This document shows positions 1-64,000 of a stretch of DNA of 64,000 nt, piece after piece. Within the stretch, counting starts at the first letter, position 1, and every line of letters starts with the position of its first letter. Source of the stretch: Macrostomum lignano (Eukaryota); NCBI GenBank assembly GCA_002269645.1, contig NIVC01000168.1, forward strand, positions 776,277 through 840,276, written 5' to 3'. A program made the position numbers and the translations under genes. A model generated the notes under the pieces. That model was given only the letters and a program-made list of their open reading frames with translations, did no database searches and had not been told where the DNA came from.

Positions 1-312
1 CATCTGCTGCTATAAATTCATGTAAATATGTATGTATGCGGCAGTAAATCAAGGCGAAAGTCAACCTGAAGGAAGTACGCTCGTACGAGCATGCAAGTAC
101 GCACTTGCAGTGTGCACAGCATCCCTGACTTTCTCCTATCTTCAGGCATGTGCGAATTTTTGTGCAAAATTGTGCCCTTAGAAACTGGCTTTTACAAACG
201 TAAATTCCACGGTCACCCTTAGATCAATTTAGGTGCACTATTGGAGATTCAGAGTCATTACTGGTCCGCTATTCAGGCCCTAACTCAAACTGAAACTTAT
301 GAATCATTGCAG

Positions 313-3300
313 ATTCAAGCGTTGGAACATACGGGTTCTTCAGAGCAGCCAGCAACAGCTTGGAAGAATGGCTACAGGTAGATTTTCTGCATAAAGTGAC
401 CGTGCAATCCGTTGCTATGTCAGGAGTCTACTGCTTGTCTGGCCTGGAAAGGGAAGCTGTGACCAGCTACATCATTTTGTACTCGCTATCCGGACTTTAC
501 TGGGGCTTTGCACCAGGAGTGAGTGAGCCTGTAGAGACGCAGAAAAGTACCAGATTATCAGTAAAAAAAAACAGAATCTTTAAAAACTGATTATTAAATC
601 CATTATATATAATCCATCAATAGATTATGCGAGGTCCCGCCGGCTATCCTCAAAGCTGCATCTCAACGGTGGAGCGCCTCTCCAGTCCCATTGTGGGTCG
701 GAGCTTCCGCCTCTATCCACTGCACCTGACTGGCAGGCTGGCCGGCAAACTCGAGCTATTCGGCTGCTCAGCTCAGGTGTCGCTGGAAGCTCCAGCAGTG
801 CCAGTGTGGCCCCACCAGTTGACGGTCAGAACGCAGCATTCATCGGCTGGCGCTGCCACCAGCTGGCCTGATGGTCCCGCGTCGCTTCTGCTGCCCCTAA
901 CGGAGGCAGTTGGCGCCCTGGCTGGAAACTTTTACGAGCTGCCAGTGAATGCCTCGGTTCGGCTGACTTTTTCTGTGCTGCATCGGGTGTTCAGCGTGAT
1001 TACAGCAGGCTACAACGGATCGTACATCAGCTCATATGATCTCCGGTACGGCCAGACAGACGACGCGCTGCCTGTCGATGTACCGCGAGCCAACATGCCG
1101 GATCGCACGCTTCTTGGCAGCGTCATTTCCCAGCTGAAGTTCACCGAGGACCTGCCGAGCTCTTTGGTAGTGAAATATCTTGAGCTGACGCCAAGGCACT
1201 ACTATGGCGATGCGAGGCTTCAGTTTGGCGTTCTGGCATTTCCTGTTGGTGAGTTCGTGAGAGTCAAGTTATTCCTATTGTAGTTTCTATTTTTATTAAA
1301 AGCAACCGAATGTTTCACCAACAGAATGCCCTGCACTGACCAACGGTTCATTCAGCGTGGTTGAGAGCGCTCCCCCAGGCCAGGTGCAGATCTCGTTTTC
1401 GCTGCAAAATATGAGCTATCTCACCAATGTAACGGTCGATGTTCGTCTGGCACTCGGAGTTGACAAAGGTGTTGTTCTCTTCAGAGTCACTGGCAGTCCA
1501 GAGGAGCAGGTGTGAATCTTTAAAGTATATATTAATTACTAGTAACTTGGGATATTTTACGAAGTACGCTGCTAATGCTGAGGAATAAGAAAAAACTAAA
1601 ATCAAACACTGCAGACAATAACTGTGAACAATGGAACAAACCGTGTGTGGCTAAATCGCACATTTGCGGCAAAGTCCGGATACCTGCAGGCCAATTCATC
1701 GGAAATTGTCAGTCTCAGCATCCTGAACATCTACGCTTGCGCAAGTGGAGGTAAGTTCTTACTCAAGAAACATTTTGAAGTTTTGGACTTAGTTTTGCTC
1801 CTTTGAGCTCTGGTTAATAAAATTGATGCATTGTGCTTCAAATTTGTTGCCGAACGTGAGCTTAATTATGATGAGCTGTCATTTGGTAAGTACTTTGAAG
1901 TATCGTGTGAAATAACTCAAAAGTTATCCTTAAAAATGCCATTTTACATTAGCTTGACTTACTTGACTTAGCAGGGGCTCCGGGAATCAGGATGTAGCGG
2001 GGTGGCGTTGACGACCATTCCGCTAACCCCTGTCGACCGCGGGCAGCTGGTGTGAGATTAGGTGGTGTTGGTGTCTGCAGTGCGGTTCCCCCTCCGGATG
2101 GTATACGAGGTGGATGGTCGCTCGCCCGGTAGCCCTTAGGTAGCGGACGAGCTGGTGGAAAAAATAAGACCTATCTCACCAATGTAACGGTCGATGTTCA
2201 CTGGAGTTGACAAAAGATTCTCGGGCCTGAAAATCCTGGAAGGTCCGGGTTTGGGCCGAGGTAGGTGAGCCTGTCCTGAGTAAATACGGGACATTCACAG
2301 ATGAAGTGCCCGCATTCTCGACACCGGAGAGGCAGAAAGGTCTTTTTCCTCACTGCAGATTTTCCCTGGAGGTAGCGATAGCTGGTAAAACAGCTGCGGC
2401 CTGAGGGAGCCATGGGTACCGCCCTGATGTCCCTGCAGTCGAGTCCAAGCAGGGCCCTGCGGAGGGTGGGGTTTCCATCTGCTTTAATACAGCTGTTTTC
2501 ACCAAACCTCGTACAAATGCTTTCAACAGACTGTCCAGTGAACTTCTATTATCATGAGGGCGCCTGCCGGCACCACCTTGTCGATGGCATCGGCGGCATC
2601 CCTCGCTCTGTTGCTGAGGCCTACTGCAAGAGCGTTCACTGGCTGAAGTCAGGAGGCCTGTTCCAGCCAACCAGCTACTATGACTATGCAGCTTTGCGAC
2701 TGGCCTATGTTGACTTGTCACTGTGAGTAAAATAGCTCTTTTTGTCTCTAGCTGGCTGGTGTAAAGCACTCTCTACTACGCCTTCCTCAAATCATCTGTC
2801 AAATTGCGCCTTAGTGTTTCTGAAAGCGCTAACTAAAAATTCCTCCCGACAGGAACGTCTGTTACGAAAATTGTTTTATTTGACGCTCCAAATCCTATTT
2901 TAAATAGTCAGTTGGCTTGCTTCGACATTTAAAGCAAAGAACTAAAGATGTGTTGTTTAAGAACCCCAAATTGGTCCTTCCAATGTTAAAAGTAGCGCCA
3001 ACGTGTGATGTAAAGACTACAGCAGCAGAATTACCTCTTTTCACAAATTTCTGCAGAAAATTCAATCAAAGCCAGCAGCCACTGCGCCGCGACGCCAGCT
3101 TTCACATGGACGCCAGACAGCGCCCATCCGACGGTCAGTGGGTCACGAGTTCGAACTCCAGCCTGGCTTGGAGCCACTGGGCGCCCAGCCAGCCAGCGGT
3201 CGGGTCCTGCGCCACCTCGCGTCTCACTGAAGAGGCCTGGACTTCTGTTGATTGCGACTCCAGCCGAGCCCACGTCATCTGCCAGATCGAGGCTGGTCAG

Positions 3301-4372
3301 TTTTTTTTGCTGCGGCTTCAATTGTTGCTCGATCTTGGATCGAAGCAGTGTTTTTCCGGAGCCCGCAAAACATAAATTTAGGGCACGAATCTTAATCGCT
3401 TTGTTGTGGGAAGACCATACATAGGAAGCATCGAGTCCTTACTTCAACTCGGGGGTTGGAGAGGGAAGAGAGGGGAGAGAGTAGAAGGGAGGGAGGAAAG
3501 GGAGAGGTAAGAGAAAGGAGAGAGTAGAGAGGAGAGAGGAGAGAGGAGAGAGAGATGAGAAAAGAGCGAAGAAGGGGGAGGGAAGAGAAGAGAAAAGAGG
3601 AGGGAGATGGAAGAGAGAGAAGGGAGAGAAGAGAGGAGAGGGAAGCGATAAAGGGGCGAGAGAAATGAGAAAAAAGAGGAGAGGGGGAGAGAGAGAGGAG
3701 AGAGGAGAGAGGAGAGAGGAGAGAGGGAGAGAGAAGAGAGAGAAGAGGGGAGAGGGAAGAGAGAAAAAGAGGAGAGAGGGGGAGAGGGGAGAGGGAAAAG
3801 AGAAGAGAGGAGAGATGGGGAGAGGGGGAGAGGGAAGAGAAAAAGAGGAGAGAGGGGGAGAGAGAAGAGAGGAAAGAGGGGAGAGGAGACAGAGAGAGGA
3901 GAGAAGAAAGCTGAGAAGAGATGAGAAGAGACACCAACCTCGAGCGGGCTGGATTGCTATTGAGAAGTTTCAAAGGCCCCGCGGGCGGGAGTTCTCTGAC
4001 CCTACTCTAACTAGTCCATTCTCATTTGTAAAGAATGCCTTCCAATCTGAGTTGGCTTTGCTTGTGTTTTTTCAGTCTACACCAGCGGGGTAGGGTTCTT
4101 TGATTATTAAACGCCACTAACAATTTTTTTCAAGAATTTTTTGTGATTATTAACTTGCTGATGTTTCAGTGACAGCTTGAAAAAAGTCTTTATTTTTTCT
4201 TCTAGACGAGAATCAGCATCTGGACTGCAGCAGGCCGTTCTACAATGTGATTTTCAACTACTCGGGAAATGCAGAGGGCAAGCGGGCACTTTACTATGGC
4301 AGCATTCAGTCTGCACTCGTTAAGTGCCAGGCCGGCGCCTGCAACACACACATGTCCTGAAGCCTTCTCAAG
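313..4372 (+). CDS. PKD1-like 5' exons: F5/8 type C (discoidin) domain(s) and C-type lectin domain
   Basis: [21 protein letters not shown]...VTSYIILYS and [23 protein letters not shown] match F5/8[14 protein letters not shown]...EAYC...[15 protein letters not shown]...[16 protein letters not shown] matches a CTL fold. Confidence 0.75.
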
Positions 4373-7300
4373 GTGAAAATAAAGTCAGCCTCAAATGACA
4401 GTGATTTATGCATTCACCTGAACCTTAGCAAGGTATACGTGCAATTTTAAAAAAATCTACCAAGCTATCTCCATTCTACAAGTACTTCATTCCATAGCTT
4501 GTGATAATGTATAATTTGCATTGATTGTACATATGGGTAGAACCGTAGATCAAGGTACATGTAAGTTAAACCAGTGATAGCCGATTTCAATTATAGTAAA
4601 CCAACTTAGGTGATGCAACAAATATAAAGTTTCATGTAACTCAGCGGGGGTTTGGGTTGTGTGGCTTTGCCAATGTACTCAAATTTGGTCCCTCTGGCCC
4701 ATGAGCTTGAGTATGCTCTGTCCAGTGTACTTGACTCTAGACTGTTATAGGCATGTTGGTTGTATGCTTCCTACTTGTATAATAAAATCAATTGATGATA
4801 AATTCTGCAAGGCACGATTTCTTTTCACAAACCAAGCTCGACCTGTATTTGTTAGTGACTTGACTTGCAGTCCATAGTGAGCTTCAAGCCTACTTTCAAT
4901 ATTTCTACTCACCTTGCCATACATGTATAAAGAAATGAGCCATGCAACGCATGCACTATCACACGAAGAAAATCGCCTCAAGATCTGCTTGTTGTGCTAC
5001 AAAAAGGGCTCATCAATGCAACGAATAGGTAATGCCTCGCTGAAACGCATTCAGGCACACTTTTTGCCCAACTACAATGCGAATGATGAGCAGCTACCTG
5101 CAGCACTCTGTGCCCGATGCAACAAGCTTCTGGCTGACGTCGACAAGGGCATAAAAGCGCCGAATGTTTTGCCGAACTCCTCTGAGGTCGTAAAGGTGAG
5201 CCCAACAAAGATTACGCGACAGTCCAGCAGTTGTGCTTGCAAAATATGTGAGACTGCCCGGTTCAACCCGATTGGGAAAGGACTGGGAAAATGGAAACCA
5301 GAGCCACATTCGCTTGGACGACCCGCGTGTTCGGATCCAGATCATGGTCTGCCACCGGCACAACCTGTTGTCATCTGCCAGCGCTGCCACTCAATGGTTG
5401 GCAGAGGTTTGCCTCACTACTGCACGCAAACACAGCGACGAGAAATTCTATTCAGTAAGTTGTCGCTAGACCGTCGAGGTGCCGAAATCCACGCAAGTGA
5501 CGTGATCAAAGCTAAGGCTGCTTCCACCGGCTCAAACTCTAGATTTCAATTGGCAACTAGAGGTCGTGATCTTACAGTGTGTGTTGGGCAACGGGCTGGT
5601 AGTTCTACATCAATGAGAGGTGGCTGCGCCGTACCAGCAGAGGAATTCAGCCGATTCCAGCAGACGCTGTGTTTGAGCAGTCGGCAAACTAAGTTGGCCG
5701 CCCAATTTTTTCGAGCATGGAAAGGACGCAAGAGCATTGAGCCAAATTTGCGCAGCAAACTGAGCGCCATCGACTCTGCTCTAGATGATTTGTTTGAGTT
5801 GACTAACCTAGAGATGGACTGTGCCAAAGGAAAAAGGGAAATGCGCAGCATTGTATTCTGCACTGATCCTCTGGCTCTGATTGACAGAGTGATGGCACGT
5901 CGTCAGGTCAGTGCAGATGACGGCGCATTGATTAAAGTTGGCATCGACAGCGGAGGTGGCTTCTTGAAATTTTGTGTTAGCATTGTGTCTGCTCAAGGTT
6001 TAAAAGATCAACCTACCGGAAGTCGCAGCACGTACGCAGAAGGCGCATGCCGTTTCCATTTTGAGGATGGAGGAGTCCGTAAACTGCTCCTGCTTGCCAT
6101 TGCCGAATCTGTTTCCGAGTCCTACGATAATCTGCAGCAGATCCTGAATCTTCTTAATTTGCAAGGATTTTCATTCTGTGCAGCAGTTGATATGAAAATT
6201 TCGAATGCGATCCTGGGACTTCAGTGCTGCAGCAGCACCCATCCCTGCCCTTGGTGTAAGACTGCCAGGATCGATTTTTCTAATCCAGACCGCACGAACG
6301 TGTTGAGATCGATCGGCGGTATTCGGCTACAGGCATTTGAGTACCAGCGCACTGTAGAAGAAAAAGCGCCGCGCAACGTGTCTGCTGCTGCTTTCAAAAA
6401 CTGTGTGCGTTCTCCTCTGCTCGAAGTTCCAGACAGCACAATGGTGCTCCAGGCCATTCCACCAATGGGGCTGCATCTCTTGCTTGGCGTGACCAATCGA
6501 CTATTCGAAGAACTGGAAACTCAACTGCGAGGACTCGAAGACTGTCAGATAAGCACCGATGACTGGCTACAGCAGCTTGGCCTTCGACGACCATTGCAGA
6601 ACGGTGGGAACTTTGCCGGAAACGCCTGCGAGTGTCTTCTAAATGGCGTCGACATTTTGATTGCAATGCTGGCTCAGCACAATGTGTTTTCGGCAATGCC
6701 TGTAGCTCATGCCCTACGCTGCTTCCGCGATGTGAAGGCTTCGTGCTTTGGTATGAGTGTGTGTGGAGACTTTGAGAATCGAGTCCGGGCATTCGAACAA
6801 GCCTATATCGATCTTGGAATCCGCGTCACCCCGAAAGTCCACGCTGTTATTGACCACGTTGTCCAGTTTTTGAACATGTCCAATATAGCTGGAGAACCCA
6901 AGAAGGGACTTGGCTTCTGGTCTGAGCAGGTGGTTGAGACTGCACACCACGATTTCAGCAGCATGTGGCAAGACTTTCGGATCGATTTTCATCATCCATC
7001 GTATCCAGATCGACTGCGCAAGTGTGTTGTTGCATACTGCTCTCGTCATGCCTAAACAAAATGTGAACTAGCTAAATCAATCAAGACTGCGAATTAGGAT
7101 TATACATTTCTCTTTATTGGGATGAACAAATAGTTCTTAGTCAGACCCTGTAGACTGGAAAGCGAAATTAAACAGAACATAAACAGGAAGTAAATAATTG
7201 GAATCTTTCAAAAAGCGTGTTATCTTACCCATTCAACCCACCGAAATACAATGTCCGCATTTCAAAATTCCATTCTAGCTTTGCAATGCATGCATAGAGA

Positions 7301-10300
7301 TAGTTAGTTGACTAGAAAATGAAATCTAAAAGAGACTAGAGGATCGCTAGCTATTCTCTTATCCCGATAGGACCCTAAAGTTATTTTTTCTTTTATTTAT
7401 TATTGAATTAATGATAGGAATACATTAGGTAGCTGGTGGAAACCTTAATTTAATTCTTTCTATGGTAAACTTATATTGCAGAAGTCCTTGTTCTTACCTA
7501 TCATCATGGAAAGGGAATAGCTTCCTTTGAAAACTCAGCAGTATTTAATAGAAGGATATGCCTATGGTTCCAAGGGCCAAAATGGCATGAATACGAGAGC
7601 TGTGCAGCAAATTTACAGGCTCACAGCCAATGAGATGGTAGCTACGTATGAGGAGGGAATAATAGCTACAACTCAAAAGCAAGCGATAGAAAAATATCTG
7701 GGATAATATTCTCTCCATGCCTTGCATCACTCACGCACAATTTTGCGCAATGCTTCTTTGTCCACTTTTATGTAGCATTCTCTGTACTGTACGAGTGTTT
7801 ATGCTGTTTTTTGTTACATTTAGTCACAATTATTCATTGATGTTTCAATTTATACTTTATACTTTGGACTTTGTAAGGTGATGGCATACCTATGAATTAT
7901 AATGAAAAGTTTCTGACTTGTTTTAGGATCATTTTTTCAAATTTCACAAACTCTTGTAGACACTCATTTTTTGCATCACGCATATTGAAAACCAATAGTA
8001 ATTAGGTCATATGGTAATAAAGTGCTGTAAATCAGAGATAGCTCGGGAGATTTTTTTGAAATTGCACATATGTTGTGCTAAGGTCCAGATGAGTGTGTAA
8101 ATTATTGTCATTTCAGGCTGACTTTATTTTCACCTTTAAAGGGCTTCAAGACATGTGTGCAACAGTCTTCAAGCCGGTGTTGGAGAGCCAGCCATCTACA
8201 GCTCAACCGTGCACTCGCGTTCCATTGGCTTTCAGCCCAGCTGGCTGCAGAATCAGTTCTTCATCGAACAAATCTGCCGAAGTAAGCGCGAACGGCTCTG
8301 ATAAATTAAGTTTCGGTCTTCAGATTAAATAATTTTTCTGTGCTCCTACGACCTTTTTTTACTCAATATATTATATAGTATTTAATATTGCATTGCACCT
8401 GCCCCAATTGGGCCAGATGTGCAACCGACAGCTCAGTTGCAGCTATTGCGCGGCGCATCTGAAGGCTGTTCTGGGAAGGACTGGGGGTCACCACACACAC
8501 CCTCAATTCCCCCAGCTGATGCTTTCACCCATTTTGCAGCTGCATGGGTGAACTGAAGCAATGCAGAGTGTCTTGCTCATGAACGCAAATTGTTTCAGTG
8601 GGATCGGGAATCGAACCCCCGACCTTCAGGTTTTAAGTCCGACGCTCTAACCACTAGGCTACAATCCCCCTCTAAGCTACAACCCCTCTAAGCTACAACC
8701 CTAATATACAACCCCCTAAGCTACAACCCATCTAAGCTACAACCCCTCTGAGCTACAACCTCTTCTAAGCTAAAACCCCTCTTAAGCTACAACCCCTCTA
8801 AGCTACAACCCCTCTAAGCTACAACCCCTCTAAGCTAAAACCCCTCTTAAGCTACAACCCCTCTAAGCTACAACCCCTTCTAAGCTACAACCCCTCTAAG
8901 CTACAACCCCTCTAAGCTACAACCCCTTCTAAGCTAAAACCCCTCTAAGCTACAACCCCTCTAAGCTAAAACCCCTCTTAAGCTACAACCCCTCTAAGCT
9001 ACAACCCCTCTAAGCTACAACCCCTCTAAGCTAAAACCCCTCTAAGCTACAACCCCTCTAAGCTACAACCCCTTCTAAGCTAAAACCCCTCTAAGCTACA
9101 GCCCCTCTAAGCTAAAACCCCTCTAAGCTACAACCCCTCTAAGCTACAACCCCTCTATGCTACAACCCCTCTAAGCTACAACCCCTCTAAGCTACAACCC
9201 CTTCTAAGCTAAAACCCCTCTAAGCTACAACCCCTCTAAGCTAAAACCCCTCTTAAGCTACAACTCCTCTAAGCTACAACCCCTCTAAGCTACAACCCCT
9301 CTAAGCTACAACCCCTCTAAGCTACAACCCCTCTAAGCTACAACCCCTCTAAGCTACAACCCCTCTAAGCTACAACCCCTCTAAGCTACAACCCCTCTAA
9401 GCTAAAACCCCTCTAAGCTACAACCCCTCTAAGCTACAACCCCTCTAAGCTACAACCCCTCTAAGCTACAACCCCTCTAAGCTAAAACCCCTCTAAGCTA
9501 CAACCCCTCTAAGCTAAAACCCCTCTTAAGCTACAACCCCTCTAAGCTACAACCCCTCTAAGCTACAACCCCTCTAAGCTACAACCCCTTCTAAGCTAAA
9601 ACCCCTCTAAGCTACAACCCCTCTAAGCTAAAACCCCTCTTAAGCTACAACCCCTCTAAGCTACAACCCCTCTAAGCTAAAACCCCTCTAAGCTACAACC
9701 CCTCTAAGCTACAACCCCTCTAAGCTACAACCCCTCTAAGCTACAACCCCTCTAAGCTAAAACCCCTCTAAGCTACAACCCCTCTAAGCTACAACCCCTC
9801 TAAGCTAAAACCCCTCTAAGCTACAACCCCTCTAAGCTACAACCCCTCTAAGCTAAAACCCCTCTTAAGCTACAACCCCTCTAAGCTTCAACCCCTCTAA
9901 GCTAAAACCCCTCTAAGCTACAACCCCTCTTAAGCTACAACCCCTCTAAGCTACAACCCTTCTAAGCTACATCCCCCTAAGCTACAGCCGCGATTATACT
10001 CAAATCAATCGGTAAAATTCTATTGACACCCATCATTTTGGTATCGGTAACAAAGTATTTTTAAAAGTAAAACGGGAAAAGTAGCTTTTCAGAGAAGTAA
10101 CAATTGTTAAATTATAGTAAATAGTAACGAGTGACTTACTGAACACTACCAATCTACCACTAGCAGAAGACTGCTGGCACAGCCTGACTTCTGCCATGTC
10201 CAACGTAAGCGCAACGCTGTTTACAAACGCCACGAATGGCAGCGATTCGCATTCGTTGATATCGTACACGACTCTGAGTAGCTCGAACGGAGTTTTCAAC

Positions 10301-13300
10301 GGATACTTCTTGACGGTGCGCATCCGGTCAATTCAATTTCAAGGCTTCTCTGAAATTGGAGCATTAGTAAATTTATTGGCATAACCAATATTCGAAACCC
10401 GCAGATCACATTTAATAAGCAAGTTCGAGTGACCGGTTTCGGCTTCATGGGTGCGGGCAACAATTTAAGGATTGGAGACAAACCGGTTGCCTACGCAGCC
10501 GTGAAGCTGCTGTTCTTTGAAGCGGAAGCGGCTGCGTGGGTCAGTGCAGCAACGGCGCTAAGTCTGAACAAGGTACGAGTGGTTTCTAAAGGACTAATTG
10601 ACTTTTAACAGTAGAAAGACCACGCTATTTTCCCCATGGGAAAGACCACGGGGATGTATTACAAATACATCCAACCCATTTCACGATAGTTCGCAAACCG
10701 AATTACCGATTTTCTTAAAATTCCACCATATGGATCAAATTTTTCCGCCCTTTTCGACGAACTAACTTTCAAAGTTATCCGACATCAGCATCGTCAAGAT
10801 ATTCAACGATTCTTGTCGAAGACACTGGTGGCAAGGACAACCAACACTACACTCTATAAACCTTTATGATGAAAAATGTGTGTATTTGAAATACACCCCT
10901 TTGGCGGCTTGCTGAGCAAGGCGAAAATTAAAGGAACACGGTTGGTTTTATATTTGATTATGCCCGTGGGCTAAATAGAGTAGCGCGGTGCGTAGAAGCA
11001 AAAGTGGTGTCATAGACTAAAGTGAAAGTCATTAGGCTAGCCGCCACACAGCTCCCCCCCAGCACCAAGCTACTTGCTGAAGTGTACTGGCCGACACTGC
11101 CGATGAGGCTGTCGGCGACGCTGAACCATGGTTGGCGGCGCTGCTGGCTGTGTCATATCCGTGTGCTCGGCTGGCTGCCGAAGTAGCGAGTCTGAAGCTC
11201 TCCAACCGGTGTGAGGCGAAACGATACTGACTGGTGCCCACCTGGGTCGACCTCGAGGGCGTAGCGCCGGCTGTGGAATGGGATCAGCAGTGTTCAACAG
11301 CGCAGGCTTTAACCTGTCCACGCTGACTCGATCTTTCCGGGTGCCTAAATCTAACAGAAAGGCTTTGGCTTCCCGCTCAATGACCTTGAATGGCCCATCA
11401 TACGGTCTTTGCAACGCCGCGCGGTGGCCGTCTCGACGGACGAATACGAACGTGCAGGTATCGAGGGCCGCGGGCCAAGCAGATGGACGGCTGCCGTGGT
11501 GCGACGTTGGCACCGGCCGAAAAGCCTGCACTGCTCTGCGCACTTGCAGCAGGAACTGGTCGTAGCCCAGAGTGTCGGGTGGCTGGGTAGTAGGCACTCT
11601 CCGGGTACGCTGATAGGTGCCCCGTACACCAACTCTGCTGATGATGCTGGCAGATCTTCCTTGGGAGCCGTGCGGATGCCGAGAAGCACCCAGGGCAGCT
11701 CGTTGACCCATGTCGGTCCGGATAAGCGCGCCATCAATGAAGCCTTTAATTGCCGATGAAATCGCTCGACCAGCCCATTCGACTGCGGGTGAAAAGCCGT
11801 TGTCCGGTGCAGCTGCATTCCGAGTAGCCGGGAGCAGTTCGTCCATAGCTGTGAAGTGAACCGCGAGCCCCTGTCCGATGTAATGTCACTTGGCACGCCA
11901 AAGCGGGCGACCCAATGGGAAATAAAAGCTGATGCACAGGCTGCTGCTGAAGTATCCGTCATGGGAATTGCCTCTGGCCACCGAGTGAAGCGGTCCACGA
12001 TGGTAAACAAGTGAGTGAAACCCTGTGACTGCGGCAGCGGTCCTACCAGATCCACGTGGACATGGGCAAAACGCTGTCCGGGGACCCCGATGCCTTCGAT
12101 GGGTGCGGCGACGTGTCGATGGACTTTAGCTGTCTGGCAAGCGACACAGGTCCGGGCCCACTGGGTAACGTCCCGGTTCATTTTTTCCCACACAAATTTT
12201 TCGGCCACCAAATGGCGCGTGCTGCGAACCGATGGGTGCGCGAGGCCGTGAATTGCGTCAAAAACAGCGCGGCGAAACTCCGGAGGCACGAATGGGCGTG
12301 GCCGACCGGTAGAGGTGTCGCACAACAACACCAGTCCTGGGCCGATCTCCACTCGCGCCAGCTGAAGGCTACTGCTTGTGTGAGCCACTGGGACCGCCTG
12401 TTGCGCCCTCGCCATCTCCTCAAAGTTCACGCCGGGGAGCCACTGCGACTGAACTGCTGCCGCCGTACACCGAGAAAGCGCGTCCGCTGCCGGGTTCTCT
12501 TTGCCCGCGATGTGCTGGATATCCGTTGTGAACTCGGATATGTAAGCTAAGTGTCGCTGCTGCCTGGCTGACCACGGATCCGAGATTTTTGACATAGCTG
12601 CGACCAGTGGCTTGTGGCCTGTGAAAGCAGTGAAAACCCGACCTTCTAGAAAGTAGCGAAAGTGCCGGACAGCCAGGTACAAGGCTAGCAACTCGCGGTC
12701 GAAAGCACTGTATTTCTGCTCCGGAGCACGGAGCTGGCGACTGAAGAAAGCCAGCGGTTGCCAGCCGTTGCCAACTCGCTGCTCCAGAGCGGCACCAATA
12801 GCGATGTCAGAAGCGTCCACGGTCAGGCCGATCGGCGCCTTTGGCAGTGGGTGCGCCAGCATTGCCGCACCTGCCAGGGCCTGCTTAGCATTGTTAAATG
12901 CGGCCGTCAGCTCGGGTGTCCAACGGACCAGTTTGCCTTTTCCAGCAGTAGCCACATGAATGGGGCGCAGTAGCTGGGCGGCTCGCGGCACAAAGCGGTG
13001 GTAGAAGTTTACCATGCCGGCGAACTCCTGCAGGCCCTTGACGGTGGTGGGCGGTGCAAAACGAACGACAGCGTCAACTTTTGAGGGCAGCGGCACGGCT
13101 CCCTGAGCGCTGATTCGATGGCCGAGGAAATCAATTTCGCTGCGGCCGAACTGGCACTTCGCGGGTTGACTAGAAAACCATTGCTGGCCATACGTTGGAA
13201 CAGCGTTCGCAAGTGCTCCAAGTGCTGATCCGGGTTGTGACTGGCCACTAGGAAATCGTCAATGTAAGCAAATACGAAATCCAAGTCTTGGCAAACAGAG

Positions 13301-16300
13301 TCTACTAGGCGCTGGAAAGCCTGGGCCGCGTTTTTTAACCCGAAAGGCATCCGCAGAAATTCAAAAAGTCCAAACGGGGTGATTACGGCTGTCTTTGGAA
13401 CATCTGTAGGCGTTACTGGCACCTGATGATATCCACGGACGAGGTCGATTTTTGAAAAAACTGAGCATCCGGCCAGTCGCGCTGAGAAATCCTGAATGTG
13501 CGGCACTGGATAGCGATCTGGCACAGTGATATCATTTAGGCGCCTGAAATCGCCACAAGGTCGCCAGCCACCCGAAGACTTGGACACCATGTGCAGGGGC
13601 GATGACCAAGGGCTGTTTGACCTGCGCACGATGCCGAGCTGCTCCAAGAGTCGGAATTCTTCTTTGGCCACTGCCAGCTTGTCCGGTGGTAGGCGGCGGG
13701 GGCGGGCATGGACCGGCGGGCCGTTGGTCGGGATGTGGTGTTCGATCCCGTGGCGCGGCTGGGCTCGGCGGAAACTCGGCTCGGTGAGGGCAGGAAAATC
13801 TGCTAGCAGCTGGCTATATGGGTCCGCAACAGCGGCTGCGGAGAGCTGCAAGCCAGGGCCGGCTCCGTTCAAAAGGTGGACGCTCGCCAGGGATTGGGCG
13901 TCGAGCAGGCGCCGCTGCGGCAGGTCCACCAGCAACCCGTGGTGCCGGAGGAAATCTGCGCCGATTAGTGGTCGGGAAACCGCTGCCAGAACGAAAGGCC
14001 ACGAGCAACGCCGGATTCCAAGATCCAGAGTGAGCTGGCGTGTGCCGAAAGTCTGGATTTTACTGCCGCTGGCTGCATAGAGCGGTGGTCCTTGGCGCTT
14101 CAGTCGGGCGTCTGTTCCGGCGACCGGGAAAATACTGACCTCGGCGCCCGTGTCCACTAGGAAGCGCCGACCTGACTGTACATCCGGGATGAGGAGCAGA
14201 CTGCTGTCGCCGGCCGCCGAGCTGTTCACTGACGGCCGGCCTGCTCGTTTCCCTGAAACTTGCATGGTACTTCGCAGCGTCTAGCCTTCGCGCCGAACTT
14301 CTTGTGATAGTAACAAAGGCCTTTGGCTTCCCCGGCGCGACCTTGGGGTGGCTGAGTCCTGCTAAAGCGGTTGGTGCCGCTCTGACGTGCGACTGCGATC
14401 ACAGGAAGGTCAGGCTGCTGAACTTCTGCAACCACTGGCTGCGGTCGGCTGGCTCAGAGCTTGTCGGCGAGGAGCGCCACTGCTCGCGGGTCTTTAAAAT
14501 CAGCGGAGACTAACGCCATGCGGATGTCCACCGGAAGCTGCTGGCGGAAAAGCTCTTCAAAAAGCAGGCACGGCGAATGGTCGCCCAGCAGAGCCAACAT
14601 TTCGTCCATTAGTTCGGACGGCCGCCTATCGCCGAGGCCAGCTATGTTGAGCAACCGGTTGGCCCGCTGTTGTCGCGACAAACTAAAAGTGCCAAGCAGG
14701 CGAGCTTTCAGCTGCATGTACTTGCCCGTGTTGGGAGGGCTCTCAAGCACGTCTAGGAGTCGCTCGGCAGACTGTTGGTCAAGTGCTGCGACCAGGTAGT
14801 GGTATTTGGTCTTGTCCTGTGTAATGCCTCGCAATGTGAACTGCGCTTCTGCTTGGATGAACCAAGCTCGGGGCTGGGAGGTCCAGAACTGCGGCAGCTT
14901 GAGTGCCACGGCATTGATGGGAGCTGTGGTTCCGCCGACTGCAAAGGTGACTTCAGGTTCTGAAGCTATTTGAGCAGTCGGGCTCACCAGTTTGGCGGCT
15001 TGCTGAGCAAGGCGAAAATTAAAGGAACACGGTTGGTTTTATATTTGATTATGCCCGTGGGCTAAATAGAGTAGCGCGGTGCGTAGAAGCAAAAGTGGTG
15101 TCATAGACTAAAGTGAAAGTCATTAGGCTAGCCGCCACACCCCCATGGTCTTTCTACTGTTAAGTGATGGGAACGGAACTACTTTCAACATCTTGTTATG
15201 ATTTCCTGTAGTTCATCATTTCTTTAAAACAGTTTTAAAGCACCTCTGAAATGGCTGATGATTTTTTATGTTGCCGTTTTTAAAATCTGCTGACACAAAA
15301 ATTACTCTTAACTTGAATCATTATGCAGAGTCTCGGACTATCCATGGAACCAGAAGACATGCTGAATCAGGCAATGATTTTTCACACAAGTTTCGCTATC
15401 GTGACGCAGCAGTTGCGGATCATGCCAGCGCAGTACCGGGGAGCGGCCGCATTTAAGTTCGACATATTTGGATGCGTCCTTAGTAGTAAGTTGCGTGAAT
15501 GATTTGATAAATCAATCCAGCAATCAGAATACTAGTATCGTGGAAATCTACTGTCTATATTCACACGAGAAGGTGGTAAGCACGCTAGAATCACACACAA
15601 ACACGCATACTACTTTGCAGTTCCAACATGCGTTGGCAAAAACAGCCTCCAGTTTGGTGGAATGGCAATCGGCTGCGAGCACGACTGGATGATCGTCTAC
15701 CGAAATCTTAACACCACAGCCTCAATGAACTTGTCAATCGTAAACTACCAGGCTGGCTTCGAGTTTGAGAACCTAACCTGGCCGGGCCTACAAGTCCTCA
15801 GCGATTTGACAAATGTGGAACAACTGTCGCTTAGATTCGATGCCTGGGTGTCTGATGGCAGCTTCAGATACATGGAGTGCAGACGCATCAAGGTTGCGCC
15901 CGCATACCTCAAATTCGGCCTACATGTCGAAGACTGTTCCAGTGACTTCGGCGATCAGCATCTGTTTGAGGCGCTCAATGCGTCGACATTCTCAAATTTT
16001 GACTTTGGCTATCAGACATCCTGCGCTACCGCTGGCGGCAGCGGCTGGTGGTACACCCCGGGCTGCGACGGACTGAAGCTGACGGGCTGCGCTGGATGCG
16101 CCGGGAGCGATGCCATCAGGTGGTCATCAAGCACCAGCGCCGGGGCTCAAGTTGCGATGAGGCTAATAAACAAAAACTACTTCCACCCTGGTAAGTGATG
16201 AAAATTTTATAGGAATATCTTTACTAGTAAACTTGACGGTATTTTTTCTTCCGATAAACACCCTGCAGCAAAAGCTATCGGGGAGGCCTGCAATGCTGAC

Positions 16301-19300
16301 GCATCCTGCTCACTCACTGGAGATACAGTGTGCCTGTCTTCGGGCCAGCTGCTGGACACCAGGTGCTCCTGTCGAAAAGGATTCGTGCGAGTTGGAGTGG
16401 AATGCAAATCATGTAGGCTAATTTTTCTGATATCACATTGATTTATACTGTTGTTGAGCTGCATATACCGAAATATCTGTGTTTGATATATTCAATATGA
16501 ACATGAATCAATCTCGTAGAGGCAGTTTCCACAGATTCGAGATGCACCCGTTGCTCTAAAAAAATCGCAAATTTTGCTACTTATTTTTGTAGTGATCGAC
16601 AGCTCTGTGCAGTCCCTGTCTCTGCCTTCGCCGTTGACACTGGTGCGAAATGTCCCCACAAACTTATCGATTGTGGTGCACATTCGCATTCTGAACGGCA
16701 CCGCCAATTTAACCAGCGCAGCGGCATCGGGAACAAACTTCAACTTTGGTGCACATCTGAGAGGAGAGAGCCTCAACGGTACTATTGATTCCATCATGGT
16801 TATTGGCGGAGACCCAGCTGCAGCTCGAAGCATCGGGGAAGACTTTGAGATCTCCCTATCACTGGAGATCAAGATTCCTCCCGGCAGCGCTTGCTTGCGT
16901 CTCAACGAAGTCTGTATTTTTGCTCAACCTGGTGACACCTCCAGGTTCGTTGACTACCAGCTAAACAACAACGAGGCGTGCATCGGCATTGTAAAGCTCT
17001 GTCAGCCTCAGCTAAAAGTTGATGCCTCTGTGAGACTACAGAGTCCGGAGTTCGTGACCCGCTCTCTACCTGCTCTGATCACATTGGAGACTTCGCTGAC
17101 ACTCGACTCCACCAGCGCTGTCAGCGTAGCTGCAGTTCCGCAACCCGAGGATAATTTTATAGTAAGAAAGCGCAAAAACCTTGACATCAGTATAAGTGTA
17201 ATAAATGTACTATAGCTTTAGTCGATGCTTTATGCTCTCATAACTGCTTTCTATAGAACTATAGAGCTATAAATATTCTATAGGTTTTCCTAAGCACTTT
17301 TACTATGTACAATATTCACTAACGTGCACTTGTGCAATAAGGTTGTAGTCTAGACTTAGAGCGTCGGACTCAAGACTTGAAGGTCGGGGGTTCGTTTCTC
17401 GACCCACTCCGAACAATTTGTGTCCTTGAGCAAGACACTTACTCTGCATTGCTTCAGTTCACCCAGCTGTAAAATGGGTGCCAGCATTAGCTAGGGTAAT
17501 TGAGGGTGTGTGGCGACCCCCCAGTCCTTGCCAAAACAGCAGTAGGCAACCTTCAGATGCACCACACAATAGCTGCGGCTGAGCTGTCGGTTGCACATCT
17601 GGTTCAATTGGGACAGGTTTAATCAAATATATCAGTAATATAAACTAAAATATTTAATTATTGTTACTAACCAATTACATTATATCACTGCTTTCAGCTC
17701 AGCAACGTGCTACTCTGCTCAGAAAATTGCTCGAACAGTAGCGAATGCCTCATCGTCTCTTGTCAGCTGCCAGCTCACTGGACTGCTGCAGCTTCGAGGG
17801 AGTCTGTTCCTGTGGCTGGATCCACCATCATTTTGTCGAACGCATCAAACACATTCAACCTGTCTGCTTGTGAGTCATACAGCTTTGCCTGTGCCCAGGT
17901 CGCGACGGGGCCCAACTCGAGTCTGGTTTTCGCTAACACAAGCGTCAGGATTGCCTGCACCACGCTGCCACGAAATTGTACGCCGCATGCTGATGTAGAG
18001 ATCGGTCAGGTAGCCTTTGTTGTCAATAATGCAACTTGGATCAGGCGATATCCAGCAAGCCTTACAGTCTCATACTTTCTACACCTTCGTTCGGGACTTC
18101 CGATCGAAGAGGTACCCCCGCCTCGGACCAACTTTCAGCCCATGGCCTTCTTAGCGTCGGAAGACTTGGCTGTCAGTGAGATGTCAACTTTCACCAAATG
18201 CGATCAGGGCTTACTTCGACAAGGCCTTCAAAATAGCACCCAATTCGATTGCGTGTACATGTTTAACGTGACTGCTGATGCATGTCCAAGTCTAAAAAAG
18301 CTTTGCGTAATCTTTAACAGCAGCACCAGCCCCTCCTATACAGAGAGCGATAGTTCGAACAATGTTGGCTGCGTTGCACTGCTCAACAACCTATCTTGCG
18401 CTGAGGTTTCCGTGCTCAATGCCAGTTGTCAAGTTTCAGCATCTCTGTTGACACCAAACGATACCCTTACAGTCACTGCGGCCTGGCTGCGAGGCTCCGC
18501 TGTGCAAGTTTCAGTTTCTTTCAGTAACAACCGCTCCTTGACTTGGAACTGGCTTACGGCAGGTCATACATCAAATTTTGAGTCCCACTCTGCTACGCTT
18601 AAAATAGTCTTTGGAACAGATGTGGGACGCTTTAACTTCACTTGCATCGTTGGCAATGCTGCGGGAGACTGGCAGACAGCAGACAGAATTGATGTGGTGC
18701 CTCAACTGAGCGAGTTTCTGCGACTTTCGATGACTTACCTTCCAGAACCTGTGCCATTGAATGCCACTCTGAGCTTTGAAATGGTGAGTGACGTTTTTAA
18801 TATTCGATGCATAGTTGATGCACCAATGTAAATAAACAAAACTAAATCATAACGCGTGGTTTTTTTAATATTCCAGATTCGAGGCAGCCCAATATCGAAT
18901 TTGCCCATCTCGTGCTATGCAAAGCTACAGCCAAATTCGCACAGAAACTTTAGCAAGACTCTGCAGCCCGTGGGAATCTTCAACGAAATCCTAACATTCA
19001 GCGAAGACTCACCGTTTGCATTGGCCAACGTGACCTGCTGGAACCAGCTGTCAAGTATTACCGCAGCTTACTATGTCATTTTACAGCAGAACATTACTAG
19101 TTTATGGTTCAACTCCAGTCAGACCGTTGTACCAACAAATCATACATTCCAATTGGAATTCTCTGTCACTACAGGAAGTCACGTTACTTATCAAATTAAC
19201 TTGGGAAATGGGAGTACTTTTTCTGTGACAGATGGGCAGATTTTGGCTTGGAAAGCATCTGAATCACTGAATCTCTCTTATGAATCGCCTGGCCTGTACG

Positions 19301-22300
19301 TGATAACGAATGTTGCATCAAACTTTCACACTCAGTCTGAACGTCGTAGCCTGAGTGTACTAGTGCAAAATCCAGTTCGACAGCTGATCTTACTAGCACC
19401 TAAATTTGTTGAGCTATTTTCTGTCAACTCAAGCTTTGAATTCTTTCATCCCGATCCTCAACCCACTAACGCAACATGCCGGATAAAGTTTGGGAATATG
19501 ACTGTTACAAAAAATCTTTCGGTGGAACCAGTCTGGCTGCCAATACGATGCTACCGGGATCTTTTACTGGAACCAGAGCTTGTGGAATTAACTTGTTGGA
19601 ACTTGGTTTCTGCGAGGAATGTATCTAACGCCACTGTTCATTGCCAGGAAGCTGTGAATGGTCTTGCCTGGTCGGGGCCTCTGGCTCTTCGGCGAGCAGA
19701 AGCCGGTTTTTATGTATTATCCGTGTTGTCCGGATCCTCTCTCCGGACTGGCATTGACTGCGGGGATGGTCGAATTCAATATCCTCCGAACGCGACAGGA
19801 AATATTTCTGTTCAGTATCCATCTGTAGGAAATTTTACCACCACCGTGTCTGTTTGGAATGACGTCAGCAATAAGTCTGTCACTTTTGGTCCGATTGTTG
19901 TGCAGGAGGCTGTTCGAGGCCTAGTCCTAGAGTACAACTCCACCGTGCTTTACACACCCGCGGAGGTGCAGTTTCGTTTATCCAGCTCAGAGGTAGATTT
20001 GAACAACCTGCACTGCGTGTTCAGCTGGGCCCAGTTCGGCTCTCGATACTTGTATGTGAGCAGCTTAAGCACTGTTGGCGAAGTGACACTTGCTCAAGTA
20101 TTCACTAGAGCTGCATTGGGAGTGAGAAACTTCAGTCTGAACTGCTCTAATCTGATCTCATTTCAAAGCATTCCGATCACAGTTGACATTGTCCTTGACG
20201 CTGTGATCATCGGCAGCTTCCGAACCAATGGAACTACTTTGCTCTCCAACGCGACATACTTTTTTCTTAATATCACTCGCTTCGGCACAAACGGCTGCTT
20301 TGTAGTTGACTTTGGAGACTCAACAAATATCAGCTTTGGTGTGCCTGCATTATGCCAGCCGTACTCAGCATCACGTGGAATCAATTTCACTGCTATCTCC
20401 TATGAGAACATGTCGATCTCTTTCAGTCACATTTACCCACAACTCGGCGGATTTTCTGCTACCGTGTTCGCCTTTAATCACGTGAGCAATGACACAGCCG
20501 AGACTCTGGCAACTATCATGGACTGGATGTGCGAGGCTCCACAGCTAAACTTCTCGCATTTCGGCGTCCAACTGGCCCAGTGGGACCCCAGCATGCCTTT
20601 GCAACAAATGAGATCGCAAGAAGTTCTAGTTAGCGGATTGCCTGAGCTGAACTGTTCAAAAACCAGTGCTACAGTGCGACGATGGCGAGTGGAAGCTGTG
20701 ACTGGCACCGTGACGAATCTCAGCTTTCCGGACTTACTCAGCTTTCGACTTCCACCGCGCTCCCTCTGGTACGGCCTGTATAAGGTTGTGTTGAACTTGT
20801 CCATGGCGGAAGTGACACCTCCGGTTTCTGCAGAGTTTGCTTTCTATTTAAACATAACAAAAACGCCGATAAGCGTCAACTTTAGCAGCAGTTCACCTGT
20901 GTCTGTGGCTTATAATCGAACTGTTAGATTTGAACTGGACGCGCGTGATTGGGATGTAGAGGCCGGGAACTTGACTGCGATGTCCTTTCGATGGATTTGC
21001 ATGCAGCAATCAGAACTGACTCCTAATCCCAGCACCAGCTTTATAAGGCCTCCGGACATGCAGGACTCTGCAGAATTCAGAGGCTGTTTTGGAAATGGAG
21101 TTGGAGTCATTTCCGAGGGAAATGAACACACTGCTGCTGCTTTAGTGCTGAGCACATGGCACTTGATGCCCAACTTGTCGTATGTTCTACGAGTTGATGT
21201 CTTCAAGGACTCAAGATCAGCTTTTAGTGAGTGGACCATATTCCTGAGTCCCCAGGCCTTGCCAACAATACTAATTGGGTAAATTATATTCTCTTCTGTT
21301 TTTCAGATAATTTTCTTTGAATCGAATACCCTAAATCAGCTGATTATAAACCTATTTTCAGGTGCGTCAGTAACTGTGCTGAAAAAGTATCTGCACGTAT
21401 TCCCCTGGCTTACGAGGCATCCTGCAAAGAAAATTGCGGTACAAAATTTGATAACCTGTCCTTTACATGGGCCATGCGGCAGTTGCAAGCAGGCGGCTTT
21501 GAGGATTTGGCTGTTCTCACTGAATCGGGTGAGTTGCATCTCAAGAGAATTAACATAGTAACAGTTTGGTCACCGAAATCAGTTTTCAACGAATTCTTTG
21601 AAAAGTAAAATCGACCCCATTCTTTGCAGGTTACACCAGCTCACGAATCGTTCGCAGAGAAAACACTTTGATCTCAGGTGTTGTTTATCTGGTTCAAGTG
21701 TCGGCATCAAGCTTCGCTCAGGAGGGTCCTTTCACTGTTTCAAAGACTTTTGTTGTTAATAAACCAGCCAGTGGAGGCAATTGCACGATCGAGCCACGTG
21801 AAGGCATTGCCATGGAAACTAAATTCCGCATCTCATGCTGGAGCTGGGTGGAGTTCAATGTGACTGCATCCAGCTTGACTTACGAATACCGCATCAGGCC
21901 CAAAGGAAACCTGCGCACTATTCTACTGTTCTATGGACCGACGGCCGTCTCTCCGGAGGTAGTACTTCCGGTCGGTTCTTCGACTCATGGGTACAAGACT
22001 GACGCCTACATAAATGTCGTTGACAGTTTAGGCGATAAAATTGCATTCATTTTCGATGTCACAGTAAGCACCCAATCTTCCTGCACTGTTTTGTTCAAAT
22101 TCTTTAATTTCTTAATCGTTTTTAAGCATTCGCAAGCTTAGTAAATACTCTTACTCGTCCCGCTTCAGGTTTATCCGCCGGCAATTCCCGCATCTGAGCT
22201 TCTCGCGGGAATTTCGGACATAATGGACGGAACAAGTGATAAATTAAGCCAGCATTTGAAGAGTGGCAACCAGCAGGGAGCTGCCACCACTCTTATGTGC

Positions 22301-25300
22301 TTGACGTCGGTAATGAACGCCAAGAATGAAGATGCTGAAGGAGCAAATGCTACGAGTGAAGAAAGGACGGCGTTTAATAGAAGAATGGCGGAGGTAAGTA
22401 GCATATGCGCTCAGATTTATCACCCACACATGTTTATTGAAAAGGCAATGATAACAAGCAGTTTTGGCACAAGCTAGTATGCAATATTAGCTAGTATTCT
22501 CACTATATTTTCAGCTGCGTACGAAGCTTGTCGAAGTGGTCGCCAATTTCAGCTTAAACTCTCCCGAGGATTTGGAGCAGACAAATGACGTATTGAGGAC
22601 AGCTTTCCCCCCTGACCGAACAGATCAGATTACGGTTAATGCGCAGGTAAGTACCTTTATTGCTGTAGCCAAGATACTTTCGGTGCTTTCCTTGGATACT
22701 TGAATCTGAATCTGTAAAAAGCTTATTTCACCCATTAAATGCTTGTCTCAGGAGCTCGGTGCTTCAAAGCTTCAAGAAGTTACGGATTCTTTTGGAAAAT
22801 TTAAAGAAAAACTCCAAAAAGACGTGCAACCGCTTATGGGTTCAGGTAAGAGCAACAGTTATTCCTCCCTTTACGTTTTGTGTTATTATAGGGTTAACAA
22901 ATAGCTTTTCTATCGCGAAAGAACCATAAAACACGCAACACGAAACAGATATTGTGTTCACTGGCTCGAATATTTGGTCCGCATCTGACGCCACTGCAAA
23001 GGCCAACAATGCCAACAACGAAAGCGCCTGCTCAAACTCAAGTCAGATAAATTGTCTTTCGACTACCCCAGCAACTGGAACCGAAGAGCTTAGCGCAAAA
23101 GTCAGAGGAGTAATAGAGTCTGTTCTCACAACTGTTGAATCTGTAACGGAAATTCTTCTCAACAGCTCGGGGTCCTATTCCATCTCCGATTCCGCACTGT
23201 CAGTTCAGGGAGTTCGCCTTAATGGAAGCAACGATAGCGTTAGTTTTCAGTCGGCACTGGGTGACGCCAGTTTGCCACAGCTGAGCGGCTGCGACTCATT
23301 TAAGGCTGTGTTCTCAGGCCGCAGCCCGTATGTGTGGCAACCGAAGACATCCGTTGCTTCGCCTGTCCTCATGATTGATAAGAGAGGCTGCCGCTCGCGT
23401 CGCGCTGCAGCGCCTTCCAGTTCGGAAAGTTTCACCTTCTCTTTACCTGCAACAGCTGTTGGCGAAAAAGCTGTGGTCAATGCTACCCCGACGGATCGGT
23501 GGCTGAGCTTTTATCACAGCGTTAATGTCACCTTTGGAGTCCTGGAGGTGACAGTGCTGCCAATCAATGTCAGTCACGCGCTACAGGTCTTTGTGCAGCT
23601 CGACCGCCTTCCGACGCCATTGGAGTATTTAATTAACGCTAGCCAAGGCTCGTTCTATCTACCTGCAGTTTCTAACGGTACCTATTTCATCGGAGTCCAG
23701 CGAGACGGTTGCTACCGGGAGCCCAGCGGCGAGGTAGCCTCTTCTTGTCCTGACCCGAGCCTGTCCTACGAGTTTGGTCTGTCTCAGTACGATTGTCTCG
23801 TCTGGGACGCTGTCCAGGAGATCTGGACAAAGCCTTCAACTGCTGGAGCTTCGTGCACTGTCGAAGCGTCCGATGTCCCAAATCGACCGAGGTTCGTCAG
23901 CAACCTCTTCGGTAGCCTTGGCGCGGGAATGAATGTATTGCCGAATCTCATCGATTTCGGCAAGCTGTTTGACAACTGGCAGGGAAAGCTGGCGGACAGC
24001 GCTGCAGTTGTCGGCACCGTGGTGGCTCTTTGGGTCATCTTCATCCCGATTGCTGTCTGGTTGCGTCGCGTTGACAATAAGGATAGCGAAAAGGTGAGAC
24101 TGGATATTCTGCCAACATGCTTTGAACCGTTGATTCTTCGGAATTATAAAATTCGTCGTCAAAATAAAAAGCAAACGCCTTTCTCGAAAAAATTTTCAGT
24201 TTAAGTATTTACCTCTGATCGACGATGCGAATGAAAAGTTTGTCTACAGGATTGACGTGTACACTGCCAGCGATAGAAGCAACGCTGGAACCCGGATATG
24301 CCCGCTACTATCGGTTTCGGGTGAACTTCACAGAGAACCGCTAAGAGTTATGTCTGATGGGATTCGACAGGTAAGAAAACGACAGTGTGAAATCCATTGG
24401 CTGAAACAGTAAAGTGAAATTTTTTTAAATTTTCAACTAACTTTTTTTTAGAATTTTCAGCCGGGTGATATAAATCACTTCACAATGACAACAGGGAAAC
24501 ATCTGGGTGACATTCTCGAGATAGAATTTTCGCTTGAAGGACAGAAACCAATTTGTCCGTGGATGCTGCAGAAAATAATTATCACGGATTCGTTGTACAA
24601 TGTCAGGTATGTTTTCAGAATGATAACTTTGCTGGTTTCCTGATACTTGATCAGCAAAAGTAATTTTTTATTTTTCAGTTACATCTTCAACTCATCCGAA
24701 ACGATCCTGCCGTACCAAGAGCCTATTGCGATAGCATTGGCGAACAAAGAGCAGTTGGCATTCCAGCAGCGCTTTGTGAGGAACAATCTGTCGCGAAAGT
24801 TCCTCGACGATCACCTGTGGATGTCGGTGGTCAAGCGTAAAACTGACACGAACTTTTCTCGGCTGCAGCGATTTGGCGTCTGTTTCTGTCTGCTCTTCTT
24901 AACCATGATATCCAATGCCATGTTTTACGGTGTTGGGGAGGGGGGCGAGTCAGCGTCAGACACGATCACGATCGGACCGATCAAGCTGTCAGTCAATACC
25001 CTGTTCACGTCCATGCTGGGCGCTGTTGTTGTTGTGCCAGTTTCAGCTGCTGTCACTATTTTCTTTTTGAAGTCCAAAAGATCAGCAAGCAATTCCGCAA
25101 CGCCCAGTTCTTCTCTTGAGAATTCAGATGCAATGAAAGAGTCTAGAGAGATGTCGGAGAGTACTACAGATGACGGGGTCTTTGATCTAGTGAGTACTCG
25201 TAATTTATTATCCGCATATACCGGTACTTAAACCCGCATATTCACCCTTATTTCATCCATTATACTAAAAATGGTTTGTCGGTATCTATCTATCTATCTA

Positions 25301-28300
25301 CCAATAACAACCTTGAACTGCAAATCTGTAAAATAATTTGCTTTACAGAAATAAAAATGCTTTTTTTGAGCTGTAAACATTAGGGAACTCACCATAGGTG
25401 CGTCTGTGCTGGTTGGTAACAGTGCAGAAAGCGCACCTTAGTTATTAATATTGAGTATCTATTACTTATTTTCCAAATTCATTTCAGCTTGAAACCGGAA
25501 TTGTTTATCGATCTAGAAAATCAGCTGATTCAAGGACGCTCAAATCCAAAGACGTTTTTAGTAACCCAGCCAGCACACCGCTGGTGCCACAGGCGAGCGA
25601 AATGCCGTCGACGGGATTCCAGCTGCCGCACTGGTGCCAGTACGTGGGCTGGGCGCTGGTTCTGGGTAGCATGCTCGGCGCCGGGGTCTTCCTCGTGTTC
25701 TACGCTATGCAGTGGGGCAAGGAGAAGTCCCAGCAGTGGCTTCTCTCCTTTGTGCTGTCGTTTGTTCAGACCGCGTTTCTAGTACAGCCGCTGAAGGTTT
25801 GCAAGTCAACATTTATCTATTTATCAAGCTAGTTGAGTTGTATTCAACTGTACGATCATAGAAAAATAAGCAAAAAATAATCACAGGGGAGCATTGTGGG
25901 CACCTTGGCACAACGCCTTCCGCGACATTGTCCCGCAATCAGTGCCGAGGAAATTTTGTCCATTCCGCGGACTCCTGAGCAAACATGACACTCATGCACG
26001 CGCTCACACAGGGTGCACACACTCTCTGTGCCTTGGGAATCGGCCCCCGTGGGTGCGAATCGCACGACAACCCCGGCCAATTTTTTATACAAGCTCAAAT
26101 TGAATGTGACCCTCGAATCGAACCAGGGCTCGCGGCACGGGAGTCAGACGCTAAGCTGCTCCTCCCATACGAAAGCTTAAGTCTCAACATTTTGTACAAT
26201 ATTGAGGATCTCTTCTCTGACACCATCTATCCATCGTTTCATATTCAGTAGTTTCTTGCTCAAAAGCTCGCACAGCTTGCGCCCTAGACTTTTGAGAATC
26301 CGAAGTCCATGGTGTGATTGTGGCAAGGATAGTGTTATGAATAGGGGGTTATAATTAAAGGATCCAGCTAGGGTTATAGCAGTTTTCACCCATTACGAGC
26401 GAACTCAAGGTTGAACTCATTCAGCGATTAGTTGGGCCATTTTTTGTCATTTTCAGGTAGCACTGATTGGCCTCGTCTTGATTGTGATATTTCGAAAAGA
26501 CTACGACGTTGAGAACTTCACCCTCATCCGAGTCAGGTACTTCAACGAAGAGCATCAGAGAGGTAAGCAAAGATGTAAAATGTTTGCCGCAACCGTTTAT
26601 CAGTAGAAACATTATAAACTTATTGCTTTTTACTGTTTACTTTTTACTACGAGTTAGTGCACTTTGAGAGAAAAAAAGTGATTTTTGCGTGCTTTTTGGG
26701 AGCACGAAGCAGATATAAAATACAACAACCAAAAAGATCTTGAAGATCCTTGGAAAAGAACCAAGGACAGTTACCGTTAACTTATAGCATTCCTCGATTG
26801 CTCAAGGAATGTCTTTTCTATTAAAACCGAGCAACTCTGGCTAGAGTTTGCGAGTGTTAGTTAACTACTCAAAAAGTGGTGGCTGCGCCTGTGTGTTTAT
26901 TGTCTGATATAGCAGATTTCCATTTTATTGAGTGCGGGTGAAGATGTGCTCGAGTAAGGGGAGTGGGGCCACAGAGTTCGAACTGGATGTTCTCGAACTG
27001 CCTCTTTGCATGTACATATCTGAAATAACCACATTCAATTAGGCAGGCAGCTTCAAATGAAACAAACAATTTTTCAGAGGGCATCGCATTTCTATACGAA
27101 CTCGAGGCCAAAGCTCGACAGAACCCGGTCCGCAAGGCTGCCATCAGCGCCACTGTGAAGCTGGTCCTCACCTTGCTGCTGCTCCTGCTTCAATACTGCA
27201 TTTGCTACGGCAACATCGACCCTGGAACCTTCCGGCTACACGAAAGCATCAAGCAGCACTTGAACTACAAAGACCTGGTTGCCGTGGATGGAACTGCCAC
27301 TGAGCTGTACAAAGTTATCAACTCCAGCATCTTGCCTGCCGTTTTCGCAGACTCCGCCTCGTTTCTGATCTCCGACGGATGCGGCTACCGTCTGAGCCGG
27401 CTGTCAGTGCGCCAGCTGAGAAGGCCTAGGCCTCGCCAGCAACGCCAGTCGCCGTTCGCGAGCAGCACTGATGAAACCGGCTGCTTCCTGCCGGGCTGGA
27501 CTGCCGCAGCTCCGTGCAACCTCTCGGCGTCGCCGCTTGAGCAGGCCTTCATGAATCGGCCTGACGGTGCGCCGTACTCGGGAATTCTAGCCGAATACCG
27601 AGGTGGCGGCTTTGTGGCCCTGCTGCCGGAAGGACTGGCGCCGAGTCGAGCTTTCCTGGCCGAGCTGCAGCGCCTGGGCTGGTTGGACTCGTCCACCAGC
27701 CTGCTGGTCGTTGAGCTGGACTTGTTTTACTCGGACGTGAACCTGTTCACCGCGGTTGCCATGGCATCGGAACTCAATTCATTCGGCGGTGCTCAAGCCA
27801 GCGAGCAGATCCTTAGCACTAGGCTGTACCGCTACGTGGGTGCAGTGGGCGTCTTTGCATTGGTCTCAGAGATTCTAGCCGGCCTTCTATTGCTTTTGCG
27901 CATCGTTTTTCTGGCTATTCAGCTGCGAAACTGTCGCCAGTTTTGGGCCAACTTTGAAAACTGGCTGGACATGGGCGTCATCATCTTCATGGTGGCCGCC
28001 TGCATTTTCTACGGTCTCCGCACAGCCGGCACTGGCAGCGCTCTGGAGGCTGCGGTGAACGGAGGCCAACCGCAGCTACGTCAGCTGCTGCTGCTTAATG
28101 AATTCTTCTTTTACTCGCTCGGCTTCTCCTGCTTCCTTTTGCAGCTGTCGCTGCTGGGCCTCATCAGGTTCAGCGCCAGCCTCGGCCACCTGCTCGGCAC
28201 GCTGCGATCCTCGCTCAGCAAGTTGAGCTCTTTCTCCGTATTTTTCTGTGTCATCTTCTTCGCCTTCTGCTGGCTGATGAACCAGCTGCTCGGGCCGGTG

Positions 28301-29114
28301 CAGCTGCAGTTCAGCTCCCCCCTCGGCACCATGTCAACTCTGTTCTCGGCGATGCTCGGCAAGTTCGACATGGCCACAGTCAGCAGCCACGGACTGCTCC
28401 CGAAGCTCGCGTTCTCTCTGTACGTCTCTTTCTTGATGTTCATCGTAGTCAACCTTTTCGTGGTCATTCTCAACGACAGTTACGAAGGGGCCAGGGAGCC
28501 AACGCAGAGCGGCGCCGGTGGCTCGAGCGACTTCCAGATCGTCCAGTTCGTTCTGCAGAGACTGCGCGACACTTTCGTTTCTAGTCGAGCTGCGGCGCCG
28601 AGTTACAAGGAGAGTAAAGGTAAAATTTCTGGAACTGAAATTTATCTACATGCAGTATTCGGGATATGAACAGTTACACACAGTATAGCATGTGCCCATC
28701 GGTAGTACCGATTTGTATTTTCCTATATCTTACGAGTATTTTCGTTGCAAAAATCTCACCTTTAAACGTGAAGAAATGAAGCTGCGATTCCGTTACGTTT
28801 ATTGAAATTCCTTAACAGTATCGTAGTTATGTAAATGCCATTTCTGCTGGTCTGAATCCAATAGCTAGTTTAAGTTGTTCCCTGGTGAAGTCGTTTCCTA
28901 ACCGCCAACCTCTGAAATTCATTCAGACTTGGACGTCACCATCAACCGGCTGCACGCAAAGTTCGGCATCATTGATTCAATGCTCAGCAGCTACACTCTG
29001 GCGGACCGGAAGTGGGACAGCCAGATCTGCCTGAACTTGACGGGATCTCTGGCGATTCGTGCAGCTGCAACAGCGGAAACAGCGTCAGATGTCGAAGGCA
29101 CGACAGGCTGTTGA
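313..29114 (+). CDS. Polycystin-1 (PKD1/PKD1L/REJ)-family 11-TM protein; multi-exon, 5' end upstream of or near the window start
   Basis: Hand-spliced GT-AG exons: 313-518, 624-1248, 1325-1509, 1615-1750, 2530-2722, 3057-3295, 4206-4372, 8117-8281, 10167-10315, 10405-10572, 15329-15485, 15621-16190, 16269-16412, 16593-17161, 17698-18783, 18877-21278, 21362-21528, 21630-22063, 22169-22393, 22515-22646, 22752-22845, 22949-24093, 24200-24370, 24452-24606, 24679-25189, 25488-25796, 26457-26562, 27078-28619, 28927-29114 (TGA). Phases match at every junction except 8281/10167, and there is an in-frame TGA at 4358-4360. The domain order PKD repeats-REJ-GAIN-TM1-PLAT-TM2-5-TOP-channel is diagnostic of polycystin-1. 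Confidence 0.85.
1952..2480 (-). mobile_element. Degenerate 3' fragment of a non-LTR retrotransposon (LINE ORF2 C-terminus with zinc knuckle)
   Basis: The minus strand reads [16 protein letters not shown]...RYLQG...[27 protein letters not shown]...[15 protein letters not shown] and ends in a short AAGTC/AAGT tail. It lies in PKD1-like intron 1751-2529. Confidence 0.7.
2160..2217 (+). other. 58-bp templated copy of host exon sequence 1406-1468 inserted in the LINE fragment
   Basis: Perfect 29-bp core ctatctcaccaatgtaacggtcgatgttc plus ggagttgacaaa is shared with the exon. Removing 2160-2217 restores the LINE frame (GPRIHQL). Confidence 0.85.
3455..3930. repeat. Polypurine (GA-rich) low-complexity tract
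   Basis: Almost exclusively G/A on the + strand; intronic. Confidence 0.95.
4409..8097 (+). mobile_element. Cut-and-paste DNA transposon (RAG1/Transib/Chapaev-related) with imperfect TIRs, TA-flanked
   Basis: Left end tgcattcacctgaaccttagca... and the reverse complement of the right end cacactcatctggaccttagca... match at 50 of 63 positions, with weaker similarity to about 87 nt. TA lies at 4407-4408 and 8098-8099. Removing the element leaves a ~55-nt host intron (4373-8116). Confidence 0.85.
4923..7055 (+). CDS. Intact ~710-aa DDE transposase with N-terminal Chapa-like Zn domain and RAG1-core-like catalytic domain
   Basis: H-x7-CxxC...D-x2-LP-x3-CxxC at the N-terminus. KVGIDSGGG (D), [16 protein letters not shown] (D + ZnC2), [23 protein letters not shown] (ZnH2), [11 protein letters not shown] (E). 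No stops. Confidence 0.88.
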   Translation: MYKEMSHATHALSHEENRLKICLLCYKKGSSMQRIGNASLKRIQAHFLPNYNANDEQLPAALCARCNKLLADVDKGIKAPNVLPNSSEVVKVSPTKITRQSSSCACKICETARFNPIGKGLGKWKPEPHSLGRPACSDPDHGLPPAQPVVICQRCHSMVGRGLPHYCTQTQRREILFSKLSLDRRGAEIHASDVIKAKAASTGSNSRFQLATRGRDLTVCVGQRAGSSTSMRGGCAVPAEEFSRFQQTLCLSSRQTKLAAQFFRAWKGRKSIEPNLRSKLSAIDSALDDLFELTNLEMDCAKGKREMRSIVFCTDPLALIDRVMARRQVSADDGALIKVGIDSGGGFLKFCVSIVSAQGLKDQPTGSRSTYAEGACRFHFEDGGVRKLLLLAIAESVSESYDNLQQILNLLNLQGFSFCAAVDMKISNAILGLQCCSSTHPCPWCKTARIDFSNPDRTNVLRSIGGIRLQAFEYQRTVEEKAPRNVSAAAFKNCVRSPLLEVPDSTMVLQAIPPMGLHLLLGVTNRLFEELETQLRGLEDCQISTDDWLQQLGLRRPLQNGGNFAGNACECLLNGVDILIAMLAQHNVFSAMPVAHALRCFRDVKASCFGMSVCGDFENRVRAFEQAYIDLGIRVTPKVHAVIDHVVQFLNMSNIAGEPKKGLGFWSEQVVETAHHDFSSMWQDFRIDFHHPSYPDRLRKCVVAYCSRHA
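8117..16412 (+). CDS. PKD1-like exons: further F5/8C domain, fibrinogen C-terminal-like domain, EGF/EB-like domain
   Basis: YFLT|[11 protein letters not shown] and [21 protein letters not shown] (F5/8C). [11 protein letters not shown]...STFSNFDFG...[23 protein letters not shown] (fibrinogen-like). [11 protein letters not shown]...[14 protein letters not shown] (EGF/EB). Confidence 0.7.
8390..8670 (-). mobile_element. tRNA-derived SINE, family 1
   Basis: Minus-strand head ttgtagcctagtggttagagcgtcggac...ggttcgattccc has A and B boxes. The body matches the copy at 17341-17620. Confidence 0.85.
8672..9985. repeat. 16-bp minisatellite (ctaagctacaacccct)n, about 80 copies
   Basis: Direct reading; it abuts the SINE 5' end and resembles it. 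Confidence 0.97.
10900..11048 (-). repeat. Gypsy 3' LTR
   Basis: Preceded (element orientation) by a polypurine tract. Confidence 0.95.
11070..14265 (-). pseudogene. pol: Gypsy pol (protease, RT, RNase H, integrase) with two frameshifts
   Basis: LVDTGAEVS; [15 protein letters not shown]; VDASD, RELLA; HHCC and HVDLVG/SDRG/ERFHR. Frameshifts near 13163 (NP/AKCQFG) and near 11595. Confidence 0.93.
14226..14987 (-). pseudogene. gag: Gypsy gag with one in-frame stop
   Basis: [24 protein letters not shown]...[13 protein letters not shown] at 14454-14456 (likely TGG to TGA); the same frame continues to [19 protein letters not shown]. Confidence 0.88.
14991..15139 (-). repeat. Gypsy 5' LTR
   Basis: TGTGGCGGC...GCCGCCAAA; identical by eye to 10900-11048. 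Confidence 0.95.
16593..24093 (+). CDS. PKD1-like exons: Cys modules, PKD repeats, REJ module, GAIN/GPS region and TM1
   Basis: [13 protein letters not shown]...[15 protein letters not shown] and VDFGDS...[18 protein letters not shown] (PKD repeats). [25 protein letters not shown] (REJ). CLVWD...WT...VLPNLIDF followed by a hydrophobic TM1. Confidence 0.85.
17341..17620 (+). mobile_element. tRNA-derived SINE, family 1 (second copy)
   Basis: ggttgtagtctag...gagcgtcggac...ggttcgtttc head; body ccttgagcaagacactt...gtaaaatgggtg...gtcggttgcacatctgg is shared with 8390-8670. Confidence 0.85.
24200..29114 (+). CDS. PKD1-like exons: PLAT domain and polycystin cation-channel domain
   Basis: YRIDVYTAS...GTR...HLGDILEI...WMLQKIII (PLAT). 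[11 protein letters not shown]...[39 protein letters not shown]...WLDSSTS (TOP). Pore [14 protein letters not shown]; [12 protein letters not shown]. Confidence 0.9.
25870..26165 (-). mobile_element. tRNA-derived SINE, family 2
   Basis: Minus-strand head ...ccctggttcgattcgagggtcacatt. Body motifs (ccaaggcacagaga, tgctcaggagtccgcggaatgg) recur at 59390-59700. Confidence 0.65.
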
Positions 29115-29427
29115 AGAGCAGCGATACGTGCTGCATAGAGCTGCAGCTGGAGGGCAGCAGGCGGAACACATTGTGAACTGCTGCCGAATGTGCTGACGGA
29201 GACAAGTGGGTGAAAGCGTACTTGATAAATAATTTATTTAGAAGTTGCTGAATGATTTTCTAGATATTGCCTTAAAACTGTCAAAGCATTGAAAGTTCTG
29301 CTGATCGCTAAATATTTTAATCATTATATTACGCAGTTTCTAAAAGCAGCAGATCACGTTTAAAATATTGCTTTATTTGTCTATACCTGAAGAGCACTAA
29401 AAAACAGTGCACTATAAAAACCCAAAG

Positions 29428-29541
29428 AAGACTCGTTCGCACCACAATCCGATTCGAGGCAAATTTTTGCGCGATCCTCAAGTTTGTACACACTGTACAT
29501 CAGATTTTATGGTTGAATTGATTGCAGTGCGAACGAGCCTT
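29428..29541. mobile_element. Small MITE-like element with ~22-bp imperfect TIRs
   Basis: aagactcgttcgcaccacaatc vs the reverse complement aaggctcgttcgcactgcaatc (19/22). Confidence 0.55.
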
Positions 29542-29879
29542 TAATATGCGAGTATATTTATTCTTGTGTATGTAAGCTTGTCGAGCTGTATCTTGTTGCA
29601 CTCGTAATGTCGTACTGTCGAACCGAATGCATTGGCATCATCACACTCAGATGTTGCTTAAAGATTTTCGCTACCCTTATTTTTTTACTAATACTAAAAT
29701 TATGCTGCATGTACTTATCTAATTTTTATAATTTTGGCTAATTATTAAAATCTATACTTTTTTAAAGCAAAATACAACTTCTCTGACAAACCCGCTTTTT
29801 TTGAAATGATAAAATACAACTGAATGTCTTTTTGGTAAGCTGTTTACTTTAAATTCCAAAAGAAGCTGCACGCGTGCGG

Positions 29880-30470
29880 CATTTGACTCATTTAGCTGAC
29901 CTGCAGCCTGCAGCGGGCTCCGGTGCCGACGCTGCCCATTCTGCTAATCCTCGTCTCTCACGGACATAGACCAAATTTCTCGACACCGGAGAGGCCGAAA
30001 GAGCTTTCCTCACTGCGGATTTTTCTTTTGAAGGTAGCGCAATCCAACAAAACAGCCACGAACAAAGATTGTCATTTTGAGTGCAGCAGCGCGAGATGCC
30101 TCTGTCTGTGCTAGGATGCCTTCCACTGATTGTTTGATCCAAGAGAGATGACAACAGCTGTGTGGGGCGCGGGTGGAGCACAACAGGTCGCTTGGACGGA
30201 CCAGGCCGGCGCCCTGATACAAAGCCGTGTAATTTAGCCTGCCAGCTGCAGCCGTCGGCGACTCCAGTTGCCAGGCCACATCATCCGCGCCGAGTCGTAC
30301 TGCCTGCAGCCGGTGCAGGAGGTGCTTCTGCTGACGCTGTACTGACCGGCGGGGGCAGGCCCGCACTCGGCGTTTGGTCGACTGCCTGCTGGCTGACGCC
30401 GGCACCCAGGATTCGGTCGGCGGTGGCAAGCTCGTTCGCTACCTGGCCCTGAAGCGCGCCCTGACTCGTA
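29880..30470. mobile_element. Degenerate non-LTR retrotransposon fragments in opposite orientations
   Basis: 29975-30045 is homologous to LINE 2315-2385 (ttctcgacaccggagaggc...ttcctcactgc). The + strand gives RRRLQLPGHIIR...RLVDCLLADAG, resembling the RTE-type RT C-terminus, with stops and a frameshift. Confidence 0.55.
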
Positions 30471-31535
30471 TTGTGTTGTTGTTTGGTTCTGGAAAAACAG
30501 AAGAGCTTAACTACATTTGTACTGCCCGAGTGCATGACATAAATGGTCGACACGGCCTTTTCCCGTACACAGATGCGATGCGATAGCAGAAGGCATCGAA
30601 GCTGATGTGGGATTGAGTGAAACAGTGGATTTATGGGGCTGCCAATAATGCCAATTCTTCGTAACGATCGGTAAAGTGAAAACCGCATTTATCTTATGAC
30701 GTGACACAGCATGGACAGAAATCCTGTCTGAGAAGGCAAGCCAGATCTCCTTTACGCCCAGTTCAGGGATGATTTTTTAAGTTTTATGAAAGCGAACTGC
30801 ATCTGGATCTGGACGCCCATGTCTAACTGGCCGCCTTCTGGTGAAAATTTTCTGCTGGTAAAAATTCAAAAGAGCGACCGAAGAGGTCCAGGAAGGAGTT
30901 CATGCCCAGTGCATGAGTGCACTAAGTAAAGCGTAATTGATATCTACGAATATAATTTTTTAAATACAAATTGCTTGAATCAGCTTACATGCAAATGCAA
31001 CTTATTTCTTTTGAAGTGTTACTGCCTGTTTCTAGATATTTTACGAGATTGCATTGATTAAAAGAATGCTGGGTCAGTGTAGCGGTACCCCAATCATATC
31101 GTTCACCACAAATTATCAAACGGCCGATTTACAAAACAAATAATACCAATAGAAGTAAGTTTTAAACCAGCAGGGGCTTTATTGAATGAATTTTAATGAC
31201 AACGCTAGCATAGCATTATTCAGTGCAATAATATCTTAGCGGTGTAAATAATATAATAATACGTGTGTTTAAACAATTCTATAAAAGTATGATATTCTTA
31301 TACTAATTGACTAAGAAAAGCCATAAGGTTTTCAATTGAAGTGATTATTATGTCAATAATTATAGAAAAATGAAATTAAGTTAAATCATATTAAGCTTTA
31401 TTGTCAATAGTGATTATTTTAACTTTGTGACTATCCACGAAAGAGCCAGCTAATCAGCTTATTCACCATTCCATTTTAACATTCAAATAACTTTTTTCTG
31501 CATTTAGAGAGACTACTTAATTTGAAAGCAGACTC

Positions 31536-36903
<5,368 letters not shown>

Positions 36904-37077
36904 AATTTAAACAAATCTTCTTTTTTGTTCGATAATGACGGGACGAATGCTTCTGCATTGCGTAGTGGCTGTGTGTTGTGAAACTCAATTTAGATCCGTG
37001 TTGTGGTTGCTGTTTGCTTTCTGCACTGCCGCTCCTGCTGTGGGTGGCGACTCACCCCGATTATTTGGAGGTGTGGG

Positions 37078-37305
37078 CATAGAGGGCACTATTAGGGGGC
37101 ATAGAGGGCACTATTAGGGGGCATAGAGGGCACTATTAGGGGCATAGAGGGCACTATTAGGGGGCATAGAGGGCACTATTAGGGGGCATAGAGGGCACTA
37201 TTAGGGGGCATAGAGGGCACTATTAGGGGGCATAGAGGGCACTATTAGGGGGCATAGAGGGCACTATTAGGGGGCATAGAGGGCACTATTAGGGGGCATA
37301 GTGGA
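37078..37305. repeat. 22-bp minisatellite (agagggcactattagggggcat)
   Basis: Direct reading; downstream of the CaMK stop. Confidence 0.95.
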
Positions 37306-38234
37306 AACTATTAGGGAGGCGTACCGGTAGAGGGGCATTAAAAGATGAGATATTAGACCAATAGCAGAGTATGGCACCCCGTTAGGAATGCTGGGGAACA
37401 GAGAAGTGTTCTGCGGCGCCCCTTAATTTCCTAATTTTTAAGCTCTCCAAAGCACCACACTTCAAGCTCCGCGTGTTGTGGCTGACTTGCTTTCCCGCTT
37501 GTAGCAGAAATTTTTTGACTCCGTTCCGATTCCAAGCTTTTTATGAGGCTGAGTCGGTTTCTGAAGTCTCGCTTTTATCCGCTTCTGATTTGGAGATATT
37601 TTTCTTAGAAGTTTATTAATAGAGCTTTCTGTTTTCATAGAAGTTTTGTGTATCAGTATTTTTAGTGTCGGCCTTGGTTGCTGATGTCTGATTGTTGCAC
37701 AGACAAATTTTAAGATGACGGCAGTCCAGACTCCGCTAGTCAGGCGCTTTTTGTCTTTTCCTGTTTTTCGTCGACGTGCTTTTCGTCTGAATTTCGCGTT
37801 TTAATTTCAATAGCAAAAAACTTTATAATACCCGAACTGCACTACTGATTTTGTGCTGTGAGTAGAAATGTTTGACTTTTGCTTCGAAAAACGGTTTGAA
37901 AAACAGTGAATTTTATACCATCGGAATTAAAAAAACTTTTATGATCAAGAAAACACTTTTTGGTACCGGATGTGGCGAAATTTCAGAATCATGTGATAAC
38001 GAGCTGAAGACAATAAATTAGATATTTAATAATAAGAAGAGCAGAAAGCGTCGGCAGGCATAACAGTAGAGGTAAGTGAGAAGGGATTGATATAAACTCG
38101 AGTCGGCCGGGTTGCCGGGGAGCTGAGACACTAAAAAGACCGCGATGTCATGGACAGCTGAAATATTGTTGAAGGACGCCTACTTCTAGTGCTCTTAGAA
38201 CGTGCACTGCCAGAGCATTTAGTGGCCTAAAATG

Positions 38235-38895
38235 ACCTAAAATATCTTTAAATAATTGCAAGTGTCATTTTAACGTACTGGTAAAACAAAACTAAATGAC
38301 AATATTTTATATAACAAACTCGATATGTGTTCGTTAATAGCCTTTTTGGGATTATAAAGAACTTTTAAAATATTTTATGTTAGTAGATAGTCGATTAAAA
38401 AATGTTTTTCATCCAGAGACTGTAAATTATAATAATTTAATTTGTATCTTATTTTTAATCAAACTTGTACACGCGCACATTGACGCAGCAATTTTAAATT
38501 TTCGTTGGAAGCATTCAATTTAATCGGATTTTAAATATATGACCTAATTATTTTTGAAAAGATGTACTTTTTCAAATTGGATTGTTAAATATCAGGTAAA
38601 GTAATTTAAACTGATATTTGGTATGCTTAAAATGATTATTTACCCTAAATTTAGATTAATAGCTCGAACTTGTCGAAAAATAAGTTGCTAAAGCATCTTT
38701 TGTTATTTTTCTCCAACATCGATTTATTTAAATTTCGATTTAACTCCATATAAAATATATAAACAGTTCTTTAAAGTCCCACGAGGCTATTAATATTATA
38801 AACACATATTAAATCTGCTATATAAAAATTTTTCATTTGTTCTGTTTTACTGAGTAAAATCAAATGACACTTAAAATCAATTAGGATATTTTAAG
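38235..38895. mobile_element. Old AT-rich foldback element (degenerate ~660-bp palindrome)
   Basis: The arms share taaaatatc, aagtgtcattt, gtaaaaca, atatgtgtt, ttaatagcct and taaagaact in inverted order; centre near 38563. Confidence 0.65.
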
Positions 38896-39319
38896 CTGCT
38901 CGAACATAATTTAGTATGCTCCAATGACAAATTAATCAGCGTTGAGCAGAAAAAAATGTCCTTGGTATGCTCTACTTGGCCAATCGGTTTTAGTCTATGG
39001 CGTAACCCCAATATTTCAGCGCCTTATTTCGAGAGTCCTTCTCTACTTCTCAATTATCGGAAAGTCACGAAAATGGCTTGGCTCGGTGTCCGTTCACCTT
39101 GGTACCGCGCGAAACATTTAAGTTGTTTGCCAGGGAGACAAGAAGGCCCCTCTGACTATCGTTTCTGAGCCGCCGGCGAGGCATTTTCCAGGAAAAATGA
39201 TTCACAAGTTTCCCTAGGGGTGAAGGGATCAGAGGACTCCCTTGAGGTGCGTTCAGAGCGAGTGCCCAGAGACAGGAGAGCTGTCCGAAATGATGCCTGA
39301 TCTCTGCCGAGCACCGGGG

Positions 39320-42300
39320 TCACACGAACCCGACCGACTTGCAGCTGCCTGCGGAGTCCTCGAACTCGACTCCGGCCGGCCTCGGCGAGAAATTGGCCGC
39401 TTGAGAACGCCGGCCGACCGCCGACGGTGTCGCTGGCGAACTTCGAAGGCAGCCGCCGTTGGCCGCGCCTCGAATCAACGGCGAATCGCTTTCGGAAATT
39501 TCTGAAACACCCGGCTGTTGCTGTTGCTGCTGCTGCTGCTGCTGCTGGGGAAGACAGCGAAGCTGCTGCTGCTGCCGGAAGCTTCCGTCTCTGCCGGCCG
39601 CTGCTGCTGCCGCTGCTGCCGGCGGGCTCAAGGAGCCGTTGGAAGATTTTCTTCTTTTGTAGTAGGACTTGAAGTCCAGCTGCTGGGTGAACTCGGCCTC
39701 CTTCTTCTGCCGCTCGTATTTCCAGTTGTGCTCGATGACTGCGGATTGGAGTGCTGCAGCTGCTGCTTGTGAGTGTCACTTGAAGCTCCAAAACGGCTCT
39801 TTCAAGGGCCACTATTTTACTACGAAGACTACTCAAGTCAGGGGCGTCACCACCGGGGGGGGGGACAGGGGGACATACCCCCCCCCCCAGTAAGAGCTAT
39901 GGGGGAGACATGCTAATGCATTGTCCCCCACCCCACCTTTGTTGACCTGTTATGGAAATCAATAATTTTGCTTCAGGGAAACAAAAAATGAGTGCCTGCG
40001 GCGCTAAAATGAGTGCCTGCAGCGCTAAAATGAGTGCCTGCAGCGCTAAAATGAGTGCCTGCGGCGCTAAAGTGAGTGCCTGCAGCGCTAAAGTGAGTGC
40101 CTGCAGCGCTAAAATGAGTGCCTGCGGCGCTAAAATGAGTGCCTGCGGCGCTAAAATGAGTGCCTGCAGCGCTAAAATGAGTGCCTGCGGCGCTAAAATG
40201 AGTGCCTGCAGCGCTAAAATGAGTGCCTGCAGCGCTAAAATGAGTGCCTGCGGCGCTAAAATGAGTGCCTGCAGCGCTAAAATGAGTGCCTACGGCGCTA
40301 AACTGAGTGCCTACGGCGCTAAACTGAGCGCCTGCGGCGCCAAAATAATCGCTGACAGCACCATTATGAAAATAATGTACATGTAGGAATTTAGTCATGT
40401 ACACGAGCAATATGCAGAATTCTCTTGGCTTTGTCCCCCCCCCCACCATAAGATCCATGGCGACGCCCCTGACTCAAGTAGAAGGATGGGAAACTGCCGT
40501 TTCCTGGAAAATTTTAAGAGGCCGGCTTCTTACCGAAAAAAAACATCATGGATATAGGAGGTTTTCATTTTTTAAGACAAAATTGTTATTGCTTTTGATA
40601 GGAGCTAGGCAGACCCAATGTTGATAATTTAATATATATTTGTCTTTCCAATGGCTCTATTGATATTCATAGAACTTTTTGTTTAGAAAATTTGGATTCT
40701 ATGATAATTATATATCCTTAGTACAACCGCACAGGTCCAGTGCCTGAAAAACCATTAAAAATAAACATAAAACCAATGAGTCGAGCCGTGCCCATATAAT
40801 GGTTTTTAGGCACAGGACATTTACGTAGGTTATAAAACTAACACAATTTTCAAAACGAAAAGTACTATTAACATCAATAGAGCTATACTCGTATGATGAA
40901 AGGTAAGACATATCAAAAGATGAACATTGGATCTCTCTAGCTTCTATCAAAAGCAGTAACAATTTTCGTTAAATATTTATTTTTTTACTAGTTATTTATT
41001 AAATATTTATTTCGATATTGTCTTCCTATCGATTAACGAATGACGATGTGAAGCTGTCAAGAGATCAAATCCTTCATATGAAAGCTTCTTCCCATTGAAT
41101 TCTGAGTAAATTTTGAGTGAACCCGGTTGCTCACACTGGTAGTCGGGGTTCCTCGGTGCCCACCAAAATCTCTCCCAGCACAGCAGCGCGGCGAAGAGCA
41201 CGGCGAAGACGAACGCCAGCACCAGCAGGTGCAGCTGGTTGGTGAAGAACAGCGACTTGGCGATGCCCTCCGGCGACTTCGGGTCGTCGTACGGCTGAGG
41301 AGGCGGAATCGGAGTGACAGGAATCGGAGTGACAGGAATCGGAGTGACAGGAATCGGAGTGACAGGAATCGGAGTGACAGGAATCGGAGTGACAGGAATC
41401 GGAGTGACAGGAATCGGAGTGACAGGAATCGGAGTGACAGGAATCAGAGGAGTGACAGGAATCGGAGTGACAGGAATCAGAGGAGTGACAGGAATCGGAG
41501 TGACAGGAATCGGAGTGACAGGAATCAGAGGAGTGACTAAGAATCGGAGTGACAGGAATCGGAGTGACAGGAATCAGAGGAGTGACAGGAATCGGAGTGA
41601 CAGGAATCGGAGTGACAGGAATCAGAGGAGTGACTAAGAATCGGAGTGACAGGAATCGGAGTGACAGGAATCAGAGGAGTGACAGGAATCGGAGTGACAG
41701 GAATCGGAGTGACAGGAATCGGAGTGACAGGAATCGGAGTGACAGGAATCGGAGTGACAGGAATCGGAGTGACAGGAATCGGAGTGACAGGAATCGGAGT
41801 GACAGGAATCAGAGGAGTGACTAAGAATCGGAGTGACAGGAATCAGAGGAGTGACTAAGAATCGGAGTGACAGGAATCAGAGGAGCAGTGACAGAGGCCG
41901 GGTGCCGTGATGCTAATGTAGGATAAATTAGTAAAGCAGATTAATGAGGGGATGGCAAAGTCGCACGCAGAGGAGGCCTCAAAGCCGGTTCGTGCCCAAG
42001 TGGCTGTCCTAAGTCTCCGCGCTCAGCAAACATCACGGATCCTTTTCGTCTCGGGGGCAACACTTTTTTGCATTGACGAGCAGCTCATTTCTTAATCTAT
42101 TTAATCCTGCTCAGGCTCCGGATGAAGCATGAGATGGAGGCTGGCGCTGAGTTAAGGCTGTAACATCTGTTGCTTTCGCAGCAATTTCCGCTTCGAAGGC
42201 GAGCAGTGAATGACCGGAATAAACAAAAACTGCTCCAGCCTCACTGTTGATTGGGTTGAGAAGCCAGTGACCAACCGAATTTTGCGGCTTCATTCAATAA

Positions 42301-45300
42301 GTTGAGTTGCCAAGCTAAACATGAAAGCTAAGGTAGCCTCGGTAGCTAAAAAGCTAAGGTGGGCATGGGAGATGAGGCTGCTAGGGTAGAAGCAGCTGCT
42401 AAGTAGACCAGGTATGGTCAAGGCAACTGAGATGGACACGGAATTCCAAGTTAGACTAGATAGCCTATTATGTAGCTTTCGAGCCAGGGTAGCCAGGGTA
42501 GTTCAGGTAGCCAAAGTAGACAAGGTAGTCAAAGTAGCCAAGATAGTCAAAGTAGCCAAGGTAGCCAAGGTAGCCAAGGTAGTCAAAGTAGCCAAGGTAG
42601 TCAAAGTAGCCAAGGTAGCCAAAGTAGACAAGGTAGTCAAGGTAGCCAGGGTAGCCAAGGTAGCCAAAGTAGCCAAAGTAGCCAAGGTAGCCAACCAAAG
42701 TAGCCAAGGTAGCCAAAGTAGACAAGGTAGCCATATTAGACGAAGTAGACAAGGTAGACAAGGTAGCCAACCAAAGTAGTCATGGTAGCCAGAGTAGACA
42801 AGGTAGCCAAAGTACAAAAAAGGTAGACACGGTAGAAAAGGTACCCAAAGTAGACAAGGTAGACAAGGCAAGCCTATGTAGCTTAGTTAGCCCCTGACTC
42901 ACCGCGTCGCTGCCCTGATGTTGCAGCCCTACCAGGTCCGCCAACACCCTGTGCTGCCGGGTCACCAGCCAGTTGATGAGGCAGCCGGTGAGGCTGGGTC
43001 GCAGCCTCGTCAGCAGCCCCCGCACAGACGGCCTCTTCAGCACCATCTGCAGCTTGACGCCGGCCACCTGCAGCGGGTGCTCCTGGCGCATGTGCAGGTA
43101 CATGAAGTGCTCGATCAGGGCGCCGTAGTGACGGGCGGCCCTGTTGCCATGGGAAACACCGGCAGCGTCACTGGCATTGGCCGAGGCCGGCGGTGATGAG
43201 GCTGGGTGGTCCTGCGGCGGTTCGCTGCCCGAGTGCTGCCAGGCCTGGCGGCCGAACAGCTCGTCCAAGGAGTTCACCGCTGGGTTAAGGGGTCGGGGCG
43301 GGTCAGTCCGGGGAAATGGACGACTCAAAGTAGGAGGGGAGTGCTTCGTTCTTAGATAATCCTCATTTCAAAATGTTTCTTAGAAATTCTTAGAAAATCC
43401 GAAATATCTCAGTATCTCATTCAGTATCTCACTCGGTTTCTCACTCAGTATCTCACTCGGTTTCTCACTCAGTATCTCACTCGGTTTCTCACTCAGTATC
43501 TCACTCGGTTTCTCACTCAGTGTCTCACTCAGTATCTCATTCAGTTCTCATTCAGTTCTCATTCAGTTCTCACTCAGTCTCTCCCTCATCTCATTCAGTT
43601 CTCACTCAGTTCTCACTCAGTATCTCCCTCATCTCATTCAGTTCTCACTCAGTATCTCACTCATCTCATTCAGTATCTCACTCAGTTTTCACTCGGTTTT
43701 CACTCAGTACCACACTCAGTATCTCCCTCAGTATCTCAGTATCTCACTCACTATCTTACTCAGTATCTCAGTATTTACCTCAGTGTCTAACTCGGCGTCT
43801 CACTCAGTATCTCACCCAGTTTTCATTCGGTATTTCACTCAGTATCACACTCAGCATCTCACTCGGTATCTCACTCAGTATCTCACTCAGTATCCCAGTA
43901 TCTCACTCAGTATCTCACTCAGTATCCCAGTATCTGACTCAGTATCCCAGTATCTCACTCAGTATCTCACTCAGTATCCCAGTATCTCACTCAGTATCCC
44001 AGTATCTCACTCAGCATTTCTTAGTGTCTCTGTTTTTCAATGAACTGTCTTCTTTTTCTCGCCATTTTCCCGAGCTCTCTGCCTCCCAGACTCGGGCAGA
44101 TGCTTCAGCAGAGCCTGCCCGCCTCCTGTCTCGCAGTTTTTGCGCAGTAATTTTATTTGTCTAATCTTTTATGTTTCCCAGACCGCAGAAGCAAATCAAG
44201 GACTGGCCCGACAGTCAGGGCGAGTTTAGCAGAGAAAAATTTGCTGCTTTTACAATCCGACTGCGGAGCCTGTCTGCTAAATTGATGGCCCCGACAAGCC
44301 AAATACCAAAGTCTACCGGTGCAGCGGCTTACCGATGGGGTTCGAGCCGACTTCGTACACCAGTGTCTCCTCGAACGAGCCGTTCATCACCGTCATCTGC
44401 AGGTGCCGGCCGGGGCCAGTGAAGGGAGGGGTTGGAGAGGCCGGCAGTGCTGTGCGATCTTTCAGTTTGCCCCGACACGGATTCAGGGCTTCCAGGAATT
44501 GGTTGCTATGCTGGGTTCTTTGCGCGTCTAAATTATCGATATTGATGGGGAATCCCTTCAACAATATGATTTGGGAATTCCCTCGACAATATGATTAGGG
44601 AATTCCCACGTCAATATGATTTGGGAATTCCTTCGACAATATGATTTGGGAATTGCCTTCGCAAAAGTTATGTAATCCCTTTCACAAGAGTAGTAGGAAA
44701 TCCCTTTAAAACGTTAACCGGGAATCCCTTCAACAGGAACCGCTTCACAATGGGAATCCATTTCGCTAGAGCAGTGGGGAATCCCTCTGACAAAAGTAGT
44801 GGGGAATTCCTTGGTTAATGGGAATCCCTTCGACAAGGATGGAGAATCCCTTTCGCAATAGTAGTAAGGAATCCCTTCGAAAAGGTTAATGTGAAATTCC
44901 TTTCAAAGGATTAGTAGGGAAGCCCTTCGAAAAGTTAATGGGGAATCCCTTTTGCAAGATCAGTTGGTAATCCCTTGGTTAATGGGGAATCCGTTTTGCA
45001 AGAGTATTTGGGAATCTCTTCGACAAGGTTAGCTAGGAATCCCTTTATGCACGATTAATGGGGAATCCGTGCGTCAAAATATTCCAAAGAAGTGCCCTAC
45101 TCAGTACTTTTGAGGAATTGAGGAGAAGATTCGAAGGCCTTTGTAAAAGAATATTTAGAATTTAGAAAATATTTAGATTTTCAAAATGAAGAACAGGACA
45201 ATGAGAACACGGAAACTAACATTGGCCTGGAACAGTTTGGAGTTGTCAAACGACTGCGAGCTCTGGCCGAGCGCGGTGGTGATGCCAGCGGTGAACATGG

Positions 45301-46500
45301 AGGTGATCACCAGGCCGAAGCTGATCCACAGGAAGGCGAACAGCCTGCCGCAGATGGTCTTCGGCGAGCGGTCGCCGTAGCTGCGGGGTTCGAAATCGGA
45401 TGTCTGCTTTGGGGATCTCGGGTTGCTATGGGATATTTCCCGATTGGGGATCTCGGGTTGCTATGGGATATTTCCCGCTTGGGGATCTCGGGTTGCTATG
45501 GGATATTTCCCGATTGGGGATCTCGGGTTGCTATGGGATATTTCCCGATTGGGGATCTCAGGCTGCTGTGGGATATTTCCCACGAAAGTAATTTGGTATA
45601 CTAAGGGAGATTTTCCAATTTGGGATTCCATCGAGATGGAATTTCAGATTCCACAGACAAAATATCATTCATTCGATTTCTAGGTTAAGCAAACTGAGCA
45701 AAAAGGCGGCAGACAATTAGCAGGGAAGCTCGGAACTCGAGGAGTCATCAGATTGATCAGGCAGCTGGCAGTTGCAGCCCCTCTGTGCCTGGGGAAAAAC
45801 TTTGCCGTAGTGGGTGGTGGCTGCCAGCAGCTGACCTTAAATCATCTTCGGCTGCCTCGGGCAGCTGCGGAGCCCCCGGTGACCCCGGCATAGAAAACTT
45901 TCTCCACGCGACCCCGCGGTTAAACGAGTGAAGAATGGGCCTGGGATTCCCTTGCACCCTTCATTATCCCATGGGATCCGTCACAGTTTTGGGCTGCGCA
46001 CCGGCCGCTGCAGATTCTGCGCTGCACTGCCGCCTGCGAGCTGCTTGTACGGGGCAGGAATAGTAGGTAGGAAGAATAGGTAGAGTAGACAGATAGAGTA
46101 GATAGAAAGTAGACAGAGATAGATGACGGACAGAGAGAATTGACAGGGGGAGTAGACAATGAGAGTATACAGAGTAGACAGGGAGAGGGAAAAGGTAGGG
46201 AGAGTAGACAGAGAGAGTAGACAGAGAGAGTAGACAGGAAGAGTAGACAAGGAGAGTAGATAATGAGAGTAGACAGAGAGAGTAGACAGAGAGAGTAGAC
46301 AGAGAGAGTAGATAGAGAGTAGACGGAAATAGTAGACAGATATAGTAGACGAACAGAGAGAGTTGACAGGGAGAGTAGACTGACAGAGAGAGTAGACAGG
46401 GAGAGTAGACAGGGAGGGTAGACAGGGAGAGTAGACAGGGAGAGTAGACAGGGAGAGTAGATAGATAGTAGATGAACAGAGAGAGACGAACAGAGAACAG

Positions 46501-46560
<60 letters not shown>

Positions 46561-49500
46561 GAGAGAGAATTGACAGGGAGAGTAGACAATGAGAGTAAAC
46601 AGAGAGAGTAGAGAAGATACTGAGAATAGAGGTGAAGAGAAGAAGTGTGACGCTCACGAATCCAAATGAGGGAAAGAAGAAACCTCGGACTGAATGAATT
46701 TTCGCTAGAAAATAGCAGCAGCAAGTCACGCCAGCGAATGAATTTTCGCTAGAAAATAGCAGCAGCAAGTCACGCCAGCGCGCAGGCAGCCCGCAGGCGC
46801 TGCAGAGGGCATTCATCCCCGGTTCAAGCGGTGCTTCAAGCGGGGTTGCCAGGCACAGCAAAAAGAATGCCAGAATGCTTTGCAAAACGATATTTCTAAA
46901 CTCACCCCACGGTTGTCATGGTGATGAAGGCCCACCAGCAGCCTTCCCAGAAGCCGCGCAGGAAGGGTCTGGGAAATTCCTGGGGATTTTTCAGCCGCTC
47001 CTGAAATCCGAGACGGGGGAGGGGAGAGGGGATGCGAGAGGCTGCGTTTGATGAAGAGGGAGCCCCAGTGGCTTGCGGAAATTGGCTGGGAGATGACGCT
47101 GTTTCATGTCTGTCTGAATGCTAATCAGTCCTTGTAGCAGGTTATAAACCTGTCCAATAGGTATTCTATAGTAAGCTGTTCTAACAGTTTATAAGCGTGT
47201 CTAACAGGTAATACTTCTGTCTAACAGGTGATAAGCCTGTCTAACAGGTAATACTTCTGTCTAACAGGTAATAGTTCTGTCTAACAGGTAATACTTCTGT
47301 CTAACAGGTAATACTTCTGTCTAACAGGTAATAGTTCTGTCTAACAGGTAATACTTCTGTCTAACAGGTAATACTTCTGTCTAACAGGTGATAAGCCTGT
47401 CTAACAGGTAATACTTCTGTCTAACAGGTGATAAGCCTGTCTAACAGGTAATACTTCTGTCTAACAGGTAATACTTCTGTCTAACAGGTAATAAGCGTGT
47501 CTAACAGTTGATAAGCCTGTCTAACAGGTAATAAGCCTGTCTAACAGGTAATAGTTCTGTCTAACAGGTAATAGTTCTGTCTAACAGGTAATAGTTCTGT
47601 CCAACAGGTAATACTTCTGTCTAACAGGTAATAAGCGTGTCTAACAGTTGATGAGCGTGTCTAACAGGTAATACGCCTGTCTAATATGAAATAAGCCTGT
47701 CTAGCAGGTAATACTCCTGTCTAACAGGTAATAGTTCTGTCTAACAGGTAATACTCCTGTCTCTAACAGGTAATACTCCTGAACAGGTAATTCTCCTGTC
47801 TAACAGGTAATAAGTTTTTCTAGCAGTCAGCAAGCCTATCTAACAGTCAGCAGGCCTATCTAACAGTCAGCAGGCGCCAGTCCAGACCATGAGCCAGGCG
47901 ATGACCCCGGCGTAGGCGCAGGACACCAGGATGATGACCAGCAGTGGCCAGGCGTGAACCACGAAGTTCAGCTGCGAAAGGCCGGACTGGTGCGGCCGGA
48001 TGGTTGGGTCCAGCCACACTGCGCCTGCGGCGGTGGGTGAGGTGCGCAGTGGAATTAGCGAATACTCTGGGGAGGGCTGATGTTGATTCAGATATAAGAG
48101 AGTGACATTGAGAGTGACATTGACAATGGTACTTCGTACTGCACTGGTAGCGACATGTGAAGAGACACTTAAAACTGACACACACAGAGAGTGACATCAA
48201 TAGTTACACAGAGAGTGATATCGATAGTGACACAGAGAGTGAAATCGATAGTGACACAGAGAGTGACATAAATAGTGAGACACAGAGTGACATAAATAGT
48301 GACAAAGAGAGTGACATCAATAGTGAGACAGAGAGTGACATCAATAGTGAGACAGAGAGTGACATCAATAGTGAGACAGAGAGTGACATCAGTAGTGAGA
48401 CAGAGAGTGACATCAGTAGTGAGACAGAGAGTGACATCAATAGTGAGACAGAGAGTGACATCAATAGTGAGACAGAGAGTGACATCAGTAGTGAGACAGA
48501 GAGTGACATCAGTAGTGAGACAGAGAGTGACATTAATAGTGACATAGAGAGTGACATCAATAGAGACACAGAGAGTGACATCAATAGTGAGACAGAGAGT
48601 GACATCAATAGCGACATAGAGAGTGACATCAATAGAGACACAGAGAGTGACATCAATAGTGAGACAGAGAGTGACATCAATAGAGACACAGAGAGTGACA
48701 TCAATAGTGAGACAGAGAGTGACATCAATAGTGACATAGAGAGTGACATCAATAGAGACACAGAGAGTGACATCAATAGTGAGACAGAGTGACATCAATA
48801 GTGACAGAGAGAGTGACACAAAGGGCGACACTGAGAATGGCATTGAGGCTTCTAAATCGCTATGCACACAGAGTGAAACCTGGAGTGCCGGATCGATGGA
48901 AATGATGAGGAGTGACAGAATTGAATCGCCCCAGTCAGACTTGAGCGCACAATGGGCCCCATTGTCTCGTTGCATTGCTGCTCGCACTTTAAATATTTGC
49001 CCAAGCAGCTTCCTAGCGAACGGCCGATAACTGGGGCAGCGCCGGGACCCGGGGAAAGTCGTCGCAAGACGGCTCTGCCCCGGTGTTTCTCCTCTAAACA
49101 AAGTTAAGGACACGCGGATAACTGCGACCAAGGCGGGCGTGTGCCAGAGCCTGGAGCACCAATTCTTACCCTCATTCGCAGACACCGGTCTGGTTCCTCA
49201 TCTTATTAATTTGTCAAGCCTCCGCTTCGATTGAACCCATAATTTGGTTTGCGCCAGCTTCATCTTAGTATCCAAGCTCGCAAACCAGATTCTTCTTTAA
49301 GGGCTTCAAGCCTGCATTGCGGGAGGGGAGGAAAGCCGAAAAATGGATAGGTACATGTACAGGTATAACTGTGGGTCTGCGACTGCCTCAGGCCTGGTGC
49401 ATTGGACAAAAGCCAGCTGATGACGTTGGGAATGAAGGCCCTTGGGCAAACTTGAGTGTAGCGATGAAAAAATGCAATTTATCAGCTAATAAGGGCATCT

Positions 49501-52486
49501 AAGATCGATCTACGCTCGTATGATAGCCTACTCAGTGAATCCACTATGATAAAAATGATTTGTCGCTAGCCTAGGTTTAGGGTTAGGGTTAGGGTTAGGG
49601 CTAGGGTTAGGGCTAGGGTTAGGGTTAGGTAGGAGAGAATGAAGTGCAGTACCGTCGGATTACGACTACCGGGTCCCAACTGGCAAGGAGAGTGAGTAAG
49701 GGTGTATGAATAATCTTTGTCTCATCAGGGATACCTGAGGGCTAGGGTTAGGGTTAATATGGGTTAAAACTAACTGACATGTCATTTGGTCTCAAAGAAA
49801 TCGTGAGCATTTGTTTCTTAGAAAGACGCAAATTAGTATTAAAATCAGAATGGTCACGCTGTGGGCCACAAAACTCAACGCTACACCATCTGCTCATAAA
49901 TCTAAAAATCGAATGATGCGTATTCGAACTAGTCTAAAAGTACATTTTCAGCTGCGACATCAGCTTTATGGAGAGGAGTTTAAGCTTTCTGCAATAGCTG
50001 GGGTAAACTGAAATTGCCAGCAAAATATAACAAGCAGTGTGCACTCGGTGGGGAGAAGCTGCAAAAACATTTCGCTCCGCTGCGGGCAGCGTGTGTTTTT
50101 GCTTTTGCGTGCTGAACTTCCTACAGATTTTTGTATGGCATTGTTGACACCAGCAGTGTACATCTGTGCATACCAGCAGTGTACAGCAGTGTACATCTGT
50201 GCATACCAGCAGTGTACAGCAGTGTACATCTGTGCATACCAGCAGTGTACAGCAGTGTACATCCGTGCATACCAGCAGTGTACAGCAGTGTACATCTGTG
50301 CATACCAGCAGTGTACAGCAGTGTACAGCAGTGTACATCTGTAATGGTTTTATTCCTTGCCTTATTGGCAGTCATTGAACTGGTATCGTATTGACAAATA
50401 TTTTGCTGAATAATTGTAATGTACGTTCGCTCTCTCTATGTACATCGTTGACTCGCATAAATACATGTATAGCCATCACTGCCCCACGGGGCCTTCGTTG
50501 ATTTTTACACTGCCAAACACCGCACGTTACACATCTGTGCATAACAGCAGTGTACAGCAGTGTACATCTGTGCATACCAGCAGTGTACAGCAGTGTACAG
50601 CAGTGTACAGCAGTGTACATCTGTGCATACCAGCAGTGTACAGCAGTGTACAGCAGTGTACAGCAGTGTACAGCAGTGTACATCTGTGCATACCAGCAGT
50701 GTACAGCAGTGTACAGCAGTGTACAGCAGTGTACATCTGTGCATACCAGCAGTGTACAGCAGTGTACAGCGGTGTAAAGCAGTGTACATCAGAGTGCATT
50801 CAATGCACACCAGTGTACATCCGTGTACATCAGAGTACATTCAATGCAACAGAAATCCGTCACCTCATTCCAGTTGAGCATGGCAGCAACAATACAGACT
50901 GACCTCAATGGTTCGAATTCTCATTTCAAACGCGTGTGCAATAACTTTTTAATTTGAAATTCAAATTTTCAAACGGACCTTTCTGACTAAGCGGTCAAGT
51001 AAAGCGCATTTCAGCTGCTCTCTGCATCAGCCAATCAGGAATGCTGATGGAAATTCTTTATTGACAGTAGGGCTAAAGTATATAAAATATGCAATAAAAA
51101 TAGTGGAAAAATGAAATATGCCAACTTGTCTCGATAATTGGGTCGCTTGAAAATTGAGAGTCCCAACTCGTGCATAAATTAAATAAATTTCCCATCCAAA
51201 AACGGGTGCTCAAGAGATCCGATTTCAAGGCCTCAGACGGGTTCGAACTGGCGTGTGGGGTGCATCGGGGGTTTCAAATATCGATTCTCGGTATGAACTC
51301 GGAAATAATTCAATTCTATCGTGGATTTATGACCCGCTTCGGGGAAATTCCGACTGTCTGTCAGCGGGGGAATTTCGAAAAGCAATAAACTGTTGCGTTT
51401 TTTGCTGCGCACATTCTGAATCAGTTTTTCCTTGTTTCAATTTTGAAAACTATTTGAAAATAAGATCTACTGGCTGTTTTTTCTGAATTCCTGAATTTGT
51501 TTTTCAAGTTTTGGACATACTTGGTACAAAACTGGGGCACCGAAGTTCTGCACCCGCCACCTGCGGCGTCATGTCTTCTGCGCAGGTGTCAGGTGTGAAC
51601 TTCGCAAAGGGCAATTGTCAGGGATGGATTGGGGGCGATTCTCAGGGATGGATTGAGGGCGATTCTCAGTGATGGATTGGGGGCGATTCTCACTGATGGA
51701 TTAGGGCGATTCTCAGTGATGGGTTGGGGGCGATTCTCAGTGATGGATTGAGGGCGATTCTCAGTGATGGATTGGGGCGATTCTCAGTGATGGATTGAGG
51801 GCGATTCTCACTGATGGATTGGGGCGATTCTCAGTGATGGATTGAGGGTGATTCTCAGTGATGGATTGAGGGCGATTCTCAGTGATGGATTGGGGCGATT
51901 CTCACTGATGGATTGGGGCGATTCTCAGTGATGGATTGGGGGCGATTCTCAGTGATGGATTGAGGGCGATTCTCACTGATGGATTGGGGCGATTCTCAGT
52001 GACGGATTGGGGCGATTCTCAGTGATGGATTGGGACGATTCTCAGTGATGGATTGGGGGGGGGGGTTCTAAGGGGCGGATCGAGGTGATGCTTAGGGGCG
52101 GATTGAGGTGATTCTTGGAGCGAATTGAGATGGTTCTCAGAGGCGGATTGACAGATTCGCAGTCTCAGACACTTTTGCAAGCTCTCCGCCCCGGTCTCAC
52201 CCGGAGTGGTCACCACCGGCAGGAACTTGTGCTCGCTCAGCAGGCCAAACAGCGGCGCCTTCGCCACCGGCAGGCTGACATTGCAGCCCCGGGTGACCCC
52301 GTCGCTCAGCAGGTGGCTCTCGCTGGCGAAGGCGCGGTAGCGGAAGTCCAGCGGCTCGCCGCACTGCTGCAGGCCGGCCCGGGCCAGGTCCCAGAACACG
52401 CCTCGGAGCTGGCCGGCCACGGTGTCCGAGAACGGCGGGTGACCGAAATAGCAGACGGTCAGATTCTCGCTGGCTGGCGAGCCCAT
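39320..52486 (-). CDS. iGluR/GluR0-like ligand-gated ion channel with K+ selectivity filter (S1-M1-P-M3-S2-M4)
   Basis: Exons 52201-52490, 47888-48066, 46906-47000, 45221-45380, 44333-44396, 42903-43279, 41135-41294, 39320-39738, all phase-consistent (~580 aa). LTVCYFGHPPF...GVFWDL (SBP lobe), AWPLLVIILVS (M1), WWAFITMTTVGYGDRSPKT (pore), MFTAGITTAL (M3), VMNGSFEE (S2), LLVLAFVFAVLFAALLCWE (M4). The start codon is uncertain. Confidence 0.85.
39839..40471. mobile_element. hAT-type MITE, 633 bp, 8-bp TSD
   Basis: TIRs caggggcgtcacca / caggggcgtcgcca; TSD ACTCAAGT at 39831-39838 and 40472-40479. Confidence 0.9.
39985..40341. repeat. 21-bp tandem repeat (aaaatgagtgcctgc[g/a]gcgct) inside the MITE
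   Basis: Direct reading; about 17 copies. Confidence 0.95.
40576..40968. mobile_element. TTAA-flanked foldback element (~390-bp degenerate palindrome)
   Basis: aaaattgttattgcttttgataggagctag...ccaatgtt vs its inverse at 40921-40966. Inner IR gtgcctgaaaaccatta / taatggtttttaggcac. TTAA at 40572 and 40969. Confidence 0.75.
41306..41890. repeat. 15/17-bp minisatellite (gaatcggagtgacag)
   Basis: Direct reading. Confidence 0.95.
42480..42870. repeat. 9-bp repeat (gtagccaag)
   Basis: Direct reading. Confidence 0.93.
43405..44015. repeat. 12-bp repeat (cagtatctcact)
   Basis: Direct reading. Confidence 0.93.
44540..45070. repeat. Diverged ~24-bp minisatellite with conserved gggaat(t)ccc core
   Basis: About 20 core motifs at roughly 24-bp spacing. 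Confidence 0.8.
45410..45581. repeat. 36-bp tandem repeat
   Basis: gggatctcgggttgctatgggatatttcccgattgg, 4-5 copies. Confidence 0.93.
46060..46640. repeat. Purine-rich (gagagtagaca)/(GA)n tract
   Basis: Direct reading. Confidence 0.93.
47190..47875. repeat. 20-bp minisatellite (ctaacaggtaatacttctgt)
   Basis: Direct reading. Confidence 0.95.
48180..48820. repeat. 24-bp minisatellite (gagagtgacatcaatagtgagaca)
   Basis: Direct reading. Confidence 0.95.
49572..49760 (+). repeat. Interstitial telomere-like (TTAGGG/CTAGGG)n blocks
   Basis: About 9 units at 49572-49630 and a short block at 49740-49756. Confidence 0.85.
50150..50830. repeat. Compound cagcagtgta / catctgtgcatac repeat in two blocks
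   Basis: 50150-50342 and 50530-50830. Confidence 0.93.
51625..52150. repeat. 22-23-bp minisatellite (gatggattggggcgattctcagt)
   Basis: Direct reading; related to 55140-56040. Confidence 0.93.
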
Positions 52487-53599
52487 GGGCCTGTCTGTGT
52501 CTGTCTGTCCGTGTCTGCCTGTCTGTATCTGTTTGTCTGTGTCTGCCTGTCTGTGTCTGTTCGTCCGTGTCTGTCTGTCCGTGTCTGTATTGTCAATCAA
52601 GTTGGCCTCCAAGTCAAGCTGTCAACAATCGGGCCCATCCTGTCTCAGTTATATGGCTAAAGGGGGCGGCAATTCATGGTGAACGGAACGAATAGCGGAG
52701 GCAAAGCCGTACGCCAAGGGCCTTCAAACCCTGCGATTCTGCTCGGCTGGGGCTGCCGTCATTGGCTCGAACTTGGCTTGGCCAATCAAATGAAGCGAGT
52801 TGGCAGTTAGGAAAATTCGGCTTCGGCTCCAGTCGGCTGCAGCCCCCTTCCGATGCTTCTAAGCCGCGACAGTCAATCCGCGGTGCGCCAAGTCACTTCT
52901 TCGTTCATTGAGGCGTCTGGCTGGGCAACAGCGCAGCCAGGGGTCAGCAATCAAACTTTGGGTTATAACTGTGCTCATATAAGTTGTCACCACGGGGCAC
53001 AAAAACGTGCTCAAGCTCCGGTGTCGTCAGCAAAAATTGGCCTCATATCTTTATTGACTTTCTTCATTTCAAAGCTGGTTTATTCAGAATCATTTTTTAT
53101 TGACGAGAGATTTTCCAGACCTGGGCACTGGGCAGAGTCAGATGTCAAAGGCTTGACGATGGGTCATGGCTGATTGCTGCCCAGGAAGTCTTGCCAGAAA
53201 TGCGACCAGCTTCTTTAAGGAGCAAATCAATAGCCTTTGAGGTGACTTTGAGACTTAAAAATTGAACTTGGTGCTCGATTCCAAGTAGGAAGTAGGAAAT
53301 GAATAAGCTTGTCTTGGAGATCAGATTACTCAACCAGCACTGAGTCGAGTCCAGTTTAGGGGCGATTGTTCTAAAATCAATCGCGAAAATTCCAATTTAT
53401 AGACGGTAAAATTCCCGCCGCGAAACCAGCAGCGATCAGCAAGTGGCGGCTTCAATCCAACTCATAGCCACAGCTCTCCACTCTCCTCACCAGTCTTGCT
53501 TTCTGATTGTAATAAAAATTGTAACCACATGTATGTATTTTAATATATAATGTAGAGTGCATATAGTGTAACCCTAACTCTAATGATTATAGGCACCCT

Positions 53600-53760
53600 G
53601 GCAAAATCGACCCACGATTCCTGCATGAGCACACACAAGCGCGCCAATACTGTACTCAGACACGCGCTCAGTGGACAGCGGCCCAGACTTTCCAATCGCA
53701 CGGAATCGAACCAGGGACCATGGCGTGAGAGTCAGCCATGAGCTGCACTACCCCCTACAC
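53600..53760 (-). mobile_element. tRNA-derived SINE fragment
   Basis: Minus-strand head with ccctggttcgattccg B box. Confidence 0.5.
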
Positions 53761-54319
53761 GTAAATATTATTGCTTTATGGCGGACTTTGCACTAAGATA
53801 GAGATGAATACATGTACGTTTCTCTAAACGGCTATTAAATCTGGATAACCTAGACTACTATAGTAATAACTTACCTGCACAGCAGTGCAGACTATATCTA
53901 GTGTACACACTCACGGCATCGCTACAGCCCACACAACTTCATTAGCGGCAACAGCAGTCGCATTCTAATCTCCTGTCTACAGAACCTAGACGAGTATTTC
54001 TGTTCTGCAGTAGCCATGCCAAAGCAATTTTCATTGATGGCGTTTTCTATACGCACAAGATTACGAGTATTCTCGTCTACTTAGCCGTTTTTTCTTTAAT
54101 ATGAATTTCGAATTCTCACAACTAATATCGCATACTTTTGGCTGAGTACAGCCATTGCTCGAACGTTTTTGACAGACTGAGACGGCGGATGAATGCAGAT
54201 AGAGGTTGGGGCGTGAGGAAGCTAGGAGGATGACTGAGAGATAGGTAGGTAGCTCCGAGGTGAATTTGCTAGGATGGAGACTAAGAGGGTCGTCAAGGAT
54301 AAGTAAGCCAGGATTAAGA

Positions 54320-54715
54320 GGTAGTCAAGAGTGAGAGAGTCAGTCAAGAGTGAGAGGTAGACAAGAGTGAGAGGTAGTCAAGAGTGAGAGGTAGTCAAGC
54401 TAGAGTGAGAGGTAGTCAAGAGTGAGAGGTAGTCAAGAGTGAGAGGTAGACAAGAGTGAGAGGTAGACAAGAGTGAGAGGTAGTCAAGAGTGAGAGGTAG
54501 TCAAGAGTGAGAGGTAGACAAGAGTGAGAGGTAGTCAAGAGTGAGAGGTAGACAAGAGTGAGAGGTAGACAAGAGTGAGAGGTAGTCAAGAGTGAGAGGT
54601 AGTCAAGAGTGAGAGGTAGACAAGAGTGAGAGGTAGACAAGAGTGAGAGGTAGTCAAGAGTGAGAGGTAGTCAAGAGTGAGGTAGACAAGAGTGAGAGGT
54701 AGTCAAGAGTGAGGT
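54320..54715. repeat. 17-bp minisatellite (caagagtgagaggtag[t/a])
   Basis: Direct reading. Confidence 0.95.
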
Positions 54716-54937
54716 CCGAAATTCCAGTTAAGAAAGATAAATTAAACAAAAGTACTCGGCAACCAGATCTTAAATTGGAGTTGAATTATTGCATTATGAG
54801 TAACATACACTGACTGTAGTTAAGTGCTAGAAAATTGTTGATGCATTATTTAAATACAAAACGCAACAAAATGTGTGTAGCAAGCGGTCCTCAATGACAC
54901 ACAAAATGCTCATCGCAGTCCGATCGGACAGCAAAGG

Positions 54938-57900
54938 TCAGGCGTTCTGCTCATCGCGCAGGGGAATCACGTAGCGCTGCGGCACAGCCAGCGAGGGCGC
55001 GATGCCTTCAGGGTAGGACGGGTCCTCGAAGAACAGCTGGTAGTCTTCGTGCACCGAGGTCGGCGGCTCGTCCACCAGGGCGCGGTAGAAGCAGGTGGTC
55101 TGCGGGTACAGGGCCAGCACCATCTGGCGCGGCGGGAGTGGGCGATTCTCAGGGGCGGATTTGGCGATTCTCAGGGGCGGATTTGGCGATTCTCAGGGGC
55201 AGATTGGGATGATTCTCAGGGGCGGATTGGGATTATTCTCAGGGGCGGATTGGGATGATTCTCAGGGGCGGATTGGGATGATTCTCAGGGGCGGATTGGG
55301 ATGATTCTCAGGGGCGGATTGGGATGATTCTCAGGGGCGGATTGGGATGATTCTCAGGGGCGGATTGGGATGATTCTCAGGGGCGGATTGGGATGATTCT
55401 CAGGGGCGGATTGGGATGATTCTCAGGGGCGGATTGGGATGATTCTCAGGGGCGGATTGGGATGATTCTCAGGGGCGGATTGGGATGATTCTCAGGGGCG
55501 GATTGGGATGATTCTCAGGGGCGGATTGGGATGATTCTCAGGGGCGGATTGGGATGATTCTCAGGGGCGGATTGGGATGATTCTCAGGGGCGGATTGGGA
55601 TGATTCTCAGGGCGGATTGGGATGATTCTCAGGGGCGGATTGGGATGATTCTCAGGGGCGGATTGGGATGATTCTCAGGGGCGGATTGGGATGATTCTCA
55701 GGGGCGGATTGGGATGATTCTCAGGGGCGGATTTGGCGATTCTCAGGGGCGGATTTGGCGATTCTCAGAAGGCGTATTTGGCGATTCTCAGGGGCGGATT
55801 TGGCGATTCTCAGGGGCGGATTGAGATGATTCTCAGGGGCGGATTGGGGTGATTCTCAGGGGCGGATTTGGCGATTCTCAGAAGGCGTATTTGGCGATTC
55901 TCAGGGGCGGATCGGGGTGATTCTCAGAGGCGGATTGGGGTGATTCTCAGGGGCGGATCGGGGTGATTCTCAGGGGCGGATTGGGGTGATTCTCAGGGGC
56001 GGATTGGGGTGATTCTCACGGGCGGATTGGGATGATTCTCAAGGACGAGTTAAACACAAGTATAGCGCAAAATCGATTCCAAAAATTCAAATCCGGAACC
56101 TCACCTCGCCCTTTTTAAAGATCGCCTCCGGGTTGGTCTCCGGGTTGGCCTTCCACAGCGGCAGGGGAATCACGCTGGTCTTGGGCAGCGAGTGCCGCCT
56201 ACAAGTCAAAATCCAGAGGCATCAGCTGAGTTAATTCAATGCGTGTCGGGGCTTGAGATGCGATCGGTGGGTCAGACAGATTGGCAGGAATGCAAAGTAA
56301 ACAGCGGCATGCTGGAGGCAGCGGCAGTGGCGCAAACCGTGATGACAGAAAAACTGAATCAAAATCTTCCCATGCGGACCAGGACCTCTGGATGTCTGAA
56401 CCAGGGACAGTCTCTCAGCAGGTAAGTATTTAGCGAAGGTTTGGGTCTGTTTCCTGTCCAGGTTTCTAGAGTCCTTGGTGCAGGGGTAAACATTTAGCGA
56501 AGGTGTGGGTCTGCTTCTAGTCCAGGTTTCTAGAGTCCTTGGTGCAGGGGTAAACATTTAGCGAAGGTGTGGGTCTGCTTCTAGTCCAGGTTTCTAGAGT
56601 CCTTGGTGCAGGGGTAAACATTTAGCGAAGGTGTGGGTCTGCTTCTAGTCCAGGTTTCTAGAGTCCTTGGTGCAGGGGTAAACATTTAGCGAAGGTGTGG
56701 GTCTGCTTCTAGTCCAGGTTTCTAGAGTCCTTGGTGCAGGGGTAAACATTTAGCGAAGGTGTGGGTCTGCTTCTAGTCCAGGTTTCTAGAGGTCCTTGGT
56801 GCAGTGGTAAGCATTTAGCGAAGGTGTGGATTCTGCTTCCAGTCCAGGTTTCTAGAGGTCCTTGGTGCAGGGGTAAACATTTAGAAAAGGTGTGGGTCTG
56901 TTTCCAGTCCAGATTTTTAGAGTCCTTGGTGCAGGCGTAAGCATTTAGCGAAAGTGTGGGTCTGCGTCCAGTCCAGGCCTCTAAAAGTCCTTGGTGTGGG
57001 TAAGCTCAAGGGCAATAACAGTCAGGCAATGCTTATGCACCAGAATCGATAGCATTAATAAAAAAAGCTAGTAAGTTAGCAGCACGCTAACTGTGAGAGT
57101 AACACGAGTACTTGGACCTGTCGGTTACTAAAGATATTCATTCAGAATTCTAAATTTAATCTAAGTTTAGATTAATAACAATTTTAGTTCTTATTTTTAA
57201 GAGTTTACATCAAGGTAGCTCAGACAGAACTGAACTGTTTGGTTCAAATTGGCGCGCAAAACTGCAAGCATGCAATCCGTTTAAACAAACGAGCGCGTCA
57301 GATCAAATATTTATGTACAAGGAAAACTAGCTAGCTAAGTGACACAAATATTTTAGGCTAGTTAGTATAACTGTACTACTAAGACAGAGGAGTGAGCAGT
57401 AGCATATGCGGCACCAGATTATGACAAAAATATTTTCGAGATTGGTTAAATGCAACAGCGAATGCACTTACTCCGGTCTGCTTTCCGGTTGAGGGACGAG
57501 TGAAGGGTGGAGCGGTTAGAAGTGAAATCAATGAGCTTTGCGTGTACATCATTGTTTGCTTAATTAAATATCATTCAGCCGTTAACTACATGAATCCGAA
57601 AATTATTATACTGCATTAAAAAAACTTGCAAATGAATCTACTATAAGTAGCTGATTGATCAACATGTTTGACTAGCAAGTGATGGGCACCAGATAAAGCA
57701 TGGAAACGGGACAGGGGACAGGGGTGCCAGATAAAGCATGGAAACGGGACAGGAGTTTCCAGATAAAGCATGGAAACGGGACAGGGGTGCCAGATAAAGC
57801 ATGGAAACGGGACAGGGGTGCCAGATAAAGCAAGGAAACGGGACAGGAGTTTCCAGATAAAGCAAGGAAACGGGACAGGAGTTTCCAGATAAAGCAAGGA

Positions 57901-60900
57901 AACGGGACAGGAGTTTCCAGATAAAGCATGAAACGGGACAGGACGTTTCCAGATAAAGCAAGGAAAACGGACAGGAGTTCCAGATAAAAGCAAGGAAACG
58001 GGACAGGAGTTTCCAGATAAATCATGGAAACGGGACAGGAGTGCCAGATAAAGCATGGAAACGGGACATGGGTGCCAGATAAATCATGGAAACGGGACAG
58101 GGGTGCCAGATAAAGCATGGAAACGGGACATGGGTGCCAGATAAAGCATGGAAACGGGACAGGGGTGCCAGATAAAGCATGGAAACGGGACAGGGGTGCC
58201 AGATAAATCATGGAAACGGGAAATGGGTGCCAGATAAACCATGGAAACGGGACAGGGGTGCCAGATAAACCATGGAAACGGGACAGGGGTGCCAGATAAA
58301 TCATGGAAACGGGACAGGAGTGCCAGATAAACCATGGAAACGGGACAGGGGTGCCAGATAAACCATGGAAACGGGACAGGGGTGCCAGATAAACCATGGA
58401 AACGGGACAGGGTGCAAGATAAATCATGGAAACGGGACAGGGGTGCCAGATAAACCATGGAAACGGGACAGGGGTGCCAGATAAACCATGGAAACGGGAC
58501 ATGGGTGCAAGATAAAGCATGGAAACGGGACAGGGGTGCAAGATAAAGCATGGAAACGGGACAGGGGTGCAAGATAAAGCATGGAAACGGGACAGGGGTG
58601 CCAGATAAAGCATGGAAACGGAACAGGGGTGCCAGATAAAGCATGGAAACGGGACATGGGTGCCAGATAAAGCATGGAAACGGGACAGGGGTGCCAGATA
58701 AAGCATGGAAACGGGACATGGGTGCCAGATAAAGCATGGAAACAAGTGCAGTTGCATACACAGTGACACGCAGTTCGCCTGCGACAAGTGCCTGCCAACA
58801 CAGACACAACTAGCCAAAAGCATGTCTAAACCAAAGACAAGAGCAGCACACAGCGAACTCACTCCTTGCCCTCCTCGGCATCCACATCGGCCACGTGGTA
58901 GCGGCCGTTGGTCCACTGGTACTTGATGACCTCAGCCAGGATCCAGTTGTCCTCGCCGTCCTCCCTCACCAGGGCGGCGATCTTGTCCCTGGGCTGGCAG
59001 ATGTAAGACGGGTCGGGGGCCCGGGAGCCGCACAGCGGGGGCGCCTCGTGGCCGGGTTCGCCAACCCACAGCGGCAGGGTGCGGGCCGCCTCCTGCAGCA
59101 GCGACATCAGGACGCCGCGGCGGACCACCGTCGGTGCGCTGTACTTGCTGAGCGACTCCTTGAGCTCGCGAATTTCAACGATCAAGTCGAGAGCCTTTTT
59201 TAGGCATCTGAGGGGTTGAGATATTTTTAACTAACAATTAACTAGCAGTTTATAAGCCAGTTCGATAATAATAACGTGAGAGAGAATCGGAGCCACTGAT
59301 CTCAGAACACGCACACGCTCACACAAGGTGTACACCCGATGAAAACGGTACCCAAGACAAAGAAGAGTCTCACAAAGTTACTTGCGTAGGGGGGCCGTAG
59401 CCGAGCGGTAGCGCAGCTGCTCTGGTGTGCCAGCGACCCAGGCTCGATTCCAAGTGCAGTCACATTAATTTGGGGCTGAATTGGAATCTCGACTTGGCTC
59501 TGCTCGTGCAACTGACGGCCTTGAGAGCCAACCCCCCAAGGCGCAGAGAAGTGTACATGCCTAACGATAATATAAAGTTAGGGCCGCTGTACACTCCTGT
59601 GCGAGTGTGTGCCTGCGTACGTATCCGCGCGCTTTTATGCCTGCTCAGGAGAGTCGGCGGAATGGGCAGTAATGCCTCTCGCCGGTTGTGTGCCTATGTC
59701 GCTTAAAGTGCGCCTCTAATAAAAAAAGTTAATTGCGTTGTTCCAGAGTTGTCTTAAAGTCATTGCAGGCAACACAGGTAAAGCAGGAAAGAAGTGACTC
59801 AATACGACTCTAAAACGAGATGTCACGGTACAAGTCGCCAAAACGTCGTCAAAGAATCACTTGAGAGTCAATCTGAGGCTTTTTATTGTCTGCGACTCTG
59901 AAACGACTCTGGGGCCGTAGAGTCACGTCTGAGGCACACTCTAGGCGCTTTAAGAGGCTGGAATCCATTTGCGGGACAGCGGACCCGAATTTCCCATCAT
60001 CAGACAGTGTAAACACTCTAGGCGCTTTAAGAGGCTGGAATCCATTTGCGGGACAGCGGACCCGAATTTCCCATCATCAGACAGTGTAAACACTCTAGGC
60101 GCTTTAAGAGGCTGGAATCCATTTGCGGGACAGCGGACCCGAATTTCCCATCATCAGACAGTGTAAACACTCTAGGCGCTTTAAGAGGCTGGAATCCATG
60201 TGCGTGAAGACCACGACAAGCCCAAGGCTGAGCTTCGTGCATACAGAAAGCAATGACTCTGCGGACTACTCAGCCCAAGCAGAAGACGTTGGCAAAGTGA
60301 CTAAAATTAAACTGCTAAGACTGGAGACAGAGACTGTCGGGTCAGATTACAAGCACAATTAGCAAGTGAAGTACTCACTCCTGCTCAGTTTCCGCATCGT
60401 TCATGGCCTGCATGTAGAGAGCCTGCAGCTTGTTCTTGGTCTGCGATTGGACTGTTCAATGATAAATAACAGGGCGGGCGGTTAGACAGGCTTGCGTTGT
60501 GCACGGGAGTCTGACACTTGAGCACTCAGCAGAACTGGTCACACAGGAGTCTGACACTTGAGCACTCAGCAGAACTGGTCACACAGGAGTCTGACATTTG
60601 AGCACTCAGCAGAACTGGTCACACAGCAGTCTGACACTTGAGCAGTCAGCAGAACTGATCACACAGCAGTCTGACACTTGAGCACTCAGCAGAACTGGTC
60701 ACACAGCAGTCTGACACTTGAGCACTCAGCAGAACTGGTCACACAGGAGTCTGACATTTGAGCACTCAGCAGAACTGGTCACACAGCAGTCTGACACTTG
60801 AGCAGTCAGCAGAACTGATCACACAGCAGTCTGACACTTGAGCACTCAGCAGAAACTGGTCACACAGCAGTCTGACACTTGAGCACTCAGCAGAACTGGT

Positions 60901-61872
60901 CACACAGCAGTCTGACACTTGAGCACTCAGCAGAACTGGTCACACAGCAGTCTGACACTTGAGCACTCAGCAGAACTAGTCACACAGGAGTCTGACACTT
61001 GAGCACTCAGCAGAACAGCTCAGGATTGGTCACACAGGAGTCTGACACTTGAGCACTCAGCAGAACTGGTCACACAGGAGTCTGACACTTGAGCACTCAG
61101 CAGAACTGGTCACACAGGAGTCTGACACTTGAGCACTCAGCAGAACTGGTCACACAGCAGTCTGACACTTGAGCACTCAGCAGAACTGGTCACACAGGAG
61201 TCTGACACTTGAGCACTCAGCAGAACAGCTCAGGATTGGTCACACAGGAGTCTGACACTTGAGCACTCAGCAGAACTGGTCACACAGGAGTCTGACACTT
61301 GAGCACTCAGCCAGAACTGGTCACACAGGAGTCTGACACTTGAGCACTCAGCAGAACTGGTCACACAGCAGTCTGACACTTGAGCACTCAGCAGAACTGG
61401 TCACACAGGAGTCTGACACTTGAGCACTCAGCAGAACAGCTCAGGATTGGTCACACAGGAGTCTGACACTTGAGCACTCAGCAGAACTGGTCACACTGCA
61501 GTCTGACACTTGAGCACTCAGCAGAACAGCTCAGGATTGGTCACACAGGAGTCTGACACTTGAGCACTCAACAGAACAGCTCCAGTTCACACAAAAGTCT
61601 GACACTTCTCAACATAAAATCAAATGGCAAAATCTCCTCACCTCGAGACTCAGTCCTGACTTTTTCGCAGATTTTATTGATTGAGTCAATTGTGATGTCG
61701 CTGCTGTTCTTCTCTTTCTAGAAATGATGAGACCATTAAAAATTAGCAGATTGGGCATTGGAATAAAAACGATGACATTCTAAGCACATGCTGAACTTAC
61801 CACAGCCTTTTTCAATAATGAATGCAGCTGTGCCAGCTTGTCCTGCAGGAGTTCTTCTTTCTGCTTGGCCAT
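54938..61872 (-). CDS. SGF29: SAGA-associated factor 29 (tandem Tudor H3K4me2/3 reader)
   Basis: Exons 61801-61872, 61642-61717, 60379-60451, 58863-59207, 56105-56198, 54938-55123, phase-consistent (~280 aa). RRGVLMSLLQEAARTLPLW, WILAEV, VIPLPLWKANPETNPEA, VLALYPQTTCFYRALV, FEDPSY are SGF29/CCDC101 signatures. Confidence 0.95.
55140..56040. repeat. 23-bp minisatellite (gattctcaggggcggattgggat)
   Basis: Fills SGF29 intron 5. Confidence 0.97.
56425..57000. repeat. 64-bp tandem repeat
   Basis: Unit starts at 56461, 56525, and so on. Confidence 0.95.
57688..58742. repeat. 31-bp minisatellite (ccagataaagcatggaaacgggacaggggtg)
   Basis: Direct reading. Confidence 0.97.
59390..59700 (+). mobile_element. 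tRNA-derived SINE, family 2 (diverged copy)
   Basis: ggggccgtagccgagcggt...ggctcgattcc head; body motifs shared with 25870-26165. Confidence 0.6.
59938..60198. repeat. 77-bp perfect tandem repeat, 3.4 copies
   Basis: Units start at 59938, 60015, 60092 and 60169. Confidence 0.95.
60508..61607. repeat. 40-bp minisatellite (gtctgacacttgagcactcagcagaactggtcacacagga)
   Basis: Fills SGF29 intron 2. Confidence 0.97.
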
Positions 61873-62646
61873 GTCAGACAAAATCTATTTGAATTTTAGC
61901 TTAGATGAAACTGTAATTCCTGAAACATAATGAAAATGTTAAACTTATGTTATGTATCATGGTTACGTGACCTAACCTATAATAACAAAAATTTAATATA
62001 AAATATTCAATAACAATATCCTTATTTTATTAAGTAATTAAATATATCAACTTTTAAACTATTATGTATTTTTTAATATGAATTTTGCCTGAATAAAGTT
62101 TTTAGATTGTAACAAAAACAAAAAATTATGATTTTTTCCTTTAGGCCAAAGAATAAAGGGTTGTTAGTTACTAAATATTTAAATACTAAAATGTATATAT
62201 TACCTCTATTATTTTTTATTGTTGAAAATTTTAGTATATAAAATAAGAGGCTTAGCCTTAGGCCAAAATATAGAAATGGCAATTTACTAAAATATACAAA
62301 TTTTAGTTTTTTTTATTGGCACCTTAAAACAATTGCAAAATACAAAAGACTTTTCTGTTATATTAATTTATTAAAAAGTATATCAAAGCCTAATCATTAT
62401 GCTTAATCTACTATTTAATAGGACTAGGACTAGTTTTTATAAGCTCATTTAATATAAAGCTAAATGTATCATTAATTATTACCAATACAAAAAAGGCATA
62501 ACTATGGTTGTGTTCGTTATATTATTTCTTGTGTTGAATTTGTTCCAGCGCATGTAGAAATAGCTCGTTATATTATTTTAAGTTAAAAAAAGATGACCCA
62601 CCACCAAAAAAGTTCAAATTCGAGTTTGAAGTCACGAGAAAGATAA

Positions 62647-62930
62647 TTAGACGGGATAATAGTGTGACACCCAGTAGAGAAAGTTGCCAAACACATTCTG
62701 TGGATTTAGATGGCGCCACAGAAATTCCTGCAGATGAGTTTCAAATAGACCATCATCCGTCCCATACATGTTGCGAAACTTCGCCTTGCAATGCGCACAT
62801 GTTCCCTCAATAGTGTTCGTATAAACCGTTGGGTCCTGGGGGTCCACAAAATGGAGCCAGTGGTTTACAGATGTGTGATTTGGCAGTGCATTTGTAGGAA
62901 GAGGAGCCGATGGTCGTCCAGCCATTTCTA
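62647..62930 (-). pseudogene. Merlin/IS1595-like transposase C-terminal fragment
   Basis: HTSVNHWLHFVDP..TVYTNTIEG...K...G.....HLQEFLWRH matches the IS1595/ISXO2 DDE tail. It is preceded by a tttgttccag acceptor; no N-terminus was found. Confidence 0.75.
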
Positions 62931-63404
62931 TGTAAGCTGGAACAAATTCAAAACAAGAAATAATATAATGAACAAAACCATAGTTATGCCAAAAAAATCA
63001 TTTGACACAATGTATCTTTTGTGTTATATATGCTGAGAGATATACCCTAATATATATTGAAAAATGGTAAGACCCTTGTTGTATGCCAGGAAATCTTGGC
63101 ATACATGTCGCCTTCTGAACTATGGGCCTTGAGTTCTTCTAGCAATAGGGCTACAATCAATGAGTTCAATTAATTATATTTATGGCTCTGGGATATCTTA
63201 AGGGAGGCTGCCTTCCTATTGGTATTAGCTTATTATATTGGCTTTGCATTTAAAGACAATTTATGCTAAAACTTACCAAAAACATAAGTTCAATTTTTTG
63301 TATGCTCATAAGTGTCACAGTTTTTAAAAGTCATTTCTATAAAAAGATAATAGGCCTATAGTTTATTGTTGTCCCAATGAAAGTCAAATAAAATATTTTT
63401 GGTT

Positions 63405-63507
63405 ATCTTCAAGTTTCGTTCGTTTAATTCCAACACCCACCCCCCACCACCCTTGAATAGAGGGCGAAATAATTCCGGAAATAATTAAACGAACGAAACT
63501 TGAAGAT
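63405..63507. repeat. Perfect 25-bp inverted repeat with 53-nt spacer
   Basis: atcttcaagtttcgttcgtttaatt ... aattaaacgaacgaaacttgaagat. Confidence 0.9.
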
Positions 63508-64000
63508 TGCCATATTTTTAATTTTAAAGTTTTTCTTTTAGGCCTAGTTAATGAAAAAAGAAAAAAATATTGAAGAAAAAGCTTGGTGAACTAAGAACAT
63601 TGCCCATGGTCATAACAGCATTAACTAGCATAATCCATAATATTAATCAAATTCTAATCTTACCAGCCACATTTAGTGACATTTTATTGAAAGTCTATTT
63701 CTCATATAAAAAACGTCAAATAATTCATTAGCAAAGAACACTGAAGCAAAGTACATTTTTATTGAAAATCTCGATCGATTAATTAGGCATGCATGTATAT
63801 TATTTTAATTATTAAATTAAAAAGTATACTCACTGAACTAAAATAATAATTTATATATTTTAATCTCAGTAAAAGTCGAGATTTGAATTTTGGTTTTCAA
63901 ATTTTGTTACATGTACCATAACTTCATAAAAATAAAAACTTGAACTTATGTTCCAAAAAATAATATAATACTATAATGATAAATGAACATTTCTTTTCTT

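Follow-up and report, generated by a model that had tools for sequence, protein, structure and literature searches.

Between flatworm genes in the window, i.e., the whole 64,000-nucleotide stretch of Macrostomum lignano DNA analyzed here, lies a minus-strand gene that runs from an ATG at position 52486 to a stop codon at 39320 and encodes a protein with the domain order S1-M1-pore-M3-S2-M4, followed by a Gln/Ala-rich tail. These end points are exactly those given in the initial annotation, and all eight phase-consistent exons that it had assigned to S1, M1, the pore, M3, S2, a fourth membrane segment, and a Gln/Ala-rich tail were recovered on this strand, separated by seven spliceosomal introns, every one of them GT...AG. 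Our first gene model comprised 587 residues (52486-52201, 48066-47888, 47000-46906, 45380-45221, 44396-44333, 43279-42903, 41294-41135, and 39762-39320); in the refined model, of 565 residues, the acceptors of exons 2 and 8 were moved on the evidence of paralogs and the family alignment. GC content is 0.58-0.70 in the exons and 0.42-0.50 in the introns, and GC3 is 0.72-0.94 in individual exons and 0.85 over the whole coding sequence; given this contrast and the existence of full-length homologues of the assembled protein, the exon set is well beyond chance. We consider it very likely that the locus is a real, single gene of S1-M1-pore-M3-S2-M4 architecture.

Exon 1 (52201-52486; GC3 0.92) begins with the ATG, encodes most of S1, including the lobe-1 strands and helix NLTVCYFGHPPF..GVFWDLARAGL..FRYRAF..NVSLPV..KFLPVVTTP, and ends in a phase 1 donor (CGG/gtgaga). 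Exon 2 (47888-48024, acceptor ccgcag/GC) completes S1 and continues through the S1-M1 linker to M1 (residues 117-141, VVHAWPLLVIILVSCAYAGVIAWLM; hydropathy peak at residues 110-144). A second acceptor, at 48066, is also in frame and would lengthen the protein by 14 residues (EYSLIPLRTSPTAA), but the acceptor at 48024 is more likely, as the resulting ..VVTTPGAVWLDP.. agrees with 'PVLRTPGAVWLGP' in the paralog P0003 and with the family motif F-x-P-x-x-x-x-P-G. In exon 3 (46906-47000), which closes with a phase 2 donor (GG/gtgagt), the motif after M1 (ERLKNPQEFPRPF) is followed by the pore helix (FWEGCWWAFITM) and by TTVG, half of the selectivity filter; exon 4 (45221-45380) supplies the rest of the filter, (G)YGD, and the M3 inner helix (residues 182-210), which ends in MFTAGITTAL, and reaches into the M3-S2 linker. 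The filter codons T170-T-V-G-Y-G-D176 (45371-46916) are thus interrupted by the 1525-bp intron 3 (...ACC GTG GG/gtgagt ... cgcag/C TAC GGC GAC), precisely the GG/C split between TTVG and YGD that the initial annotation had described.

S2 opens in exon 5 (44333-44396) with the strand MTVMNGSFEETLVYEVGSNPI, equivalent to the family motif V-G-x-L-N-G-S-x-E, and the junction QAN/MTVMNGS is backed by 'FFQTNITVINGSY' in the paralog P0022. The bulk of S2 follows in exon 6 (42903-43279), together with a disordered, Macrostomum-specific insert (residues 262-297), the acidic motif YGALIEHFMYL, in which E303 takes the place of a family Asp (84% D/E), and SVRGLL, the counterpart of the family Y-G motif. 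Exon 7 (41135-41294) carries the S2-M4 linker and M4 (residues 394-413, LHLLVLAFVFAVLFAALLCW) up to a phase 1 donor (CAGT/gtgagc). Exon 8 (39320-39738) encodes the cytoplasmic tail, with a basic segment (KYERQKKEAEF..YYKRRKSS) and then poly-Ala, poly-Gln, and low-complexity sequence as far as the stop codon (39322-39320). Here too an alternative in-frame acceptor exists, at 39762; that at 39738 is more likely, since the resulting ..NPDYQFIEHNWKY.. agrees with 'NPNYKFVERNWKY' in the paralog P0002 and the UniProt model P0052 also backs the junction. Homology is the basis on which these two acceptors are placed and the eight exons are taken to be co-transcribed.

The paralogs P0003, P0002, and P0022 share about 40-52% identity and the same architecture with the window protein, and they are part of a much larger animal family: a full HMMER scan returned 279 cluster representatives at E <= 1e-30, with named members from Nematostella, corals, hemichordates, and Macrostomum. 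The poorly characterised family postulated in the initial annotation is therefore real and large, and its members are either 'uncharacterized' or bear a name borrowed from another domain (SGF29 domain protein, sidekick-1, PTPRQ-like, Kv2-like). The great majority of roughly 159 relatives are stand-alone S1-M1-P-M3-S2-M4 proteins (median length 486 residues). Two relatives, P0004 and P0005, are encoded by uninterrupted open reading frames on 2.8-6.4-kb Logan contigs, which are probably transcript assemblies. Relatives have signal peptides and carry, directly N-terminal of S1, either no more than a short leader rich in Cys or adhesion domains of unrelated kinds (CUB, Ig, fn3, TSP1, EGF, MAM, or F5/8C); in cnidarians, the module is fused to arrays of fn3, TSP1, EGF, MAM, or CUB domains that reach about 4,000 residues.

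The initial annotation had called the locus a candidate for an undescribed system. The sequence is already in UniProt: entry A0A1I8J4Y3 is identical to the refined protein at 563 of 565 residues after removal of two inserted segments, and it is a mis-fused model carrying the name of the neighboring SGF29 gene. No paper on the family was found in our search of the openly accessible literature. Because the UniProt and NCBI entries are mis-fused or mis-named, channel surveys by name or by ligand-binding-domain (LBD) Pfam model will miss the family. The extra coding segments of the database annotation, at 49091-48942 and 44555-44397 (the latter a 159-nt upstream extension of exon 5), were rejected as probable intron; their GC3 is 0.60-0.62 (0.60 for the extension of exon 5), their pLDDT is below 50, and they are missing from the paralogs and from all relatives.

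In both UniProt models, P0001 and P0052, the channel exons are fused with the tudor exons of SGF29 and with sequence farther downstream, as would be expected if the exons described here were parts of a longer SGF29-containing transcript (or, for that matter, a chance juxtaposition). We regard this as extremely improbable: SGF29 ends in a stop codon of its own (54941-54943), the channel stands alone in most of its relatives, and the segments peculiar to the models are those with low GC3 and low pLDDT.

The gene model contains no signal peptide before S1, which begins 8 residues after the first Met. In a search of the window for an upstream signal-peptide exon, the only candidate was the signal-peptide-like open reading frame MRLLLPLMKLCGL, which starts at 53963 and is closed by a TAG in the window; beyond it lie ..SLHCCA and a consensus donor (CAG/gtaagt). 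We list it as a possible, unconfirmed 5' exon (53873-53963, minus strand) that may not belong to the channel gene. P0052 reads through this interval (..CGLYDAVIHSLHCCADRPMGSP..), so the source sequence of P0052 must differ from the window by 1+5+7-nt indels. With no signal peptide in the model, and with the sole signal-peptide-like upstream reading frame closed by a stop, export of the roughly 115-residue N-terminal domain is unexplained.

The M. lignano genome is partly duplicated, and such features could be those of a decaying or non-functional copy, i.e., an N-terminally truncated relic that was never a surface channel. The protein also departs from the family-conserved S1 at the second and third Cys of an extracellular CCGxC motif, contains low-complexity inserts, and had no identical or near-identical transcript-derived counterpart in our protein searches. 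Against this, none of its eight exons is interrupted, its splice sites are intact, and its GC3 is very high; the homeolog P0001 is 98% identical over residues 27-373, the 6 substitutions among these 347 residues all falling outside the pore; and the more distant paralogs P0003, P0002, and P0022 have kept the same architecture, P0003 even starting at the equivalent Met, immediately before the NLTV strand. We therefore give the relic only a slight chance of being right.

By sequence, the pore is that of a K+ channel. Its pore helix and filter, WWAFITMTTVGYGD, are Shaker/KcsA-like, Pfam assigns it to Ion_trans_2 with 57 bits and to Lig_chan (PF00060) with 34.7-35 bits (gathering cutoff 30.8), and a Lig_chan match at E<=0.01 was obtained for 41 of 41 family members. 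In searches of PDB sequences with phmmer and with the full-length profile, the score is governed by the pore, and the 60 best listed matches were accordingly all K+ channels. Across 41 aligned family members T170, T171, G173, Y174, G175, and D176 are invariant, as is the complete Kv-type signature WW-x-x-x-T-M-TTVGYGD, which agrees with the aligned K+-channel pores from the PDB and with that of Shaker. In the wider set of 159 representatives, TTVGYGD is exact in 133. At the end of M3, the gate motif reads SMFTAGITTAL rather than the canonical SYTANLAAF, a replacement that the initial annotation had noticed.

Judged by this signature, the window protein looks K+-selective, and we lean toward that reading. 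A filter of the TXVGYG type is no guarantee of K+ selectivity. Reports on the ionotropic glutamate receptor (iGluR) AvGluR1 conflict: one review describes it as Na+-permeable despite its TXVGYG (PMC3483616), and elsewhere it is called K+-selective (PMC11479355). The same ligand-gated protein might have a non-selective or weakly cation-selective pore despite its TTVGYGD, and act as an excitatory or leak channel like canonical iGluRs. In the iGluR topology, moreover, the filter is inverted, lying at the cytoplasmic end, and in this setting K+ selectivity has been shown for GluR0 only (PMC12332018). We consider a non-selective pore unlikely, though the least unlikely of the alternatives: the conserved signature extends well beyond GYG, a GYG filter is retained in about 155 of 159 representatives, which argues for selection on the filter, and GluR0, with the same topology, and the synthetic GluA1-Kcv chimera are both K+-selective (PMC12332018).

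The pore is inserted between the two halves of a binding domain, as seen from exon translation, alignment, and separate homology of S1 and S2. Pfam binding-domain models (SBP_bac_3 and Lig_chan-Glu_bd) matched S1/S2 neither in the window protein nor in any of 41 family members. As a single-sequence domain search cannot settle the nature of S1/S2, we used profiles from which the pore had been removed. In HHalign comparisons with bacterial GluR0-type proteins, S2 aligned to S2 with a probability of 95.7% (E=1e-8) and S1 to S1 with 48% (E=1.8e-4), while crossed negative controls gave 0.2-0.3%. Against the PDB, the S1S2-only profile found GluR0 ligand-binding-domain structures first (2pyy, 1ii5/1iit), as well as amino-acid-binding proteins, and no eukaryotic iGluR LBD at E<=10; the LBD of AvGluR1 is among the entries that it missed.

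For the fold we used the AlphaFold model of P0052, which contains the window protein together with the extra segments; P0004 also served as a stand-in for the spliced protein. The S1 stretch encoded by exon 1 corresponds to residues 83-177 of the P0052 model and has a pLDDT of 75-91 from about residue 91; pLDDT is 81-94 in the membrane domain, 75-93 in S2 outside the insert, and 81-91 in M4, and S1 and S2 show an alternating beta/alpha pattern along the model. The best 50 Foldseek matches of this model are all LBD-TMD chains of AMPA receptors (GluA), with E=4e-9 to 1e-7, 11-13% identity over about 560-590 columns, and modest TM-scores (0.35-0.43 on ~400-residue chains). The model of a second family member gave the same outcome, the best matches of the two models being GluA and GluN chains. 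S1 and S2 are accordingly modeled with confidence, and in agreement with the GluR0 LBD profile match, as a bilobed type II periplasmic-binding-protein fold, albeit at modest TM-scores; failure to model in this way had been named at the outset as a result that would refute the proposal. The fourth membrane segment proposed in the initial annotation is seen as a hydropathy peak (2.85 at residues 387-417), as a helix in the model, and as a segment conserved across the family.

The missing signal peptide prompted us to ask whether the protein might sit the other way round in the membrane, as K channels do, with its binding domain in the cytoplasm. This was rejected because the stretch following M4 is strongly basic and because relatives carry extracellular domains before S1. 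An extracellular S1/S2 is further favored by its five N-x-S/T sequons.

The initial annotation's summary of the known systems, with GluR0 as a GYG channel without M4, canonical animal iGluRs as having M4 but not GYG, and the rotifer AvGluR1 as an intermediate, agrees with published accounts (PMC12332018, PMC11479355). Beyond the animal family, the nearest relatives by sequence are bacterial GluR0-type proteins (SBP_bac_3 + Lig_chan + Ion_trans_2; E about 1e-17). Like GluR0 itself (Synechocystis Slr1257), the window protein has no amino-terminal (LIVBP-like) domain (ATD), follows the order S1-M1-P-M2/M3-S2, and has a TXVGYG filter, and its inner-helix motif FTAGITTAL recurs in the bacterial GluR0-like P0007. 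It differs from GluR0 in being eukaryotic, in its M4, long cytoplasmic tail, and seven spliceosomal introns, and in a binding domain too diverged for Pfam SBP_bac_3 in which the carboxylate Arg seems not to be conserved. With AvGluR1, an animal iGluR-superfamily subunit that has both M4 and TXVGYG (PMC12332018, PMC11479355), it shares this very combination; going by the published description of AvGluR1, one difference is the ATD, which is missing here.

With canonical animal iGluRs (AMPA, kainate, delta, NMDA, epsilon, and lambda) the window protein shares the LBD-TMD fold and the order S1-M1-M2-M3-S2-M4, but it lacks their ATD, has a K+-channel filter where they have the Q/R/N-site loop and FTAGITTAL where they have SYTANLAAF, and gives no Lig_chan-Glu_bd or SBP hit. 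Set against canonical eukaryotic iGluRs more widely (AKDF, NMDA, epsilon, lambda, and plant GLR), it likewise has M4 but neither the ATD nor SYTANLAAF. The pores of KcsA, Lmo2059, and Shaker/Kv channels, finally, are nearly identical to that of the window protein in pore helix and filter, whereas here the pore is flanked by S1/S2, is upside-down with extracellular flanks, judging from the family, and is accompanied by no voltage sensor, RCK, T1, or other K-channel gating domain. On balance, we read the locus as one gene for an iGluR-superfamily channel subunit best described as GluR0-like plus M4. Behind this reading stand the structure of the gene and the order of its domains, the homology of pore, S1, and S2, the fold, membership in the family, and a filter conserved family-wide; the architecture that the initial annotation had read from the bare letters is thereby upheld by independent tests.

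In iGluRs and GluR0, an Arg in S1 binds the alpha-carboxylate of the ligand, and in canonical eukaryotic iGluRs an acidic residue in S2 binds its amine. Across 135 members of the present family, no S1 position is Arg or Lys in >=60% of the sequences, and the HHalign partner of the bacterial carboxylate Arg is a Leu in the window protein, at a point where the S1 alignment is of low confidence. Two cleft positions equivalent to iGluR ligand contacts are acidic throughout the family, in G-S-x-E (86% D/E) and in G-x-L-x-D (84% D/E), the second being Glu in the window protein; in the Y-G motif, the Macrostomum protein has Arg for Tyr. With the carboxylate Arg seemingly not conserved and two acidic cleft positions retained, it is not safest to guess that the ligand is an amino acid; these residues make an amine or cationic ligand possible.

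That the protein is ligand-gated is predicted from its architecture, and we think it fairly likely. The clamshell might instead bind no small diffusible ligand, the protein being a constitutive or otherwise regulated K+ channel or a silent or auxiliary subunit. In favor of such a loss are the lack of a conserved S1 Arg, the failure of Pfam SBP/LBD models in 41 of 41 members, the Macrostomum changes at family-conserved S1 residues such as D69N, the 36-residue disordered insert in S2, and the very large cnidarian fusions. We nevertheless hold it to be rather improbable, for the clamshell has been kept and is confidently folded in the model, the two acidic cleft motifs are conserved across the family, and gating is the simplest account of an interleaved S1/S2 retained in hundreds of lineages. 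Regulation of another kind could come from ions, from pH, or from a partner protein, and in those relatives whose ectodomains are large it could come from adhesion or matrix contacts.

The reading that we prefer is that of a probable ligand-gated K+ channel, and an inhibitory effect is inferred from it; on all three points the initial annotation had been guarded as well. By analogy, the channel would be tetrameric. Outside the cell, each subunit would have S1 and S2 as the two lobes of a clamshell like that of periplasmic amino-acid-binding proteins, into which an inverted two-helix pore (M1, a re-entrant P-loop, and M3) is inserted, with M4 as a third transmembrane helix leading into the basic, low-complexity cytoplasmic tail. 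A small extracellular ligand would close the clamshell; closure would put tension on the S1-M1, M3-S2, and S2-M4 linkers and so open the M3 bundle crossing at FTAGITTAL; and K+ leaving through the open pore would hyperpolarize the cell.

In the accepted account of iGluR origin, a K+ pore was inserted into a bacterial binding protein, M4 and the ATD were added later, and K+ selectivity was lost; the living intermediates behind this account are very few, namely GluR0 and AvGluR1. The family described here adds hundreds of animal proteins in which a GluR0-like binding domain is combined with a complete Kv-type filter and M4 has already been gained. With such a family, the order of the evolutionary steps becomes testable, as does the question of whether animals use K+-selective (hyperpolarizing) iGluR-type receptors. 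Tentatively, and as a bolder proposal that we would not expect to hold in full, the family may be a large, overlooked, ancient animal branch of iGluRs, present in cnidarians, hemichordates, and flatworms, whose members act as fast receptors that are gated by a ligand, select for K+, and hence inhibit; the ligand would be a cue from the environment or a transmitter, in either case something other than a classical alpha-amino acid, the module being coupled in cnidarians to very large adhesion-type ectodomains. Macrostomum, with RNAi, transgenesis, and cell atlases, and Nematostella are tractable systems for studying it. If the proposal is true, these proteins would constitute a new class of inhibitory ionotropic receptors beside the Cys-loop Cl- channels, and a living intermediate showing that the gain of M4 preceded the loss of the K+ filter.

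Three-frame translation and inspection of every boundary gave a minus-strand channel gene of eight exons, running from an ATG at 52486 to a stop at 39320. Each of the seven introns begins with GT and ends with AG, and exon phases agree throughout; the eight phase-consistent exons of the initial annotation and both of their end points are retained. The potassium-channel filter is indeed interrupted by an intron, exactly where that annotation had placed it (ACC GTG GG/gtgagt ... ccgcag/C TAC GGC GAC). Composition sets the exons (GC 0.58-0.70; GC3 0.72-0.94, 0.85 overall) apart from the introns (GC 0.42-0.50), which are packed with micro- and minisatellites. Such repeats are dense in introns and flanks (52490-52600, 48160-48800, 45980-46750, 41300-41880, 49970-50840, and 57670-58830); one tract, (ACAGAC)n, lies immediately 5' of the channel start codon, and the long arrays in the window generate false ORFs, 100-400 aa in length, on either strand. 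Two acceptors were shifted to fit the paralogs and relatives: exon 2 most likely begins at 48024, yielding VVTTPGAVWLDP (compare "PVLRTPGAVWLGP" in the M. lignano paralog P0003 and the family motif F-x-P-x-x-x-x-P-G), and exon 8 most likely at 39738, yielding NPDYQFIEHNWKY (compare "NPNYKFVERNWKY" in a second paralog, P0002). The refined protein has 565 residues, three transmembrane helices by hydropathy (aa 110-144, 181-210, and 387-417) plus a pore loop, five N-x-S/T sequons in the clamshell halves S1 and S2, and a strongly basic stretch after M4.

Residues 141-210 of the refined model match the Pfam families Ion_trans_2 (57 bits), Ion_trans (35 bits), and Lig_chan (35 bits; cutoff 30.8), and K+ channels head its sequence matches in the PDB, their pore helix and filter being nearly identical to those of the window protein. 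T170, T171, G173, Y174, G175, and D176 are unchanged throughout a 41-sequence family alignment; in a wider set of 159 family sequences the filter is exactly TTVGYGD in 133 and a GYG filter is found in about 155. The full WW...TMTTVGYGD signature is strongly constrained across the family, and K+ selectivity of the channel is likely. The gate motif reads FTAGITTAL, as in the bacterial GluR0-like protein P0007, in place of SYTANLAAF. GluR0 itself is K+-selective in the inverted, iGluR topology (PMC12332018); AvGluR1 is described as Na+-permeable despite its TXVGYG motif (PMC3483616), although it has been termed K+-selective elsewhere (PMC11479355).

The closest database matches are M. lignano proteins. 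UniProt A0A1I8J4Y3 (P0052; 976 aa), recorded as "SGF29 C-terminal domain-containing protein", is identical at 563 of the 565 residues; a second UniProt model, P0001, differs at 6 of 347 comparable residues, none of them in the pore, and is a homeolog or allele. Directly upstream of the channel gene, on the same strand, lies an SGF29 tudor-domain gene (54941-59230; exons 59230-58862 and 55192-54941) with its own stop at ~54941. In both UniProt models it is erroneously joined to the channel gene, and the product takes its name from SGF29. P0052 further carries two in-frame segments that are probably intron, since they are missing from the paralogs and all relatives, have a GC3 of only 0.60-0.62, and are modeled at pLDDT <50. 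Its ~200 unrelated C-terminal residues (…TDDPAQCK) map to 32800-36900 on the minus strand, 2.4-6.5 kb downstream of the channel stop, and look like translated non-coding or antisense sequence. The channel family is already in sequence databases, but mis-annotated. Elsewhere in the window, the plus strand holds another cation-channel gene that is unrelated to the first, being large, multi-exon, and PKD1-like (~15660-28670; PKD and REJ domains at 18856-21282, Polycystin_dom and PKD_channel at 27155-28669), and an uninterrupted 713-aa ORF (4914-7055) with a Cys/His-rich N terminus and no Pfam match, which may encode a domesticated or mobile-element protein; a minus-strand retrotransposon (11070-14987) has gag-like DUF7041, reverse transcriptase, RNase H, and integrase ORFs, those of the pol region overlapping in different frames.

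The Macrostomum channel protein has no signal peptide: S1 starts 8 residues past the first Met, and P0003 begins at the equivalent point. Three explanations remain. M1 may act as a reverse signal-anchor, or a 5' exon may be broken or mis-assembled in the window copy. Bearing on the latter, a signal-peptide-like minus-strand ORF of high GC3, MRLLLPLMKLCGL (53873-53963, from 53963), ends at a TAG, after which come ..SLHCCA and a donor of consensus type (CAG/gtaagt). P0052 reads through this stop, so its source sequence must differ from the window by 1+5+7-nt indels despite 563 identical downstream residues; the ORF may be either a genuine 5' exon that is disrupted or mis-assembled in this copy, or an artefact of gene prediction. 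Third, the window copy may be defective.

Neither S1 nor S2 of the window protein has a Pfam match. Because the pore dominates every search, it was removed and the two halves were tested separately with HHalign, an animal profile (135 sequences for S2) being compared with a bacterial GluR0-like profile. S2 matched bacterial S2 at 95.7% probability (E = 1e-8) and S1 matched bacterial S1 at 48% (E = 1.8e-4, 93 columns), compared with 0.2-0.3% in the crossed controls (S1 against S2 and S2 against S1). Against the PDB, the S1-GT-S2 profile found first the LBD of a bacterial iGluR homologue (2pyy; E = 2.3e-4), together with the Synechocystis GluR0 LBD (1ii5/1iit; E = 4e-3), an ancestral Gln/Arg-binding protein, and polar-amino-acid ABC binding proteins; no eukaryotic iGluR LBD appeared at E ≤ 10. 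No S1 column is conserved as Arg or Lys across the family, the bacterial carboxylate-binding Arg aligns with Leu in the window protein, and two acidic cleft positions are D/E in 84-86% of the family, which hints, weakly, at an amine or cation as ligand instead of an alpha-amino acid. Several S1 residues that the family conserves are missing from the Macrostomum protein, and its CCGxC motif is mostly gone.

The fold was judged from an AlphaFold model of P0052 built with 37 aligned sequences. S1 and S2, expected from the initial annotation to model as a periplasmic-binding fold, were predicted confidently (S1, pLDDT 75-91; S2, 75-93 outside a 36-residue Macrostomum-specific insert), as were M1-P-M3 (81-94) and, in agreement with the hydropathy helix at aa 387-417, the proposed fourth membrane segment after S2 (M4, 81-91); all parts added by the UniProt annotation fell below 50. 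The best 50 Foldseek matches were exclusively AMPA-receptor LBD-TMD structures (E 4e-9 to 1e-7; ~560-590 columns; target-normalised TM-score 0.35-0.43 for LBD-TMD-only chains). Because these TM-scores are modest, the rmsd is large, and identity is 11-13%, the model points to the same architecture as AMPA receptors but to a distant relative, not close kin. For the relative P0004, the modeled pore and S2 were good and S1 poor, yet the best 50 Foldseek PDB matches were all GluA/GluN LBD-TMD chains.

When 1.84 billion cluster representatives were scanned with HMMER, without an index, 279 matched at E ≤ 1e-30, and among the 150 matches listed most cover the greater part of the channel module. Named members come from M. 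lignano, from Nematostella vectensis (at least 17 loci in the sample), from three coral genera (Montipora, Pocillopora, and Oculina), and from two hemichordates, Saccoglossus kowalevskii and Glandiceps talaboti. The family is as poorly characterized as had been supposed: named members are all "uncharacterized" or carry another domain's name ("Potassium channel domain-containing", "Kv subfamily B member 2", or, as NCBI auto-names of some large-ectodomain cnidarian members, "sidekick-1" and "PTPRQ-like"). Full-text searches of non-subscription literature found no description of it, and a large metazoan iGluR phylogeny mentions neither GluR0, potassium, nor AvGluR1 (PMC6307864). Uninterrupted ORFs of P0004 and a second relative, P0005, lie on Logan contigs of 2.8-6.4 kb, most simply transcript assemblies, so all modules would be co-transcribed in these relatives. 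A typical member is 450-550 aa long and starts with a signal peptide and Cys-rich leader; in others, reaching about 4,000 aa, the module follows CUB+Ig, fn3 arrays, TSP1, LamG, MAM, F5/8C, TLDc, or EGF domains, and it is C-terminal in P0063, P0077, P0080, P0061, P0060, and P0021, Nematostella and Oculina proteins included. Because these extracellular domains sit directly N-terminal of S1, the topology must be iGluR-like: S1 and S2 face outward, the P-loop dips in from the cytoplasmic side, and the C terminus is internal. The large-ectodomain cnidarian members suggest adhesion- or matrix-coupled K+ channels.

The window protein is a K+-signature channel of the iGluR superfamily, a variant form of that known group. 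With AMPA, kainate, and NMDA receptors it shares the fold and little else; with AvGluR1 it shares M4 and TXVGYG, but it lacks an ATD (amino-terminal domain) and a canonical eukaryotic LBD. Among known systems its predicted working is most like that of GluR0, whose binding-domain type, filter, and gate motif it shares, but unlike GluR0 it has M4 and comes from an intron-bearing animal gene. Its binding clamshell, interrupted by an inverted Kv-like pore, is encoded together with M4 and a cytoplasmic tail, in that order, by one gene. By analogy with the mechanism established for iGluRs and GluR0, the pore would be made by four subunits together, ligand would close the clamshell and pull the linkers, opening the M3 bundle crossing, and the ensuing K+ efflux would hyperpolarize the cell.
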